A DNA stretch of 57,780 bases from a virus. Its lineage: Duplodnaviria > Caudoviricetes. A program made the translations under genes and the position numbers. The stretch covers positions 1 through 57,780 of the IMG/VR virus record IMGVR_UViG_3300032308_000478, one strand, 5' to 3'. Of the stretch, positions 1-57,780 are shown piece by piece (positions within the stretch are counted from its first letter, which is position 1; each line of letters opens with the position of its first letter). The notes under the pieces were generated by a model. That model was not told where the DNA came from. It worked only from the letters and a program-made list of their open reading frames with translations, and made no database searches.

Positions 1-123
1 CAATGAACTTTTCTTATTCATTAGTCTGGTGGCGTGCATCTTGACGCCATGAAGAATAGTTGTGTGATCCCATCCGCCTGTGTTCTGTGCGATCCATGGA
101 TAGCTCATCCCATGAGCCCTCAA
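1..123. repeat. Terminal direct repeat, left copy (circular assembly overlap)
   Basis: 1-123 is identical to 57658-57780, and an ORF reads in frame through the join. Confidence 0.95.
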
Positions 124-258
124 CATATACCACACATACTGTCGAGGAAGTGTGTATTGCTTCTGCCTTGATCTATTGGTTAGCATGTCTGCGTTGAAGT
201 AAGGGAAGAAAAGTCTGGCCCTATCAAGTATGCGTTTCAAGATAGGGCCAGACGACAT
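1..258 (-). CDS. DnaA domain IV (Bac_DnaA_C)-like DNA-binding protein, 5' part (continues across the circular junction to 57382; 177 aa total)
   Basis: ATG at 258 overlaps the upstream TAA. Translation MSSGPILKRILDRARLFF..SRQKQYTLPRQYVWYMLRAHGMSYPWIAQNTGGWDHTTILHGV matches the DnaA signature (PRQIAMYL..SLPEIG..FGGRDHTTVLHA). Confidence 0.88.
   Translation of the reverse strand, partial: MSSGPILKRILDRARLFFPYFNADMLTNRSRQKQYTLPRQYVWYMLRAHGMSYPWIAQNTGGWDHTTILHGVKMHATRLMNKKSSL
206..253 (-). terminator. Intrinsic terminator/attenuator-like hairpin inside the start of the DnaA-C gene
   Basis: Perfect 13-bp inverted repeat GTCTGGCCCTATC (213-225) / GATAGGGCCAGAC (241-253), followed on the minus strand by TTTTCTT. 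Confidence 0.6.
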
Positions 259-455
259 TAGTTATTTCCGTGGTGCTTATGCCATGCTTCTGCAATTAAT
301 CGGGACGAAGATCCACTGCGCAACCATGCATCGCATGCTGCGGTTTTCTCTGACGTCCTGATGCCTCTGAATATACAGGGTCCTTTCCACACCCTGTCAA
401 TGCCTTTCTTGTCGGCGCTGAAGAAAGTACACTCACCGCACCGTCTGTCGTTCAT
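258..455 (-). CDS. Small Cys-rich hypothetical protein (CxxC...C...C)
   Basis: 65-aa ORF translationally coupled to both neighbours. Confidence 0.7.
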   Translation of the reverse strand: MNDRRCGECTFFSADKKGIDRVWKGPCIFRGIRTSEKTAACDAWLRSGSSSRLIAEAWHKHHGNN

Positions 456-1159
456 ACCCGTGTGCCTGCTGCAGTCATGACAAGCTGAGCAAATGCGTCT
501 GTATCTAGGTTACTTACAACAGGCATAGTATCCCCAGTCGCTTTCGGCTCAGAAGGTGTACGCTTCTTACGCTCCACCACCTCGGCCAGCTTCGCTTTGT
601 ATTCGGGAGGGACAAACGCAGTCATCGAAGGCATGGCAATCAGCGCCTTGTTAAGCGATGGCTGTCCCTCCATGAATGTCCGAAGCGTCCGCTGCATGGT
701 GGTTGTTTCTGTTTTATACTTCTGTATTGCAAGTCCATAGGCCAGCACATTATCGTAGTCGTCATTGATGGCATCGTCCGTACACACTGCCCCAGCTATA
801 AATTGTATTGTATTCTGGCTCACGTTGAACGGACCGATCTTCTCTGGCTTCCACGATGAGTAAGCCATGGGATAGAGCTTCTTGTTGAAGCCGCTCTCCA
901 TGTCGGAGTCATACAGAACAGTGCTGTGTCCTGCGCTCTGTATCTGGAAGTTAATCGTCTTGAGCGGTTCAGGACGCAGTCTTGATGGCAAGTTCTCGAT
1001 TAGTTTAATGATGTCCTTAGGCATCACGTAGTCATAGATGCAGCGCATCGACAAGGCAGGACGCGCGTTGATCAGGCTGTCCTCCTCAGGTCTGCGGATA
1101 GTCCCAAGGCGGAAGATCATGCCCTTGATGAGGTCGTCGGTAATGCGAACGGTAGCCAT
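452..1159 (-). CDS. Hypothetical protein, possibly Nmad5-like
   Basis: Likely start MATVRIT at 1159 after GGGG RBS. C-terminal SLNKALIAMP..FVP resembles Nmad5 family ends (from memory). Confidence 0.6.
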   Translation of the reverse strand: MATVRITDDLIKGMIFRLGTIRRPEEDSLINARPALSMRCIYDYVMPKDIIKLIENLPSRLRPEPLKTINFQIQSAGHSTVLYDSDMESGFNKKLYPMAYSSWKPEKIGPFNVSQNTIQFIAGAVCTDDAINDDYDNVLAYGLAIQKYKTETTTMQRTLRTFMEGQPSLNKALIAMPSMTAFVPPEYKAKLAEVVERKKRTPSEPKATGDTMPVVSNLDTDAFAQLVMTAAGTRV

Positions 1160-1173
1160 GTGTAGTCCCCTTA

Positions 1174-2322
1174 TTACTTGATGTGGATGGTCCGGCCCCA
1201 AGGGGCCTGTTGTGTAGTCGTCGAAGCCCACAGCACAGGATATGCTGGCTGTACGCCGTAGTCGTGGCACTCAAGGTCAGTCAGGACAACGCAGCAGACA
1301 GGGTCGAGACCCATGTCATCGATGCGCTTGAAGATCGGCGAGAACGCCGTGCCTCCCGTCTCGTTGATGCTGATGGAGATATCATCAGCGTTATCGTAAG
1401 TGTCCACCCGGAAGACAGTCGTGTGGAAGTATGCAAGATGTATAAGCTTAGGCTGTACGTCACGGCACAACTCAGTCACGTGTGCCATGAACATGTTAAG
1501 TGTCTCAGGGTTGATGGATCCTGAACAGTCAACAGCGATGACAATCTCACCCACAATCTGAGAGTAGGTAGATGGCCTGTACATACCAGCTGCAGCCATA
1601 CGCCGGGAAGGGCGCGACCATGTACGCTGGTCACCCGTTGTAGTCCGTGTCATCCAGTCAGTCATAAGTGTACGCCAGTCAGGCGGTGTCACCACTGCCT
1701 GCTCGACAAGGCGCTGCATTGTGTCAGACATCTTGCCTGCTTGCTTAGCCGCATTGAGAGCCTGTGTCAGCAACGGCTTCCACTTACTCTCCATCGCGCC
1801 GTCAGTCACATCATCAGCTGGCTCCATCGAGTCCATCTGCTCATGCCCACCGCCACCGCAACTGCCATCGTCTGGCGGTAACAGGTCGTAGATCTGCTCG
1901 ACTACGCCACCGCCCTTACGAAACAAGTCAGGGTCAATGACGCCACCGTCAGGCATACGTCCGATCTTGTCCTTGGTCAGGTAGTCGTTGACCACGATGT
2001 CACATGCAATGTTCCACCGCTCAGGCTCACGTCCCTGCAGCCTGCCGATATGGTCAAGCATAGGGTGCATGCACTCATGGGCTACTAGGAACAGCATCTC
2101 GTCCTTAGTGAGGGACGCGACGAACTCAGGGTGATACCGCACAATGAGACCGTTGACACACGCAGTAGGTGGGTCAATCCGGTCATCGAGTACGTGGTCC
2201 ATGCCAAAAGAAAGCACCCCAAAGAAGGGGTGCTCCAGTGTAAGTATACTACGTGTCCGACTGATAAGCTGATCGAAGTCAGCCTGTGTTATGCGCTTGG
2301 TCTTGGTCTGGCCTCTCATCAT
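1174..2322 (-). CDS. Zincin metallopeptidase + vWA domain protein (DUF2201-like)
   Basis: HECMH zinc motif, WNIACD motif, MIDAS DCSGS, GGT and TD motifs. Confidence 0.9.
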   Translation of the reverse strand: MMRGQTKTKRITQADFDQLISRTRSILTLEHPFFGVLSFGMDHVLDDRIDPPTACVNGLIVRYHPEFVASLTKDEMLFLVAHECMHPMLDHIGRLQGREPERWNIACDIVVNDYLTKDKIGRMPDGGVIDPDLFRKGGGVVEQIYDLLPPDDGSCGGGGHEQMDSMEPADDVTDGAMESKWKPLLTQALNAAKQAGKMSDTMQRLVEQAVVTPPDWRTLMTDWMTRTTTGDQRTWSRPSRRMAAAGMYRPSTYSQIVGEIVIAVDCSGSINPETLNMFMAHVTELCRDVQPKLIHLAYFHTTVFRVDTYDNADDISISINETGGTAFSPIFKRIDDMGLDPVCCVVLTDLECHDYGVQPAYPVLWASTTTQQAPWGRTIHIK

Positions 2323-3218
2323 ACGCCTCCCATGAATGTAGCCATTGCGTCCAGTATGTTGTTAGCTTCCGCCTTCGTCCTGCCCCGGAAGTCAGGGTCG
2401 GCCTTGAGCGCCTCAGTCTCCAGTGTGCCAAGACTGTCAGCCACACGTTGTGTCATGGCCTCAAGGTCCGGGTCCCCTGTAATGTTAAGTCTAGGTAGCA
2501 GCTCACACAGCTCACGAATGTTATCGATAGTGCTCTCGTGAAGCCGTGCCTTAGTCTTGCCGTCCTGCTCGGCGCTGTCATCCAGTGCCTGCAACTTGTC
2601 GGCCATATGCTTGACCTTGTCATACAGCCTCTGCCACACCTCCCTCATGGCCTGCTGCATACTGGCCTCAGTACGTGAGACAACGTCAGCCTTGATCTGG
2701 GCTAGCTCATCGTCGCCAAGCTGCACCCTGAAGTCATCAGTCGGGATAGGTGACATCTCCACACTGCAAGCGAACTTACTGCGCAGTGCACCGACATCAG
2801 GGTAGTCCTCCTCCTTGTAGAGACCGTTAGGCAGGAACAGCTTGGCCTCCTCCCTGAGGCGAGGATAAGCCTGCAGGAACCGCTCAACCATGGCATCACG
2901 TTCTGCCATCAGTTTACGGAACTCAGTGGTGAACTTGAGATAGTTCCCCACCGGAAGCAGTCTCGTGCCATCGACTGTGCCCCATGCCATGGTGTTCTGG
3001 TAGACCATCTGGCGAAGGGTAGATGTCATGGCGTGGACATCTTCTAGGTAACCTGTAGCAGGCAGCAGTGCCTTGGTATAACGTCCGACACTGGCATCAG
3101 CGTGATGCTGACTGGCCACCTGCTTGGTCACCTGCTTATCGTGCTTACGTCCTGCCCACTGGCTGATCTTGAGCGTCAGCAGCAAGGCTCTGTCATTGAG
3201 TTTCATCGTATTCTCCAC
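2319..3218 (-). CDS. DUF3150-like helical protein
   Basis: 299-aa ORF lying between AAA and vWA genes. W.G.K, YP and F motifs are typical of the family (recognised by eye). Confidence 0.65.
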   Translation of the reverse strand: MENTMKLNDRALLLTLKISQWAGRKHDKQVTKQVASQHHADASVGRYTKALLPATGYLEDVHAMTSTLRQMVYQNTMAWGTVDGTRLLPVGNYLKFTTEFRKLMAERDAMVERFLQAYPRLREEAKLFLPNGLYKEEDYPDVGALRSKFACSVEMSPIPTDDFRVQLGDDELAQIKADVVSRTEASMQQAMREVWQRLYDKVKHMADKLQALDDSAEQDGKTKARLHESTIDNIRELCELLPRLNITGDPDLEAMTQRVADSLGTLETEALKADPDFRGRTKAEANNILDAMATFMGGV

Positions 3219-3234
3219 TCTTGTGTGTGTTAAG

Positions 3235-3423
3235 TTAGTTTATAGTACCGCAGTCCGGACAGTCAGGGTCGCCGCAGCTGCCCTGTAGCAGTGAGTCAAT
3301 TGAATCACTGGCGTGAGTATCTGTACCGCATTCAGGGCATACATCGTCACAGGCACAGCACCATTCATCACGCCAGCTTTCACCACATACTGTGCAGTGA
3401 TAAGTAACTACCAGCCAAGTCAT
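3235..3423 (-). CDS. Small Cys-rich zinc-binding protein
   Basis: 62 aa with 10 Cys (CTVC, CCAC, CPEC, CPDC); GGGGG RBS. Confidence 0.7.
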   Translation of the reverse strand: MTWLVVTYHCTVCGESWRDEWCCACDDVCPECGTDTHASDSIDSLLQGSCGDPDCPDCGTIN

Positions 3424-3432
3424 GAGCGCCCC

Positions 3433-4530
3433 CTAGAACATCATGGACTGGTTACGCATGAAGAACTCAGGCAGTCCCGGAAAGGATGCCGCCTTGAGGT
3501 CCTTACGCTTGAGCATGCTGGATACAGTGATGACACCGAACTCAGCACGTCCGACACTGGCGAACCGGTTGACATACCGCAGTATCTGACCGGCCTTGAA
3601 CTGTGCATCCTGCAGTGTATCCGCCCTGACAACGATCGAACTCAGAGCGCCAGAGAGCGCATAGAGGGTCGCTGTGTCAGTCGGAATGTCTGCAGTGTCA
3701 GGCTTGAGGATAATATCTGCAGGGTTAGTCAGGCTCCTAGCAATACGCAGGAAGCCCACGAACTCAGCAGCAGCGCCTTCACCCACAGCACCACAGAACA
3801 ACTCATGCTCAGCCTCGGCAGGCACAACACCGATAAGCGGTGCGACACCTTCAGCCCATGAACGCGGGGTAGGTGAAGCTGGCTTGTCAGCATCGAAGGC
3901 ATGGAGCAACTCAGGCCTGTAACGCAGGAAACTCACCACATAAGGATGAATGTCCGACGCCTCGGCATAAGCGATCCAGTCCTTGAGGCTGGTCTCGAAC
4001 GCCACCACTGACTCACGGTTACGCAAGTGACTGAGCACCCTGCCAGCGCCAGCCTTGTCCTGCTGACGGTTACCCGTCGAGACAACCTGCCAGCCCGGCT
4101 TGAGCATGACACCGTGAAGCGTCCTTGCTTGGATGATATTGGCCAGAACCTTCTGAATGTCGGCGCTGGCTTGGTTACGGTCGTCGAAGCACAGTATGCC
4201 CTGCTCAGGGATATCGGTCCTGTGTATGGCAGGGAACCACTCGAACAGGCGGTAAGCGATAGTCTCGCCACCGGTCAGCATGTCAGGTATGCCGAAGTCA
4301 TCGACAGTCTTGGTAGGCAGGTGCACCTCGCTGTAACCAATGGCGTTAGTCTGCCCTGTGTATACAACAATGGATCCTACCATGTGCTCGACAGGGTCTA
4401 ACCCTGCCATAGTACGGGCAGTCTGTCTCACGACAGAAGTCTTACCCCCACCGGGAGCGCCTTCGATGCACAGTGACCGCTTGATCTTGTGCAAGGCAAT
4501 AAGGGTCGTTGCCAGCAATGAAGCTTGCAT
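3433..4530 (-). CDS. MoxR-like AAA+ ATPase
   Basis: Walker A GAPGGGKT, Walker B ILCFDD, sensor TGN, LRNR arginine finger, TPRSW. Confidence 0.9.
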   Translation of the reverse strand: MQASLLATTLIALHKIKRSLCIEGAPGGGKTSVVRQTARTMAGLDPVEHMVGSIVVYTGQTNAIGYSEVHLPTKTVDDFGIPDMLTGGETIAYRLFEWFPAIHRTDIPEQGILCFDDRNQASADIQKVLANIIQARTLHGVMLKPGWQVVSTGNRQQDKAGAGRVLSHLRNRESVVAFETSLKDWIAYAEASDIHPYVVSFLRYRPELLHAFDADKPASPTPRSWAEGVAPLIGVVPAEAEHELFCGAVGEGAAAEFVGFLRIARSLTNPADIILKPDTADIPTDTATLYALSGALSSIVVRADTLQDAQFKAGQILRYVNRFASVGRAEFGVITVSSMLKRKDLKAASFPGLPEFFMRNQSMMF

Positions 4531-4600
4531 AGGTATCTCCTTCAGTTTTCCAGAGTTTGATGTGTGTAGTTAGTTAGGCCGTAGTCCCGGGTACACGCTG

Positions 4601-4822
4601 CTATGCAGTTGTACCTGTCCGATACCGCTTGTGGTCCGGGCCGATACTTACCACGAGGGTCTCTCCTGCACTCAGTGCGTTGAGAGTATCACGCTTACGC
4701 TTGGCCTTCTCCTTGGTGGAGAAGTAGAGCGCCGTGGGTGTGTCGCTCTGTGTGGTGTTGATCCTGTACAGCCTGCCAGAAGCGTAGCGAAGCATGTACA
4801 GACGTTTCTCGTTCTCTTTCAT
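4601..4822 (-). CDS. Small basic hypothetical protein
   Basis: 73-aa ORF with GGAG RBS. Confidence 0.7.
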   Translation of the reverse strand: MKENEKRLYMLRYASGRLYRINTTQSDTPTALYFSTKEKAKRKRDTLNALSAGETLVVSIGPDHKRYRTGTTA

Positions 4823-4845
4823 GATATACTCCAGAGGTGTTATAC

Positions 4846-4917
4846 ACTGATGGACTCATCAGATGGCGCATAACGCCATGAGCGTCTCACGACGCTTTCG
4901 TCCTGTGTCAGTTATGG
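4846..4917 (-). ncRNA. Type II hammerhead ribozyme
   Basis: Minus strand: GGAC-GAAA-GCGUC(GUGA)GACGC-UC^-AUGGCG(UUAUG)CGCCAU-CUGAUGA-GUCC. All core nucleotides and three helices are present; intergenic. Confidence 0.92.
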
Positions 4918-5016
4918 CTTATCCCATACCGCAATCACCACCGTCACGAAGACGATGATGAACACTGCCGCAATGGACAGCCAGAAGGATTCGTGCTCTT
5001 CACTTTCCATGGTCAT
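4912..5016 (-). CDS. Small single-TM membrane peptide (34 aa; not in ORF track)
   Basis: MTMESEEHESFWLSIAAVFIIVFVTVVIAVWDKP; ATGA overlap with the upstream gene; GGGGAG RBS. Confidence 0.65.
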   Translation of the reverse strand: MTMESEEHESFWLSIAAVFIIVFVTVVIAVWDKP

Positions 5017-5210
5017 GACTCCCCTACGCAGTAAACGACTTCCTCAGGTGTCATCGTTGAAACCAGCTTATCCAGTTGCTCTTCAGCTTGGTCAATGAGC
5101 ATCCGATACAGGTCCACAAGAGGTTCACTGTCTTCAAGGCTGTATACCTCCCATAAGCAGTCGATCTTATCGTGCAGTTTCTTGTACTTCTCTATGCTAT
5201 CCATGTTCAT
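5013..5210 (-). CDS. Small acidic early protein
   Basis: Likely start MNMDS at 5210 (ATGA overlap). Confidence 0.7.
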   Translation of the reverse strand: MNMDSIEKYKKLHDKIDCLWEVYSLEDSEPLVDLYRMLIDQAEEQLDKLVSTMTPEEVVYCVGES

Positions 5211-5428
5211 AGGCCTTTCCTTTCTTCGTCCCACAGTTCACACAGGATCTCACTGTATTCGACTTCTTCCTGCGTAAAGCTTTCGATCAGGTCCCAGTTA
5301 GTGTCCATCATGTAGTTGAAATGGTCGAGAACCATGACGTTCTTGGTCCTGTTATAGATACCAATAAGCTTCTCTGCCCTCTCGAAGTTGGCGATGAAGG
5401 TGGTGATCTTGCTGTAATCAATGCTCAT
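5207..5428 (-). CDS. Small acidic early protein
   Basis: 73 aa, GGAGG RBS. Confidence 0.75.
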   Translation of the reverse strand: MSIDYSKITTFIANFERAEKLIGIYNRTKNVMVLDHFNYMMDTNWDLIESFTQEEVEYSEILCELWDEERKGL

Positions 5429-5440
5429 AGTCTGTCCTCC

Positions 5441-5737
5441 CTAAATGGCCTGATAGAACTTACGGCCATAGGAACGTGGTTTCCTGCGGCCTTGCCGTAC
5501 GCTCTGCTCAACTTGCTGGTTATAGATACGAAGGCTGTACTCCAGCTGCTTGGCTAGGGTAACAGCGGCCTCAAGGGTGTATACATATTCAGGGGGAGCA
5601 AGCGATATACAGCCATCAGGTGGTATATACTCGACGTTATAGCCGCCATCAGCGACAGGTGTAATCGACACATTGGCCGAATACTTTACAGCAAATGCTA
5701 AGTTAGACATAGGTTCCTCCTGCTTTACAGCATTCAT
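5441..5737 (-). CDS. Early hypothetical protein
   Basis: 98-aa ORF. An alternative start MSNL follows an AGGAGG RBS. Confidence 0.7.
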   Translation of the reverse strand: MNAVKQEEPMSNLAFAVKYSANVSITPVADGGYNVEYIPPDGCISLAPPEYVYTLEAAVTLAKQLEYSLRIYNQQVEQSVRQGRRKPRSYGRKFYQAI

Positions 5738-5776
5738 TGGTACTTAAATCGGGACGCAATTCGCCCCGACCCCAAG

Positions 5777-5805
5777 AGACTGCCACGGATCGGAGCCGCT
5801 GTCCA
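5777..5805 (-). promoter_or_regulatory. Early sigma70-type promoter P3
   Basis: TGGACA-N17-CAGTCT followed by a hairpin (TCGGGGCG..CGTCCCGA); same layout as P1 and P2. Confidence 0.55.
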
Positions 5806-5829
5806 TGTGGCAGATTGTCGCACCCCCGG

Positions 5830-6405
5830 CGAGACTTAACATTATTCACTGCATAAAACGCAGTTTATGTAATGACTTACATAAAACACGACGAAATATA
5901 GAGACAAAGGGTGAACATACGATATTAAATCGGATAACTTTACACATAATCCACGGGATGAGGCAGAAAAAGGGGCGCGAGGTAACTTAAATGTATCGGA
6001 GAACTGACGTAGAATCAATGGGTTAGCGCCAACAATCTAAATAAGGTAAGTTTTTCGAGGTAATGTGGGGGTAAACGGGTAGGGGGGTATAGTCCCTGCT
6101 GAGTGTAGGGTTATTCCGCAAACTGTAGTGAACCTGACTAAAAAAACGTACCTTTTTTACCTTATTTATATTAAAGTTATAACTTAACTATATATATAAC
6201 CCTTATTTTCCTGCATATCCCGTGGTTTTCCCGCTTTACACGCGTAAAGTTAGCGAGGCAAATTAAAGTTATTTGAAATAGGATTTTGATAGATTAAAGT
6301 TAGTCGAGATAGATTAAAGTTACCACCCTATACTTTACATTAGTAATGTTAAGTTATATCATTAAGTTAACGCGCGCGATTTATGCGAGCTATAACCCCC
6401 CGACG
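5830..6405. other. Putative replication origin: AT-rich region with iterons and an IHF site
   Basis: No credible ORF. T(A/T)AAGTTA repeats at 6172, 6245, 6264, 6295, 6315, 6349, 6362 and inverted at 5935, 5983, 6180. AATCAATGGGTTA (IHF consensus WATCAAN4TTR) at 6013-6025. Confidence 0.6.
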
Positions 6406-6434
6406 TATGGTCCTACTATACAAAAACAAAAGGC

Positions 6435-6465
6435 AAAAAGAAAAGGCCCGGATTTCTCCGAGCCT
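6435..6465 (-). terminator. Intrinsic terminator
   Basis: AGGCUCGGA-GAAA-UCCGGGCCU followed by UUUCUUUUUG. Confidence 0.8.
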
Positions 6466-6475
6466 CTCCAGTCTA

Positions 6476-6667
6476 TTAGTTTTTCCACCAAGCGATCATC
6501 AGCGCCGTGTCAGTCTTTGGTTCCTGTCGGACTACTCGCCAGACCGTTGGGTCGGGCATCTGAGCGAGGACCGCTAGCGCGTGGGCCTCTGTGGTGAAGT
6601 ACTCTGCGGTTCGCCATGCCTCTGGCTTGCCAGCGTCGGCGATGTTCGTCTGTAGTACGTAGGTCAT
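6476..6667 (-). CDS. Early hypothetical protein
   Basis: Likely start MTYVLQ at 6667 after AAGGG RBS. Confidence 0.65.
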   Translation of the reverse strand: MTYVLQTNIADAGKPEAWRTAEYFTTEAHALAVLAQMPDPTVWRVVRQEPKTDTALMIAWWKN

Positions 6668-6693
6668 ATGTGTTCCCTTTTGTTGAGAGGAGT

Positions 6694-6717
6694 GGGCTCC
6701 CGGGAAACCGGGAGCCC
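6694..6717. other. Intergenic hairpin
   Basis: GGGCTCCCGG-GAAA-CCGGGAGCCC, perfect 10-bp stem. Confidence 0.7.
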
Positions 6718-6729
6718 GTAGTCCTAGAC

Positions 6730-7008
6730 CTACCAAACGTTGCGAGGCTTGTTCGCAACTTGTTCGGATCTCGTGAAGCTGACGTTGTTACGCCGCACCT
6801 TGAGATTGACCGGGAAGCCTACACGCTTCTCGATTGCAGCCTTGAGCCTCTCATGCCCTTCCGTTGTCATCCGGAAGGCGGTCGAGGCTTCCTCGTTCTG
6901 GATATCGCCAGCGAAAAGAGTATACCAACCCTTCTCGTTCGGCACCCATCCTGATGAAGAACCTTCGTTCTTCTGGAAAGCCTGAGTCTGCTTTGTGGCT
7001 TTAGCCAT
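6730..7008 (-). CDS. Early basic hypothetical protein
   Basis: 92 aa, AAGGAG RBS. Confidence 0.8.
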   Translation of the reverse strand: MAKATKQTQAFQKNEGSSSGWVPNEKGWYTLFAGDIQNEEASTAFRMTTEGHERLKAAIEKRVGFPVNLKVRRNNVSFTRSEQVANKPRNVW

Positions 7009-7025
7009 GGTAGTTCTCCTTCACA

Positions 7026-7054
7026 GGGTCCGGCCCTCGCGGGGTCCGGCCCTC
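7026..7054. repeat. 13-bp direct repeat in an early leader
   Basis: GGGTCCGGCCCTC at 7026-7038 and 7042-7054. Confidence 0.85.
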
Positions 7055-7133
7055 AGAATGCCGGGAAAGCGCCCGGCGCGCATCACAATGTCAAACATCT
7101 GTAGTCCGGTCGGGTTCGTTTCCGACCGTGAGT

Positions 7134-7167
7134 AGACTATGACAGACACAGGTTAATGTCAAGTTAA
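7134..7167 (-). promoter_or_regulatory. Early promoter P2 with an overlapping CtrA-type box
   Basis: TTGACA(7162-7157)-N17-TAGTCT(7139-7134); TTAA-CTTGACA-TTAAC at 7167-7152. Confidence 0.75.
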
Positions 7168-7305
7168 TCGAACGATTGTTCGAACAAATGCGCAAGGCCT
7201 ATCCTCTTCTGCAGCGCGTGGGATCGCGGGCGTGCCGACCGATCCGAAGGCGTAGCGCTCTAACCCCCCGACTGGATAAGGTATTATACGAGAAAAAAAT
7301 AAGAC

Positions 7306-7339
7306 AAAAAAAGAAGCTCCGAGTTTCCCCGGAGCTTCT
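7306..7339 (-). terminator. Intrinsic terminator
   Basis: AGAAGCUCCG..CGGAGCUUCU stem followed by a U tract. Confidence 0.85.
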
Positions 7340-7349
7340 CAGTCCTAGT

Positions 7350-7565
7350 CTAGGGCGTCAGTGTGTTCCGCTCCTTGACCAACCAGTCCGTCATGCCTGC
7401 CTTGGTGCGTTCCTCTACTCTCCACCATCTCTTCGGCCTGCTACCGAGTGCGAGATCCTTGGCGATCTGGGTCTGTCTTATGCGTTCTGCCGTTTCCGGC
7501 GAGTCAGCGTAGGACCACACAACCCAAGACCAATCCGCATCGATGTAACCAACGACGTAACCCAT
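7350..7565 (-). CDS. First early gene, hypothetical
   Basis: Likely start MGYVVG at 7565 after GGAAGG; ends just before a terminator. Confidence 0.65.
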   Translation of the reverse strand: MGYVVGYIDADWSWVVWSYADSPETAERIRQTQIAKDLALGSRPKRWWRVEERTKAGMTDWLVKERNTLTP

Positions 7566-7620
7566 CGTGTAACCTTCCATGTCAAACAACTGCGGAGGGG
7601 GGGTCCCCAACCGCAAAAAC

Positions 7621-7649
7621 AGATTGGCACATCTAATCGAACAAGTCAA
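7621..7649 (-). promoter_or_regulatory. Early promoter P1
   Basis: TTGACT-N17-CAATCT, then a hairpin and TGTTTGACAT; flanked by the inverted repeat ATCGAACAA/TTGTTCGAT. Confidence 0.6.
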
Positions 7650-7836
7650 GCGCGTGTTTGTTCGATCAAACGAGCGAAAGGCATAACCTGCGCGGCAGTG
7701 CGGCCCCGTAGGGGGAGGGGGGCAGTCGGACCGGTCGCGCGCACCACCCCCCATGATGGTAAACCGCACAAAGCACACCCCAAAAATCCAAAATGTAAAG
7801 TTTCATACCCTTTTCCTACCCCTTCCCCCCACCCCC

Positions 7837-7870
7837 TTGATTTGTTCTTAACTGCCGCGTATCATCCACA
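7837..7870 (+). promoter_or_regulatory. Rightward (packaging/late) promoter, probably leaderless
   Basis: TTGATT-N17-TATCAT with the ATG 6 nt after the -10 and no SD sequence. Confidence 0.6.
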
Positions 7871-7871
7871 T

Positions 7872-8366
7872 ATGGACAGATCCGCTATCCTGCACACAAG
7901 ATGGTCCGACCGACTGGCGTTTGACCTAGCCCTCTGTCTGGAAGGCAGTGGCGAACCTATCAATGATATACTTAGCAGGCACAACCTGTCCCCATCCGAC
8001 CTCATGGGGTTCAACGCCGACCCGGTATTCCTCAAGCGGGTGGAGAGCTACCGGGAAGAGATCATCAGCAAGGGCATGACGTTCCGCCTCAAGGCGAGGG
8101 CGCAGGCTGAAGAACTCCTGACAACATCGTGGTTGCTGATACACGACCCGTCCGTATCGCCTGCCGTCAAGGCCGACCTGATCAAGTCAACGGTCAAGTG
8201 GGGCGGGCTGGAGCCCAAGGGCGATAGTGGCGAGGCGGGCTCTGGTGGCGTCAGGATAAGCATCAACCTTGGAGGACAGGACCTCCCCATGACGATCATC
8301 GATCACGATCCTGCCCGTATCCCTGCCTCGGCAAGCGCATCAGGGTGGGCGCTGGATGAAAGCTAA
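7872..8366 (+). CDS. terS: Terminase small subunit (putative)
   Basis: 164 aa from MDRSAIL; helical, C-terminal beta strand VRISINL; upstream of TerL. Confidence 0.7.
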   Translation: MDRSAILHTRWSDRLAFDLALCLEGSGEPINDILSRHNLSPSDLMGFNADPVFLKRVESYREEIISKGMTFRLKARAQAEELLTTSWLLIHDPSVSPAVKADLIKSTVKWGGLEPKGDSGEAGSGGVRISINLGGQDLPMTIIDHDPARIPASASASGWALDES

Positions 8367-8547
8367 GCTGGACCCCGACGTAGTAGACTTCCTGTGGATC
8401 AGCGACTATGAAGCCTATGTCAGACAACTTATCGAACTAAAGGAATCTTATCAGACTAAAGTTATAAAGGGTAACCGCAAATCCCCCAGACGTATAAGGG
8501 TCATACGGCTTAGCCAGAAAGAAGCCCCTGACCATGGAACCGATTGA
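8356..8547 (+). CDS. Hypothetical protein
   Basis: 63 aa, overlaps both terS and terL ends. Confidence 0.6.
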   Translation: MKAKLDPDVVDFLWISDYEAYVRQLIELKESYQTKVIKGNRKSPRRIRVIRLSQKEAPDHGTD

Positions 8548-9916
8548 ATTTACACCGCCGCCAACTGGCAGGAAGTTCATGTTGTCGGACGCCAAGATGC
8601 GCGTTCTCATGGGACCGGTGGGGTCTGGCAAGAGCGTGACGTGCTGCTTTGAGATCCTGCGTCGGGCCAGCATGCAGCAGCCAGACTCCAAGGGTAAAAG
8701 GCGTACACGCTGTGCGGTTGTTCGTGAGACCGTGCGTCAGTTGACAGACACGACAATCAAGACGTTCCTCGACTGGTTCCCCGATGGGGTGTGCGGCACG
8801 TTCATGCGGACCACCAAGACGTACTATCTGAAGCTGGGGGACGTCGAGTGTGAGATCATGTTCAGGGCGCTGGATGACGCCGACGACGTGGCTAACCTGA
8901 ACTCGCTGGAATTGACATTTGCTTGGTTCAACGAGTGCCGGGACATCCACCCGGACATTGTCGATGCAATGTCTAAACGTATCGGGAGGTTCCCGTCAAA
9001 GAAGGACGGGGGGCCGACTTGGCATGGCATGTGGGCAGATACCAACCCTCCCACCATGGAGACGTGGTGGTACTACCAGATGGAGCATCTGGATCCCAAG
9101 GACGGCGTCTCGGCTAACAACAACAAGTGGGAGTTGTTCAGGCAACCGTCAGGGCGGTCGCCCTTGGCGGAGAACGTGGAGAACCTGCCGGAAGGGTACT
9201 ACGACACAACCGGGCGGTCGGATGAGTATGTCAGGGTTTACATTGATGGAGACTACGGCCTAAGCTCTGCGGGCAAGCCGGTCTACAAGTACTTCCGGCC
9301 AGACTACCACATGGCGAAAGGTAGCCTGCGACACATATCAAACGGCGTCAGGCCGCTTGTGGTGGGGATGGACCTTGGTCTGACGCCTGCGGCTGTGCTG
9401 GGGCAGATGGATCCTAGGGGCAGGGCGCTGGTGCTTGCCGAGGCGGTGAGCTTCGACATGGGGGTGCAGAGGTTCGTAAGGACGGTGCTGAAGCCCCTGC
9501 TCTATGAGAGGTTTCCCGGCATGTCGGTGCTTATCGTCACGGATCCGGCAGGCATACAGAGGGCGCAGACGGACGAGCGCAGTGCGGTGGACATCATCAA
9601 GGCAGAGGGCTTCAAGGTCATACCTGCCAAGACCAACAACATCTCTGCACGGGTTAACGCGGTCGATGACTATCTCATGCGGCAGGTTGACGGGGACGCT
9701 GCGTTCTTGGTTGACCCAAGATGTACACAGCTTAAAGCGGCCATGATGGGTGGGTACCGTTACCACAAGAAGAACGAGACCATAGACAAGAACAAGCACT
9801 CCCACATCGCCGAAGCCCTGCAGTACTTCATGCTGCACGTCATGTCGGCCAGTGACGGGGGGCTGGTTACCAAGGCGCGGGAGATCAAGACAGTTTCTGC
9901 GGCGGGCTGGACATAG
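8534..9916 (+). CDS. terL: Terminase large subunit
   Basis: Walker A GPVGSGKS, Walker B AWFNE, motif III DTNP, nuclease GMDLG and SHIAEALQY. Confidence 0.95.
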   Translation: MEPIEFTPPPTGRKFMLSDAKMRVLMGPVGSGKSVTCCFEILRRASMQQPDSKGKRRTRCAVVRETVRQLTDTTIKTFLDWFPDGVCGTFMRTTKTYYLKLGDVECEIMFRALDDADDVANLNSLELTFAWFNECRDIHPDIVDAMSKRIGRFPSKKDGGPTWHGMWADTNPPTMETWWYYQMEHLDPKDGVSANNNKWELFRQPSGRSPLAENVENLPEGYYDTTGRSDEYVRVYIDGDYGLSSAGKPVYKYFRPDYHMAKGSLRHISNGVRPLVVGMDLGLTPAAVLGQMDPRGRALVLAEAVSFDMGVQRFVRTVLKPLLYERFPGMSVLIVTDPAGIQRAQTDERSAVDIIKAEGFKVIPAKTNNISARVNAVDDYLMRQVDGDAAFLVDPRCTQLKAAMMGGYRYHKKNETIDKNKHSHIAEALQYFMLHVMSASDGGLVTKAREIKTVSAAGWT

Positions 9917-9992
9917 CCCCTGTGGCGTGTTAGGCAGGTGGTCTGGCCGAGGTCCCCCCCCCTTCTCGGTCAGGTGGGTCCGTGTGTCCCTG

Positions 9993-10023
9993 TCCCCTCG
10001 CCTAATCAGCGGGGGGATTTTTT
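9993..10023 (+). terminator. Intrinsic terminator after terL
   Basis: TCCCCTCGC..GCGGGGGGA-TTTTTT. Confidence 0.75.
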
Positions 10024-10026
10024 CGC

Positions 10027-10069
10027 TTGCATAGCGAATAACAAGTGTGTACTATGCGAACGCATAGTA
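10027..10069 (+). promoter_or_regulatory. Promoter for structural genes with a palindrome over -10/+1
   Basis: TTGCAT-N17-TACTAT; TACTATGCG-AA-CGCATAGTA inverted repeat. Confidence 0.65.
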
Positions 10070-10082
10070 GCGGGAGACACGC

Positions 10083-10454
10083 ATGACGCTGGGCACGTAT
10101 GACGCGAAGCCGGTTGGCTCCCAGATGGTTGAGACCACGACTGTCACTATCGCCAACGGAGCGAGCCTGTCCGGAGCGGTGGACCTCAAGGGGCGTAAGC
10201 TTGTGGCCATTATCATGCCAGCATCGTGGACTGCGGCCAGCCTCACATTCCAAGGCAGTGTCAACGACACGGACTACTTCAATGTCTACGACGGTGCGAC
10301 GGAGCGGGCACTTACTGTAGCGGCGTCCTACTATAGCTCACTGGCCATTGGCGACTGGGTTGGGTTCAGGCACCTCAAGATCCGCTCCGGCACGGCAGCG
10401 TCGGCGGTCAACCAAGGCGGAGCGAGGGTGATCACTCTGGTGGTGCAGCCTTGA
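10083..10454 (+). CDS. Putative virion decoration/beta-sandwich protein
   Basis: 123 aa, beta-rich, GGGAG RBS. Confidence 0.65.
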   Translation: MTLGTYDAKPVGSQMVETTTVTIANGASLSGAVDLKGRKLVAIIMPASWTAASLTFQGSVNDTDYFNVYDGATERALTVAASYYSSLAIGDWVGFRHLKIRSGTAASAVNQGGARVITLVVQP

Positions 10455-11233
10455 GTATTCTTGCGCTTTGGCTGAAGCGTGGGTTCTTGGGCGGGGCGGC
10501 TCCTCCGGTCCCCATCGCGATTGAATACCTGATGATCGGTGGCTCGGGCAGCGGCGTTGTGGGGGCGGGCGGCGGCGGCGCAGGCGGATATCTCACAGGC
10601 TCATCTACGCTGACAAACAACACATATCCTGTCGTTGTAGGTGCCGGTGCTGGTATTGGCGGCAATGGAAACGACACAACTTTTAATTCGTTGACCGCTT
10701 ACAAAGGCGGCGCAGGTTATCAATATCAAAACGCACCTGCCGGTAATTTCGGGTCAACAGGCGGCAACAGCACTGGTACGCGAGCCACACCTTCGCAGGG
10801 TTTTATCGGCGGATCAGGTGTGGAAATTATTCCGCCCGGCAATCTTTGTTGCGGCGGCGGTGGGGGGGCTGGTGGGGCTGGTACGAATGGCACAAATTCT
10901 GGTGCCACGGCAACTCCCGGGAACGGCGGTGCTGGCCTTGCATCGTCTATTACAGGCTCTTCTGTTTATCGCGGTGGCGGCGGTCCCGGAAGCGGGTATG
11001 ACGGCGATCCGGGCCAAGCCTATCGTGCAGGTTCGTTTGCCTCTCCGTATGCTAGCGGAGAAAATACTGGGGGCGGAAACGCAGCCGGGCAACCGGGCAA
11101 TAGCGGTGTTTTCATTATCCGTTATCTGACCGCAGACGCCACTGGAAGAACGATTACTGGCGGCACGAAGACGACAAGCGGCAGTTATCAGGTGCACAGT
11201 TTTACAAGCTCTGGCAATTTCGTGGTGGCATGA
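10451..11233 (+). CDS. Glycine-rich fibre/virion protein
   Basis: GGGGAGG repeats and GG SG.VIIRY / YQVHSFT motifs typical of phage glycine-rich domains. Confidence 0.75.
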   Translation: MSILALWLKRGFLGGAAPPVPIAIEYLMIGGSGSGVVGAGGGGAGGYLTGSSTLTNNTYPVVVGAGAGIGGNGNDTTFNSLTAYKGGAGYQYQNAPAGNFGSTGGNSTGTRATPSQGFIGGSGVEIIPPGNLCCGGGGGAGGAGTNGTNSGATATPGNGGAGLASSITGSSVYRGGGGPGSGYDGDPGQAYRAGSFASPYASGENTGGGNAAGQPGNSGVFIIRYLTADATGRTITGGTKTTSGSYQVHSFTSSGNFVVA

Positions 11234-11580
11234 TGGCACACTTTGCAAAACTCGATGAGAACGACATCGTCACCGCTGTGATCGTGGTGAACAATGACTG
11301 GCTGCTCTTGGACGGCGTCGAAGACGAGGCGACCGGCATCGCCGCGCTGCAAGCGTGGAGCAGCTGGCAGCATTGGGCGCAGACCAGCTACAACAACAAC
11401 ATCCGTTTCAGGTACGCCGGTACTGGCTACACATTTGACCGCGTCCGCGATGCATTCATTGCGCCCCAGCCTTATCCCTCATGGGTACTGGACGAGGCGA
11501 CAACCGACTGGACCGCACCTGTACCAATGCCAGAAGAAGGTTTCTGGCGCTGGGATGAAGAGACATTGAGTTGGGTTTAA
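11230..11580 (+). CDS. Fibre-associated/chaperone-like protein
   Basis: MAHFAKLD..QTSYN..YAG.GYT.D..DAFI.PQPYPSW family typically paired with glycine-rich fibres. Confidence 0.75.
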   Translation: MMAHFAKLDENDIVTAVIVVNNDWLLLDGVEDEATGIAALQAWSSWQHWAQTSYNNNIRFRYAGTGYTFDRVRDAFIAPQPYPSWVLDEATTDWTAPVPMPEEGFWRWDEETLSWV

Positions 11581-11614
11581 ATCCAGTCGATGATCGTAGG
11601 AAGGTGACGCTACT

Positions 11615-12421
11615 ATGACTACTATGAATATCTACGATATGACTGATACGTGGAACGTGGGAGGCACCACGTTTAGCGCGATTAAAATGAACATCACCGA
11701 CACCGCCTCCGCTGCGGCCAGCCTGCTGATCGATCTCCAGACCGGTGGCGTCAGCCGGTTCAGCATCCGCAAGGACGGCGCGTTGATCACCGGTTCGGTT
11801 GCTCTTAGCAGCGTGACGGGTCTGGGCACGGGTGTCGCAACGGCGCTTGCCATTGCGGTAGGCTCTGCGGGGGCTCCCGTAGTCAACGGCGGCGCGCTGG
11901 GTACGCCTTCGAGCGGCACACTCACCAACGCCACGGGGCTACCTGAAACTGGTATTACACTAGCAGCCAACAGCGTGCCTGCGCGGGCAGCGGGAACAAG
12001 CGGAGCTGCGAGTGCGGTAGCCTTGACCGCATCGCAACTACTTGGTCGTGGTTCAACCGGGGACGTAGCGGCAATTGGTTTGGGCTCAGGTCTATCAATG
12101 TCGGGTACGACGCTGTCGGCATCTAGTACGGGAATAAGTGTCGCTGCAAGACAAACGGCCAATTTCAACGCAGTAGCATCAACTTTGTATCCTGTCGACA
12201 CAACAAGTGGAGCGATTACGGCCACACTTCCTGCAAGTCCTGCACAAGGTGACCGGATTGGGTTCTACGACGCAGCAGGAACGTGGGACACGAACAACCT
12301 GACCATTGGTCGCAACGGCAAAAACATCGTTGGCGCTGCGCTTGATCTGGTCGCAAACGTTGAGTGGGTCGGCTTTACGCTGGCTTGGGACGCAACAAGA
12401 GGATGGGCGATAGCACAATGA
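11615..12421 (+). CDS. Fibre-like virion protein
   Basis: Ser/Thr/Gly/Ala-rich; LGTPSSGTLTNATGLP and VDT.SGA.T.TLPASP..GD motifs. Confidence 0.75.
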   Translation: MTTMNIYDMTDTWNVGGTTFSAIKMNITDTASAAASLLIDLQTGGVSRFSIRKDGALITGSVALSSVTGLGTGVATALAIAVGSAGAPVVNGGALGTPSSGTLTNATGLPETGITLAANSVPARAAGTSGAASAVALTASQLLGRGSTGDVAAIGLGSGLSMSGTTLSASSTGISVAARQTANFNAVASTLYPVDTTSGAITATLPASPAQGDRIGFYDAAGTWDTNNLTIGRNGKNIVGAALDLVANVEWVGFTLAWDATRGWAIAQ

Positions 12422-12693
12422 CAACTTTAAGTTCTCTGAGAAGCGGGATCAAATCCATACAGACCGGATCATTTACGGTCGGCTCCACTCTTAGTACAAA
12501 CACGGCGACAATTTCGTCAGTAAGCACCACAAAGTCGGTTGTGCTCTGGAACGGCCAAAGTACAAACTCCAATTTAGATTCAGCTTCTATTCAAATGCGC
12601 GTTGAGTTAACTAACGCAACAACGGTAACCGCAACTCGCGGCGGCACTTCTGGAAATACCACCGTGTCCTATACAGTCGTGGAGTTCAATTGA
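12418..12693 (+). CDS. Small fibre-tip/beta protein
   Basis: Start MTTLSS at 12418 (ATGA overlap); IKSIQTG..VVEF. Confidence 0.7.
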   Translation: MTTLSSLRSGIKSIQTGSFTVGSTLSTNTATISSVSTTKSVVLWNGQSTNSNLDSASIQMRVELTNATTVTATRGGTSGNTTVSYTVVEFN

Positions 12694-12866
12694 TGCGCTA
12701 CGCACAAATTAACTCAGCTGGAATCTGCGAAGGCATTCTCAACACACCAAACGCCATCGACGCCGCGCATATGATCCTCCTACCCGAGGGTTCTAAAGCT
12801 ACCCTTTTCTGGAGCTATGACGGGACCACATGGACAGCTCCGCAGCCTGAACCTGAACAAGAGTAA
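12693..12866 (+). CDS. Small fibre-assembly chaperone-like protein (57 aa; not in ORF track)
   Basis: MRYAQINSAGICEG..WSYDGTTWTAP; TGATG coupling. Confidence 0.7.
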   Translation: MRYAQINSAGICEGILNTPNAIDAAHMILLPEGSKATLFWSYDGTTWTAPQPEPEQE

Positions 12867-12868
12867 TC

Positions 12869-14914
12869 ATGGTCGATACCTCATTGCTCCGGGTTATGAG
12901 CAACGTAGCCCTTACGGCTGCGGAGAAGGAGGCCATCGAGCGAGACCTGTCAGATAGGCAGAACAGCCCTGTTATTCTTGGGTTATCTGCTTATCTGCGC
13001 AGGTGCTGGGACGCAGCTAAAGAAGCCAAGAAGCCTATCGAGTACATCATGCTCGATAGTATGAGGCAGCGTAACGGCGAGTATGACGCATCAAAACGCA
13101 AGCAGATTTCATCTGTAGGTGGGTCGGACATCTTCATGATGCTGACGGAGGTCAAGTGCCGGGCAGCAGAAAGCTGGCTCCGCGACATCCTCATGGATAC
13201 CGGCACACCTCCGTGGGATCTCAGGCCTACACCTATCCCCGCGATTGACCCTAACCGGGAAGCGGCTATTCAGGAGGCGCTTGCACAGGAGATCCTCAAG
13301 ACTATCCAGATGGAGGGCATGGCCCCAACGCCTGAGCAGATGGAACAGCTGAAGGAAGTTCTGGCGCAGGACTTCAGGTTCAAACTGCTGCAAGAAGCAC
13401 AAAATCGCTCCGACCAGATGAAGATCAAGATCGATGACCAGTTCGCGCAAGGCGGCTGGGCCGATGCGTTCAACGACTTTATCACAGACCTCGTTACGTT
13501 CCCGTGCGCTTTTGTTAAAGGTCCGGTTGTCCGTCGCCAACGCGTACTGGGGTGGACGACCGCAGCAGATGGAACGACGGTTGCTGAGCCTACCGAGCGG
13601 CTGGCCCCTGAGTTTGAGCGCGTCGATCCGTTCAGGATCTACCCGGAACCCAAGATTACCAAAATCAACGAGGGGTATCTGTTCGAACATCATCCGCTGT
13701 CGCGCATGTCCCTTGCAGATTTGATCGGCGTACCCGGATACGACGATGAAGCTATACGTAAAGTACTTGAAATCGGCAACGTATCCAGCTGGATTAACGA
13801 GGACGTAGAGCTGGTTAAGAATGATCTGGAGCGAAAGTTCTATTCATACCGGTCTCCGACCGAAACTTTCGACGTTCTTGAGTTCTGGGGTAAGGTCAGC
13901 GGCAAAATGCTTCGCGAGTGGGGCCTGCCGGAGACAGAAGTACCCGATGAAGCGCAGGAATACGACGCAAATGTATGGATGTCGGGTAACTACGTACTGA
14001 AAGCGGTGCTGAATTACGACCCGCTAGGCGAAAAACCCTACGCAAAGACCTCTTTTATCAAGGTTCCGGGTGCTTTTTGGGGTAAATCTATCCCGGAAAT
14101 CCTGAAAGACGTGCAATCTGTGTGTAATGCGGCGGCTAGAGCCCTCGTAAACAACATGGGTATCGCTTCCGGACCCCAAGTTGAGGTGAATCTGGAGCGT
14201 ATTCCGCCAAATGAGGACATTACGCAGATCCATCCGTGGAAAATCTGGCAGGTAACCAACGATCCACTGGGATCCAACGCTCCTGCGGTCCGATTTAACC
14301 AGCCAAACGACAATGCGCAGACCTTGATGGCGGTTTACGAGCGTTTTAGCAGGCTAGCGGACGATCATTCCGGTATTCCGGCGTATGTTTACGGCGATAT
14401 GAACGTTCAGGGCGCAGGACGCACGGCTTCCGGACTGTCAATGCTCATGGGGTCTGCGGGTAAAGGTATCCGACAGATCGTGATGCATATTGACAACGAT
14501 ATTGTAAAGAATATGGTGCAACGGCAGTTTATATATAACATGCGGTACGATGAAGACGAGGCAATCAAGGGTGATGCCGAGATTGTACCGATGGGCGCAG
14601 TCAATCTAGCCGTCAAAGAGACGGTTATGGTGAGGAGAATCGAGTTCTTGAACGCCACGGCCAACCAGTTCGACATGGAGATTGTCGGTAAGGAAGGACG
14701 CGCTGCTATTCTGCGCGAAGTGGCCAAGTCCCTGCAGATGCCGGTGGATGAGATCATTCCGTCTAGGGAGAAGGCGGCGCACAATACACGAAACGCAGCT
14801 GCTATGGCCGCGCAACAGCCTGCGGCGTCTGCCCCTACCCAGCCGGGAGGGCAACCCAAGGGCGGTATGGACGGGAACATAGTCAGCAACCGGGATAGCG
14901 GGGCAGCTGGATGA
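12869..14914 (+). CDS. Portal protein
   Basis: 681 aa; F.RVDPF, FWGKSI.E and RTASG.SMLM motifs of P22/T7-like portals. Confidence 0.92.
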   Translation: MVDTSLLRVMSNVALTAAEKEAIERDLSDRQNSPVILGLSAYLRRCWDAAKEAKKPIEYIMLDSMRQRNGEYDASKRKQISSVGGSDIFMMLTEVKCRAAESWLRDILMDTGTPPWDLRPTPIPAIDPNREAAIQEALAQEILKTIQMEGMAPTPEQMEQLKEVLAQDFRFKLLQEAQNRSDQMKIKIDDQFAQGGWADAFNDFITDLVTFPCAFVKGPVVRRQRVLGWTTAADGTTVAEPTERLAPEFERVDPFRIYPEPKITKINEGYLFEHHPLSRMSLADLIGVPGYDDEAIRKVLEIGNVSSWINEDVELVKNDLERKFYSYRSPTETFDVLEFWGKVSGKMLREWGLPETEVPDEAQEYDANVWMSGNYVLKAVLNYDPLGEKPYAKTSFIKVPGAFWGKSIPEILKDVQSVCNAAARALVNNMGIASGPQVEVNLERIPPNEDITQIHPWKIWQVTNDPLGSNAPAVRFNQPNDNAQTLMAVYERFSRLADDHSGIPAYVYGDMNVQGAGRTASGLSMLMGSAGKGIRQIVMHIDNDIVKNMVQRQFIYNMRYDEDEAIKGDAEIVPMGAVNLAVKETVMVRRIEFLNATANQFDMEIVGKEGRAAILREVAKSLQMPVDEIIPSREKAAHNTRNAAAMAAQQPAASAPTQPGGQPKGGMDGNIVSNRDSGAAG

Positions 14915-15150
14915 AACGCCCCGACACAGAGGTTGTAAAAGCGCTGGCGACCGTAGTTCGCCAGCATCCGGGGCTGCTTACTTGGGTAGGCGACTGGCGG
15001 AAGCACGAACAGGAGTCGCTACCTTACGTTGTTAATAACATGGCAGTAGCACAGGGGCGCTGCCAAGTTCTTACGGAGCTTCATAAGCTCATGTTAGATG
15101 CCCCTGATCTTGCGGCACAACCCATCAGGGTAGCGGCAGGTAACTTTTAA
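14911..15150 (+). CDS. Hypothetical protein after the portal
   Basis: 79 aa with QGR motif, coupled to the portal. Confidence 0.75.
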   Translation: MKRPDTEVVKALATVVRQHPGLLTWVGDWRKHEQESLPYVVNNMAVAQGRCQVLTELHKLMLDAPDLAAQPIRVAAGNF

Positions 15151-15177
15151 TTACGCACACCGATAGGAGCGTTCAAC

Positions 15178-16179
15178 GTGGCACTACCAGAGCAGGTTCG
15201 GAAACAGTCTGAGGCAGTTCAGCAGTTGTATATGGAACTCAACCAAGAAGTGACGGGTAACAACCCGGAAGCCTCTTCGGGAGAGGGAGCAACTGTTGCC
15301 GACAGTGGTACGGACACTGCGCAACCGCGCGCCCAAAACGAGCAAAACCGGGCGAGCAACCAACAAGGAGAATCGTTCGAACAGAAGTACCGTACATTGC
15401 AGGGTATGTACAACGCAGAAGTACCTCGTATGCACGCTCAGAACAGAGAGTTGCAGAGCAGGGTTTCTGAGTTGGAAAAGCTACTCGCTTCTTTTTCCAC
15501 GCAGCAGCAATCAGCGCCATCGCCTCAACCCGTAGTTGGTAACCTCGTTACCGACAAGGACATTGAAGAGTACGGCGATTCTATTGATGTTATGCGTAAA
15601 GTAAGCAGGGAAGAAGCGGCAGCTGCGCAAACCCGCGTAGCAGAACTGGAAATGGCTATCAGGCAACTGCAGACCTCCATGGTCCCCCGTGTGGAGCAAC
15701 TTGCCGCTAATCACGCCCAGTCTCGCGAGCAGCAGTTTTGGACGGAACTTGGTTCGCATGTACCTCAGTGGGCGTCTATCAACGAAGATCCGGATTTCCG
15801 GGCTTGGTTGCTGGAAGTTGACCCCCTGACAGGGCTTACACGGCAGGTATATCTGGAAGACGCTCAGCGTAATATGGATGCACGCCGCGTGGCTAATTTC
15901 TTCAATAGTTGGTCTGGTTCATCTGGAGCAGTAAGTGCACAAGTTGCTCAAACCAGTCGGAAGGTTCAGACTTCTGAGTTAGATATGCAAATTGCTCCCG
16001 GACGTGGAAGGACGGCAGCGCCTGTAAATTCTAACACTGTTACCTATACACCAATGGACATCAGGAAGTTCTTCGATGATGTCCGTTCTGGTAAGTACAG
16101 AGGTAAAGAAGCTGAACGCGACCGTCTTGAACGAGACATTTTCGCTGCACAGCGAGAAGGTCGAATAGTCGCTGCATAA
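15178..16179 (+). CDS. Scaffolding protein
   Basis: Coiled-coil, YRTLQGMYNAE, C-terminal AQREGRI; immediately upstream of the capsid gene. Confidence 0.8.
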   Translation: MALPEQVRKQSEAVQQLYMELNQEVTGNNPEASSGEGATVADSGTDTAQPRAQNEQNRASNQQGESFEQKYRTLQGMYNAEVPRMHAQNRELQSRVSELEKLLASFSTQQQSAPSPQPVVGNLVTDKDIEEYGDSIDVMRKVSREEAAAAQTRVAELEMAIRQLQTSMVPRVEQLAANHAQSREQQFWTELGSHVPQWASINEDPDFRAWLLEVDPLTGLTRQVYLEDAQRNMDARRVANFFNSWSGSSGAVSAQVAQTSRKVQTSELDMQIAPGRGRTAAPVNSNTVTYTPMDIRKFFDDVRSGKYRGKEAERDRLERDIFAAQREGRIVAA

Positions 16180-16198
16180 TTAACCAAGGAAATCAAAA

Positions 16199-17128
16199 AT
16201 GGCATATCCAAATTCAGTAGGCCGCCCGCAATACTCGGGCAATTTCATTCCCGAAATCTGGTCGGGCAAACTCATCGAAAACTTCTACGACGCTACGGTT
16301 CTCTCGGCTATCTCGAACACCGATTACGAGGGCGAAATCCGTCGTATGGGTGATGCCGTGAACATCCGCACTACGCCGGAAATCACGATCCGTGACTACG
16401 TCAAAGGCCAAACGCTTACGGTCGAGAACCCCGACAAGCCGAAGATCCAGCTTCTCATCGACAAGGGCGAGTACTTTGCCTGCGTCGAGGACGACGTTGA
16501 TCGCATCCAGTCGGATATCAAACTCATGGACACTTGGTCGAAGGACGCTTCCGAGCGCCTCAAGATCAAGATCGACCAGCGCGTTCTGACCGACCTCCTG
16601 CCCGATATCGCCGCGACCAACAAGGGCGCGACGGCGGGCGAGCAGACGGCGTCCTTCAACCTCGGCACGACTGCGTCACCGCGCGCAGTGACCAAGGACG
16701 GCGCTGGCGGTACGGTTCCGGTTATCGACCTCATCGTCGATATGGGCACTGTGCTTGACGAAGCTAACAGCCCCGAAGCAGGACGTTTCCTTGTCATCCC
16801 GGCTAAAATGGCTGGCCTGATCAAGAAGTCCGAACTCAAGGACGCTTCGCTCTCCGGCGATAGCATGACTCCGCTTCGCAACGGACGTCTCGGCATGATT
16901 GACCGCTTCACGCTCTACGTGTCCCACAACCTCAAAGTGGACACTGGCGGTAAGTTCAACCTCATCGCTGGTCACAAGATGGGCTTCACCTTCGCCTCTC
17001 AGATGACGGAGATGGAGACCATCCGTTCCGAGTCCACTTTCGGTAACATTGTCCGTGGCCTTCAGGTCTACGGCTACAAGGTTGTCAAGGGCGAGGCGCT
17101 TGCGCAAGCAGTCGTCACGCTGGCTTAA
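16199..17128 (+). CDS. Major capsid protein (P22-coat-like HK97 fold)
   Basis: FIPEIWSGKL..NTDYEGEI..GD.V.I, GLQVYG.KV; strongly biased codons. Confidence 0.93.
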   Translation: MAYPNSVGRPQYSGNFIPEIWSGKLIENFYDATVLSAISNTDYEGEIRRMGDAVNIRTTPEITIRDYVKGQTLTVENPDKPKIQLLIDKGEYFACVEDDVDRIQSDIKLMDTWSKDASERLKIKIDQRVLTDLLPDIAATNKGATAGEQTASFNLGTTASPRAVTKDGAGGTVPVIDLIVDMGTVLDEANSPEAGRFLVIPAKMAGLIKKSELKDASLSGDSMTPLRNGRLGMIDRFTLYVSHNLKVDTGGKFNLIAGHKMGFTFASQMTEMETIRSESTFGNIVRGLQVYGYKVVKGEALAQAVVTLA

Positions 17129-17166
17129 TGATCTTGCTGCATACATAGATTTGAAAGGATACTGAC

Positions 17167-17622
17167 ATGGCTGCTTATACCGACACGCTGGGCTTCAACA
17201 AAGGCACGGCTGCGTACCCTGACGGCAACGGCATTTCCAAGTTCACTGTTGAGCTTGACTTCGCCAAGATCGTCGCTGCCCGTTCTGCTGCTGGCGCTAC
17301 GGCGCTGGCTGCTGCGGACACCCTGCAGGTTATCTCGCTTCCTGCCGGATCCATCGTTCTGGCTGCTGGACTTGTCGTGACGAAGGTCGAATCGACCAAC
17401 ACCACGGCTACGTTTGACTTCGGCTTCACTGGTGGTTCGCCCTACGCGGCGAACGTGTACGTTGATAACGACGCGTCAAACGCACTTGGTCTGAGCGCGG
17501 CTGACCTTGCTAACCCCTCGGTTGTTCCGACTGCTGACACCATTGACCTTCTGATCAACACTGCGGTCCCGACCGACTGTGTGGTGGAAGCGTTTGCTGT
17601 TGTCGTTAACGCTAACGCATAG
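17167..17622 (+). CDS. Capsid decoration/cement protein (putative)
   Basis: 151 aa, beta-rich, follows the capsid gene with a strong RBS. Confidence 0.65.
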   Translation: MAAYTDTLGFNKGTAAYPDGNGISKFTVELDFAKIVAARSAAGATALAAADTLQVISLPAGSIVLAAGLVVTKVESTNTTATFDFGFTGGSPYAANVYVDNDASNALGLSAADLANPSVVPTADTIDLLINTAVPTDCVVEAFAVVVNANA

Positions 17623-17626
17623 CATT

Positions 17627-17651
17627 AATGGGGGCTCCGGCCCCCATTTTT
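17627..17651 (+). terminator. Intrinsic terminator
   Basis: AATGGGGGC-TCCG-GCCCCCATT-TTT. Confidence 0.85.
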
Positions 17652-17663
17652 CAGGAGGTTTAA

Positions 17664-18083
17664 ATGGGTGTCTATACGGGCATTGCCCAAGACAACGTCA
17701 CTATTACTAGCGGAACCGCAGCGCTTACTACTCTTTCTGTAAGTGGAGCGACTACTTTTTCAGGCGCGCTTTCGGTTGCTGGGGCTTTGACTTCTACTGC
17801 TCCGGTTACCAAGACTGCGGACTTCACTGTTGCTGATACGGAAACGTTCCTGATCAACAACAAGACCGGCTCTGCTTGCGTGGTTACGCTGCCTGCTGCA
17901 GCCTCGTGGACCGGGCGCATTCTTGTTCTCAAGACCACTCAGGCGCAGGCGATTACTTCTGCCTCGTCTAACGTGGTTGCTGCTGCGGGCGGTTCAGCGG
18001 GTACGGCTGTCGTATCTGGCACGGCTGGAAACTGGGCACTTCTCGTGTCCAACGGTACAGCATGGGTCATTATGGCATCGTAG
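17664..18083 (+). CDS. Head fibre/decoration protein (putative)
   Basis: 139 aa; TKTADFTV..VTLPAA motif. Confidence 0.65.
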   Translation: MGVYTGIAQDNVTITSGTAALTTLSVSGATTFSGALSVAGALTSTAPVTKTADFTVADTETFLINNKTGSACVVTLPAAASWTGRILVLKTTQAQAITSASSNVVAAAGGSAGTAVVSGTAGNWALLVSNGTAWVIMAS

Positions 18084-18098
18084 TACCATATCTTACAG

Positions 18099-18120
18099 GT
18101 AGGGGGCTTCGGCCCCCTAC
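18099..18120 (+). terminator. Hairpin/terminator with UUCG loop
   Basis: GTAGGGGGC-TTCG-GCCCCCTAC; weak U tail. Confidence 0.6.
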
Positions 18121-18138
18121 TAACTTAGAGAGGCATCA

Positions 18139-19938
18139 GTGACACTTGTTTTGAGAAACAATGCCTATGGCATTACTGCAAATGCCATATCGAGCACTGA
18201 TACTACTATTACGTTGACTGCAGGCGAGGGTGCGCGATTCCCCACTATTGGTACGGGGGATTTCTTTTTTCTAACTATCCAAAGTGTAGTTGATAACTTC
18301 GAGATAGTTAAAGTTACTGCACGCGCGCAAGATACGTTCACAGTTGTACGCGGGCAAGAAGATACACTAGCTATTCCGTTTCCGGCTAATAGCAAGGTCG
18401 AACTTAGAGTTACGGTAGGAAACTTAGTATCTGGGTTTGCACCTACTTCAGTAGCCGGTATGGTTTATGTTACTACGGATGGTGATGATACTCGATCCGG
18501 AAGGACCCTAAACACAGCTGTAAAAACCATAGCGCGCGGACTTCAGATAGCTAATTCACTGGGCAGCGGTTACAATGTCAGCGTGTATCCCGGCAGTTAC
18601 GTTGAGCAGGGATCCATGGCTATAGGTCCCGGCAACAGTGTAGTTAGTGCTGCCGGGCAATACGTTACTAACGTTGTAGCAGCCCCCGGATATGAATCTG
18701 CAAACATGTTTCTCCTGAATAGCGGGAGCTACGTGCAGGGATTTGCTTTCCGCAATCAGTCTATCGATAGTCTTGATAACCCAACGGGCGGATTTGCTAT
18801 AGCGTTTGCGCCAAATGCTACAATACTTAGGTCTCCATATGTGCGTGATATATCTCAAGTATCGCAATATGTTGAGAAGCAGATTGTAGAACCGCTAGGT
18901 CCCGAGCTTGTCCCACCAAACCCGCAACTACCTATTGGCGGCGGGGTCATACTTGCAGACAGGGCGGTCCTCAACCAGAACAGCGTCTTCCCCTACATCC
19001 TCGCCTTCGGTGCTACGCCTCGCTCACCTAACGGCATTGGTTACTGTGCCAAGAACGGCGCGGGGATTAACGGTATCTCGTCACTCAGCATTTTTCAACG
19101 GGTGTCGTTTTACGCGCTTAACGGAGGACAGATTACACTAAACAATTCGGGTACGCAGTTTGGGGATATCTCCATGCGTGCAAACGGATCTATGCAAGTT
19201 GTTGCTCCTTTTGTAACTCCAGCTACGCTTGCCATAAGTAGTTCCGCTGCGGCGGCTATCCTTACCAACAAACAAGCAGTTATCGACTCTATGTGGAACG
19301 CATTGGTCGCAGGCGGATACGCGACAGGACAACCTGCTTCGTATGAAACATTCACTCGCAGGGACGCCGGAAATCTTCTTGATGCGTTGCGGTTTGATTT
19401 TCTGGACGGTGACCAGAAAGTTACGCAGTCTTTTGCGCTGGGGTTCTTTGACTATGCTGGACAGCTTGTCTTTAACTACGGTACGTTTGGATCCCATTTC
19501 CAGTTTGCGTGGAATGAAATTGAGCTTGCTCTTCAGGCGTACTCACCTTTTAACGTAGTCGGAACACCAAGGTCTATGTTGACCGGGTTGCTTAATGTAG
19601 TCAGAACTACGGTAAATCCGGCAACAACAACCAGAATTACGTTTGGTTCGCTTATCGAATCGCTTGCCCATCAGTTCAACAATGCAGGTGCAGGGGTCAA
19701 TGCAAACGCGCTACCGCTCAACTTCCGTAGACCGGGAGCTAACCAGCCTGTGCCGTATACTATTTTGCAGGAAAACGGCGGTCGTATAAGGTGGTCCGGG
19801 GCCGATGAGTTCAACAACCAGTATTTCTCTGGCGGAACACGAATTGACGGACGCACTGGTCGGTTTGAAGGAAGGCCGTTCAATGTAGCGGTCAGGCAGA
19901 TAGCAAGAAGAATTGCTAATAGCAAAGGGTCATATTGA
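18139..19938 (+). CDS. Tailspike 1 (N-terminal anchor + beta-helix)
   Basis: Anchor shared with 22272; YVTTDGDD..G..AVKTI beta-helix cap. Confidence 0.75.
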   Translation: MTLVLRNNAYGITANAISSTDTTITLTAGEGARFPTIGTGDFFFLTIQSVVDNFEIVKVTARAQDTFTVVRGQEDTLAIPFPANSKVELRVTVGNLVSGFAPTSVAGMVYVTTDGDDTRSGRTLNTAVKTIARGLQIANSLGSGYNVSVYPGSYVEQGSMAIGPGNSVVSAAGQYVTNVVAAPGYESANMFLLNSGSYVQGFAFRNQSIDSLDNPTGGFAIAFAPNATILRSPYVRDISQVSQYVEKQIVEPLGPELVPPNPQLPIGGGVILADRAVLNQNSVFPYILAFGATPRSPNGIGYCAKNGAGINGISSLSIFQRVSFYALNGGQITLNNSGTQFGDISMRANGSMQVVAPFVTPATLAISSSAAAAILTNKQAVIDSMWNALVAGGYATGQPASYETFTRRDAGNLLDALRFDFLDGDQKVTQSFALGFFDYAGQLVFNYGTFGSHFQFAWNEIELALQAYSPFNVVGTPRSMLTGLLNVVRTTVNPATTTRITFGSLIESLAHQFNNAGAGVNANALPLNFRRPGANQPVPYTILQENGGRIRWSGADEFNNQYFSGGTRIDGRTGRFEGRPFNVAVRQIARRIANSKGSY

Positions 19939-20375
19939 TGCCAGTCATTACAACAAGTCAGGCACCTGCTGCAAAGCCTTTGGCTGCAAATCTGACGCTT
20001 ACAACTTCGTATCAGACCTTGGTAGAAGCGCCAAGCTACGTAGTTCCGCTCGTGGGATTTAACGCGGGAACGCGGTCAGCGCGCGGGGTGGCCGAGTTTT
20101 CTTCACCGCTGCTGGTTACAAACATTGGTACTGTCTCTCGCACCTTCACAGCTAGAGTTACAAGAGTAAGCCCATCCGGGTCATTTGTTATTGCCAACCA
20201 AATGGTGGTCGAACCTAATGACGTTGTTATTTTCCCCCTGAATGGACAGTTTTTGTTGCGCGAACCTAATGCTGCAGCGGGAGATAAGATCGAACTTCTT
20301 GCTAGTGCAAACAGCCAAGTAGTTGTTACGATTAGTTATACAGAAGGACAGGCGGAAGAAGATGACGTCAGTTAA
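19935..20375 (+). CDS. Virion-associated beta-sandwich protein
   Basis: 146 aa, coupled ORF. Confidence 0.65.
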   Translation: MMPVITTSQAPAAKPLAANLTLTTSYQTLVEAPSYVVPLVGFNAGTRSARGVAEFSSPLLVTNIGTVSRTFTARVTRVSPSGSFVIANQMVVEPNDVVIFPLNGQFLLREPNAAAGDKIELLASANSQVVVTISYTEGQAEEDDVS

Positions 20376-21543
20376 GTCTGTAAAAGGAAGAACTACTATC
20401 ATAGGACCTGCGCGTCAGTTCACTGACCCGCTTCTCCTAAATGCGCCAAGCTACCCCGGTGCATGGGCGTTTTCCAGCGGGAAAATGGCTTTTAGCGATG
20501 GATTTCAATGGCAAGAACTTATCTCAAACATAACTGTTCTGACTGAAAAAACAGTCGGCGCTGGCGGAGATTTTGCTACGCTTGGTGAGGCGCTTGCATA
20601 TTTCTCAGGGTTTTCTCCATCTGCGGCTCAGTTCACGTTTCTAGGTAAAATTAAAATACTTAATGGGACGGTGATCTCTGATCAAGTACGGATGAGTAGC
20701 CAGAACGTAGGATGGGTTATTATAGAAAGCGAAACGCCCAACGTAGATGTTTCAGTTGACGTTTCAGCATTTACCCTGCCGGATCTGTTTCTTCCGGCTA
20801 ACATGGCTTTTATGAGCTTTGTAAACGGAACGGCACCTATCATCAATTGTAGATTTCGTAAAACAGGTACGGCCCCGACTAATCCGGCGACAGGTAGTCC
20901 ATGGCCAGTTATTGGGCTGACACTTCGCACATGTGCTTTTAGCAGTATTGTTGATCCAGCAGTTCCAATAGGCCCACCACCACCGGTAGGACATACATTT
21001 AAATCCGGTATTTATGGATTTTCTTCTAACATACGAGTCGGAGCTAACGCTACAGCACGTATAACGCATATGGAATTTGCCGACGCAACTGAATTTAATA
21101 TAGCTTGCTCAGGATCAACTGCATCAATACTATCGTCGAGAGTTCGCAATTGCCTAGGAACATATAATATATTTGTGGCAGCGTCTTCTGTTGCAAATTT
21201 GTTTTTTAGCGATGCCCAAAATACAGTTGGTGTAAACGCAATAACCGATATTAGAATTGAAAGTGGTAGTATTTTTACAGTCGGAGACACAGCACTAGGC
21301 GGTACGTCAGAGACCGAAATCGTACCGACTGGTAAAGGTATTATCTTCGATGACCGGGTTACGTTGATCCCCACTTGGGAAGGCTTTATCAAGCCGCAGA
21401 GCTACACAGTAGCCACCCTACCTGCGGCAGCGTCGTATACGGGTAGCATGATTTACGTAAGTAACGAAACAGGCGGGGCGACCGTAGCCTTCTCTGACGG
21501 AACAAACTGGCGCAGGGTGCAGGATAGGAACATCGTATCATGA
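20362..21543 (+). CDS. Tailspike/fibre protein
   Basis: Start MTSVKS. TVGAGGDFATL.EAL beta-helix cap; C-terminal YTVATLP..FSDGTNWRR. Confidence 0.7.
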   Translation: MTSVKSVKGRTTIIGPARQFTDPLLLNAPSYPGAWAFSSGKMAFSDGFQWQELISNITVLTEKTVGAGGDFATLGEALAYFSGFSPSAAQFTFLGKIKILNGTVISDQVRMSSQNVGWVIIESETPNVDVSVDVSAFTLPDLFLPANMAFMSFVNGTAPIINCRFRKTGTAPTNPATGSPWPVIGLTLRTCAFSSIVDPAVPIGPPPPVGHTFKSGIYGFSSNIRVGANATARITHMEFADATEFNIACSGSTASILSSRVRNCLGTYNIFVAASSVANLFFSDAQNTVGVNAITDIRIESGSIFTVGDTALGGTSETEIVPTGKGIIFDDRVTLIPTWEGFIKPQSYTVATLPAAASYTGSMIYVSNETGGATVAFSDGTNWRRVQDRNIVS

Positions 21544-21785
21544 TTACCAAGCAAACATACTTCTACGAACTTCTTGCGCGCATTGGCGTACCAGATGGTA
21601 ACATTTCTGGTTTTTCAGTCAGGTATCTCGACCGTATCACTGAGAACAATGTGGTTATCAGTGAAACTATTGGCATCTCGCAGCCAAGTAGTCCGTCTAA
21701 TCTTGCATCACTCCTGTCTACTTCGGATCTACAGACCCTTATAAATGCTTTCGAGGCGGAACTGAATGCCAGAGGCAACACTTAA
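21540..21785 (+). CDS. Small fibre-associated protein
   Basis: 81 aa, coupled ORF. Confidence 0.6.
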   Translation: MITKQTYFYELLARIGVPDGNISGFSVRYLDRITENNVVISETIGISQPSSPSNLASLLSTSDLQTLINAFEAELNARGNT

Positions 21786-22275
21786 GGACCTGACGCGACC
21801 TCTTCATCATGCTGCTGAGCAGCATGCTATAGGCGGAGCTATGGCAACAGGTGATATCAGTGCTACTCAGTGGGCCGCTTGGTGTGCGGCGCTTTTACCT
21901 ATTCATGCTGTACTTGATCTGAAATTACCTGTATCTCTGCATCGCACATCTGAACTTATAGAGGATCTAAACGCCGGTCCTGTTGCCCCAATGAACACCA
22001 AGGCACTGTCTTTCTGCACTACACTAAACAAACAAGAAGCTATTCTTGGGGCTACCTACGTGTTTACCGGAGCGCATCTGATGGGCGGTGCAGTCATCGA
22101 ACGCCGCATCAACGGACGGCTACCCTGCGCTCATCTGAGGTGGGTAGACAGGCGTCAGGCTATTACAGACTGGTCCCCGTTACGCCTTCAGGCAGAACTA
22201 AAACAGGCCGCTGATAATGCTTTTGCTGTAGTTATCAGCATAATGGATGAAATTTCTGAGAAAGTGCGCGCATGA
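21766..22275 (+). CDS. Heme oxygenase-like protein
   Basis: LKDLTRPLHHAAE (proximal His helix) and YVFTGAHLMGG (distal helix). Confidence 0.8.
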   Translation: MPEATLKDLTRPLHHAAEQHAIGGAMATGDISATQWAAWCAALLPIHAVLDLKLPVSLHRTSELIEDLNAGPVAPMNTKALSFCTTLNKQEAILGATYVFTGAHLMGGAVIERRINGRLPCAHLRWVDRRQAITDWSPLRLQAELKQAADNAFAVVISIMDEISEKVRA

Positions 22276-25196
22276 CCGTGATCGTACAGAATAACACGGC
22301 AGCTTTTCTATCGACTGCCGTATCTGCGTCTGACACAGGACTGGCAGTTCAAGTCGGTTCTGGCGCGTTGTTTCCAACGTTGCAAAGCGGGGACTACTTC
22401 TACGCTACGCTGTCGGCAACAAACGGCGAATACGAAATCGTAAAAGCTACAGCTAGAGCAGGTGATAACTTCACTGTTGTTCGTGCGCAAGAGGGTACTT
22501 CAGCCCGTTCATTTGTTGCCGGGTCACGTATAGAAATACGTGTTACTGCAAGATCTGTAATCGAACTTGTGGGACCCGGAGTTGTAGGACCCGCTGGACC
22601 CGCTGGACCCGCTGGACCTATTGGACCCGCTGGACCTTCCGGACCCGAAATCATAGCGAACATTACGGCGCTTCGAGCGTTAAATGCTTTGGGTTCTGTG
22701 CCTGCGCAAGTCCAACTAACCAACACCCATGTGGCGGGTGATGGTGGCGGGGCGTTTCGCTACGATGCCAGCGATACTACAACCGCAGACAACGCCGGGA
22801 CGGTGATCGTTGACGCTGCCGGTCGCCGCTGGAAGCGGCAGTACTCGGGGGCGATCAATGTGCGCTGGTTTGGCGCGACCGGTCTTGATGCGACTGCGGA
22901 CCAATCAACGGCAATTTTTGCAGCGGTTGCAGCGTGTGAAGCGGCAGGACGCGGCACGGTTTACTTTCCTGACGGAACATACAGGTTTAAAAACCTGCGG
23001 TCATTGGGACGTATTAATTTTGAAGGGCAAACAGCCGGAAACGTAGTTTGGGCGCTCCCCCTTAGCGCGGTAAACGGCGATTATCTCTATTATAATACCA
23101 ACATCTCTACTTACGCCGACTTTGATATCGAGATGAAAAACATCTTCATCGACGGCGAGTACCGGTTCAATGCAGCGGCGCAGGTCTGTTTTACCCCTCT
23201 ACTAAACTTTTCCAAAGTTACCCGTTTGAAGCTAGAAAAAGTCAGAGCTTACCGGTCGATCTACATTGCTATTGCCATGGCAGGCTGCAAAGACGTCATT
23301 GTTCGAGACTGCGCGGCAATAGCGTGTGGATTTCTTGGGGCAACGCTTTCGCCCGTCACTTTGTCGATTGCTTCGCCTTGCGTCGTCACTTCGGCGGGTC
23401 ATGGACTGACAGTTAACAGCGCGTTTCGTTTTTCGACAACCGGTGCGCTGCCGACAGGCGTTGACGCTTATACGTCTTACTACGTCAAAACAGCTACCAC
23501 GGACACATTTACTTTTTCGGCGACCGGGGGATACCTCCCAATTGGCGCAGCAGTTAATACGACAGGTTCGCAATCAGGGGTCCAAAGCATCACTACTCAT
23601 TCGAGTAATGGCGGGCCGTCTATCTGGGTCTCAAACAGCGGTGCCGATCAGTCTGAGCGCGTCCTAATTGACAACTACAACGCGCAAGATTGCAACTGGA
23701 CGGCTATACATACAAACGGGTACGACATCACAATCAACGGGGGGAACATTAAAAACTGTAAAGAAGCGGGGGTCTTTTCGCCCAACGCGGTTGGTACAGA
23801 CATTCTGACTAAAAGCTTGCTTATTAACGGCCTTACGATTGACGGCATCACCGAGAATGACATCTCCGGGTCAGGCTTAGAGATAGGCGGCGAAAACATT
23901 ACGGTCACTAACTGCAACATTACTAACACTGATCACAACAGTATGGCTTTTTTGGACGCGCAATATGTAGTGGTTGCAAATAACAATTTAAGCAACTTCT
24001 GCATCGACTCCCTACTATCATACCCACAAGCTTCAGGCGTTGCGATGCTTAGTACCGCAACGCCCCAGATTTGCGGAAGCGCCGTTATTTCCGGCAACTG
24101 CATAATGGACACGCAAGTAGTAAAAACCGGCTATGCAGCAGTTACGTTAGCGGCAATAGGAGGCGCAACAATATCAGACGTGCTTGTGACTGGAAACACA
24201 TTCGATGATATAACGTGGGTTTCGGGTTCCACATATATTCTTACGTCTGTTGGCGGCGACATTGTTTTTGCGGACAACCTAAACGCGGCAAACTATCCCT
24301 ACGCAACAGTGCCAGCAGGCGGGCGATTAACGCTTACAACTGCGGTTCCCGTGACAACAACGGACGTAACCGGGGCCACAACCATCTACTACACGCCGTA
24401 CATAAACAACATCATCCCAATCTATAACGGGCAGGGCTACGTCAACAGGACTTTTACAGAGCTTTCCAACATCACAACCAATAGCGCAACGGGCAAGGCT
24501 GGGCCTGCTACCGTCACGACTGCCAGCAATTACGATTTGTTTGTTTGGAACGATGCCGGAACGCTTCGGCTTACTCGCGGTCCGCTGTGGACTTCTAGCA
24601 CGGCGCGCGGGACGGGAGCAGGCACCACCGAGCTTGTATCTGTGCTAGGAACATATCTCAACGCTGTTGCAATATCGAATGGCCCCGCAGCGCAGCGCGG
24701 TACCTATGTTGGTACGGTTCGCTCAGATGGGTCAAGCCAAATAAATGATAGTCTTTTGCTGCGGCACGTATGGAACCAGTTTAACCGTACCTCGCGAAGA
24801 CTTAGCGTAACGGACGCCACGGCTACATGGACCTACTCAACAGCTGCGTACAGGCAAGCCAACGGCAGCACGGCCAATCAAGTGTCAATTGTTTGCGGAC
24901 AAAACGAAGACATTGTGTCGTTGAAGTGCGTGTCCCGCGTAGGTAATAGCACAGGTACCGAACGGGTTGTTCTTTCATCAATCGGCCTTGACACGACAAC
25001 AACGCCGGGAGCTGTACCGCTGACAGGGTTTGGCGTTTGTACCGCTGGTCTTACGCAAAATTTGCTGTCTAGCATCGATACTTATCCCGGTCTTGGATTT
25101 CACTATTTTGCGTGGTTGGAGCGCGGTGCAGGAACAGATACTCAGACATGGGAGTCAGGCGGGAGCAACGGCATTCGCGGGTTTTGTAATGCCTGA
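22272..25196 (+). CDS. Tailspike 2 / depolymerase (anchor, collagen linker, pectate-lyase-like beta-helix)
   Basis: GPA repeats; INVRWFGA.G..D....AI; VYFPDGTY; beta-helix repeats. Confidence 0.88.
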   Translation: MTVIVQNNTAAFLSTAVSASDTGLAVQVGSGALFPTLQSGDYFYATLSATNGEYEIVKATARAGDNFTVVRAQEGTSARSFVAGSRIEIRVTARSVIELVGPGVVGPAGPAGPAGPIGPAGPSGPEIIANITALRALNALGSVPAQVQLTNTHVAGDGGGAFRYDASDTTTADNAGTVIVDAAGRRWKRQYSGAINVRWFGATGLDATADQSTAIFAAVAACEAAGRGTVYFPDGTYRFKNLRSLGRINFEGQTAGNVVWALPLSAVNGDYLYYNTNISTYADFDIEMKNIFIDGEYRFNAAAQVCFTPLLNFSKVTRLKLEKVRAYRSIYIAIAMAGCKDVIVRDCAAIACGFLGATLSPVTLSIASPCVVTSAGHGLTVNSAFRFSTTGALPTGVDAYTSYYVKTATTDTFTFSATGGYLPIGAAVNTTGSQSGVQSITTHSSNGGPSIWVSNSGADQSERVLIDNYNAQDCNWTAIHTNGYDITINGGNIKNCKEAGVFSPNAVGTDILTKSLLINGLTIDGITENDISGSGLEIGGENITVTNCNITNTDHNSMAFLDAQYVVVANNNLSNFCIDSLLSYPQASGVAMLSTATPQICGSAVISGNCIMDTQVVKTGYAAVTLAAIGGATISDVLVTGNTFDDITWVSGSTYILTSVGGDIVFADNLNAANYPYATVPAGGRLTLTTAVPVTTTDVTGATTIYYTPYINNIIPIYNGQGYVNRTFTELSNITTNSATGKAGPATVTTASNYDLFVWNDAGTLRLTRGPLWTSSTARGTGAGTTELVSVLGTYLNAVAISNGPAAQRGTYVGTVRSDGSSQINDSLLLRHVWNQFNRTSRRLSVTDATATWTYSTAAYRQANGSTANQVSIVCGQNEDIVSLKCVSRVGNSTGTERVVLSSIGLDTTTTPGAVPLTGFGVCTAGLTQNLLSSIDTYPGLGFHYFAWLERGAGTDTQTWESGGSNGIRGFCNA
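22587..22646 (+). repeat. 9-bp tandem repeat encoding a collagen-like Gly-Pro-X linker
   Basis: (GGACCCGCT)n with variants. Confidence 0.85.
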
Positions 25197-25260
25197 CGCA
25201 AGTAAATATACAAACTGACAACTTTTTGCAGCAACAAGACCAATATTCTGATAAAGGAAT

Positions 25261-25506
25261 TTGTGTATGCCACACGAACCAAACATGCTTGAGTGGCTCG
25301 ACTGGCTTGGTATCAGCGGCCTCGTGACAGCTATTGGCGCAGCTATCGGGTTTGGCAAACTGCACGGTAAGATAGCAAACCACGACGTTGAAATCGCCAA
25401 GCTTCAGCAAAACAGTGATACCTTGACCCGCCTTGATGAGCGGGTTATGCATATCAAAGCTGACCTTTCCGAGATAAAAGAACAGTTGAGAGTGTTCAGT
25501 AAATGA
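25261..25506 (+). CDS. Single-TM coiled-coil protein
   Basis: Hydrophobic segment followed by LTRLDER coiled coil. Confidence 0.65.
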   Translation: MCMPHEPNMLEWLDWLGISGLVTAIGAAIGFGKLHGKIANHDVEIAKLQQNSDTLTRLDERVMHIKADLSEIKEQLRVFSK

Positions 25507-26534
25507 CAACGAACCTAACTGGTCAGACTATCTCGTCCACATACGGCCAACTGCTTCATGTGGATGAAGGCCCAACGGCAACGGCTAAGAACGTATTCAG
25601 TGGCTCAGGTGTCGCTACGGCGCTCAAGCTCTCTACGGAACACGTAGAAGTCGATAACATCCGACTGGATGTCAACACTATCTCTACGCTGAATACGAAT
25701 GGCAACCTTGTCCTTGCGCCAAACGGGACAGGTTCTGTAGCTATCGCAAAGGCGGCGATCACTGGCGGAACTATCTCCGGCATCACGGATCTTGCTCTTG
25801 CCGATGGCGGCACCGGAGCGTCTGATGCGTCGGGTGCGCGTACCAACCTTGGTCTTGGGACTATCGCAACCCAGAACTCAAACAACGTAGCGATTACTGG
25901 TGGTTCCGTATCGGGGGTGACGTTTGCCGGGACGTTCTCCGGCATTACGGCTATTACGTCTGATTCATTTTTTACTTCTGCTGTTGCGGCAGGGTTGACG
26001 CTTACCGCTAACGATCTTCTCGCGGATGGTACGGATACCAACATCGATATCGATCTGATCCCCAAGGGGACAGGTGAGGTAAACATATCTAAAGTAGATA
26101 TCGATGCCGGAACCATTGACGGCACGACGATTGGGTCGTCTTCTGTATCAACTATAAAAGGTTCGACGGTACTCGCCACTCAGGAGGTAGGTTATACTAC
26201 CGGCGCAGGCGGAACTGTTACGCAGCTTACGAGCCGCACAACTGGGGTCACACTAAACCAACCTTGCGGGGCAATTACACTGGTCGCCTCTGGTATATCG
26301 GTCCATGACGCCGACGAGTTTACACTGACTAACAGCACCATTGGCGCTAATGACGTGGTTGTTGTGTGTATAAAATCAGGGGCTGGGGGAGCAACACGTA
26401 AGTACTATCATACGCAGGTTGTCGCCGTATCTGCCGGATCGTGTGTTATATCTGTAGGAAACATTGACAATAACTCTATTGGCTCTGAAACTCCGGTACT
26501 TTCGTTTGTAGTCATTAAAGGAGTAGTCGCGTAA
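25503..26534 (+). CDS. Tail fibre-like protein
   Basis: LADGGTGAS..GARTNLGLG and ITGG.I.G fibre repeats. Confidence 0.8.
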   Translation: MTTNLTGQTISSTYGQLLHVDEGPTATAKNVFSGSGVATALKLSTEHVEVDNIRLDVNTISTLNTNGNLVLAPNGTGSVAIAKAAITGGTISGITDLALADGGTGASDASGARTNLGLGTIATQNSNNVAITGGSVSGVTFAGTFSGITAITSDSFFTSAVAAGLTLTANDLLADGTDTNIDIDLIPKGTGEVNISKVDIDAGTIDGTTIGSSSVSTIKGSTVLATQEVGYTTGAGGTVTQLTSRTTGVTLNQPCGAITLVASGISVHDADEFTLTNSTIGANDVVVVCIKSGAGGATRKYYHTQVVAVSAGSCVISVGNIDNNSIGSETPVLSFVVIKGVVA

Positions 26535-26788
26535 TGGCCAAGACACCTGCATGGCAGCGCAAAGAAGGTAAAGACCCTGACGGCGGGCTGAACGCCAAGG
26601 GTCGAGCCAGCTACAACCGCGCCAATCCGGGCAAGCCGGGCCTTAAGGCTCCGCAGCCTGAGGGCGGGCCGCGCCGTGATGCCTTCTGCGCCCGAATGAA
26701 GGGTATGAAGAAGAAGCTCACATCGGCTGAAACCGCGAACGATCCAAACTCCCGTATCAACAAAAGCTTGCGCGCGTGGAAGTGCTGA
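26534..26788 (+). CDS. Small basic protein (DUF6321-like)
   Basis: WQRKEGK..GGLNAKGRASY..FCARM..SLRAWKC. Confidence 0.75.
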   Translation: MAKTPAWQRKEGKDPDGGLNAKGRASYNRANPGKPGLKAPQPEGGPRRDAFCARMKGMKKKLTSAETANDPNSRINKSLRAWKC

Positions 26789-26964
26789 TGAGTAAGTCTA
26801 CACCGGACAATGCAAGGCTCTGGAGCAGCGTAATCGCCCAAGCCAAGAAGAAGTTCGACGTCTACCCATCTGCATATGCCAATGCATGGGCGGCTAAGGA
26901 ATACAAGAGCCGGGGTGGTACGTGGTCTGGCGCAGATAACAGGGTGAGCAAACGTGGCAAGTAA
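26788..26964 (+). CDS. Small basic protein
   Basis: AKKKFDVYPSAYAN..YK.RGG; TGATG coupling. Confidence 0.7.
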   Translation: MSKSTPDNARLWSSVIAQAKKKFDVYPSAYANAWAAKEYKSRGGTWSGADNRVSKRGK

Positions 26965-27187
26965 GGGCGGTCTCGGCAAGTGGTTTGGCGAAGAATGGGT
27001 TGACGTAAAAACAGGCAAAGCCTGTGGCCGCTCTGGGTCCGAGAAGTCTACGCGCGCATACCCCGCTTGCCGACCCAAGGCCGCTGCTGCTAGGATGTCT
27101 ACATCAGAGAAACAAACGATGGCAGGCAAGAAGACAAGTTCCACGCGACAGTCGTGGCCGGTATCCCCTAGCGGGAAAAGGAAATAG
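26954..27187 (+). CDS. Small basic protein (DUF5872-like)
   Basis: GL.KWF.E.WVD.KTGK.CGR..YPACRP. Confidence 0.7.
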   Translation: MASKGGLGKWFGEEWVDVKTGKACGRSGSEKSTRAYPACRPKAAAARMSTSEKQTMAGKKTSSTRQSWPVSPSGKRK

Positions 27188-27188
27188 C

Positions 27189-27359
27189 ATGGACGCCCGT
27201 CAGAAAAAAGTAGCCAAGGTTATGCGGGAGTTCAAATCTGGAACTCTGCATGGCGGCATTGACCCCAAGGGTCCGAAGAAAGCTCCTGTGGTGAAAGACA
27301 GGAAGCAGGCGATTGCAATCGCGCTTAGCAAAGCCGGAATGTCCAAGGGGGGAAAATGA
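27189..27359 (+). CDS. Small basic protein (DUF6496-like)
   Basis: KKVAKVMREFK.GTLH..RKQAIAIALS. Confidence 0.75.
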   Translation: MDARQKKVAKVMREFKSGTLHGGIDPKGPKKAPVVKDRKQAIAIALSKAGMSKGGK

Positions 27360-27610
27360 CCCGATATCTTAAAAGTCGCAAGGACGGGTGGATCTTTGAG
27401 TGGGACGAGATCCTTGCCAAGAACCCGCTGTGCTACGAAGTGACGGAAGAGCAAGCCTACCCAGAACGGTTTATCCCGCAAGCAATTCTGCAGGTTGCTA
27501 CGACCAAACGTAGGGGTAGGAAGGCTATCGATATCTCTGTGCCGGATGAAGAGACGCCTCCGACGTCTCCTGAACTCGCAGCTGATGCGGCACGAGGATG
27601 GCCTAAGTGA
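27356..27610 (+). CDS. Hypothetical protein
   Basis: 84 aa, coupled ORF. Confidence 0.7.
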   Translation: MTRYLKSRKDGWIFEWDEILAKNPLCYEVTEEQAYPERFIPQAILQVATTKRRGRKAIDISVPDEETPPTSPELAADAARGWPK

Positions 27611-28245
27611 CACCAGCGGGAGTCATAGCAGAGGTAAGGAACCTCATATCGGATACACGTGTACCGTATCGCTACAGCGATACGACTCTGCTCGGCTTCG
27701 TAAACCAGACCATCAAACGTATCGTGGCGTACCGGCCAGATGTGTTCTCTTATATAGGCAATTTCACCACTACGGCTGATAGCATTATCCAGACGCTTCC
27801 GGGAGATGCCGTGCGGTTGGTAGAAGTTTTCCAAGTCATCAACGGCAATGCTGTAACCGAGGTTAATCGGGAGACGCTTGACCAGATGTACCCCGCGTGG
27901 GTAGCAGAAACAGCTGCGGCACCGGTCAATTTCATGCGCCACCAGAGAAGCCCGACACGGTTCTTCCTTTACCCCAAACCCGCCGCTGGTACCCAGCTTC
28001 TTGTAGAATACATACAAGCTCCACCCGACTATCTACTTAGCCAGACTATATCCCTACTTCCAACCTCGTTCTTCCCCATACTCGTGGACGGCACAGTATT
28101 CTTGGCAGAGTCAATCGACAACGAGCATGTCGTTGCGGAACGGGCCAAGCTGTTCTACGAAACGTTTATTGCCGGTATTAACGCATCTTTGGCTACCAGA
28201 GTTATACCTGATGTAGAGAGTGCCGCCGTTCAGATGCCGGGATAA
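27607..28245 (+). CDS. Head-tail adaptor protein (DUF6682-like)
   Basis: R.L..D....RYSD..L...N......RPD, FFLYP.P. Confidence 0.75.
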   Translation: MTPAGVIAEVRNLISDTRVPYRYSDTTLLGFVNQTIKRIVAYRPDVFSYIGNFTTTADSIIQTLPGDAVRLVEVFQVINGNAVTEVNRETLDQMYPAWVAETAAAPVNFMRHQRSPTRFFLYPKPAAGTQLLVEYIQAPPDYLLSQTISLLPTSFFPILVDGTVFLAESIDNEHVVAERAKLFYETFIAGINASLATRVIPDVESAAVQMPG

Positions 28246-28248
28246 ATC

Positions 28249-29022
28249 ATGGCTGACCGTCTTTTTTCCACACTTGTCCCCAGACTGAACCCAAGCGTAC
28301 CGGGGTGCCCCCAGCGTACCCTGCAGGATGCTGTCAGGGACTCAGCTATACGCACCTGCGAGCGCACACTAGCGTGGAGATACCTGCACCCAAACTTCAA
28401 CTTGCTACCCGGAGTACATGAGTACGCTTACAACAAGCCGATTAACGCCGATGTGCATGCGGTGTTTGAAGCGGTTATGAATGATGAGCCGCTGGAGCGA
28501 CTGCCGCTCGAAGAAGCTATCGCGAGATACCCTCAGTGGGCGGATCTGTATAGCGGCCAAGACCCTTCAGTTGTGTGGAGTCTAACTACAAGTAATACGT
28601 TTAACAGTAATCAGTACAACACTAGCTTGTTCAATAACAACTCAACGTATGCACTACCAGAGTCCATCGTTGCGGACGGCGGCGAACCACGGCTCATAAC
28701 GCAGATCACGCCGGACAAATACATAGTCCTACCCCTACCAGACGACAACAAGACATACACGATGCGTATGTTCATGGCGCTTAAGCCTAAGCGTTCTGCT
28801 GTTGGTATGGATGAAGTAGCTTTCAACGATCTTGAAGACGCTATTATGCACGGTGCCTTGCAGGACCTTCTTGTTCTCCCAAACGTCCCTTGGACGGATA
28901 GGGACTTGGCATCGTTCCACGCAAAACAGTACATATTTTTTACAACTGAACGCAGGGCGCGGGCTAACCTAGGCAATGCACGCGGATCTTTTCGCGCCAG
29001 AATGCAACCTTTTGGGAATTGA
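28249..29022 (+). CDS. Second adaptor/tail tubular protein
   Basis: VPGCP...CERT..WR; AI.HGAL..L...P..PW. Confidence 0.75.
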   Translation: MADRLFSTLVPRLNPSVPGCPQRTLQDAVRDSAIRTCERTLAWRYLHPNFNLLPGVHEYAYNKPINADVHAVFEAVMNDEPLERLPLEEAIARYPQWADLYSGQDPSVVWSLTTSNTFNSNQYNTSLFNNNSTYALPESIVADGGEPRLITQITPDKYIVLPLPDDNKTYTMRMFMALKPKRSAVGMDEVAFNDLEDAIMHGALQDLLVLPNVPWTDRDLASFHAKQYIFFTTERRARANLGNARGSFRARMQPFGN

Positions 29023-29025
29023 CAT

Positions 29026-29523
29026 ATGACTTTTACGGTAGTCGTATTATGCACTATTGTTGGAGCGGTGTTAAACCGCTTCTCTGGCTTTACGAACATC
29101 GACTGGCTCCCCGGAAGGAACGTGTACTACGCGCTTCTTGCCGTACTCGGTCTTTCTTGGACATTCTTCGGACCGTTCTGGGCGTTCCTGATTACGCTAT
29201 CTGCAGGATTATACAGGGTACCCGGATGGTATAAGTCCTTGGATATGGGAGTTAACGAAGGGAACCTTGTTACTGACGCGACAATCATGTTTGCGCGCGG
29301 GTTGTTCTTCGCCCCGTTATTTGTATACGCCTTCTTTTTTAATGGTGTGCAGTACGCTCTGGCATACCTCGTATTTGCATCTGTAGCCGCCACGCTTGCA
29401 TATATTGCAGGAAATTATCTTCTGCGGAACAAGGTAAAAGACCCTTTCATCTACATCGAAGCACTGGCGGGCGCTGCCTTTGGCGCGGCGGTGGGCGGGG
29501 TCATGATGGCAGTAACTGGATAG
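29026..29523 (+). CDS. Multi-pass membrane protein
   Basis: 165 aa with about five hydrophobic segments; directly upstream of the endolysin. Confidence 0.7.
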   Translation: MTFTVVVLCTIVGAVLNRFSGFTNIDWLPGRNVYYALLAVLGLSWTFFGPFWAFLITLSAGLYRVPGWYKSLDMGVNEGNLVTDATIMFARGLFFAPLFVYAFFFNGVQYALAYLVFASVAATLAYIAGNYLLRNKVKDPFIYIEALAGAAFGAAVGGVMMAVTG

Positions 29524-29530
29524 GTAACAT

Positions 29531-29914
29531 ATGACTTTTATGTTCAGCGCAAAAAGCATACACAAGCTCGCGGGGGTGCATCCCGCTCTTTACTCTGTCA
29601 TGCAGCGCGCCATCACCATGACGCCGGTAGACTTCATGATCACAGAGGGGCTACGCACCAAGGAGAGACAAGAGCAGTTGGTCAAAGCTGGCGCATCCAA
29701 GACCATGAATTCCCGCCACCTGACCGGGCACGCGGTGGACATTGCCCCTATTGTTGCAGGGGAAGTTCGTTGGGACTGGGAGTTGTTCAGGAAGATAGCT
29801 CCTGTTATAAAGGAGGCGGCTACAGGGCTGTCTATCCCTATTGTATGGGGCGGTGACTGGCGGACTTTCAAAGACGGTCCGCATTTTGAACTAGATCGTA
29901 AACGATATCCGTAG
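29531..29914 (+). CDS. Endolysin, peptidase M15 (L-Ala-D-Glu peptidase-like)
   Basis: EGLRT.ERQ, SRHLTGHAVD, WGGDW..FKDGPHFEL. Confidence 0.93.
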   Translation: MTFMFSAKSIHKLAGVHPALYSVMQRAITMTPVDFMITEGLRTKERQEQLVKAGASKTMNSRHLTGHAVDIAPIVAGEVRWDWELFRKIAPVIKEAATGLSIPIVWGGDWRTFKDGPHFELDRKRYP

Positions 29915-29923
29915 GAGGATAAT

Positions 29924-30142
29924 ATGAGCGAAGCTGTTTCCAAGTACGTCAAGCCGAAGTCCCTCACGTGGTGGGCATCGGTTATCCCGCTGGTCGCCGG
30001 TCTTGTTCTTGCCGTCGCTTCTGCGGTCCCCGGTCTCGAAAGCGTTGGCGCTTTCATCAATGGGTTCTTCCCTGAGATGGGTGCCGTGGCCCTGATCAAT
30101 CTTGGACTGGTTGGCATTGGTCTTCGCGGGGCGGTCAAATGA
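29924..30142 (+). CDS. Holin (putative)
   Basis: 72 aa, two TM segments, between endolysin and spanins. Confidence 0.7.
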   Translation: MSEAVSKYVKPKSLTWWASVIPLVAGLVLAVASAVPGLESVGAFINGFFPEMGAVALINLGLVGIGLRGAVK

Positions 30143-30408
30143 CCTTCCCCGCAGATGTCGTAGGTCTTCTTGTTACGGCAGTGCTAGGTCTGCTTGGTGC
30201 TATCTTTGTCTTCAAAAAGGGCAAGGACACCGCCAAGAAAGAAGTAGAACTGAAGGCTGTGGAGGAACATAATGAAGCTGTTCGCGTGGTTAACGAAGTC
30301 AAAGAGGAAGTCGCTGCAGAGATTGGCAGTGCTCCTGATGACCATCTCGTCGCTGTTGCTCGCAACTGGTTGCGCCCATCCACGACCCCCGATTCCAAGC
30401 CCAATTAG
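30139..30408 (+). CDS. Inner-membrane spanin (Rz-like)
   Basis: N-terminal TM followed by a coiled coil. Confidence 0.75.
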   Translation: MTFPADVVGLLVTAVLGLLGAIFVFKKGKDTAKKEVELKAVEEHNEAVRVVNEVKEEVAAEIGSAPDDHLVAVARNWLRPSTTPDSKPN

Positions 30409-30562
30409 TTTCTGCGAAGTATTTGTCCCTGTGTATTTCAATAACGAAGCTGCAATCAATTGGTTAGTAGCTAACGACAATCAGTTCCTGAAGGACGTTT
30501 TGTCGATGAACGAGACCTATGCCAAGCTGTGCGGGGATGACACGAAGGTACCTCGACAATGA
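30272..30562 (+). CDS. Outer-membrane spanin lipoprotein (Rz1-like)
   Basis: Overlaps the i-spanin in another frame; lipobox LATGC followed by a Pro-rich segment; GGAGG RBS. Confidence 0.8.
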   Translation: MKLFAWLTKSKRKSLQRLAVLLMTISSLLLATGCAHPRPPIPSPISFCEVFVPVYFNNEAAINWLVANDNQFLKDVLSMNETYAKLCGDDTKVPRQ

Positions 30563-30684
30563 AAAACAAACCAATGATGTATAAAAAAGGCGGCATGGTA
30601 TTCAAACCGTGCGCCGGATGTCCCAACCCTGCTAAATGCAAGACCATGGGCAGCTGCATGGCGAAATCCAAAAAAGGTAAGTAG
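30559..30684 (+). CDS. 41-aa basic Cys4 peptide (not in ORF track)
   Basis: MKNKPMMYKKGGMVFKPCAGCPNPAKCKTMGSCMAKSKKGK; coupled at both ends. Confidence 0.7.
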   Translation: MKNKPMMYKKGGMVFKPCAGCPNPAKCKTMGSCMAKSKKGK

Positions 30685-33233
30685 TGGCAGATCCTCTGAA
30701 AATAACCGGCTTTTTCGGTACTGTACCGAAGGTGACACCTGAACTGCTCCCCGCTACCGGGGCACAGGTTGCCAACAATTGCAAGTTGTATTCAGGGGAT
30801 CTCATCCCGTACCCAACTCCTGTTGCAGTTGACTCGACAAGACGCGGAGCTAATACTACCAAGACATTATATGCAGTGCGCAACCCGAGTACGGGCGCGC
30901 TACGCTGGCTGTCTTGGACGACAGACGTCGATATTGTTTCGCTTCCTGATGCCAGATTTGACGACCAGCGGTTCTACTACACAGGAGATGGTGCGCCTAA
31001 GGTCAGTAACTACACACTGGCTACGACAGGCGCAGAGCCTTTCCCGGTAGGGTACTACGACCTCGGCCTACCGCTACCAACGACCAAGGTCACGGCGGTC
31101 AAGTCTGCATATGCAGAAAAGACAATCACGACAATCTCACGCGATTCAAGCAATATCGTTACGGTAACTACTTCAGCTAATCACAATCTCCGTACCGGAA
31201 ACATAGTCAATATAACCGGTTATGGCGAACTTACCGGTACTTACAGCCAAGATTTTGCTGGCCTTATTACTATATCGATTACAGCACACGGCCTTTCAAC
31301 AGGTGACATTGTTGACGTAAACATCCTGAGCGGAGGGGCTTCGTCTAACTCATTTTATATCACCGTCATCAACGCAAACTCGTTTAGTGTGTTCTCGGGC
31401 GACACCTCTATTGAAGTCGGCACCTGCTCAATCAGCAGCGTGGATCTCAACGCGACGGGCGTAACCATTACCCGTACCGGCAACACTACGTTTACATACT
31501 TCAGTACAGGTCCGACTGTAACGTCTACGGCTGCAACTGGTCGGGCTACTTTGAGCGGCTCGCAGGAACTGAGGACGTATGTCTATACGTGGATCACACC
31601 GTGGGATGAAGAGTCGATTGGCTCTGACCCGTCAGCAGATGTATATGTCATCGAAGGCGAAGAGGTTGCTGTAACAAACATCCCTACTGCAAAACCTGCA
31701 GGCACCAACTTTGTGCGCGGGGTCAATCTCTATCGCACCATAGCCACGTCTACGGGTGCGGAATACTTCAAACTGACTACGCTCTGGTTTCCTACTCGCG
31801 GGGTTACGGTCTCGCGCGCGAGCAACGTATCGACAGTTACAACTGAGTTCCCGCACAACCTCTATGTTGGGGCCAAGTTCAGGATAACGGGTTCAGTCCC
31901 GGCGACAGCGCCAGTAGGTACGTTCAATATCTCTACAGGTACGGTTACTGCTACTGTTGACGACTATACGTTTAGCTATGCGCAGGCCGGTACAGACTAT
32001 GCGTCACAGGCAGACAGCGGGGCAACCGTGTTTCACGACGTGTCCCAGACACCGGGTACGTCCACGCCCCAGTACTGGGGTGACGGCGGCTACACATTCA
32101 CGGATAACTTTGACTACGCTCTGTTGCTGACACCGCTACTTACTGACGATAATGACGCGCCCCCGGCAGGCCTGCAGGGACTGAAGCTGTTTAACAACGC
32201 CATACTTGTGGGGTTCGTGGGCAAGACACTCTACTTCTCGCAGCCGAGTAAGCCATACGCATGGCCTATCAAATACTCCAGAACTGTTGAGCACAATATC
32301 ATTGGACTGGAACTGTTGAGCGGACGCATGATCGTCCTGACCGATGCGTTCCCGTATATCATCGACGGCACCGACCCGGCGATCCTCGGCATCAACCGCA
32401 TGGATGTGCTGTATCCCTGTCTTAACTCCCGCAGCATCGTCAATATGGGGTATGGAGTTGTCTACTCTACCAATGACGGTCTGGCCGTATTCTCTGGTGG
32501 CGGGTTAACCCTTGCTTCCAAACAAGTGCATTCGCAGGATACATGGTACACGGCGGGAAATCCGGCAACCATACGCGCCGTGTTTTACGGCGATGCTTAC
32601 TTTGCGTCTTATTCTAAAAGCACGTATGGTTTTACCGTTCTTACGTCGGTACCTATTACAGCCAGAAATACATCGGAAATTGTTGCTCGCAACGGGTCAA
32701 CAATTATAGCTAGAAATTTACAAACAAATGAAGATAGAGGTTTTATCTTCCAGATCGATGACAAGAGCAGCTTCCTTGTAAATACAAACTATTCTTTTAC
32801 ATCTGCATGGTATGACGCTACTACCGGCAGGTTATATTACACAGAAGCAGTTAATTCCACGATCTACGAATGGGACAACCTGCTGCAGCCCGCATCCGCT
32901 ATGGAGTGGAAGTCCAAGGTTATCAAGACACCCGACTATACTAACTATGGCGCGGCGCGTGTGATCGCGGACTACAGTAATCTTACATCAGTGTGGGATA
33001 ACACATCGACATTATGGGAGAATACTACCCAGCTATGGAACAACTCTGACCAGATTACATTCAGGATGTGGGTAGACAAGTCCCTCATATTTACAACGAC
33101 GTTAAACGACAACTCCATCTTCCGCCTCCCTACGGGGTACCGTAGCGATACGTTCGAGTTAAGTGTGGCGGGTAACGTGCGGGTCAGGGCAATCCATCTT
33201 GGCCCTACTCCCACTAGTCTCATGAGGGTCTGA
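30684..33233 (+). CDS. Tail nozzle/stabilisation protein (P22 gp10 / T7 gp12-like)
   Basis: 849 aa; P.LL..AQ.A.N, LYFS.P..PYAWP, WKSK motifs. Confidence 0.82.
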   Translation: MADPLKITGFFGTVPKVTPELLPATGAQVANNCKLYSGDLIPYPTPVAVDSTRRGANTTKTLYAVRNPSTGALRWLSWTTDVDIVSLPDARFDDQRFYYTGDGAPKVSNYTLATTGAEPFPVGYYDLGLPLPTTKVTAVKSAYAEKTITTISRDSSNIVTVTTSANHNLRTGNIVNITGYGELTGTYSQDFAGLITISITAHGLSTGDIVDVNILSGGASSNSFYITVINANSFSVFSGDTSIEVGTCSISSVDLNATGVTITRTGNTTFTYFSTGPTVTSTAATGRATLSGSQELRTYVYTWITPWDEESIGSDPSADVYVIEGEEVAVTNIPTAKPAGTNFVRGVNLYRTIATSTGAEYFKLTTLWFPTRGVTVSRASNVSTVTTEFPHNLYVGAKFRITGSVPATAPVGTFNISTGTVTATVDDYTFSYAQAGTDYASQADSGATVFHDVSQTPGTSTPQYWGDGGYTFTDNFDYALLLTPLLTDDNDAPPAGLQGLKLFNNAILVGFVGKTLYFSQPSKPYAWPIKYSRTVEHNIIGLELLSGRMIVLTDAFPYIIDGTDPAILGINRMDVLYPCLNSRSIVNMGYGVVYSTNDGLAVFSGGGLTLASKQVHSQDTWYTAGNPATIRAVFYGDAYFASYSKSTYGFTVLTSVPITARNTSEIVARNGSTIIARNLQTNEDRGFIFQIDDKSSFLVNTNYSFTSAWYDATTGRLYYTEAVNSTIYEWDNLLQPASAMEWKSKVIKTPDYTNYGAARVIADYSNLTSVWDNTSTLWENTTQLWNNSDQITFRMWVDKSLIFTTTLNDNSIFRLPTGYRSDTFELSVAGNVRVRAIHLGPTPTSLMRV

Positions 33234-33580
33234 TGGCACGTTTCTCTGCCATACCTGCACTTCCGCAGGCTAACATCACCCCGACTGAGGTGGCGATACT
33301 TGGTGCTCTCAAGGAGAACGTGGAGCTTTTGATCGGCACTCGCGGCGAACCAGACGGCACCAGCCGTGCGCTTATCAAGGGACAGGTTGTCGTAGGCGTT
33401 GCGCCTGAACAAACCATGACACAGGTGAGTGCGACGGGGTCCGGGTTTACTATCAGCGGCACGCAGGTAGCGGGTCTGGAAGACTTCGGCAGGCTGATAT
33501 CCGATGTACAAAACCTTGCAAATGATGTAGCACGTATGCGTGCTACACTCAACGCACTTATCCAGCAACTTAAGGTCTAG
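33233..33580 (+). CDS. Tail needle/plug-like protein
   Basis: 115 aa with a C-terminal coiled coil; follows the nozzle gene. Confidence 0.6.
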   Translation: MARFSAIPALPQANITPTEVAILGALKENVELLIGTRGEPDGTSRALIKGQVVVGVAPEQTMTQVSATGSGFTISGTQVAGLEDFGRLISDVQNLANDVARMRATLNALIQQLKV

Positions 33581-33589
33581 GGGTATAGA

Positions 33590-35452
33590 GTGAAGGTTCC
33601 CCCCGCATCAGTACCGCCTCGGGTCGGCCTCTCTACGCCTGCTGTACCGTCAACCGGCAGGCGACAAGCAGAAGCGCCGCAACCGCAGAAAGTTACGTTT
33701 GTCGCGCGCGGCATAGACCCTAAAATGCTTGAGCGCGCAAAGAAAATGAAAAAGGATGGCGCTCCCTTTGGTGGTGATGGTAGGACAAGCTATGGTAAAG
33801 ACCGCTTAGCCGAAGAAATCTGGAAAGAAACGGGGTTGTGGGAATACCAGCCTAACGTCTGGGTAAAAGAAATTCCAGACAACACCGCGTCAGTTAACGC
33901 GCCGCTTCCGGGGCCAGAGGTTCTTGGCAACAGGCGGCTTAATCGAATACCGGGACCGGGCGAACCATACACCACTGGAAGAACGCTTGCAAAAGGCCCG
34001 ATGTCGCAAATTATACCGCGAGGGCCTTACGACGAGCTATACCAACTTTATCCTGAACTAAAAAACATACCTGTAGAAGTGTTTGACGACTACATATACG
34101 GCGGCGGTAGTTTGATCGGGGGCTATTTACAACGGGGAACCGGCAACGTCTACCTTGGTAAAGCCCGCAACACTCAGAGTAACTACGATGGCTCGTCAGC
34201 TGCAACTGATACCGATCAACAAATACGCAACGCGCTTGCAGCAACAGGGGTTCACGAAACGCAACATATAGTAAACATACTGGACCGTATTCGGGCTGCA
34301 AAGTCAAATGTTGCTTACGGCGATAGAGGGTCTGAAGTTCTTGCCACCGTAGCAGAGAAAAGACGAAATCTTACGCCGCAACAACGGCGTGAAACACCCC
34401 CTATGTTCAACCCGGACGTGTTTAATTTTGAAGGTTACAGAGAACCAAAACCGCCGAATTTACAAAGTCCTAAGCGGTGGGATAAAGAAGATGTGCAGTC
34501 GGCTCCGCTTTTATATGGCCCGTACGGCGTAACTGAACCAAAGCGTTCAGTTAAAGAACTGGACCCTACTCTTAATCGGCAGTACAAAGAAGGCGGTATG
34601 GTAGGTCCCGGTGGCAAACGTATTGCCCCTAATACAGAGAGTTCTAATATGAGAAACGAATCACTGGACCTCCCGCCAGTACTGCAGAGCCTCATGTCCA
34701 TGCCGGTTGCAGGCGGTCAGGCCGCAATGCAGAGCGGGATGCAGGAACTCAGGCAGCTTGGTATCCTGCCTACGTATCAGGAGGGCGGCATGGTCGGTCC
34801 CGGTGGTATGCCTATCCGCCCGCAGGGAGGGCTCGCACCAGCTGGCCAGCCAGCAGAACCGCTGTCTGCGCAGGCCATGGAACTGGAAATTCAGAAGTTC
34901 GTGCAACAGAACCCACAACAGGTTCAACAGATGCAGCAGGCAATTATGTCGGGCCTCCAGTCTGGTGAGATCACCATGCAGGAGCTTAACATGATGACGC
35001 AGCTGGCCAAGGTGGCAGCGCAGAACCCGCAGATGTATCCGCAGATCCGACAGTTTGCTATCCAGCAGGGCATCGCTACGGAGCAGGACCTCCCGCAAGA
35101 GTACGATCAAGGTCTTGTATTTGCCATCCTTCTTGCCGCGAAGGCAGCGCAGACGCAGTCACAGGGCGGGGCAATGCAGCCCCAGCAGGGAGCGCCTCCG
35201 GTCCCGGCTCCGCAAGGTGGTATGCCCATGGGTGGTATGCCTCAGGCCGCGATGCAGGCTCCGGTCGCCTCGATGCGTATGGGAGGATCCCTCCCCACCA
35301 ACAGCAAGAACAGGGACGGCAGCGTTCCGATTATTGCACATGAAGGGGAATATGTTATCCCATCAGACGTGGTCCGTAGAAAAGGCACGGACTTCTTTGA
35401 CAAGATGATTGGGAAAGATGGGTCGAATGGAACTGGTTCTTCTAACAGCTGA
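33590..35452 (+). CDS. Internal virion/ejection protein with LPD23-like + HExxH module and a Q/M-rich region
   Basis: EEIWKETG..W.KEIPD, ELYQLYPELKNI, HETQH; C-terminal VP..AHEGEYVIP..V...G. Confidence 0.75.
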   Translation: MKVPPASVPPRVGLSTPAVPSTGRRQAEAPQPQKVTFVARGIDPKMLERAKKMKKDGAPFGGDGRTSYGKDRLAEEIWKETGLWEYQPNVWVKEIPDNTASVNAPLPGPEVLGNRRLNRIPGPGEPYTTGRTLAKGPMSQIIPRGPYDELYQLYPELKNIPVEVFDDYIYGGGSLIGGYLQRGTGNVYLGKARNTQSNYDGSSAATDTDQQIRNALAATGVHETQHIVNILDRIRAAKSNVAYGDRGSEVLATVAEKRRNLTPQQRRETPPMFNPDVFNFEGYREPKPPNLQSPKRWDKEDVQSAPLLYGPYGVTEPKRSVKELDPTLNRQYKEGGMVGPGGKRIAPNTESSNMRNESLDLPPVLQSLMSMPVAGGQAAMQSGMQELRQLGILPTYQEGGMVGPGGMPIRPQGGLAPAGQPAEPLSAQAMELEIQKFVQQNPQQVQQMQQAIMSGLQSGEITMQELNMMTQLAKVAAQNPQMYPQIRQFAIQQGIATEQDLPQEYDQGLVFAILLAAKAAQTQSQGGAMQPQQGAPPVPAPQGGMPMGGMPQAAMQAPVASMRMGGSLPTNSKNRDGSVPIIAHEGEYVIPSDVVRRKGTDFFDKMIGKDGSNGTGSSNS

Positions 35453-35852
35453 GCAAACTACGGAGTACTGGCCACAACTCGAACCGCTCTATGAAGAATC
35501 CTGCAAGAGCAACGAGATCGTTGTAGACGAGATTACTGCTACGGATATCTATCTACTAGCGCAAACAGGGATGTGTGGTATATTCGCTGCGCTGGAAAGT
35601 AATCAGGTTATCTGTACAGTTGCGGTTCGGTTCTGCGAATCTACGAACGGGAAGAAGGGAGCGGACGTGGTTGGGATGGGCGGACGTAACCTTATGACAG
35701 TAAAAGCGTATTTCTGGAAACCCATCATCGAATGGCTTCAGGCCAATGGCGCTACGTTTATTGACACGTATGCTAACTCCCGCCTTGCCGCAATCTATCT
35801 CAAAAAGTTTGGGTTCAACAAGTCCTGTTCATACCTCCGGATGGTTTTGTAG
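35427..35852 (+). CDS. GNAT-fold protein (P22 gp14 / T7 gp13 position)
   Basis: GG......W..I.EW....G, KKFGF; located before the ejection genes. Confidence 0.65.
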   Translation: MELVLLTAEQTTEYWPQLEPLYEESCKSNEIVVDEITATDIYLLAQTGMCGIFAALESNQVICTVAVRFCESTNGKKGADVVGMGGRNLMTVKAYFWKPIIEWLQANGATFIDTYANSRLAAIYLKKFGFNKSCSYLRMVL

Positions 35853-35859
35853 GTGATCA

Positions 35860-36990
35860 ATGTCTAAAGGCGTCAAGAAAGTCCTTGGGTTTGTAGTTGC
35901 GATTGCTATTCCGTTTGTGGCGGTGCCTCTTGCCGGGATGCTGGCAGCAAGCACCGGGATCGCCGCATTTGGCGGGTTTCTTGGATCAGCTGCTGTAGGC
36001 GCTGGACTTGGTGCGGCCAACGCTGCACTTACCGGAGGCAACGTAGGACAAGGCGCACTATTCGGAGGGATAGGCGGAGGGCTTGCAGGGGCTGCTGGAG
36101 GAGCGTCAGCGTTTGCAGGTGCGCCAACGGCGGGAACAGCAGGAGCGGCGGGAACAGCAGGAGCGGCGGGAACAGCAGGGACAGCAACCTCCGTACCGAC
36201 GACTTCGTCAGCTGTTGCAGATTCGCTTCAGTATGGTTTTAACGCGGCGGGTAACGTAGCAACCCCAGTAGCAACTACTTTCATGGAAGCACTTGGACAG
36301 GTACCAAGTACGCTTGCAGCGCAGTTCACAGACCCAACTAAACTGGCGGAGCTTACACTCAAGGCCGGTTCTATGCTTGCGTCCGGTATGATGACATCAG
36401 ATCCAATGGCGGGGGTCCCTGAAGAAGAGCGTCAGGCTGTTGAGTTGCTCAAACAAGACCTTTTGAGAAAACAAGCAACAGATCAAAACCTGTTCAACAA
36501 ACAGATAGCACTCGCCGATGATGTTATAAATGAAGCCAAGCAGTTTAATCCTGAGTACTTTGCACAGCAAAAGGCCAAGGAGCAACAGCTTCTAGGCGCT
36601 GCCGTGGAGAAACAAACAACAGAGGATTACAGCAAGGGTCTCGGGCAAACAGGTAGGGAAGCCGCTCTTGCGGCAGACCGGCAAAGACGCCGCCTTGATA
36701 CCGGGCGTAATGCAAGTACTGCGTTCGCGTCAGGACTTGCAACCGGAAGTGATATTAGAAATCAAAAGATTGCTTACGGCGCAGGGCTGATGCCTAGGTC
36801 CGCACCTGAGGGTGCTTACGGAAGTATGCTGGATATCTATAGAGGCTATTCGGATCGTTCAAGAACTGACCAGCTAGGAATCCAACAATCGCTTGGTGAT
36901 ATTACTACCACGCTGTTCCCGCCCAAGGCAAAACCTAAAACTAAACCACGGGTTGGTTTAAACACGCCGTCTTCTATTGGATCCGCGTAA
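35860..36990 (+). CDS. Ejection (DNA transfer) protein, Gly/Ala-rich hydrophobic N-terminus
   Basis: Glycine-zipper membrane segments followed by coiled coil. Confidence 0.75.
   Translation: MSKGVKKVLGFVVAIAIPFVAVPLAGMLAASTGIAAFGGFLGSAAVGAGLGAANAALTGGNVGQGALFGGIGGGLAGAAGGASAFAGAPTAGTAGAAGTAGAAGTAGTATSVPTTSSAVADSLQYGFNAAGNVATPVATTFMEALGQVPSTLAAQFTDPTKLAELTLKAGSMLASGMMTSDPMAGVPEEERQAVELLKQDLLRKQATDQNLFNKQIALADDVINEAKQFNPEYFAQQKAKEQQLLGAAVEKQTTEDYSKGLGQTGREAALAADRQRRRLDTGRNASTAFASGLATGSDIRNQKIAYGAGLMPRSAPEGAYGSMLDIYRGYSDRSRTDQLGIQQSLGDITTTLFPPKAKPKTKPRVGLNTPSSIGSA
36130..36179 (+). repeat. 18-bp tandem repeat (AGTAGA peptide units)
   Basis: GCGGGAACAGCAGGAGCG about 2.8 copies. Confidence 0.85.
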
Positions 36991-37002
36991 GGTAGGTAAA
37001 CC

Positions 37003-38985
37003 ATGAACATCGGCGGTCTTCTGACACGTAGCTTTGGTACTGGTACGACGGCCTTCAATCAAGGTGAGCGGGACGCGCTCACGCGCATGCGCGACCGTCA
37101 GGCGTTCGTTGACGAAGAAGAAGCGCGGCGGCGTAGGGCGGTGGCTGAACAAGCTGCATATGCAGATTCGCTAGGCCCAGAAACTCCTTTTGCGGGTGTG
37201 CAGGGAGCGCTATCGGGTGTTCCCGGAGCCATGACATCCATGGCATTCAAAATGGGCACTCCTCCCCCCGCTGCTACTGGTGTTGGTGTTGCTGCTTCTG
37301 CTCCCGCCGCTGCCCCCACCGCCCCTGCTGGTGTTGCTCCTGCCGCTGCCCCTACTGCTGGTGTTACTGCTCCTGTTGCGCCTCTTCAGATAAAAGGCAG
37401 GACTGCCGGAAAACCGAAGTCAACCGCTGAACAGTATTATGATAAAGAAATTCTATCTACGCTAAATGTACTAGCCGATCATATGGCTAAGAAACCGCTG
37501 CGGATAGCCACCAAGTCGGAAGTACCGGGTGCCGGTCCTTCTATCGAATATAAAACATGGGACACAAAACGTCAGCAGTTGGAGGATAGGGTAAAGTCTC
37601 TGGAAGCTGGGAGGATCTCCGCTGCTCCTACCCCAGTAACGCGGGATACCACCGTTAGAACTGGGGAGCAGTTCAAAGAACTAGCTAGAGTTAATAGCCA
37701 AACTCCCGCAGCAAGGGTTTCTGCAGCTACGCAGCGTGCTTTTGCGACTACCTCCGAAGAGGCCATCAAGAATGTGCTGGGTCGCGAAGGTGGGTACGCT
37801 AACAACCCCGCTGACCGAGGCGGAGAGACCAAGTACGGCATCAGTAAAAGATCGTATCCAAATCTGGATATAGCCAACCTGACTAAGGAAGAAGCGGCTG
37901 CGATCTACAAGCGTGATTACTGGGACGGGATGAACATCGACCAACTCCCGCCTGAGATGCGCGAAGTGGTGTTTGATGCTGCGGTTAACCAAGGAAAAGG
38001 TTTCGCTAGTAAAGCTTTGCAACAATCCGGTATGGATCCGGCAAAATTCTTGGCGCTAAGAGAGCAACGCTACCGCGACATTGTTGCAAGAGACCCTAGC
38101 CAAGCGCAATTTACTGGCTGGTTTAATCGCGTTAATGAGTTCAAGGGAGTTACTACCCAACTCGGAGCTACTCCGTCTGCTGCATCCAATGCATATGTAC
38201 CTCCGGTCGAACAGGCAAAACCTGCCGATTACCGTAACGCTGTGCCAGTAGTAGATGCTGAATATAACCAGACGCTAGCGCTTAGGCAGGCTGCATACCA
38301 GAGGGCCGTACTAGCACGAGATGAGCAGGTACCCGAATTGTATGCGCAGTCGGTAGCAGAACTTCGACAGCTTGATATGAAGCTGGTGCACCTGCAAGGC
38401 ATGGTTGGTCTTGGAGATATTGTAGATGACCCGATGGCAACGCAAAGACTTTCGCAGGTGATATCCCACTATCGCGGGAAAGAACCGGGGTACTACATAC
38501 TCCAGCCGCGACCTGACGGTAAGTACAACGAGATCGTGAACGGAAGACTTTCCCAGCAGGGAATTACGCTTCAGGAAGTTATCGACAAAACTCGCATGAT
38601 GTTTGACCAATCCTACGCAGCGGCAGTGAACGCGACCCGTGCGGCGCAAAGCGAAGCTGCGATTAAGACTTTCTCTGAACTTCAGATACTGGCCGCTAAA
38701 TCTGGGTTCACTATCAACGAGAAACTGGCAGATAGACAAGCAGAAGCTTACATAGAAACACTAAAAGGAAACAATGCATACAGGCAGGCCGTTGAGGTTG
38801 CCCGTATAAACAACCAAGGTAAGACGGTTGATCCTAAGTTCTTCAATACCGCAGAAGGCGTCACGCTCATGAGCGTGGGTAATCAGTTGTTCAAAGTCCT
38901 TCTACAGGAAGACGGTAAGGGCGGTCAGGTTCCGGGCTCAGAATATCTAGCGCCTGTAACTGGCGGGCTCATGCCGACACAATAG
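37003..38985 (+). CDS. Ejection protein with a GH108 lysozyme domain
   Basis: EGGYANNPADRGGETKYGIS..A..IYKRDYW..FDAAVNQG..GWFNR. Confidence 0.88.
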   Translation: MNIGGLLTRSFGTGTTAFNQGERDALTRMRDRQAFVDEEEARRRRAVAEQAAYADSLGPETPFAGVQGALSGVPGAMTSMAFKMGTPPPAATGVGVAASAPAAAPTAPAGVAPAAAPTAGVTAPVAPLQIKGRTAGKPKSTAEQYYDKEILSTLNVLADHMAKKPLRIATKSEVPGAGPSIEYKTWDTKRQQLEDRVKSLEAGRISAAPTPVTRDTTVRTGEQFKELARVNSQTPAARVSAATQRAFATTSEEAIKNVLGREGGYANNPADRGGETKYGISKRSYPNLDIANLTKEEAAAIYKRDYWDGMNIDQLPPEMREVVFDAAVNQGKGFASKALQQSGMDPAKFLALREQRYRDIVARDPSQAQFTGWFNRVNEFKGVTTQLGATPSAASNAYVPPVEQAKPADYRNAVPVVDAEYNQTLALRQAAYQRAVLARDEQVPELYAQSVAELRQLDMKLVHLQGMVGLGDIVDDPMATQRLSQVISHYRGKEPGYYILQPRPDGKYNEIVNGRLSQQGITLQEVIDKTRMMFDQSYAAAVNATRAAQSEAAIKTFSELQILAAKSGFTINEKLADRQAEAYIETLKGNNAYRQAVEVARINNQGKTVDPKFFNTAEGVTLMSVGNQLFKVLLQEDGKGGQVPGSEYLAPVTGGLMPTQ

Positions 38986-38994
38986 GAGGGGCTG

Positions 38995-41900
38995 TTGCCA
39001 CCTAATACGCCTACGCTCCCGTCTCTCGACCAGACACTGCTGGATATCCGTGTACCGGGGCGCGTGCAAACGCCCACCGCAGGCGTTGGCTTGCAGAACC
39101 TTGCGCCGTCTTCTGCTGACCCAATGATCAACCTTCGTCGCATGGCGGAGGAGTCAACTAGATCTCTGGAAAGCCTGCGCGCTGCCCCAGCGCAGACGGA
39201 AAAGCAACCGTTCCAAGTTCAGTATGGTCCGCAAATTGGGTACAGTCCGTCTACTGGTAAGATCGGCGTCAACGGGTTTGTCTTCAACAAAGACGACTAC
39301 GCCAACGCTCTTGAGTCAGAGAAATACTTAGGCGGCGCACCGCAGGCACTTCCGCGTAACGAAGTAGCAGACTGGGTTCCGCTCAGCCAGAACGCTTACA
39401 GCGCCCTGCTCAAGAACATAAGAGAGCCCGGCATCGGCGATCTGTTCATGCGCAACGTGGACATTGGGTTCGCGGGATCTCAGCAGCTGCTGGGGTCTGG
39501 CCTGCAACTGGTTGGCGCGGAGAAGCTTGGGTCTGATATCGCAGGCGGTGCGCAGCAGAGACTGGACCAGCTGTCTCCCTTCCAGCGTGAGTTCACTAGC
39601 ATCCAAGACGCTGGTGATGTAGGCGAGTTCCTTATCGCTACGTTTGGACAGTTCACGCCGTCTGTGCTTGAAGCAGTTGTGACCGGTGGCGTAGGCTCTA
39701 TCGCTGGCAAGACTATTGCAAAACAACTCCTGTCCAAGGAAGCCAAAAAGCAGTTCTCCAAGGACGTGCTGGCATACCAAGCCGCCAAGAAGGCTAAAGA
39801 TACTGCAACGATGAAGGCGCTTGGGCCTGCCGTCAGGGAGAAGGCCGGGTACTATGGAGCGCTAGTCCTTAACGGACTCAACAGCTACCGTATGGGTGCG
39901 TCGGATGTGTACGGCGAACTGCGCCAGCAGGGTGTCGATCCCAACGACGTGAACGCCAAGATGGCGGCACTGGCATACGGCCTGCCCTATGGTGCGCTTG
40001 AAGCACTACCTGAGTTCTTCGCATTCAATAAGATACTCAACCCAAAATATGCGGTTACTACTCCTTCACTGGCGCGACGTGTTGCGTCAGGTACTGCCAT
40101 CGGTGGACTGGGTGGCGGTGCGACCGAAGCAGGCCAAGAAGCCATCCTCATGGCAGCTGGCGAACAGGTCGCTGACGCTGACTACTCTGACGAGTATGCC
40201 AAACGTCTGGTAAATTCGTTTGCTGCAGGCGCTGCCTTCGGTGGCCCTGTCGGCGGAGCGATCAATGCTCTTGCTCCTGTCAACCTTCTCAAGACGCCGC
40301 CTGCGCCTGCGGCTGCTGCACCGCCAAGACTAGCAGAAAACGCGCCCGTAGGTACGCAGGGGGAATTGTTTGGCGGTACAGAACTTGGCAAGGCTCCGGG
40401 TCAGATGGAGCTTTTCCCCGGTGCGGATCTAGGTACCGCGCCTGCGCCTGTTGGCCCTACACAACTGGATCTGTTCGCACCCTCGCCCGCTGTCCCAACA
40501 GCCGGGCTTACTGCTCCATTTGTAGACTACACTGCGCAACGTGAACTGGATCTTGGGCCTCCCTTCGGTCCCGATAGTTTCCCTCGTCCCTCAGGTATGC
40601 CACGTGAAGCTGGTGCCGGGTTCGACGCTGCCGCTGTTCCTGTTGCCCCGCCTGTTGCTGCCGCTGCGCCTGTTGTCGCGCCTGTTGGTACGCAGATGGA
40701 GATGTTTGCGCCTGAGGGTCTCGGCCAGACTACTGCTCTGCCTCCTGCTCCGCAGCCGGTCGTATCTCCTATTCCTAGCTCGGCGTTGGGCGGGCAGCGG
40801 GAGATGTTCAGCTATCAGCCATCATCCGGTACAATCAGGCGCAACAGGTTGCAGCAGCGACCGCCCATAAGCTTCCCCAACGATCCTTATCGAGTTAGCC
40901 CTAATATCCTGAGCCGTCCGCAGCGGCAACAAGAGCCGCCCCCGGCCCCTGTCGTACCCCCCACTGCGCCCGCTGGTCCCACTGGTCCTGCACGCGGAGC
41001 CGCCAAGATTAAAACAGCTGGGAAAAAGTCCGCTGCTGCTTCTAAACCTGCCGCTGCGCCTAAGCCTGCTGCGTCTGAGGCTACGGCACTAGACGATGCG
41101 CGTGCCATGGTAAAAGACGTTACTGCCCCTGGTAAGCTACCAAACAGAGAGCGGCTGAAGAACTTGGCTGCTAAACTGAAAATCAAAACCACTAAGAGAG
41201 ACACAAGAGAAGATATATACCGCCGTATAGAAGAGGCGGTTGCTTCTTTCGAACCCGCTCCGCCGCCTACGCCGCCCACCGGTAAAAAACCCGTACCCAA
41301 AAACTTGAAGCAAGGTTCGGCAAAAGCGAAAGCTGCTGCGTCTAAACCTGCTGCGTCCAAAAAAGAAACACTGCAGAAAGGACCTAAAGGTGCCGCAGTA
41401 GATGAAAACGATGGCGCTGTTAGAGTCGAGCGAGACAAAGGGCTGCGTTATGTAGAATACCAAACTTCAGTAGCAGATATAAACGAGCGTCTGCAATTTG
41501 CTATTGCAGATTCTGATAACGCTGTCCGCCTGTTTGCTAAGAACCCTGCGGCTGCTATCCGTAGCATTTCGCAACATATCACAGCGGCTGTCGGTGAAAA
41601 AAAATACGCAGTTTCCAATACGCTTAAAAAACTCAAAACAGATTTTGAAAATCTTGAAGCTCGTGCCCGCGAAGCTCGTGCCCGCACTGGTGAAACCACT
41701 AACGTATTGAAACAAGAATTTGAAAAACTTGTTGAGCAAGTAAAAACTGAATACGCTGCGTTTAGAGAGAGAGAGGCAGACCTTGTCCCTAAAGAGCCAA
41801 GCCCAACGACGGTGGCTGGAACAAAACAACCCGCAGCTGCTGGAGCAACTGCTGGCAGAGGGCGAGCAGCTGAGCCTGCCGGAGCGAGCACCGCCAAAGA

Positions 41901-44900
41901 AGGACCTGCAGAGGATAAAGGGGTTTCCAAAAAGCCGACTGTTCGGGAAATCAAAACTGTAGAACAAGCGCAAGCTGTCTTCAAAGAACTTGTCGCCACG
42001 GACTTCCCTAAGACAGACGTGACTAAGATTGAGGAGTTTAAGGCTGCGGCCAAGAAACTTATCGAGTTTGTTTTCTTGGCTTCTACGCTGGAAACAAACT
42101 CAGGCAAACGCAAAGCAATAAAGGAAAAGCAGGAAGAAATTTCTGCAGCATTTAGGGTTATGGATGCCAGCAACAGGCAGGCGTTCAACGAAGTATTTGC
42201 GGATGTTATAAACAACCAAGACAAAAAATCCGTAGACGCAATTTATAAAACCGGTGCTCAAACTGGACAGGTTCGTCCGTGGTACGCCTATGCAGTTTCA
42301 CACGATATAAAGCTAACTATCCGTATCAATATGCAGGACAGGGCGAACGCAGCCCTTGCTTCTACTATTAATAAGTTCAACACGGAAGCGTCTGCGGTAG
42401 ATCCTGCCACCCCTAAGACTGCGCCTGCGGCAGTTGCCGAGTCTGTCGATGAACCTGCGCCCGCAAAGAACGCCAAGTACATCGAAGCCGTAGGTGCCCT
42501 ACCCGACACCGATAGACCGGGCCTTGTTAAACTGGCGCAAAATTATGTAAGAAACGGAGTCATAACCAAAGAGCAGTTTGACAAGCTCATAAAAGAAAGC
42601 GAGGGTCTAAAAGACGCTCTACTGGAGGTACTAGGTACCGCCCGGTTCATCCGCAATGACGGCACAGCACTCCCTATTAACAAGGGCGTTGATTTCCTCA
42701 AGGCCAAGGCCACGGTCACCAAGATCGTCAACGGGTTCAAGGTCAAGCCCAAGGTCCACGTATACATAAACATCCAGAACCTGAAGCTCAGCAACCCGGA
42801 ACTCTATGAGCGGGCGCGGCGGGCGCGTAGCGCACCGGAGGAGTTCGAGTCCGGTAACTTTGATGGGTATGCGTTTGGTAATGATATCATCATCCTTACC
42901 AGCAAGATACAGACTGATACGCATCTCAAGACAGTTCTGGCACACGAGACGCTGGGTCACTTCGGCCTGCGCTCTATCTTCTCTGATGCTGACCTGACCA
43001 CCCTGCTGACTGAAGTACTTGCGACTGACCGCAGGCTTCGGAGCAAGGCGCGGGAGAAGGCCTTTCTATACAAGATAGATGAGATTGAGGCGGCTGAAGA
43101 AGCACTCAGTGACATTGCTGCGCAGCTTGAGAACAACACACTACTCAAAGTGTGGAACGCCATCAAGGACGCACTCAACCTGATTGGCATCAAGTTCGGC
43201 GACGAGATGGCACGCTACCTCATCCGGCTCGCAGGGCGTTACGTCAAGAAGGGCGAAGAAGCCCCGGCCACTGTGTTCAACGTAGCTACGATACGCGCCA
43301 ACATGAGTGATTTGGCAATTGAAGGTGCCATCGGGCGCTTCTCTGCCAGCCCGCTTCCGGCTGTCAGTCCTACGCTTGCGTACAGTGCAGCGTTTGACGC
43401 CGCCGTTGCTGGTGCGGTGGATCTGCAGAAAAAGTATAGCCAAGGCAAAACACTGCTCCCGCGTTCCACGGCAGCGGCTGTTAAAGGCAGTCGTAACATA
43501 TGGCGGAAAGTGCAGTCACGTACTGCGAAAGTCTCGGAAGCTATCCAGTCACTGGATAGTAAGGGCGATCTCAGTGAGGGTCTAGCCAAGCTGTATAAGC
43601 TATTCCAAGACCAAGCAAATAACACGCAACGTCTTATCCAGAAGTACATGGACATGCTGAAGTTCAGCGTGACAGATTCATATGCTACGGAGGAAGAACG
43701 TCTTCAAGCTGGTAAGATGGCGTCCCATTACACGCTATACCGGCAGAACCTTCTGCGTAAGACAGTCAGCATAGACGAACTTGCCAAGGGGGTGCGCAAG
43801 GCGGTTGCGGATGAGGCAGGCAAGCCTGTCACTGAAGACATGCAGAAGACGCTTGATACTGCTAAGATTGTACTGAAGGCGCTGAATGCTAACGAAGAGT
43901 TCGTCAATCTGGATGGCGATGGACTGCCTGTTGCCGACACTGATCTGGACAGCGACAAAAAACAGAAAGGCATCAAGAATACCACGCTCCTCAGAAGGGT
44001 AGCTCGCGAGCTTGGTGTTGAAGTTCGTACAGTGCAGGGCGATCTCGCCAAAATCGGTCCGCTTGGAAACATGGACAGCGGCATCTTCGTCTTTAATACG
44101 GACAACTTGAACAAGATTACCAGCTTTGTCGAACCTGACATCAATCTGTTTAGGAAAGGGTTCGACGCACTGGTAACTGAAGATGCAATGGCAGCAAACA
44201 TCAAGCCGGTAACGCTGAAGTTTGAGGCTATGCCTGACCTTACGAAGGACAGTAAGGAATGGATTATGTTCAAGGAACTGCTCACGGTTGAGCAGGAGAA
44301 AGCCAAGGACCTTCTGCAATCCAAGTACGAAAGATACATTGAATATCTTGACGAGATGAAACGAAAACTTGGTCTTATCAAGTCAACGGTTCCGATTGGC
44401 CAGCGCGAAATCGATTTCTTCTTTGATGTCAAAAACAAGTATCTCGAAATCATTCACCTGTCGCAGGCTAAGGACGGCACTGTCACACGCATAGATACGC
44501 CAACCGCCAGAACACTTAGGAATGGCGATCAGTTTTTTGTCGAAGTTCTTAAGGCGCTACACAGCAAGCCCAAGCTCAATGACTGGAAAGGCATCAAACG
44601 CGATGCTGCAGGCGACCAAATAGAAATCGCAGAAAAGTATATTACAGGTCCGCTTAAAACTGCGGTTGGTATTGATGATAAGTTCATAGCAGAACTTGAA
44701 CACATGAACACGCTTGGCATCAGCCAAGAGACCCAGATAAAGTACATCAATCCGTTGTATGCGGATCATGCTGTTCTTAGTACGGCTATATATAATGCAG
44801 AAGAACGGGCAAAGAACACGATTGCCATGGGCTATGTCCCGCTCATGCGCCGTGGGAACTGGGAAGTCAGGCTTGAAGCATACGACCCCAGTACGGATAG

Positions 44901-47337
44901 AGCAATTGAAACAGGCAAAGGGATCAAATCCCTGCTTCCCTATTTCATGGTGGCTGATGAAGCCGCAGCCAACGACATGGCCTATCTTCTCAAAGAGCCT
45001 TTCGAAAATCAGGAGTTCCTGTTCGAAACGGGAGAGCCTCCGCTGGCAGGAGAGCCAGCGCCCACAACTAAAATCAAGTTCCGCGTAGTAACTTCAGAGA
45101 AAGGCAAGCTTCCGCCGCTCGGTAGCTCCGTGGATTTCGGCGACTTCCTGCGAACGCTTCTGCGCATGAACATTGATCTTAACCCTGATCAGAAAGAAGC
45201 TATCATCCAAGCCATGACGGCGCAGGAATCTGCTGCCCGCCGCAACATGCTGCGTTCTGGTACGGTTGGTTGGAACCCGGATATCGTACAGAGCGTAACT
45301 ACTGACGTGCAGACGGGCGCGCATGTAGCCAGCGGTGATCGGTACTCTCATCGCACCGACGAGATCATGTCGAACCGCGACAACTGGTACGGCAGTGAGA
45401 AGCAACTTAGAGATCTGCGTACTGCATGGGAATCAGCCAAGGCCAGCGGCAATGCAGCTTTGGCCCATATAGCGCACGAGAACTACTCTAGATATGCATA
45501 CCGCTTTGTCCACATGGCGGGCAAACGCCCTAACTCTCCTAACAAAATCAAGTTCTGGAAGGCTGACGGTACAACGATAGACATAGAGACGTTGGGTGAA
45601 GGTGAACGCTTCAGAGACGATGGCAAGAAACTGCTCAACTACTACCAGCGGTCGGATAACATCATTGACCCGACTGAAGGCATCCTGACTGAACAGGGCG
45701 GCGCGTTGAAGAACGCAGCTGTCTTTCTGCAACTGAGTTTGAACGTGTCTTCCGGTCTGGTTCAGGCCATTACGCTTCCGTTCAACGTCATCCCGTATCT
45801 CTCCTTCTATAATCCGAAGCGCGGTTATGGCGGCGGGTTCGGCCTTGTCGCGTCAACGTTGGAGATATTCAGCGCAATTGGGAATGTAGCAAACCCGCTC
45901 AAGCAAGAAGCATTGCAAGACGCTGCAGCTCTTCGCAGTATGATAGAGAACAACGAGTATGGAAGTTACGGCCTTACGCTCGACGAAGCGTTCATGTTTC
46001 TCGGACAGGCTGAGAGTGGCAACCTTCTTCCGGCACAGACCAACACCCTGCTGCATACGTCCCGCAGCGGTGTCAGCCGAGGACTTCCCGCCCAGATACT
46101 CAAGGTGTCGATGTCGTTCTTCAGCTGGATGGAGCGGACCGTCCGTATGGTAACTGCTCTTGCAGCTTACAGGCTCTACAAGCAGCGAGCGATTGCAGCA
46201 AAGATTGACGGCGGTATCTTTAATACAAAGAACATAAACGAACTCAATACCAGCCAAGTATATAAGGATGTCTACGAAAGCACCGGCCAAGCGGTCATCA
46301 AGACCAACGGTGACTACAACCAATACAACAGACCAGAACTTTTCCGTAACCACTTCACCCAGTACATCTTTATGTACCGGATGCCGCAAGTTGTGACGAT
46401 GCAGATGGCTGCTGCTCTTCCGATAAAAGGACAGATAACTTTTGCCGCTACTATCATTATACTGGCCGGTATAGCGGCTCTCCCCGGAGCCGAAGACCTG
46501 TTCGACATCGCGGATACAATTATCCAGTTCTTTAAGCTCCCGATCCCAAGTGTTGAAGCTGAGATTGCTAATCTCCTGAACAACGTCACGGGTGGGCACG
46601 GCAGGATACTTATGAACGGCATCCTTAACGAAGCCGGGTTCAACGTGTCGAGCAAGATATCAATGGGAGATATCCTGCCGGGTTCAGGAATGTTCCGCGC
46701 AGGGGCTGATCCGGGTCGAGAGCTGATGCAGCTGGCGGGGCCGGTGTTCTCGGCTATGCACGGTACGTTGAATACAGGTTTCCAGTTGGCGCACTGGGGC
46801 GTGGCCAGCACTGGACTTACTGACAAGACCATGACGCTGCCTGAGATCCTGAGGAACTCGCCGTCCTCTGCCGTCAAAGGTTGGGTTGACAGCCTGACTT
46901 ACCTGAACGATGGCAGGATCACCGACGCCAAGGGTAAGGTTATCTCCGAGGATGTCTCAACGGAAGTTATACTTGCGCGTATGCTCGGGTTCTTCCCGGC
47001 AGAATCTGCACAAACTAACCGGGTCATCCGTCTCAGTCAGTATACAGCAGACTATGCCAAGGCAATCGCTGGAGGTTACCGCTCTGCCTATGTCCAAGCA
47101 TATGTACGCAAGGATTTCGCCCGCATGCGGGAGATCGCCAATGATGTGCGGGAATGGAACAAGAGCGCTAAAGACACGCCGTTCTTCATCAAGGACTTCG
47201 AAGAGCGGGCGAGGAAGGCCGGTAAAGAAGCGTCCATCCCCGCCGCTGCACGTTACCTCAAGGTTGCACCGGATTCGTCCGAGGCTATGGTCAATGATCT
47301 GATCAGCATCTATGGGCTGGAAGATGGCACAGGTTGA
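38995..47337 (+). CDS. Giant (2780 aa) ejection/polyvalent protein with a zincin-like motif
   Basis: TTG start after AGGAGG; AHETLGHFGL motif with a downstream EEA; last gene of the virion operon. Confidence 0.85.
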   Translation: MPPNTPTLPSLDQTLLDIRVPGRVQTPTAGVGLQNLAPSSADPMINLRRMAEESTRSLESLRAAPAQTEKQPFQVQYGPQIGYSPSTGKIGVNGFVFNKDDYANALESEKYLGGAPQALPRNEVADWVPLSQNAYSALLKNIREPGIGDLFMRNVDIGFAGSQQLLGSGLQLVGAEKLGSDIAGGAQQRLDQLSPFQREFTSIQDAGDVGEFLIATFGQFTPSVLEAVVTGGVGSIAGKTIAKQLLSKEAKKQFSKDVLAYQAAKKAKDTATMKALGPAVREKAGYYGALVLNGLNSYRMGASDVYGELRQQGVDPNDVNAKMAALAYGLPYGALEALPEFFAFNKILNPKYAVTTPSLARRVASGTAIGGLGGGATEAGQEAILMAAGEQVADADYSDEYAKRLVNSFAAGAAFGGPVGGAINALAPVNLLKTPPAPAAAAPPRLAENAPVGTQGELFGGTELGKAPGQMELFPGADLGTAPAPVGPTQLDLFAPSPAVPTAGLTAPFVDYTAQRELDLGPPFGPDSFPRPSGMPREAGAGFDAAAVPVAPPVAAAAPVVAPVGTQMEMFAPEGLGQTTALPPAPQPVVSPIPSSALGGQREMFSYQPSSGTIRRNRLQQRPPISFPNDPYRVSPNILSRPQRQQEPPPAPVVPPTAPAGPTGPARGAAKIKTAGKKSAAASKPAAAPKPAASEATALDDARAMVKDVTAPGKLPNRERLKNLAAKLKIKTTKRDTREDIYRRIEEAVASFEPAPPPTPPTGKKPVPKNLKQGSAKAKAAASKPAASKKETLQKGPKGAAVDENDGAVRVERDKGLRYVEYQTSVADINERLQFAIADSDNAVRLFAKNPAAAIRSISQHITAAVGEKKYAVSNTLKKLKTDFENLEARAREARARTGETTNVLKQEFEKLVEQVKTEYAAFREREADLVPKEPSPTTVAGTKQPAAAGATAGRGRAAEPAGASTAKEGPAEDKGVSKKPTVREIKTVEQAQAVFKELVATDFPKTDVTKIEEFKAAAKKLIEFVFLASTLETNSGKRKAIKEKQEEISAAFRVMDASNRQAFNEVFADVINNQDKKSVDAIYKTGAQTGQVRPWYAYAVSHDIKLTIRINMQDRANAALASTINKFNTEASAVDPATPKTAPAAVAESVDEPAPAKNAKYIEAVGALPDTDRPGLVKLAQNYVRNGVITKEQFDKLIKESEGLKDALLEVLGTARFIRNDGTALPINKGVDFLKAKATVTKIVNGFKVKPKVHVYINIQNLKLSNPELYERARRARSAPEEFESGNFDGYAFGNDIIILTSKIQTDTHLKTVLAHETLGHFGLRSIFSDADLTTLLTEVLATDRRLRSKAREKAFLYKIDEIEAAEEALSDIAAQLENNTLLKVWNAIKDALNLIGIKFGDEMARYLIRLAGRYVKKGEEAPATVFNVATIRANMSDLAIEGAIGRFSASPLPAVSPTLAYSAAFDAAVAGAVDLQKKYSQGKTLLPRSTAAAVKGSRNIWRKVQSRTAKVSEAIQSLDSKGDLSEGLAKLYKLFQDQANNTQRLIQKYMDMLKFSVTDSYATEEERLQAGKMASHYTLYRQNLLRKTVSIDELAKGVRKAVADEAGKPVTEDMQKTLDTAKIVLKALNANEEFVNLDGDGLPVADTDLDSDKKQKGIKNTTLLRRVARELGVEVRTVQGDLAKIGPLGNMDSGIFVFNTDNLNKITSFVEPDINLFRKGFDALVTEDAMAANIKPVTLKFEAMPDLTKDSKEWIMFKELLTVEQEKAKDLLQSKYERYIEYLDEMKRKLGLIKSTVPIGQREIDFFFDVKNKYLEIIHLSQAKDGTVTRIDTPTARTLRNGDQFFVEVLKALHSKPKLNDWKGIKRDAAGDQIEIAEKYITGPLKTAVGIDDKFIAELEHMNTLGISQETQIKYINPLYADHAVLSTAIYNAEERAKNTIAMGYVPLMRRGNWEVRLEAYDPSTDRAIETGKGIKSLLPYFMVADEAAANDMAYLLKEPFENQEFLFETGEPPLAGEPAPTTKIKFRVVTSEKGKLPPLGSSVDFGDFLRTLLRMNIDLNPDQKEAIIQAMTAQESAARRNMLRSGTVGWNPDIVQSVTTDVQTGAHVASGDRYSHRTDEIMSNRDNWYGSEKQLRDLRTAWESAKASGNAALAHIAHENYSRYAYRFVHMAGKRPNSPNKIKFWKADGTTIDIETLGEGERFRDDGKKLLNYYQRSDNIIDPTEGILTEQGGALKNAAVFLQLSLNVSSGLVQAITLPFNVIPYLSFYNPKRGYGGGFGLVASTLEIFSAIGNVANPLKQEALQDAAALRSMIENNEYGSYGLTLDEAFMFLGQAESGNLLPAQTNTLLHTSRSGVSRGLPAQILKVSMSFFSWMERTVRMVTALAAYRLYKQRAIAAKIDGGIFNTKNINELNTSQVYKDVYESTGQAVIKTNGDYNQYNRPELFRNHFTQYIFMYRMPQVVTMQMAAALPIKGQITFAATIIILAGIAALPGAEDLFDIADTIIQFFKLPIPSVEAEIANLLNNVTGGHGRILMNGILNEAGFNVSSKISMGDILPGSGMFRAGADPGRELMQLAGPVFSAMHGTLNTGFQLAHWGVASTGLTDKTMTLPEILRNSPSSAVKGWVDSLTYLNDGRITDAKGKVISEDVSTEVILARMLGFFPAESAQTNRVIRLSQYTADYAKAIAGGYRSAYVQAYVRKDFARMREIANDVREWNKSAKDTPFFIKDFEERARKAGKEASIPAAARYLKVAPDSSEAMVNDLISIYGLEDGTG

Positions 47338-50177
47338 AGCTGGCCTAGGGTAAGGTTCATCAGTGCGTTTTCGGTATCGTCTATGATCCCCACCAGTCTG
47401 GGGTGACTGAGATTGATACCGACTACGTAGGTCTGTGCTGTCTTGGCTGTAGTATCCTTGCCTAGGTACGCCTTGTTGCTCTTGGGTGTGGCCAGTACGT
47501 TTTCCGCAGTGAGATCCTGCAGTACGGTACGGTAGTCGTATCGCTTCTCTGCAAGCCAGCGACGGAAATGCACCCGGTCTACAAGCATTGTGCCCCTGTC
47601 AAACTTGTCGTTGAGTGACTTCCTGTAGAGGTCCAGTCTGATGCGTATGTCTTCACGGGGCATGCGGTGGTGGTCAGGTTGCGGCTTCATCCCTGATGTA
47701 TGCATGACGGTCACAAGCACGGCTGCATGATCGTTGACGTACTCAGAGACGAGGTCGAAGGTGTCGCGCTTGATGTCTGCCACAGAGCGGCGGATGGCTC
47801 CCAGCTGCGCAAGCATCCACTCAATGGAGCGTTCGTACTTGAAGGGTATCAGTCCCCAGCTGTGCGCTAGGTGGAAGCTGAGATCCGCAAGCACAACCGC
47901 TGCCTCCCAGTACCGTTCCTGCCCGCCAAAGCTGGCCTTGTACTTGGTGCGGAAGGCTTCGTAGTGACGGGAGATCATGGCCTTGAGAGCCTGCGGCCCT
48001 AGCTCCAGCAGCTTGGATACAAACTCCCGACCAATGAACCCATAGTTACTATGGATATGATCGTAGATCATCTTGCCTGCGGTGCTGTCCCTAGAGAACA
48101 GTGGATGCGACGGCACGTTGATCTCAAGAAGTCTGGCCAGCTGGGCTTCTGTCTCTGTCCCGGCTGCGATCAGCATGGATGCGATGCTGGTGTTGGTACT
48201 GAGTACAACAGGTATGAAGTAAGGCTTGCTGTCGCGCTCCTCCGTGTTGCGGTTGAGACGTATCTTGTCCGCGCCCTGTGTCACTGAGTAGAGAAAGTCC
48301 CCAATGTCCTTGGAGTTCATCATGGTCGCTTCGTCTACAGTCATGGGCATGTTGCGGTAGAGAGACATGCGGTTGAACAGAGCGTTGACTGTGAACTTAC
48401 TCGTGAAGTGCAGCTTGTCCGGGTTACCCCAGAGGCTCTGTCCCCACAGCTGGGTCAGTGTCTTGCCGCCGCCAGTGGGTCCGTTGAGAGATACGGTCAG
48501 GCCCTTGAGTCCTGTAAACTCGTAGAGCGGAGCCGATAGCATGACGCCCATGGCGAACATGTGCCACGGCATGTCTGCCCGTTCGAGTACCTTGAGCCCA
48601 TCCACCTGCGCCTGAAGGGAGCCTTTAGATTCCCATAGCTCCCCGCCCTGCCGCTGCATCGGAGCGGACAAGGTGATATGCTCCTCGTGTGCGGAGCCAC
48701 TGTCGTCAAGACGTATTACAGAGTCGCCCATGACGAACTGCGAGAACTCTTCCTTCCACCCCATGGAGGAGTAGAGGTTAGTCATGCGGGTCGTCTTCTT
48801 CAGGCTGTCTACATATGAGCGCAACATGTACTGAAAGCTTTCTGTCAGCTTCTTGTATTGGAATATGATGCCCTGATCTGCCAGTGCAGTGGCGAACTCA
48901 CGATGGCCGTCAGTCAGCAGAGCCTGACGCAAGACAAGCGGTTGCCACCCTACGTGAGACCTGTCCCACATAAAGCGAACGACTTCGTATCCCAGTGTCT
49001 CGTCCTTGCCATAGCTTGTAGGATAGATGTCGAACGCACACACATCCGTATCGACGCCGTCGATAACCATCTTGATGCCCTGTGCTGTGCGCTTGAATGG
49101 CTTGGGCAGGGGCACTGCCTGTGCTATGGGGTCTGCTGCTGAACTCTGCGCAACTTCTTTATAGGACTGTCCTGTGTGGACAGGTGATGCGATCCTGCCC
49201 TTGAGCTTGCAGGTTTTGCAGCCGTCAGGGTTCTCGCTTTCGAACTTGGTGCAGAGTGTAGGACCAGTGGCGTTCTTCTTCCACTGCTCCAGCTTCCTGA
49301 CAGTCTCATGCTCCGAGAACTGAGGGTGCCCCTTGCTCCACTCAACAGCCGTCTGTTCGGGGTTCTCGCAGAATGCAGCCACCCCTAGCAGCGCATACCA
49401 AAGCGGCTCAGGCACGCTGTCAGGCTTGTTGATGGCATCCCTGATCTGCTGGCACTTGCTTACAATAACTCCCGGCACGCCAAGCGGGTGATCGCTCTTT
49501 ACTGCTAGGTTATCCAGCAGTGTGGTCTTGCGCACCGGTTGTGCCTGCAGTGGGGCTTTGAAGACGCCTGCCCCGCCAAGGACACGCGCGAACTCCAGTG
49601 GATCCACGTCCGCTGCGTCACGAATAAGCTTAGCTTTTTTACCGCTGCCCCTATTAGTAATACCGACAGCCCTGAGAACGCGGGCGCTGTCTTCTGTTAC
49701 CGAGGGGTCGATGATGACATGCCTTGCGGCCAGTACCTTTAGCGCAGAGGCCAGAGGTTGCCACTCTTCGGGCGTCAGGTCCCGTGTCATTACCCAATAC
49801 ATGTGCAGTCCATTGCCGCTGAAGACCATCAGCGGGTCGGGCAGTCCTGTCTTGGATATGAACTCTGCTACTGCGCGGCCTGCGTCCTGCAACGTGGCAT
49901 AACTATTGCGTAGCTCACCGGATGCGTCGTACTTACCGACGTCTACGTCGAGTGCGATGACCTTGGTTCTATTGACATTAGCCTGTTTCCTCCCCTTGTT
50001 TTCTACGAACGAAGATATAGCGTAGTATATGTTTCTCCCCATCTCATCCATGCGGACAGAGATGCTGGCTAGTTCTTCTATCGTGGCAAAAAAACCGTGC
50101 TGTCTGTTATCTACGTTGAACGCACAGTAGTACCCGGATGACGGAAGAACTCGCCGGAGAAACTCCAGCGTGTCCAT
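47310..50177 (-). CDS. Primase-helicase (AEP-type primase, PriCT, DUF927 helicase)
   Basis: ALDVD, SGNGLH.YW, EPLWYA, C..F..C..C, Walker A GPTGGGKT, Walker B TVDE; likely start MDTLEF. Confidence 0.9.
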   Translation of the reverse strand: MDTLEFLRRVLPSSGYYCAFNVDNRQHGFFATIEELASISVRMDEMGRNIYYAISSFVENKGRKQANVNRTKVIALDVDVGKYDASGELRNSYATLQDAGRAVAEFISKTGLPDPLMVFSGNGLHMYWVMTRDLTPEEWQPLASALKVLAARHVIIDPSVTEDSARVLRAVGITNRGSGKKAKLIRDAADVDPLEFARVLGGAGVFKAPLQAQPVRKTTLLDNLAVKSDHPLGVPGVIVSKCQQIRDAINKPDSVPEPLWYALLGVAAFCENPEQTAVEWSKGHPQFSEHETVRKLEQWKKNATGPTLCTKFESENPDGCKTCKLKGRIASPVHTGQSYKEVAQSSAADPIAQAVPLPKPFKRTAQGIKMVIDGVDTDVCAFDIYPTSYGKDETLGYEVVRFMWDRSHVGWQPLVLRQALLTDGHREFATALADQGIIFQYKKLTESFQYMLRSYVDSLKKTTRMTNLYSSMGWKEEFSQFVMGDSVIRLDDSGSAHEEHITLSAPMQRQGGELWESKGSLQAQVDGLKVLERADMPWHMFAMGVMLSAPLYEFTGLKGLTVSLNGPTGGGKTLTQLWGQSLWGNPDKLHFTSKFTVNALFNRMSLYRNMPMTVDEATMMNSKDIGDFLYSVTQGADKIRLNRNTEERDSKPYFIPVVLSTNTSIASMLIAAGTETEAQLARLLEINVPSHPLFSRDSTAGKMIYDHIHSNYGFIGREFVSKLLELGPQALKAMISRHYEAFRTKYKASFGGQERYWEAAVVLADLSFHLAHSWGLIPFKYERSIEWMLAQLGAIRRSVADIKRDTFDLVSEYVNDHAAVLVTVMHTSGMKPQPDHHRMPREDIRIRLDLYRKSLNDKFDRGTMLVDRVHFRRWLAEKRYDYRTVLQDLTAENVLATPKSNKAYLGKDTTAKTAQTYVVGINLSHPRLVGIIDDTENALMNLTLGQLQPVPSSSP

Positions 50178-50191
50178 AAGCGAGCCCTTTC

Positions 50192-50216
50192 GTGCGAGGG
50201 GTGATGCCCCTCGCAC
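50192..50216. other. Hairpin just upstream of the primase RBS
   Basis: GTGCGAGGGG-TGATG-CCCCTCGCAC. Confidence 0.65.
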
Positions 50217-50227
50217 AGTAAGCGAAA

Positions 50228-50503
50228 CTATTTAAGAACCTCAAGCAGCTTCTCTAGTCTTTGTTTGGGATCCATGGCGATGACGTTAGGCGGGGGCCAG
50301 CTGTGCACCGTCATGACATTCAATAAACCCCTGAGTTTATGCTTCACTGTTATGACGTTGCTTTTCCTGACCGGCCTGCCCTTGACCCAGTTATAGTAGG
50401 TCACGCGGCTTACTCCCAACAACTGTGCCATATCTGCAGTGTTGAGAAGCATATGCCGTCGCAAGCTTTCTACTTTCTGAAAGTCTATGTCAGTGCTAGT
50501 CAT
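50228..50503 (-). CDS. XRE-family HTH protein
   Basis: LR...L....MAQLLGVSRVTYYNW..G. Confidence 0.88.
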   Translation of the reverse strand: MTSTDIDFQKVESLRRHMLLNTADMAQLLGVSRVTYYNWVKGRPVRKSNVITVKHKLRGLLNVMTVHSWPPPNVIAMDPKQRLEKLLEVLK

Positions 50504-51524
50504 CTGATCCCATCCCCGCCAGCAGAGATGCGATGTCGTCTACGAGTGACGAACCCGGAGGGGTTTCGGCTACAGCCTGCTTGGCAGGACGGCCACGCTT
50601 CACAGCAGCGAGACTAGCCACGCCAGCATTGCCATTATCGTTAGGCATAACGTTATTAACACCGCCCACAGGAACAGCGGGAGCAACACCCACGCTACCA
50701 GCTTGAGCAGCAAATCCTCTCTTAGCCGTAGCGGCGGGTGGGGGCGGGGGCGGAGGGGGCGGGGGAGGAGGCGGAGGAGGAGGGGGCGGGGCGGGAAGGG
50801 CCGCGTCCTGATGTGTGGATCCTTCTGATTGTCCTGTAACATGCATGATCTCGTCGCTATCGAGGAGGGGGGATGTCAGCTGCTGCGCTTCTTCCGAAAT
50901 GAAGCCGCCGAACTTGAAGGTAAGCTTGGGGAAACTGGCGTCTGTGTCGAAGCCAATCACTGTACGCACGATCTCTACTGGAATACCACGGGATGACAGT
51001 TCCTTTTGGTACTTGCCAAGTCCCTGCAGCGCAGCCGGAGTAACCTGCAGCAGGTAGACCGGGCCACCGGGATCGTCAGCCGCCACCACAGCCAGTCGTT
51101 TGTGGTCAGAGCAGGCTTTGATCTCCTTACCCTGCGTCGTTACCTTGGAGCCCCATGCGTTCTGCGGGCAACCCTGACACATGTCGTACTGCTTGTGCTG
51201 CGAGTCGTTGTGCGGGCGAACGCCGTCCATGGAGAAGCAGTCGGGCGCACCCGGCTCGTTGTCAGGCGTCCACTGTCCTGCATAAAACGTCTTGGACAGA
51301 CGCGGGTTTGCACCGACAACGATGACATCAAGGGTAACCGTGTTGAGTACAGTCTCGGTCTTGCCTTCCACGATGCGGAATCGCGAGCCCTTGATGGAGA
51401 TACGGGGGATGGACTCGCCGCCACCGATGCCGCCACCGAGCGCCTTGCTCAGGGATGAGCTAGCGCCAATTCGACCGGCCAAGTGCGCCGGTACAGTCAT
51501 GTTAGCTGGAATAAGATTAGTCAT
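50496..51524 (-). CDS. Putative ssDNA-binding/annealing protein with a polyproline linker
   Basis: PRISIKG..F, PDC.S.DG, C..CP.N..GS...KAC; acidic tail; position between helicase and primase. Confidence 0.7.
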   Translation of the reverse strand: MTNLIPANMTVPAHLAGRIGASSSLSKALGGGIGGGESIPRISIKGSRFRIVEGKTETVLNTVTLDVIVVGANPRLSKTFYAGQWTPDNEPGAPDCFSMDGVRPHNDSQHKQYDMCQGCPQNAWGSKVTTQGKEIKACSDHKRLAVVAADDPGGPVYLLQVTPAALQGLGKYQKELSSRGIPVEIVRTVIGFDTDASFPKLTFKFGGFISEEAQQLTSPLLDSDEIMHVTGQSEGSTHQDAALPAPPPPPPPPPPPPPPPPPPAATAKRGFAAQAGSVGVAPAVPVGGVNNVMPNDNGNAGVASLAAVKRGRPAKQAVAETPPGSSLVDDIASLLAGMGSDD

Positions 51525-51535
51525 ATGCTTCCTTT

Positions 51536-51934
51536 CTATGCCGACGCCGCAGGCTTGCGGACGTTGATCTCAAGTTTCGTACCGTAGTTGATACCCGGAG
51601 GAACAGTGCGATGCATCTCGATGAAGGCGCGTACCGCAGTCTTGCTGACGCGTTTCTCCAGCATGTCGTATGCATCCGTTGTCTTGATGTGGTTCAGTAC
51701 AGCGTCCCAATCCGCCACGTTGGCGAAGTCAACCGTAGTCAGGAACGCTGTCCCGTGGTCTGTCTTGAAACTGGTAACCCCTGTCTCTTCTGCCTTAAGC
51801 TTTAGCCATGCTTCCAGCTTGTCCATGTTGGCATCGATGGCAGCGGTCTTTTGTTTGGTCTCAGCTTCTATCTCTTGCTTCTGCGCACGCAACCGCAGAT
51901 ACCCTGCGATCACGCTGTCTATCGTGATTGTCAT
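51536..51934 (-). CDS. Conserved replication-module protein
   Basis: Coiled coil + T..GT, DWD, LEKRV, PPG. Confidence 0.75.
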   Translation of the reverse strand: MTITIDSVIAGYLRLRAQKQEIEAETKQKTAAIDANMDKLEAWLKLKAEETGVTSFKTDHGTAFLTTVDFANVADWDAVLNHIKTTDAYDMLEKRVSKTAVRAFIEMHRTVPPGINYGTKLEINVRKPAASA

Positions 51935-51935
51935 G

Positions 51936-53483
51936 TCACACCCTCTGTTGTTGGATCAGGTCCAGCAGAACACCTTGCACGTTTTGTTTGTTCTTGAGTC
52001 TCTCGTACATCCGGTGTTCTAGTTCTGTGGATTCTATGTGTATTATGTTTGATGTATACTTCTTGCCTATCCTTTCTATCCGTCCGCATGCCTGTACGTA
52101 AGTCTCGTTGGAGTTGATCGGTCCGTACCAGATGATTGTCCGCGCTGCTGTCAGCGTCAGGCCGTGAGCCATGGTTGCAGGGTGCGCGATAAGTATGTGC
52201 GGGTCCTTGGTATTCTGGAAGTTGTGGAAGATCACGTCCCGCTTTGAAGACGATACCTCCCCGTTAACTACACCAACTGTATAGTCCTTGCTTAGCTCCT
52301 CCTCCAACATGCGCAGTGTACCGGTCAACGGTACGAAAATAATAACCTTGTCGCCGATCTCTTCGATCACCTCCCGCACAGCCCTGATGCGTGGCGAGCA
52401 GTCCAGATGTATGTTCTTGCCGTCCTCCCCATACGCCACGCCGCAGCAAATCTGTATAAGCTTCAATGCTTTAACTGCGTCGTTGGCTGCAGTGATCTGC
52501 CCTCCTGCCAAGTCTGCGATCAGCGTCTTCATCATGCTCTTATAGTGCGTCTCCTGCTCGGCAGTCAACACAACTTTACGGGTTTGTACAACTGTTTCCG
52601 GCAGGTCGAAACATTCATCCCGTGTAAACCTGACGCTTGGTTGCAGCATCTTGCTGGCAATCTCCGTGGCGTCTGGCCTAGGCACAAGGCGGTAGGGGCC
52701 CACCCTCTGCATAACCTTCTCGCGGAAGGCTGTGAAAGGCATCGTGCACATGGGGCTATCGATAAGTCTGGCCAGCGCCCATGCGTCTGTCGGTTCGTTA
52801 GGTGTAGGTGTCCCAGTCATGAGCCACGCGCGTGTTGCAGGGTTCTCCTGTAGCCAGCGTCGAAGGATCCTGAACTTCTTTGTGCCGGGGTTACGCAGCA
52901 CAGCTGCTTCATCAACAATGATCAGGTCGAACATGCCGTGTGTAGCGTCAGCTATGATTCCAAAACCGTCGTGGTTTACAATGAAGAAGTCTGCATCTGT
53001 TTTGAGTAGTTTCATGCGACGTTCCGAAGTGCCGTGAAGTGTCACTGCCTTGCGGTGTACAAGTTCAGAGAAGATCGCATCACCCCACACCCGCTCCAGC
53101 GTGGACAAAGGCGACACGATCAAGACTTTCTTTATGTCGCCGCGTTCCATGAGGTAGTCAGCTGCCCACAGCGCACTGATGGACTTGCCTGTGCCGATCT
53201 CGTTCAGCACAAGACCGCGCTTGTGGAATGTCAGGAACTCAGCCGTCTTGCGCTGGTGCTCGTAAGGTTTGAACCGTCCGGGCCAGTCGTAATAGTAAAG
53301 TATGGGCGACGGAGCCTTGATGCCAAGGTTACGTAAGACCTTAACTTCGTCCAGTTTGTGCGGCACAATTGTCAGATCTATGCCGTCTCTGTGTAACATC
53401 CTAGCTGTAGGTATTGTAGACAGTACCCGTTCAGGGTTGTTAAGCTTGAGCGCGAGCGCCCTCGCTTGCTCGACGACAATCAT
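51936..53483 (-). CDS. SNF2-family helicase
   Basis: GTGKS, DEAA, TGTP, HGLTL, QA.GRI.R.G. Confidence 0.93.
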   Translation of the reverse strand: MIVVEQARALALKLNNPERVLSTIPTARMLHRDGIDLTIVPHKLDEVKVLRNLGIKAPSPILYYYDWPGRFKPYEHQRKTAEFLTFHKRGLVLNEIGTGKSISALWAADYLMERGDIKKVLIVSPLSTLERVWGDAIFSELVHRKAVTLHGTSERRMKLLKTDADFFIVNHDGFGIIADATHGMFDLIIVDEAAVLRNPGTKKFRILRRWLQENPATRAWLMTGTPTPNEPTDAWALARLIDSPMCTMPFTAFREKVMQRVGPYRLVPRPDATEIASKMLQPSVRFTRDECFDLPETVVQTRKVVLTAEQETHYKSMMKTLIADLAGGQITAANDAVKALKLIQICCGVAYGEDGKNIHLDCSPRIRAVREVIEEIGDKVIIFVPLTGTLRMLEEELSKDYTVGVVNGEVSSSKRDVIFHNFQNTKDPHILIAHPATMAHGLTLTAARTIIWYGPINSNETYVQACGRIERIGKKYTSNIIHIESTELEHRMYERLKNKQNVQGVLLDLIQQQRV

Positions 53484-53772
53484 GGATATGTTCCCGCACT
53501 TTTTCTATGGTGTCTGTGTCATAGACGAGGAACCACGCCCCGCCTGCTGTGCGTATCCTGTCCGCACATAGTTCCTGCAAGGCAGTCGGCTTCTTGCTCG
53601 CATCTGCCTTGCATTCTATCCCTATAAACCTCCCGAAAACACACGCCACCCGATCCGGGATACCAGCGTGGCCGTAAGGTCCTGACTGCGGTGAAAAGAA
53701 CCACACCCGCTCTTGCTTGAGCATGGTGTCCAGCATCTTCTTGACGCGGTTCTCGGGGGTTGCCCTGCTCAT
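53440..53772 (-). CDS. VRR-NUC nuclease
   Basis: E..V, GIPD, IECKA, PT.LQ. Confidence 0.9.
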   Translation of the reverse strand: MSRATPENRVKKMLDTMLKQERVWFFSPQSGPYGHAGIPDRVACVFGRFIGIECKADASKKPTALQELCADRIRTAGGAWFLVYDTDTIEKVREHIHDCRRASEGARAQA

Positions 53773-54119
53773 GCAGCGTTCTGTTTAGTTCGCGGCCTGC
53801 GGCTCAGACCGAGCCTGACGATACGTGAGTTAACGCTGGCGGGGTTCTTACCGAGGGTGTCGCCGATCTCACGAGCGGTAACGCCTTGACCCCACAGATC
53901 ACGAAGCTTGTTATCCTCGTCTTCTGTGTAGACAATCTTGGTTGCCTTGGTGTTGTTGCCTACAGATACGCCCGTAAGCTTAGCCAATTGTGCAACAAGA
54001 TCCCTGATTTTCTTTTCGTATACAGCAACCTGTTTTGCTGCGGCGGCTGCTTGCAACCGGGCAAATTCCAGTTCCTGATTAGTGCTTTTGATCTGTTCGT
54101 AGATAGCTTCGATAGTCAT
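53769..54119 (-). CDS. Coiled coil + GcrA-like HTH protein
   Basis: YTEDED.KLRDLW.QG.TAREIG..LG....V..RI.RLGL resembles the GcrA N-terminal domain (WTDER...L..LW..G.SA..IA..LG..RNAV.GK..RLGL). Confidence 0.75.
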   Translation of the reverse strand: MTIEAIYEQIKSTNQELEFARLQAAAAAKQVAVYEKKIRDLVAQLAKLTGVSVGNNTKATKIVYTEDEDNKLRDLWGQGVTAREIGDTLGKNPASVNSRIVRLGLSRRPRTKQNAA

Positions 54120-54121
54120 TG

Positions 54122-54784
54122 TTACCTCTTTGCATACAGGCAGGAAGATTTGCACGGGCAGTAATTGCATAGGCCGCTTGGTTTTGCTGGCCATACATCA
54201 TGCGTTAGTGCTTCTTCTACTCTGTTGATTTTACCTAGTGTGGTGTTAAGTAGACGGTCGTACATACCCCGTGTATATTTATACGGGTCTAGCTTCTTAT
54301 CCTGTAACCATAAAAATCCCGCGTCCACCTTTGTAACCTCTGGCTGATGGGTGAATACCATCATCGCCGAAAGCTCAAGTTGATATGCGTCGGGTCTACG
54401 CTTACCGGTCTTCCAGTCTAGAACAGTAGCTGTGTCACCGTCAACAATTAAAACGTCAATCTGTGCACGAATCCACGTGTCACTATCCCACCAGCCTGAC
54501 GGTTTAAGGCTAGTGCTAAGTGCAAGTTTCTTCTCTGGGGCAAGTTCTCCTTTGCTTGCGCTAAGTGTATCACATACTGCAGTCACTGCCTGCAGTTCTG
54601 TAGGTAGTTCTTCTTCTCCTAGAAGCTTCTTCTCCAGCGCCTTGTGCACCCGCTCTCCGTGCTTGGACGCCTCGCCACCCTCGTCCTTTGCATCACGTGC
54701 AATACGTTGGTGGTAGTATCTCTTCGGGCAGTTCTCGAACAACTTGAGTGCAGAGTACGAGTGCGTTAGCTGGACATCGGTCAT
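54122..54784 (-). CDS. PD-(D/E)XK (Cas4/RecB-like) exonuclease
   Basis: SYS....F..CP, G...H, ID, DWKTG, QL, C..CP....C. Confidence 0.9.
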   Translation of the reverse strand: MTDVQLTHSYSALKLFENCPKRYYHQRIARDAKDEGGEASKHGERVHKALEKKLLGEEELPTELQAVTAVCDTLSASKGELAPEKKLALSTSLKPSGWWDSDTWIRAQIDVLIVDGDTATVLDWKTGKRRPDAYQLELSAMMVFTHQPEVTKVDAGFLWLQDKKLDPYKYTRGMYDRLLNTTLGKINRVEEALTHDVWPAKPSGLCNYCPCKSSCLYAKR

Positions 54785-55071
54785 GGTTCTTCCTTTATAA
54801 AAACTGCACCGATATAAATCAACACGCTCTTCGGATCATACCATACGTCAGCCGGATCCTCTGCCGCATACATTAGTATGTTGGCTCCGCGTTCTGCTTC
54901 AGCTTCAGATGTATAACGTTCGCTTAGTATGCAGGTGTTCTTGTCGATGTGTATCGCACCGGGATCGCACAATGTCCACCCGTCAGCCGACCAAAATTTA
55001 TTTCGCCAATGCCCCTGCGGAGGCGCTGTCGTTTTAACTATTGTGTCTTCGGCTAGGTCAGAACTCATCAC
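54781..55071 (-). CDS. Hypothetical protein
   Basis: 96 aa, coupled ORF. Confidence 0.65.
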   Translation of the reverse strand: MMSSDLAEDTIVKTTAPPQGHWRNKFWSADGWTLCDPGAIHIDKNTCILSERYTSEAEAERGANILMYAAEDPADVWYDPKSVLIYIGAVFIKEEP

Positions 55072-55303
55072 GCAATGTCCTGTACTTAAGTAAGTCCAGC
55101 AGTCCTAGGAAAACAAACGGATCTTGCAGTGCTGTCTTGTATGTAGCCACGCTGTCCTTTGAACTCAGTACAAGTACTGCTTCGGTTACAGCTGGGTTGG
55201 CGTGTACATATTCAAACGCTTGGGTAAGTAGCTCTTTGACCGCCTTCTGTTTGTTGGATTGCAGAGCGAACAAGTCGATTACGTTGTCATGTCCATCGCT
55301 CAC
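55058..55303 (-). CDS. Hypothetical protein
   Basis: 81 aa, GTGA overlap with polA. Confidence 0.65.
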   Translation of the reverse strand: MSDGHDNVIDLFALQSNKQKAVKELLTQAFEYVHANPAVTEAVLVLSSKDSVATYKTALQDPFVFLGLLDLLKYRTLRDEF

Positions 55304-57171
55304 TTGGCATCTCCATAAAACTTGGCCGCGCTACCTTCGCAGGCAATAGGTAGATCCTTCGCCCACTCTGGTGGTGTGGACATGACATCCATCATGTAGG
55401 CTAGTCCCTCTTCTGCTTTGTCCCTCGGTACAAGCGCAGCCAGTTCGTCGTGTACCTGCAGTACAACTTTATACTTGTTACTTGCATTAACACGAAGCCA
55501 TTGTTCTTTGATGATGCACGTGGCCAGTGCCTGTACGAGGTTCTCGATAACCTTGCCTCCGTAGATGTACGTCCACGGGAGATCGTCCATATTGTCACCG
55601 GCCAGACGTCCGGTCATGATAGACTTATATGCAGGGGCGGATGAGCAGTACCTGTACTGGTTGTTGCCCGACACGTTGAGCATAGGGTACTGCAGTGACA
55701 TCCCGTTAGGCAGTTCTATCTTGTTGTCATGACACCTGAACCTGTTGGCCAGTACGTATTCCTGACCCCGTGCCATGGCTCCCAGTGCGTGGCCTGCCTC
55801 CGCCCACAGCCCCTTGATACGGTGGTTAGTGTCACGGTATTTGAGCACAGTACTGACCGCTTCGTCCATGGACATGTTGACCTTCATGCCCATCGCCCCT
55901 GACTGCAGAACTAGCTGCAGCTTGGCGTGTCCAAGGCCGTAGCCCAGCCCCAGAATACACACCTTACCAACAAACCGCTCGCGCGTGTCAGCCTTGGTGA
56001 TCGGCTTGTCGTAGAGCTTGGAGGCGAACTCGCTGTACACATCCCGCTTGTTACGGAACGCATCGAGGAGGTGGTCTTCTCCTGCCAGCCACGCCAGCAC
56101 ACGGGCTTCGATCTGCGCACTGTCCACTACACAGAACACGTATCCATCAGGCGCACTCATGGCCTTGCGTATGGCCCCCCCGCGAGGGAGGTTCTGCATG
56201 TTGAGTTTGTCACCCCCCGAGAAGCGCCCCGTATGTGCGCCATAGTAGTTAAGCATGACAGGCAGGGGGCCGCGCTCCTGCACCCCGATCAGCGCCTCGG
56301 TTCTGGTCTCGTCCAGCGTGCTCTTAACCCCAAGCCTTGCAGCCACGATGTTCTGGATAGTTGTGTCTTCGTGGTTGAGTAGGTCAGTAAACTCCTTGTC
56401 TGTCTTGGAGAACGCGAACGCCATCTCGCCAGTGGTGGGGCTCTGCTTGGTAGGTGGTGGTACGCCGTACTTGAGGAGCACATGTGCCAGCTTGTTGTTA
56501 CTCATCAGATCTTCAGTGCTGATACCCTCCTCGGCAAGGCGCTGCATAAGCACAGCCTTCTGGTCTTTCACGTAAGCCAGATGTGTGGCCAGCTTGTCCG
56601 GGTCCAGTTCAATCATCGGCTCCGTGTAGAGCCGTAACGTTGCATCAATGATGGCAAGCTCTTTGGATGGGTATGCCTTAGCCATTACCTTGAACAGCTT
56701 GTACGTAAGCTCGACATCGTTGATGCAGTAGTCACCGTAAGTGGCGAGCTTGTCAGGTGTGAAGTCCCTGCGCCTCATGCCGAGAGCATGGACTACCTCC
56801 TTGCCCTTCTCCCCCAGCCCATAGGCCATGCACAGGTTAGCGAGTGACACGCTCTGTGTCTGTCCGACCTTAGCCTTGGCCATGGACAGGGTGTCCAGCC
56901 ACAGCTTGGGCTTTATGCCATACTTCCATGCCAGAATGGCACCATCGAACGCCGTGTGGTGTGCAAGTATAGCCTTGTCTGAGTAGTCCAGTCCCTTGAG
57001 GAACGCTCCGACATTAGACCCGCTGTACCAGTCAGTCGGGTTGTTGTTGATCTTGAGTCCTACACCTATGACTTCGAACCTAGGGTCCCTGATGTATTGT
57101 TCAGTCGTCATCTTGGACAGGCTGAACTCTTTATCGTAGTACGTCTCGAAGTCTATTGTAACTATGTCCAC
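55300..57171 (-). CDS. polA: Family A DNA polymerase with 3'-5' exonuclease
   Basis: Exo I DFET, HTGRFSG, motif A DSAQIEAR, motif B R..GKVCILGLGYG, motif C VHDE. Confidence 0.95.
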   Translation of the reverse strand: MDIVTIDFETYYDKEFSLSKMTTEQYIRDPRFEVIGVGLKINNNPTDWYSGSNVGAFLKGLDYSDKAILAHHTAFDGAILAWKYGIKPKLWLDTLSMAKAKVGQTQSVSLANLCMAYGLGEKGKEVVHALGMRRRDFTPDKLATYGDYCINDVELTYKLFKVMAKAYPSKELAIIDATLRLYTEPMIELDPDKLATHLAYVKDQKAVLMQRLAEEGISTEDLMSNNKLAHVLLKYGVPPPTKQSPTTGEMAFAFSKTDKEFTDLLNHEDTTIQNIVAARLGVKSTLDETRTEALIGVQERGPLPVMLNYYGAHTGRFSGGDKLNMQNLPRGGAIRKAMSAPDGYVFCVVDSAQIEARVLAWLAGEDHLLDAFRNKRDVYSEFASKLYDKPITKADTRERFVGKVCILGLGYGLGHAKLQLVLQSGAMGMKVNMSMDEAVSTVLKYRDTNHRIKGLWAEAGHALGAMARGQEYVLANRFRCHDNKIELPNGMSLQYPMLNVSGNNQYRYCSSAPAYKSIMTGRLAGDNMDDLPWTYIYGGKVIENLVQALATCIIKEQWLRVNASNKYKVVLQVHDELAALVPRDKAEEGLAYMMDVMSTPPEWAKDLPIACEGSAAKFYGDAK

Positions 57172-57185
57172 AGTTAGTCCCCTCC

Positions 57186-57470
57186 TTATGCGTATACTGA
57201 AACGTTCGGCTTCCTCTGCCCAAAGCGAGCCTTTGCGTACATGGCCATCTCATAGTGTGCGTACCGGGTGCTGTTACACTTCCGGCATGGACCCCCCGCA
57301 TGGTGTACCGGTTCCTCTGCAGTAAAGAACTCGACCACACCTTCTATAAAGCGGGCCACCCATGTGAAGCGCGGTTGCCTGTCAAGTAGCGAGAGCTTCT
57401 CTTCGTACCCCGTTACACTCCAGATCCTGTACGCAAGGGTTGTCCTGTTCTTCTGGTGCTTCTTCTGCAT
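57186..57470 (-). CDS. Hypothetical protein with CxxC
   Basis: 94-aa ORF upstream of polA. Confidence 0.55.
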   Translation of the reverse strand: MQKKHQKNRTTLAYRIWSVTGYEEKLSLLDRQPRFTWVARFIEGVVEFFTAEEPVHHAGGPCRKCNSTRYAHYEMAMYAKARFGQRKPNVSVYA

Positions 57471-57780
57471 GTAACATCTCCATGTTTTCTGTGCTGCGAT
57501 ACATTAATTCCACGAGATCGTTTATTCTATATGTATGTTGTCGCTTATGAACACTCAGTTCATTCAGCTGTTTATCAATCTGCACAAGTTGTTCTCTCAG
57601 ACTAGCGATCTCGTTATATATTTTCGATGTGTCATTCATTTCTGAAGCAGTCTTGTGCAATGAACTTTTCTTATTCATTAGTCTGGTGGCGTGCATCTTG
57701 ACGCCATGAAGAATAGTTGTGTGATCCCATCCGCCTGTGTTCTGTGCGATCCATGGATAGCTCATCCCATGAGCCCTCAA
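57382..57780 (-). CDS. DnaA domain IV-like protein, 3' part (joins 1-258)
   Basis: In-frame continuation across the junction (..KKSSL|HKTASE..) with a C-terminal coiled coil. Confidence 0.85.
   Translation of the reverse strand: MRAHGMSYPWIAQNTGGWDHTTILHGVKMHATRLMNKKSSLHKTASEMNDTSKIYNEIASLREQLVQIDKQLNELSVHKRQHTYRINDLVELMYRSTENMEMLHAEEAPEEQDNPCVQDLECNGVRREALAT
57658..57780. repeat. Terminal direct repeat, right copy
   Basis: Identical to 1-123. Confidence 0.95.

Follow-up and report, generated by a model that had tools for sequence, protein, structure and literature searches.

Some proteins of mobile elements use the sliding clamp of their host. RK2 TrfA (QLSLF) and Tn7 TnsE do so, as do, reportedly, the IS transposases of one study. 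In each case a mobile-element protein bears a host-clamp-type motif, as in the locus described here, and theirs couples it to host replication. To our knowledge, however, these motifs are single, are carried by replication or transposition enzymes, and none is delivered by a virion. A second relevant group is the polyvalent proteins of phages and conjugative elements (e.g., P1 DarB), which are very large, multidomain, and thought to enter with the DNA.

Bacterial clients of the clamp that carry clamp-binding motifs (CBMs) include Pol III alpha (QADMF), Pol II, Pol IV, Pol V (QLNLF), and Hda (PMC11139829). The available text of that paper gives the canonical CBM as Q-aliphatic-x-[L/M]-[F/L] or Q-aliphatic-x-[L/M]-x-[F/L], with QLxLF as the strongest form, QLDLF as the consensus peptide, and the extreme C terminus as a classic context in clamp clients (PMC11139829). 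In phage Mu, MuC was recently shown to use such motifs, binding the host clamp via QHDLF and QPDLF (PMC12867686). As far as the available text of that paper goes, the consensus of the MuC/Mor family is Qx[D/E][L/M]F, and variants with a nonaliphatic position 2 are functional (PMC12867686).

We analyzed a stretch of 57,780 nucleotides from a tailed phage (the window; IMG/VR record IMGVR_UViG_3300032308_000478). It encodes a giant protein, P0001, whose features and those of two related genes are collected in Table 1. The frame is open throughout its 2780 codons, and the TTG start at 38995 lies 5 nt past the Shine-Dalgarno sequence AGGAGG (38984 to 38989). P0001 belongs to a family of 80 full-length members (query included), with 130 relatives in IMG/VR. 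The family proteins are about 2500 to 2900 aa long and lack Pfam annotation. In a phage collection, none of 25 records covered the N-terminal 80% of P0001.

NCBIfam NF032893 matches the C-terminal domain with 105.2 bits against a cutoff of 100, over profile positions 263 to 661 of 681, and tblastn finds this domain in giant proteins that Pseudomonas phages encode, H66 gp60 among them. P0001 and H66 gp60 have in common this domain of about 400 aa, a giant size, and a place at the end of the structural module. The GenBank note of H66 gp60 reads "verified by mass spectrometry as part ..." and that of the neighboring gp64 reads "... of the virion." Upstream of the P0001 gene are one gene for an internal virion protein (phrog_511) and one for a protein with a muramidase domain. 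Because of this gene position, and because its C-terminal domain is homologous to a protein annotated as verified by mass spectrometry, we infer that P0001 is an ejection or internal virion protein. By analogy with other internal or ejected podovirus proteins, it is probably delivered together with the DNA. By hydropathy, the C-terminal domain also contains one strongly hydrophobic segment (aa 2481 to 2499), and a PLMRRG stretch at aa 1949 to 1954 is kept across the family.

Table 1. Positions in the window of the giant protein gene, its domains and motifs, and two genes discussed with it
Feature	Position	Strand	Basis or remark
DUF2201 metallopeptidase-like + VWA-like protein	1174..2322	-	PF13203, PF09967
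MoxR-like AAA+ ATPase, 365 aa, C-terminal QSMMF (codons 3436-3450)	3433..4530	-	Pfam AAA_5, phrog_1297
Giant protein gene	38995..47337	+	2780-aa ORF, P0001, PLxRFG-family virion-type protein
Helical N-terminal domain, conserved (aa ~80-426), NSFAAG anchor at end	39232..40272	+	AF2, invariant columns
Pro/Ala-rich linker (aa 430-700), predicted disordered, motif-bearing	40282..41094	+	AF2 and composition
Motif 1, QGELF (aa 455-459)	40357..40371	+	Identical in P0002
Motif 2, QMELF (aa 470-474)	40402..40416	+	Identical in P0002
Motif 3, QLDLF (aa 490-494)	40462..40476	+	High-affinity consensus peptide; identical in P0002
Motif 4, QRELDL (aa 515-520), hexapeptide type	40537..40554	+	Within block conserved with P0002
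Motif 5, QMEMF (aa 567-571)	40693..40707	+	Identical in P0002
Motif 6, QREMF (aa 601-605)	40795..40809	+	QLDMF in P0002
Lys/Arg-rich low-complexity segment (aa 701-800)	41095..41394	+	Composition, 25% K+R
Central domain, most conserved; H1317-E1318-x-x-G1321-H1322 invariant	42688..43257	+	Invariant columns, AF2
C-terminal PLxRFG / "tail-700" domain (aa 2332-2741)	45988..47217	+	NF032893, phrog_11358, tblastn

An AF2 model of aa 1 to 700 contains a confident N-terminal block (pLDDT up to 97; helices H132-426), for which Foldseek returned no PDB fold match at an E value of 0.001 or below. The core of the central domain is also modeled with a pLDDT above 90. A VIA-align comparison of this domain gave top rows of Z 5.8 to 4.2, mostly small zincin-like proteins and all below the caution level of Z 8. 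Foldseek gave weak Pro-Pro endopeptidase and lethal-factor-like rows, all with E values above 0.2, and a PDB profile search with the central domain found nothing significant (best E value, 0.76). The HExxGH domain might be weakly zincin-like in fold. The Lys/Arg-rich segment is possibly DNA binding. With its size, its several domains, and an embedded peptidase-like domain, P0001 resembles the polyvalent proteins. However, those carry several conflict-related enzymatic or LPD domains, whereas P0001 matches no Pfam family at an E value of 0.1 or below, including LPD and polyvalent-protein domains. The neighboring ORF 33590-35452 has a subthreshold match to LPD23 (20.2 bits against a cutoff of 27). 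The word "clamp" does not occur in the available text of the polyvalent-protein paper PMC5512222.

The original prediction was that the linker of the 2780-aa protein carries six tandem motifs that resemble CBMs. All six are present, in the correct frame, at the positions in Table 1. However, they are tandem only in a loose sense, since their spacing is irregular (45, 60, 75, 156, and 102 nt) and no DNA tandem repeat spans them. An origin of the array by DNA tandem repetition was rejected on the latter ground. The sole hint of an old duplication is a 32-nt pair (40341 to 40372 and 40677 to 40708; 81%).

The array is far from what composition would produce. There are five Qxx[LM]F motifs in aa 441 to 610, against a mean of 0.05 after shuffling with composition preserved, and the count was reached by none of 20,000 shuffles. 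For the narrower pattern Qx[DE][LM]F, the numbers are 5 and 0.003. The roughly 2600 residues elsewhere in the giant protein hold a single further Qxx[LM]F (aa 2006), and 49 other phage ORFs (14,707 aa) yielded 3 matches to Qxx[LM]F or QxxLxL in all. The hexapeptide QRELDL is not significant by itself, because at least one QxxLxL occurred in 922 of the 20,000 shuffles, although it is kept in the nearest homologue.

How well the motifs fit the published definitions depends on position 2. QLDLF fits the strict CBM definition, as do QMELF and QMEMF when Met is taken to be aliphatic. The other three (QGELF, QREMF, and QRELDL) fall outside it, with G or R at position 2, and deviate from canonical CBMs there alone. 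All five pentapeptides conform to Qx[D/E][L/M]F, the Mor/MuC-type pattern. The sites also look accessible. Across aa 430 to 700 the AF2 model has a pLDDT below 50, with secondary structure absent over aa 430 to 652 and 654 to 700, and P, A, G, Q, S, and T make up a fraction of 0.60 to 0.64 of the linker. The resemblance to CBMs thus held up: the motifs match published definitions, are nonrandom, and lie in a linker that is predicted to be disordered.

The array therefore shares with bacterial CBMs the Q-x-x-[L/M]-F pattern, the Q-x-x-L-x-L hexamer, one copy of QLDLF, and a disordered or terminal location. However, bacterial clients are host DNA enzymes with one or two motifs, whereas here five to six putative copies sit in one disordered linker of a giant, virion-type phage protein. 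MuC is likewise a phage protein with Qx[D/E][L/M]F motifs, two of them, that bind the host clamp. In contrast to the 2780-aa structural-type carrier of five to six motifs, accompanied by a motif on an ATPase tail, MuC, a small transcription factor, is produced after infection, and the giant protein has no evident link to transcription. CBMs are a familiar means for host enzymes, and for a few mobile-element proteins, to gain access to DNA. In line with the original prediction, our literature searches found no description of such a multivalent array in a virion protein.

We also asked how the motifs fare in relatives, where they had been expected to persist while the linker diverges. Between P0001 and its nearest homologue (P0002), 29 of 31 motif positions are identical, against 92 of 180 positions elsewhere in the linker. 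At least one Qxx[LMI]F is found within aa 300 to 1000 of 78 of the 80 family proteins, query included. The N-domain anchor is present in 79 of the 80 family proteins, and we then took the linkers of these 79, each 420 aa long. They contain 176 Qxx[LM]F motifs against 7.5 expected from shuffles, although the homologues are related and the counts not independent. These linkers hold a single copy of the reversed motif F[LM]xxQ. Motif density is 5.30 per 1000 aa in the linkers, compared with 0.41 outside the linkers of these proteins and 0.276 across 1802 further frames from related loci (569,281 aa). Among the anchored giants of IMG/VR loci, 57 of 64 have at least one motif and 7 have none. The motif class is thus conserved across the family and its flanks have diverged, as expected. 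Arrays with three or more motifs arose repeatedly, since at least eight changes are needed on well-supported branches of a 123-row tree.

The motifs are absent from proteins used as negative controls. H66 gp60 has no Qxx[LM]F in its 3787 aa, in contrast to P0001, so the array is a particular feature of this uncultured clade. The cultured, syntenic Rhizobium phage RHph_TM27A has motifs neither in its giant protein (2307 aa) nor at its ATPase tail.

The same motif recurs in a second protein. ORF 3433-4530 matches Pfam AAA_5 (26.4 bits against a cutoff of 22) and phrog_1297, "ATPase" (3.1e-54). A VWA-type protein is the usual partner gene of MoxR-type ATPases, and the AAA_5 match above the cutoff together with an adjacent gene for a VWA-domain protein places this ATPase in the MoxR type. 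The DUF2201/VWA-like gene is kept in all six genomes compared. QSMMF forms the extreme C terminus of the ATPase, and Qxx[LM]F ends the ATPase in 18 of 20 phages. The other two, which lack both the Q and the F in the ATPase tail, are the sole two without a motif in the giant linker. Therefore, the linker motifs and the ATPase tail motif co-occur and are lost together. This indicates a shared partner, which could be host or phage encoded; the ATPase tail probably addresses the same partner as the linker motifs. We rejected the idea that the tail motif is a general trait of N4 gp24-like ATPases, because none of three matched.

We think, with modest confidence, that the array serves multivalent docking to the host clamp, tethering or recruiting it rather than sponging it up. 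Judging from sequence and conservation, the motifs appear to be selected short linear motifs of the CBM class, and their partner is, we infer, DnaN. Each linker motif can most likely insert into the hydrophobic cleft of the host DnaN. The entering protein-DNA complex could then be anchored to host clamps, or, alternatively, clamps could be concentrated at incoming or replicating phage DNA. The phage itself has no recognizable clamp, as had been claimed: PF00712 and PF02768 gave no matches in the complete record, whereas controls were positive. However, the further proposal that the clamp is recruited for the phage PolA is not supported, because PolA, the helicase, and the primase-helicase all lack Qxx[LM]F and QxxLxL. 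This leaves no obvious client for a recruited clamp.

A co-fold lends weak support to docking to DnaN. Residues 446 to 503 were modeled with two copies of E. coli DnaN as a stand-in for the host clamp, and three runs, none with a reported interface, gave ipSAE values of 0.55, 0.55, and 0.57. The best of three controls reached 0.01. Between runs, 89% or more of the contacts agree, and the pLDDT of the partner is 53 or higher. Of 78 solved complexes, 51 attain the mark applied, as do 2 of 108 mismatched pairs; it was reached at 0.60 or below by only 5 of the 78 solved complexes and by all 4 passing mismatches (of 180). Because clamp-peptide complexes have already been solved, the pass may reflect memory.

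It is also conceivable, though we consider it doubtful, that the motifs are genuinely selected but bind something else, either a different protein of the host or one that the phage encodes, such as a factor for assembly, core, or replication. Such a partner would recognize Qxx[LM]F in the linker of the giant protein and also at the end of the ATPase. The co-occurrence described above (18 of 18 phages with both motif sets, 2 of 2 with neither) needs merely a shared partner, and the joint loss in two phages and the absence from the Rhizobium phage would fit loss of a dispensable phage partner. In most homologues, the motifs are embedded in longer conserved elements, e.g., LFTQxGxPSxAAL, which exceed a minimal clamp motif. 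In a comparison of gene content among six genomes, an 84-aa ORF (27356-27610) is present in four motif-bearing genomes and not in the complete motif-less one. However, this ORF and a poorly conserved gene are the only differing genes, the motif-less genome is on a long branch, and no sizeable phage gene tracks the motifs. Moreover, the family spectrum of QLPLF, QLDLF, and QLSLF closely fits the clamp consensus. Among the 176 motifs, QLPLF accounts for 64, QLDLF for 23, and QGILF for 22; 113 of them have L at position 2, and all 176 have L or M at position 4. One linker copy is the exact consensus peptide, an extreme C-terminal site such as that on the ATPase is typical for clamp clients, and the DnaN co-fold passed its controls, if weakly. 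These points argue for the clamp.

If clamp docking is right, it might have two parts: the array of the ejected giant protein and a clamp-docked MoxR-like ATPase, gained and lost together in a large clade of uncultured phages. We offer this only tentatively and regard it as unlikely in its full form. The disordered array would be threaded into the cytoplasm and capture host sliding clamps at the entry site. Working there as a ratchet or tether, it would link the entry of the genome, or its early positioning, with the replication machinery of the host. The ATPase, docked on those clamps through its C-terminal motif, would remodel or exploit them. Apart from this two-part form, clamp docking by a conserved multivalent array in a giant protein of virion type would open a new route for phages to the host replisome hub, possibly at entry, and the AAA+ ATPase motif that covaries with the array adds weight to that view. 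A first functional lead would then exist for a widespread Pfam-less giant family and for phage MoxR/VWA gene pairs.

The first option of the original prediction was a sponge, in which DnaN is sequestered on entry and host replication is arrested before any phage gene is expressed. The array is multivalent enough for this, with five to six sites here and up to six in relatives. However, a particle contains few copies of an internal virion protein, while clamps number in the hundreds per cell. On this stoichiometry, for which we use general figures, a sponge role appears improbable. Because few copies can enter a cell, tethering or recruitment is favored over titration of the clamp pool. In addition, 62 of the 79 family members have just one or two pentapeptides. 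Clamp titration can be toxic, and MuC is lethal via its clamp motifs, but in the available text that toxicity required overproduction (PMC12867686).

We regard it as highly improbable that the motifs are proteolytic sites, at which the zincin-like domain of P0001 itself, or else a head protease, would cleave to release domains. The conserved HExxGH domain in the same protein would suit such a role, and processing of polyvalent giant proteins has reportedly been proposed. However, its H..H spacing of five residues is unlike canonical HExxH, and its fold matches are weak, as noted above. The motifs are also confined to one linker instead of being spread over domain boundaries, and a cleavage site in the last five residues of the ATPase would be senseless, yet that site covaries with the linker motifs.

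There is next to no chance that the motifs are accidents of low complexity or functionless remains of a recent duplication within the protein. The linker does have a biased composition, and the 32-nt pair suggests common ancestry of units 1 and 5, but the shuffles, the near absence of the reversed motif (1 against 176 forward), and the identity at motif positions in the homologue effectively refute this reading, DNA tandem repeats are absent over the motifs, and H66 gp60 and the giant protein of the Rhizobium phage have linkers of similar composition that contain no motif.

Two further matches lie in other ORFs of the window. QGALF in ORF 35860-36990 was set aside as chance, as it falls in a Gly/Ala-rich hydrophobic stretch with no alignable tblastn relatives. 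QDLLVL is present in ORF 28249-29022.

Finally, we considered the host. An alphaproteobacterial DnaN had been assumed as the partner, but this is not supported; the sole hint in that direction is the 36% identity of PolA to that of Rhizobium phages. The nearest cultured PolA matches are Rhizobium phages and Pseudomonas phage KPP25 (33 to 36%). Relatives fall in MAGs with differing labels (Burkholderiaceae, Rhodoferax, Nitrosospira, and Verrucomicrobiota), and phage contigs are not binned reliably. The record contains no tRNAs, and GC content is 0.50 to 0.56.

All six of the beta-clamp-binding-like motifs that the original prediction had placed in the giant protein are in frame at their predicted positions: QGELF (40357), QMELF (40402), QLDLF (40462), QRELDL (40537), QMEMF (40693), and QREMF (40795). 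There are five Qxx[LM]F matches in aa 441 to 610, compared with a mean of 0.05 after shuffling, and 0 of 20,000 composition-preserving shuffles reached five. The tighter pattern Qx[DE][LM]F fits 5/5 pentapeptides (shuffled mean, 0.003), and the QRELDL hexapeptide did not reach significance when taken alone. Elsewhere, the giant protein has a single further Qxx[LM]F (aa 2006), and the rest of the proteome (49 ORFs scanned; 14,707 aa) has three matches of either pattern. The motifs had been called tandem, and six are present, but they are not a DNA tandem repeat. When a tandem repeat was considered as their origin, TRF revealed only a 30-nt Ala/Pro-coding repeat between motifs. It lies at 40627-40687 on the + strand (2.0 copies, 87% match) and encodes an Ala/Pro/Val-rich spacer separating motifs 4 and 5. 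Beyond the 15 motif-coding bases, a 32-nt stretch at 81% is common to units 1 and 5 only.

A search with aa 1 to 700 yielded 80 full-length proteins (1981 to 2924 aa, query included), with 130 IMG/VR relatives and 79 loci fetched. At least one Qxx[LMI]F occurs in aa 300 to 1000 of 78/80 family proteins. As a linker sample we took, from the 79/80 proteins with a conserved N-domain anchor, the 420 residues that follow it. These 79 linkers come from related proteins and are therefore not independent events; they contain 176 Qxx[LM]F motifs versus 7.5 expected from shuffling, whereas the reversed motif occurs once. Motif density is 5.30 per 1000 aa in the linkers but falls to 0.41 outside them in these proteins and to 0.276 across the 569,281 aa of 1802 other frames from related loci. 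The forward/reverse asymmetry and the contrast between motifs and flanks are unaffected by kinship of the homologues. The 176 motifs include QLPLF (64), QLDLF (23), QGILF (22), QGELF (8), and further forms, with Leu at position 2 in 113. The linkers have 0 (2 proteins), 1 (16), 2 (46), 3 (5), 5 (7), or 6 (3) motifs, and hexamer-type elements (QGVLD[IL]F, QGALQF, and QxELPF) are found in many members. From IMG/VR, 73 giants were extracted, and 9 without the anchor were left out of the motif count; among the 64 anchored ones, motifs are present in 57 and absent from 7.

A check had been proposed of whether homologues keep the motifs while the linker diverges. This is what was found with the nearest homologue (P0002), in which 29/31 motif positions but only 92/180 other linker positions are identical, and an insertion of ~84 residues between motifs 3 and 4 leaves the motifs undisturbed. 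On a quick IQ-TREE tree of 123 distinct N-domains, which has several long branches, arrays of three or more motifs require at least 8 changes on well-supported branches. Therefore, array size is labile, with repeated expansion. In most members (P0003 to P0072, e.g., P0004 and P0047), two pentapeptides at linker positions ~aa 660 to 760 are within longer conserved elements, PxQLPLFT(R/P)xQAPxPSRxExLRRG and AGQxxLFTQxGxPSxAAL(R/K)xAG, and GTQGVLD[IL]FGG is conserved farther upstream in the same proteins. The extended elements are absent from the window's giant protein.

In an AlphaFold2 model of aa 1 to 700 (28-sequence alignment), aa ~80 to 426 form a confident helical domain (block pLDDT up to 97), and aa 430 to 700 have no structure (pLDDT below 50). 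The motif array thus falls in a linker predicted to be disordered. No PDB entry matched the N-domain fold at E <= 0.001. Beta-clamp-binding motifs (CBMs) are described in a 2024 beta-clamp review (PMC11139829) as occurring in disordered tails, termini, or loops. The canonical form given there is Q-aliphatic-x-[L/M]-[F/L] or Q-aliphatic-x-[L/M]-x-[F/L], the strongest being QLxLF (consensus peptide QLDLF), and position 2 tolerates substitution. The window's QLDLF is identical to this consensus and QMELF and QMEMF are close, whereas QGELF, QREMF, and QRELDL differ at position 2. All five pentapeptides also have the pattern of the Mor/C family N-terminal consensus, Qx[D/E][L/M]F, which is reported together with the binding of phage Mu MuC to the host clamp via QHDLF and QPDLF (PMC12867686, 2026).

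The MoxR-like AAA+ ATPase of the window also ends in Qxx[LM]F. We searched it against 25 related virus records, of which 20 matched, 19 with the C-terminus and one with the gene cut by a contig end; the tail comparison covered 20 phages, window included. The ATPase ends in Qxx[LM]F in 18/20 (QDVLF in 10, QEVLF in 2, and QSMMF, QSVMF, QNVLF, QTVLF, QSVLF, and QDILF once each), at overall identities of 44 to 60% (84 to 85% for the closest relative). The exceptions are two related virus records, G006 (GNLLW) and G016 (KEYLY); both lack Qxx[LM]F in the giant-protein linker, and no other phage among the 20 does. The Fisher probability of this 18/0/0/2 table is 1 in 190, with kinship ignored and records picked to include motif-less giants. 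The two motif-less lineages are at separate places on the N-domain tree, but on long branches. Among the 1802 other frames of related loci, a Qxx[LM]F tail occurs only in the window's ATPase. The tail motif was lost exactly where the linker motifs were lost, so the two motif sets behave like a single system that shares a partner. The last five residues are a classic CBM position (PMC11139829). This placement also argues against the motifs being cleavage sites, because the ATPase motif is itself the last five residues.

A Qxx[LM]F tail is in 0/3 N4-like gp24 ATPases, which are distant relatives, and there is no Qxx[LM]F in the 3787 aa of H66 gp60. The cultured Rhizobium phage RHph_TM27A (MN988461.1) has a syntenic replication module (ATPase, metallopeptidase, PolA, RecB-like nuclease, and SNF2 helicase genes) and a 2307-aa giant protein whose N-domain is rich in Gly/Ala and whose linker is rich in Pro, much as in the window, but no Qxx[LM]F in the giant or the ATPase tail. 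This phage might be useful as a comparator without motifs.

What might the motifs bind? PF00712 and PF02768 had no match in the window and positive controls did, in agreement with the claim that the phage has no recognizable DnaN-type clamp. The motifs match the clamp consensus closely and occupy two contexts typical of CBMs, and the phage has no clamp of its own. On these grounds, we regard the host's clamp as the likeliest partner. Cofolding of giant-protein aa 446 to 503, which hold three motifs, with two chains of E. coli DnaN, a stand-in that may not be the host's clamp, gave ipSAE values of 0.55, 0.55, and 0.57 versus 0.00, 0.00, and 0.01 for controls (contact agreement between runs of at least 89%; partner pLDDT of at least 53). 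This was scored as weak support, and the output listed no interface. In calibration, 51/78 solved complexes and 2/108 mismatched pairs reached the mark, and values of 0.60 or less were seen for only 5 of those 78 and for all 4 mismatches that passed (of 180). Clamp-peptide complexes have already been solved, so the score may reflect memory of them, and it is a small addition to the case.

A phage-encoded partner, which is still possible, did not emerge when gene content was compared among four genomes with the motifs, the complete genome G006 without them, and G016, which is partial. No sizeable gene tracked the motifs in this comparison, and the only differences were an 84-aa ORF (27356-27610, + strand) and one poorly conserved gene, with G006 on a long branch. 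The ORF is in four motif-bearing relatives and was not detected in G006. As a partner lost together with the motifs, this ORF is a weak candidate, and it may be too diverged to detect in G006.

With the host clamp as partner, we favor a tether or recruiter role for the array. Through its disordered array, the giant protein would anchor the incoming complex of protein and DNA to clamps or, alternatively, would gather clamps at phage DNA. The adjoining Lys-rich segment possibly contacts DNA, and the AAA+ ATPase, docked on clamps, would work in this pathway too. A bolder variant is a ratchet during linker translocation into the cytoplasm. It is equally possible that the giant protein encounters clamps late in infection, ahead of packaging. 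Sequestration of clamps by the giant protein, as a sponge, is unlikely because few copies would be expected to enter the cell. The suggestion that clamp is recruited for the phage PolA was not supported, because no such motif occurs in PolA, the helicase, or the primase-helicase, leaving no visible client.

From C-terminal homology and gene order, we infer that the giant protein is in the virion and would be ejected. Its C-terminal domain matches NCBIfam NF032893 (PLxRFG domain-containing protein; 105.2 bits, cutoff 100) and phrog_11358. In cultured phages, only the last 9 to 15% of the protein matches (25 records, all giants, from F116/H66-like phages of Pseudomonas and a single Shewanella phage); the GenBank note on H66 gp60 reads "verified by mass spectrometry as part ...". 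In the most conserved family block, H-E-x-x-G-H is invariant, which exceeds the zincin HExxH by one residue, and Glu residues are conserved downstream of it. A model of this central domain is weakly like small zincin-like proteins (Wss1/SprT/ArdC/YbeY-like; VIA-align Z of 5.8 to 4.2, all under the Z 8 caution level), and Foldseek and sequence-profile searches found nothing significant. HExxGH-domain matches are within bacterial contigs of 156 to 318 kb (an Agitococcus MAG, Nitrosovibrio tenuis Nv1, and a betaproteobacterial MAG), and relatives may also be in prophages or other integrated elements. Lys/Ala/Pro-rich low complexity (AAKIKTAGKKSAAASKPAAAPKPAA...) adjoins the motif array in aa ~640 to 700 and 701 to 800, which we take to be reminiscent of histone-H1-like DNA-binding tails.

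We found no description of CBMs in a virion, ejection, or polyvalent protein in the open literature, searched mostly at title/abstract level, and "clamp" occurs 0 times in the polyvalent-protein paper PMC5512222. The motif class is known; what appears to be new is its carrier, its multivalent form, and its pairing with a covarying ATPase tail. The motif observation was confirmed and strengthened, and its interpretation was partly supported. An alphaproteobacterial host had been assumed, which PolA matches and MAG labels did not support. The nearest cultured PolA matches are in Rhizobium phages (35.8%) and Pseudomonas phage KPP25 (33%), and giant-protein relatives are in MAG contigs labeled Burkholderiaceae, Verrucomicrobiota, Rhodoferax, Nitrosospira, and others, labels that cannot be relied on when the contig is from a phage.

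Complete at 57,780 bp, the virus record that makes up the window carries direct terminal repeats and no tRNA genes, and its GC content is 0.50 to 0.56. Its structural module is on the + strand, at about 7.2 to 47.3 kb, and its replication genes are on the - strand.

Coordinates of features in the window
Feature	Position	Strand	Remarks
DUF2201 metallopeptidase/VWA gene	1174-2322	-	
MoxR-like AAA+ ATPase	3433-4530	-	C-terminus ...NQSMMF (codons 3436-3450)
Large terminase		+	structural module
Portal/adaptor	12869-14914	+	
Major head protein	16199-17128	+	
Tail-fibre-like gene 1	18139-19938	+	~100-aa N-terminal module phrog_8469
Tail-fibre-like gene 2, longer	22272-25196	+	phrog_8469 N-terminal module; depolymerase/tailspike-like matches
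"Internal virion protein"	30684-33233	+	phrog_511
620-aa protein	33590-35452	+	between internal virion protein and giant gene; subthreshold LPD23 match
660-aa protein with muramidase-like segment	37003-38985	+	directly before giant gene
Giant protein, 2780 aa	38995-47337	+	TTG start, AGGAGG 5 nt upstream
Lys/Arg-rich segment, aa 701-800	41095-41394	+	composition, 25% K+R; just after motif array
Most conserved family block, aa 1232-1421	42688-43257	+	invariant H1317-E-x-x-G-H1322
Primase/helicase	47310-50216	-	
Helicase	51936-53483	-	
PD-(D/E)XK nuclease	54122-54784	-	
PolA	55300-57171	-	

The LPD23 (large polyvalent-protein-associated domain 23) match of the 620-aa protein has an E value of 5e-4 and 20.2 bits, below the cutoff of 27. 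The phrog_8469 module is common to both tail-fibre-like genes, which suggests one adaptor and two receptor-binding proteins.
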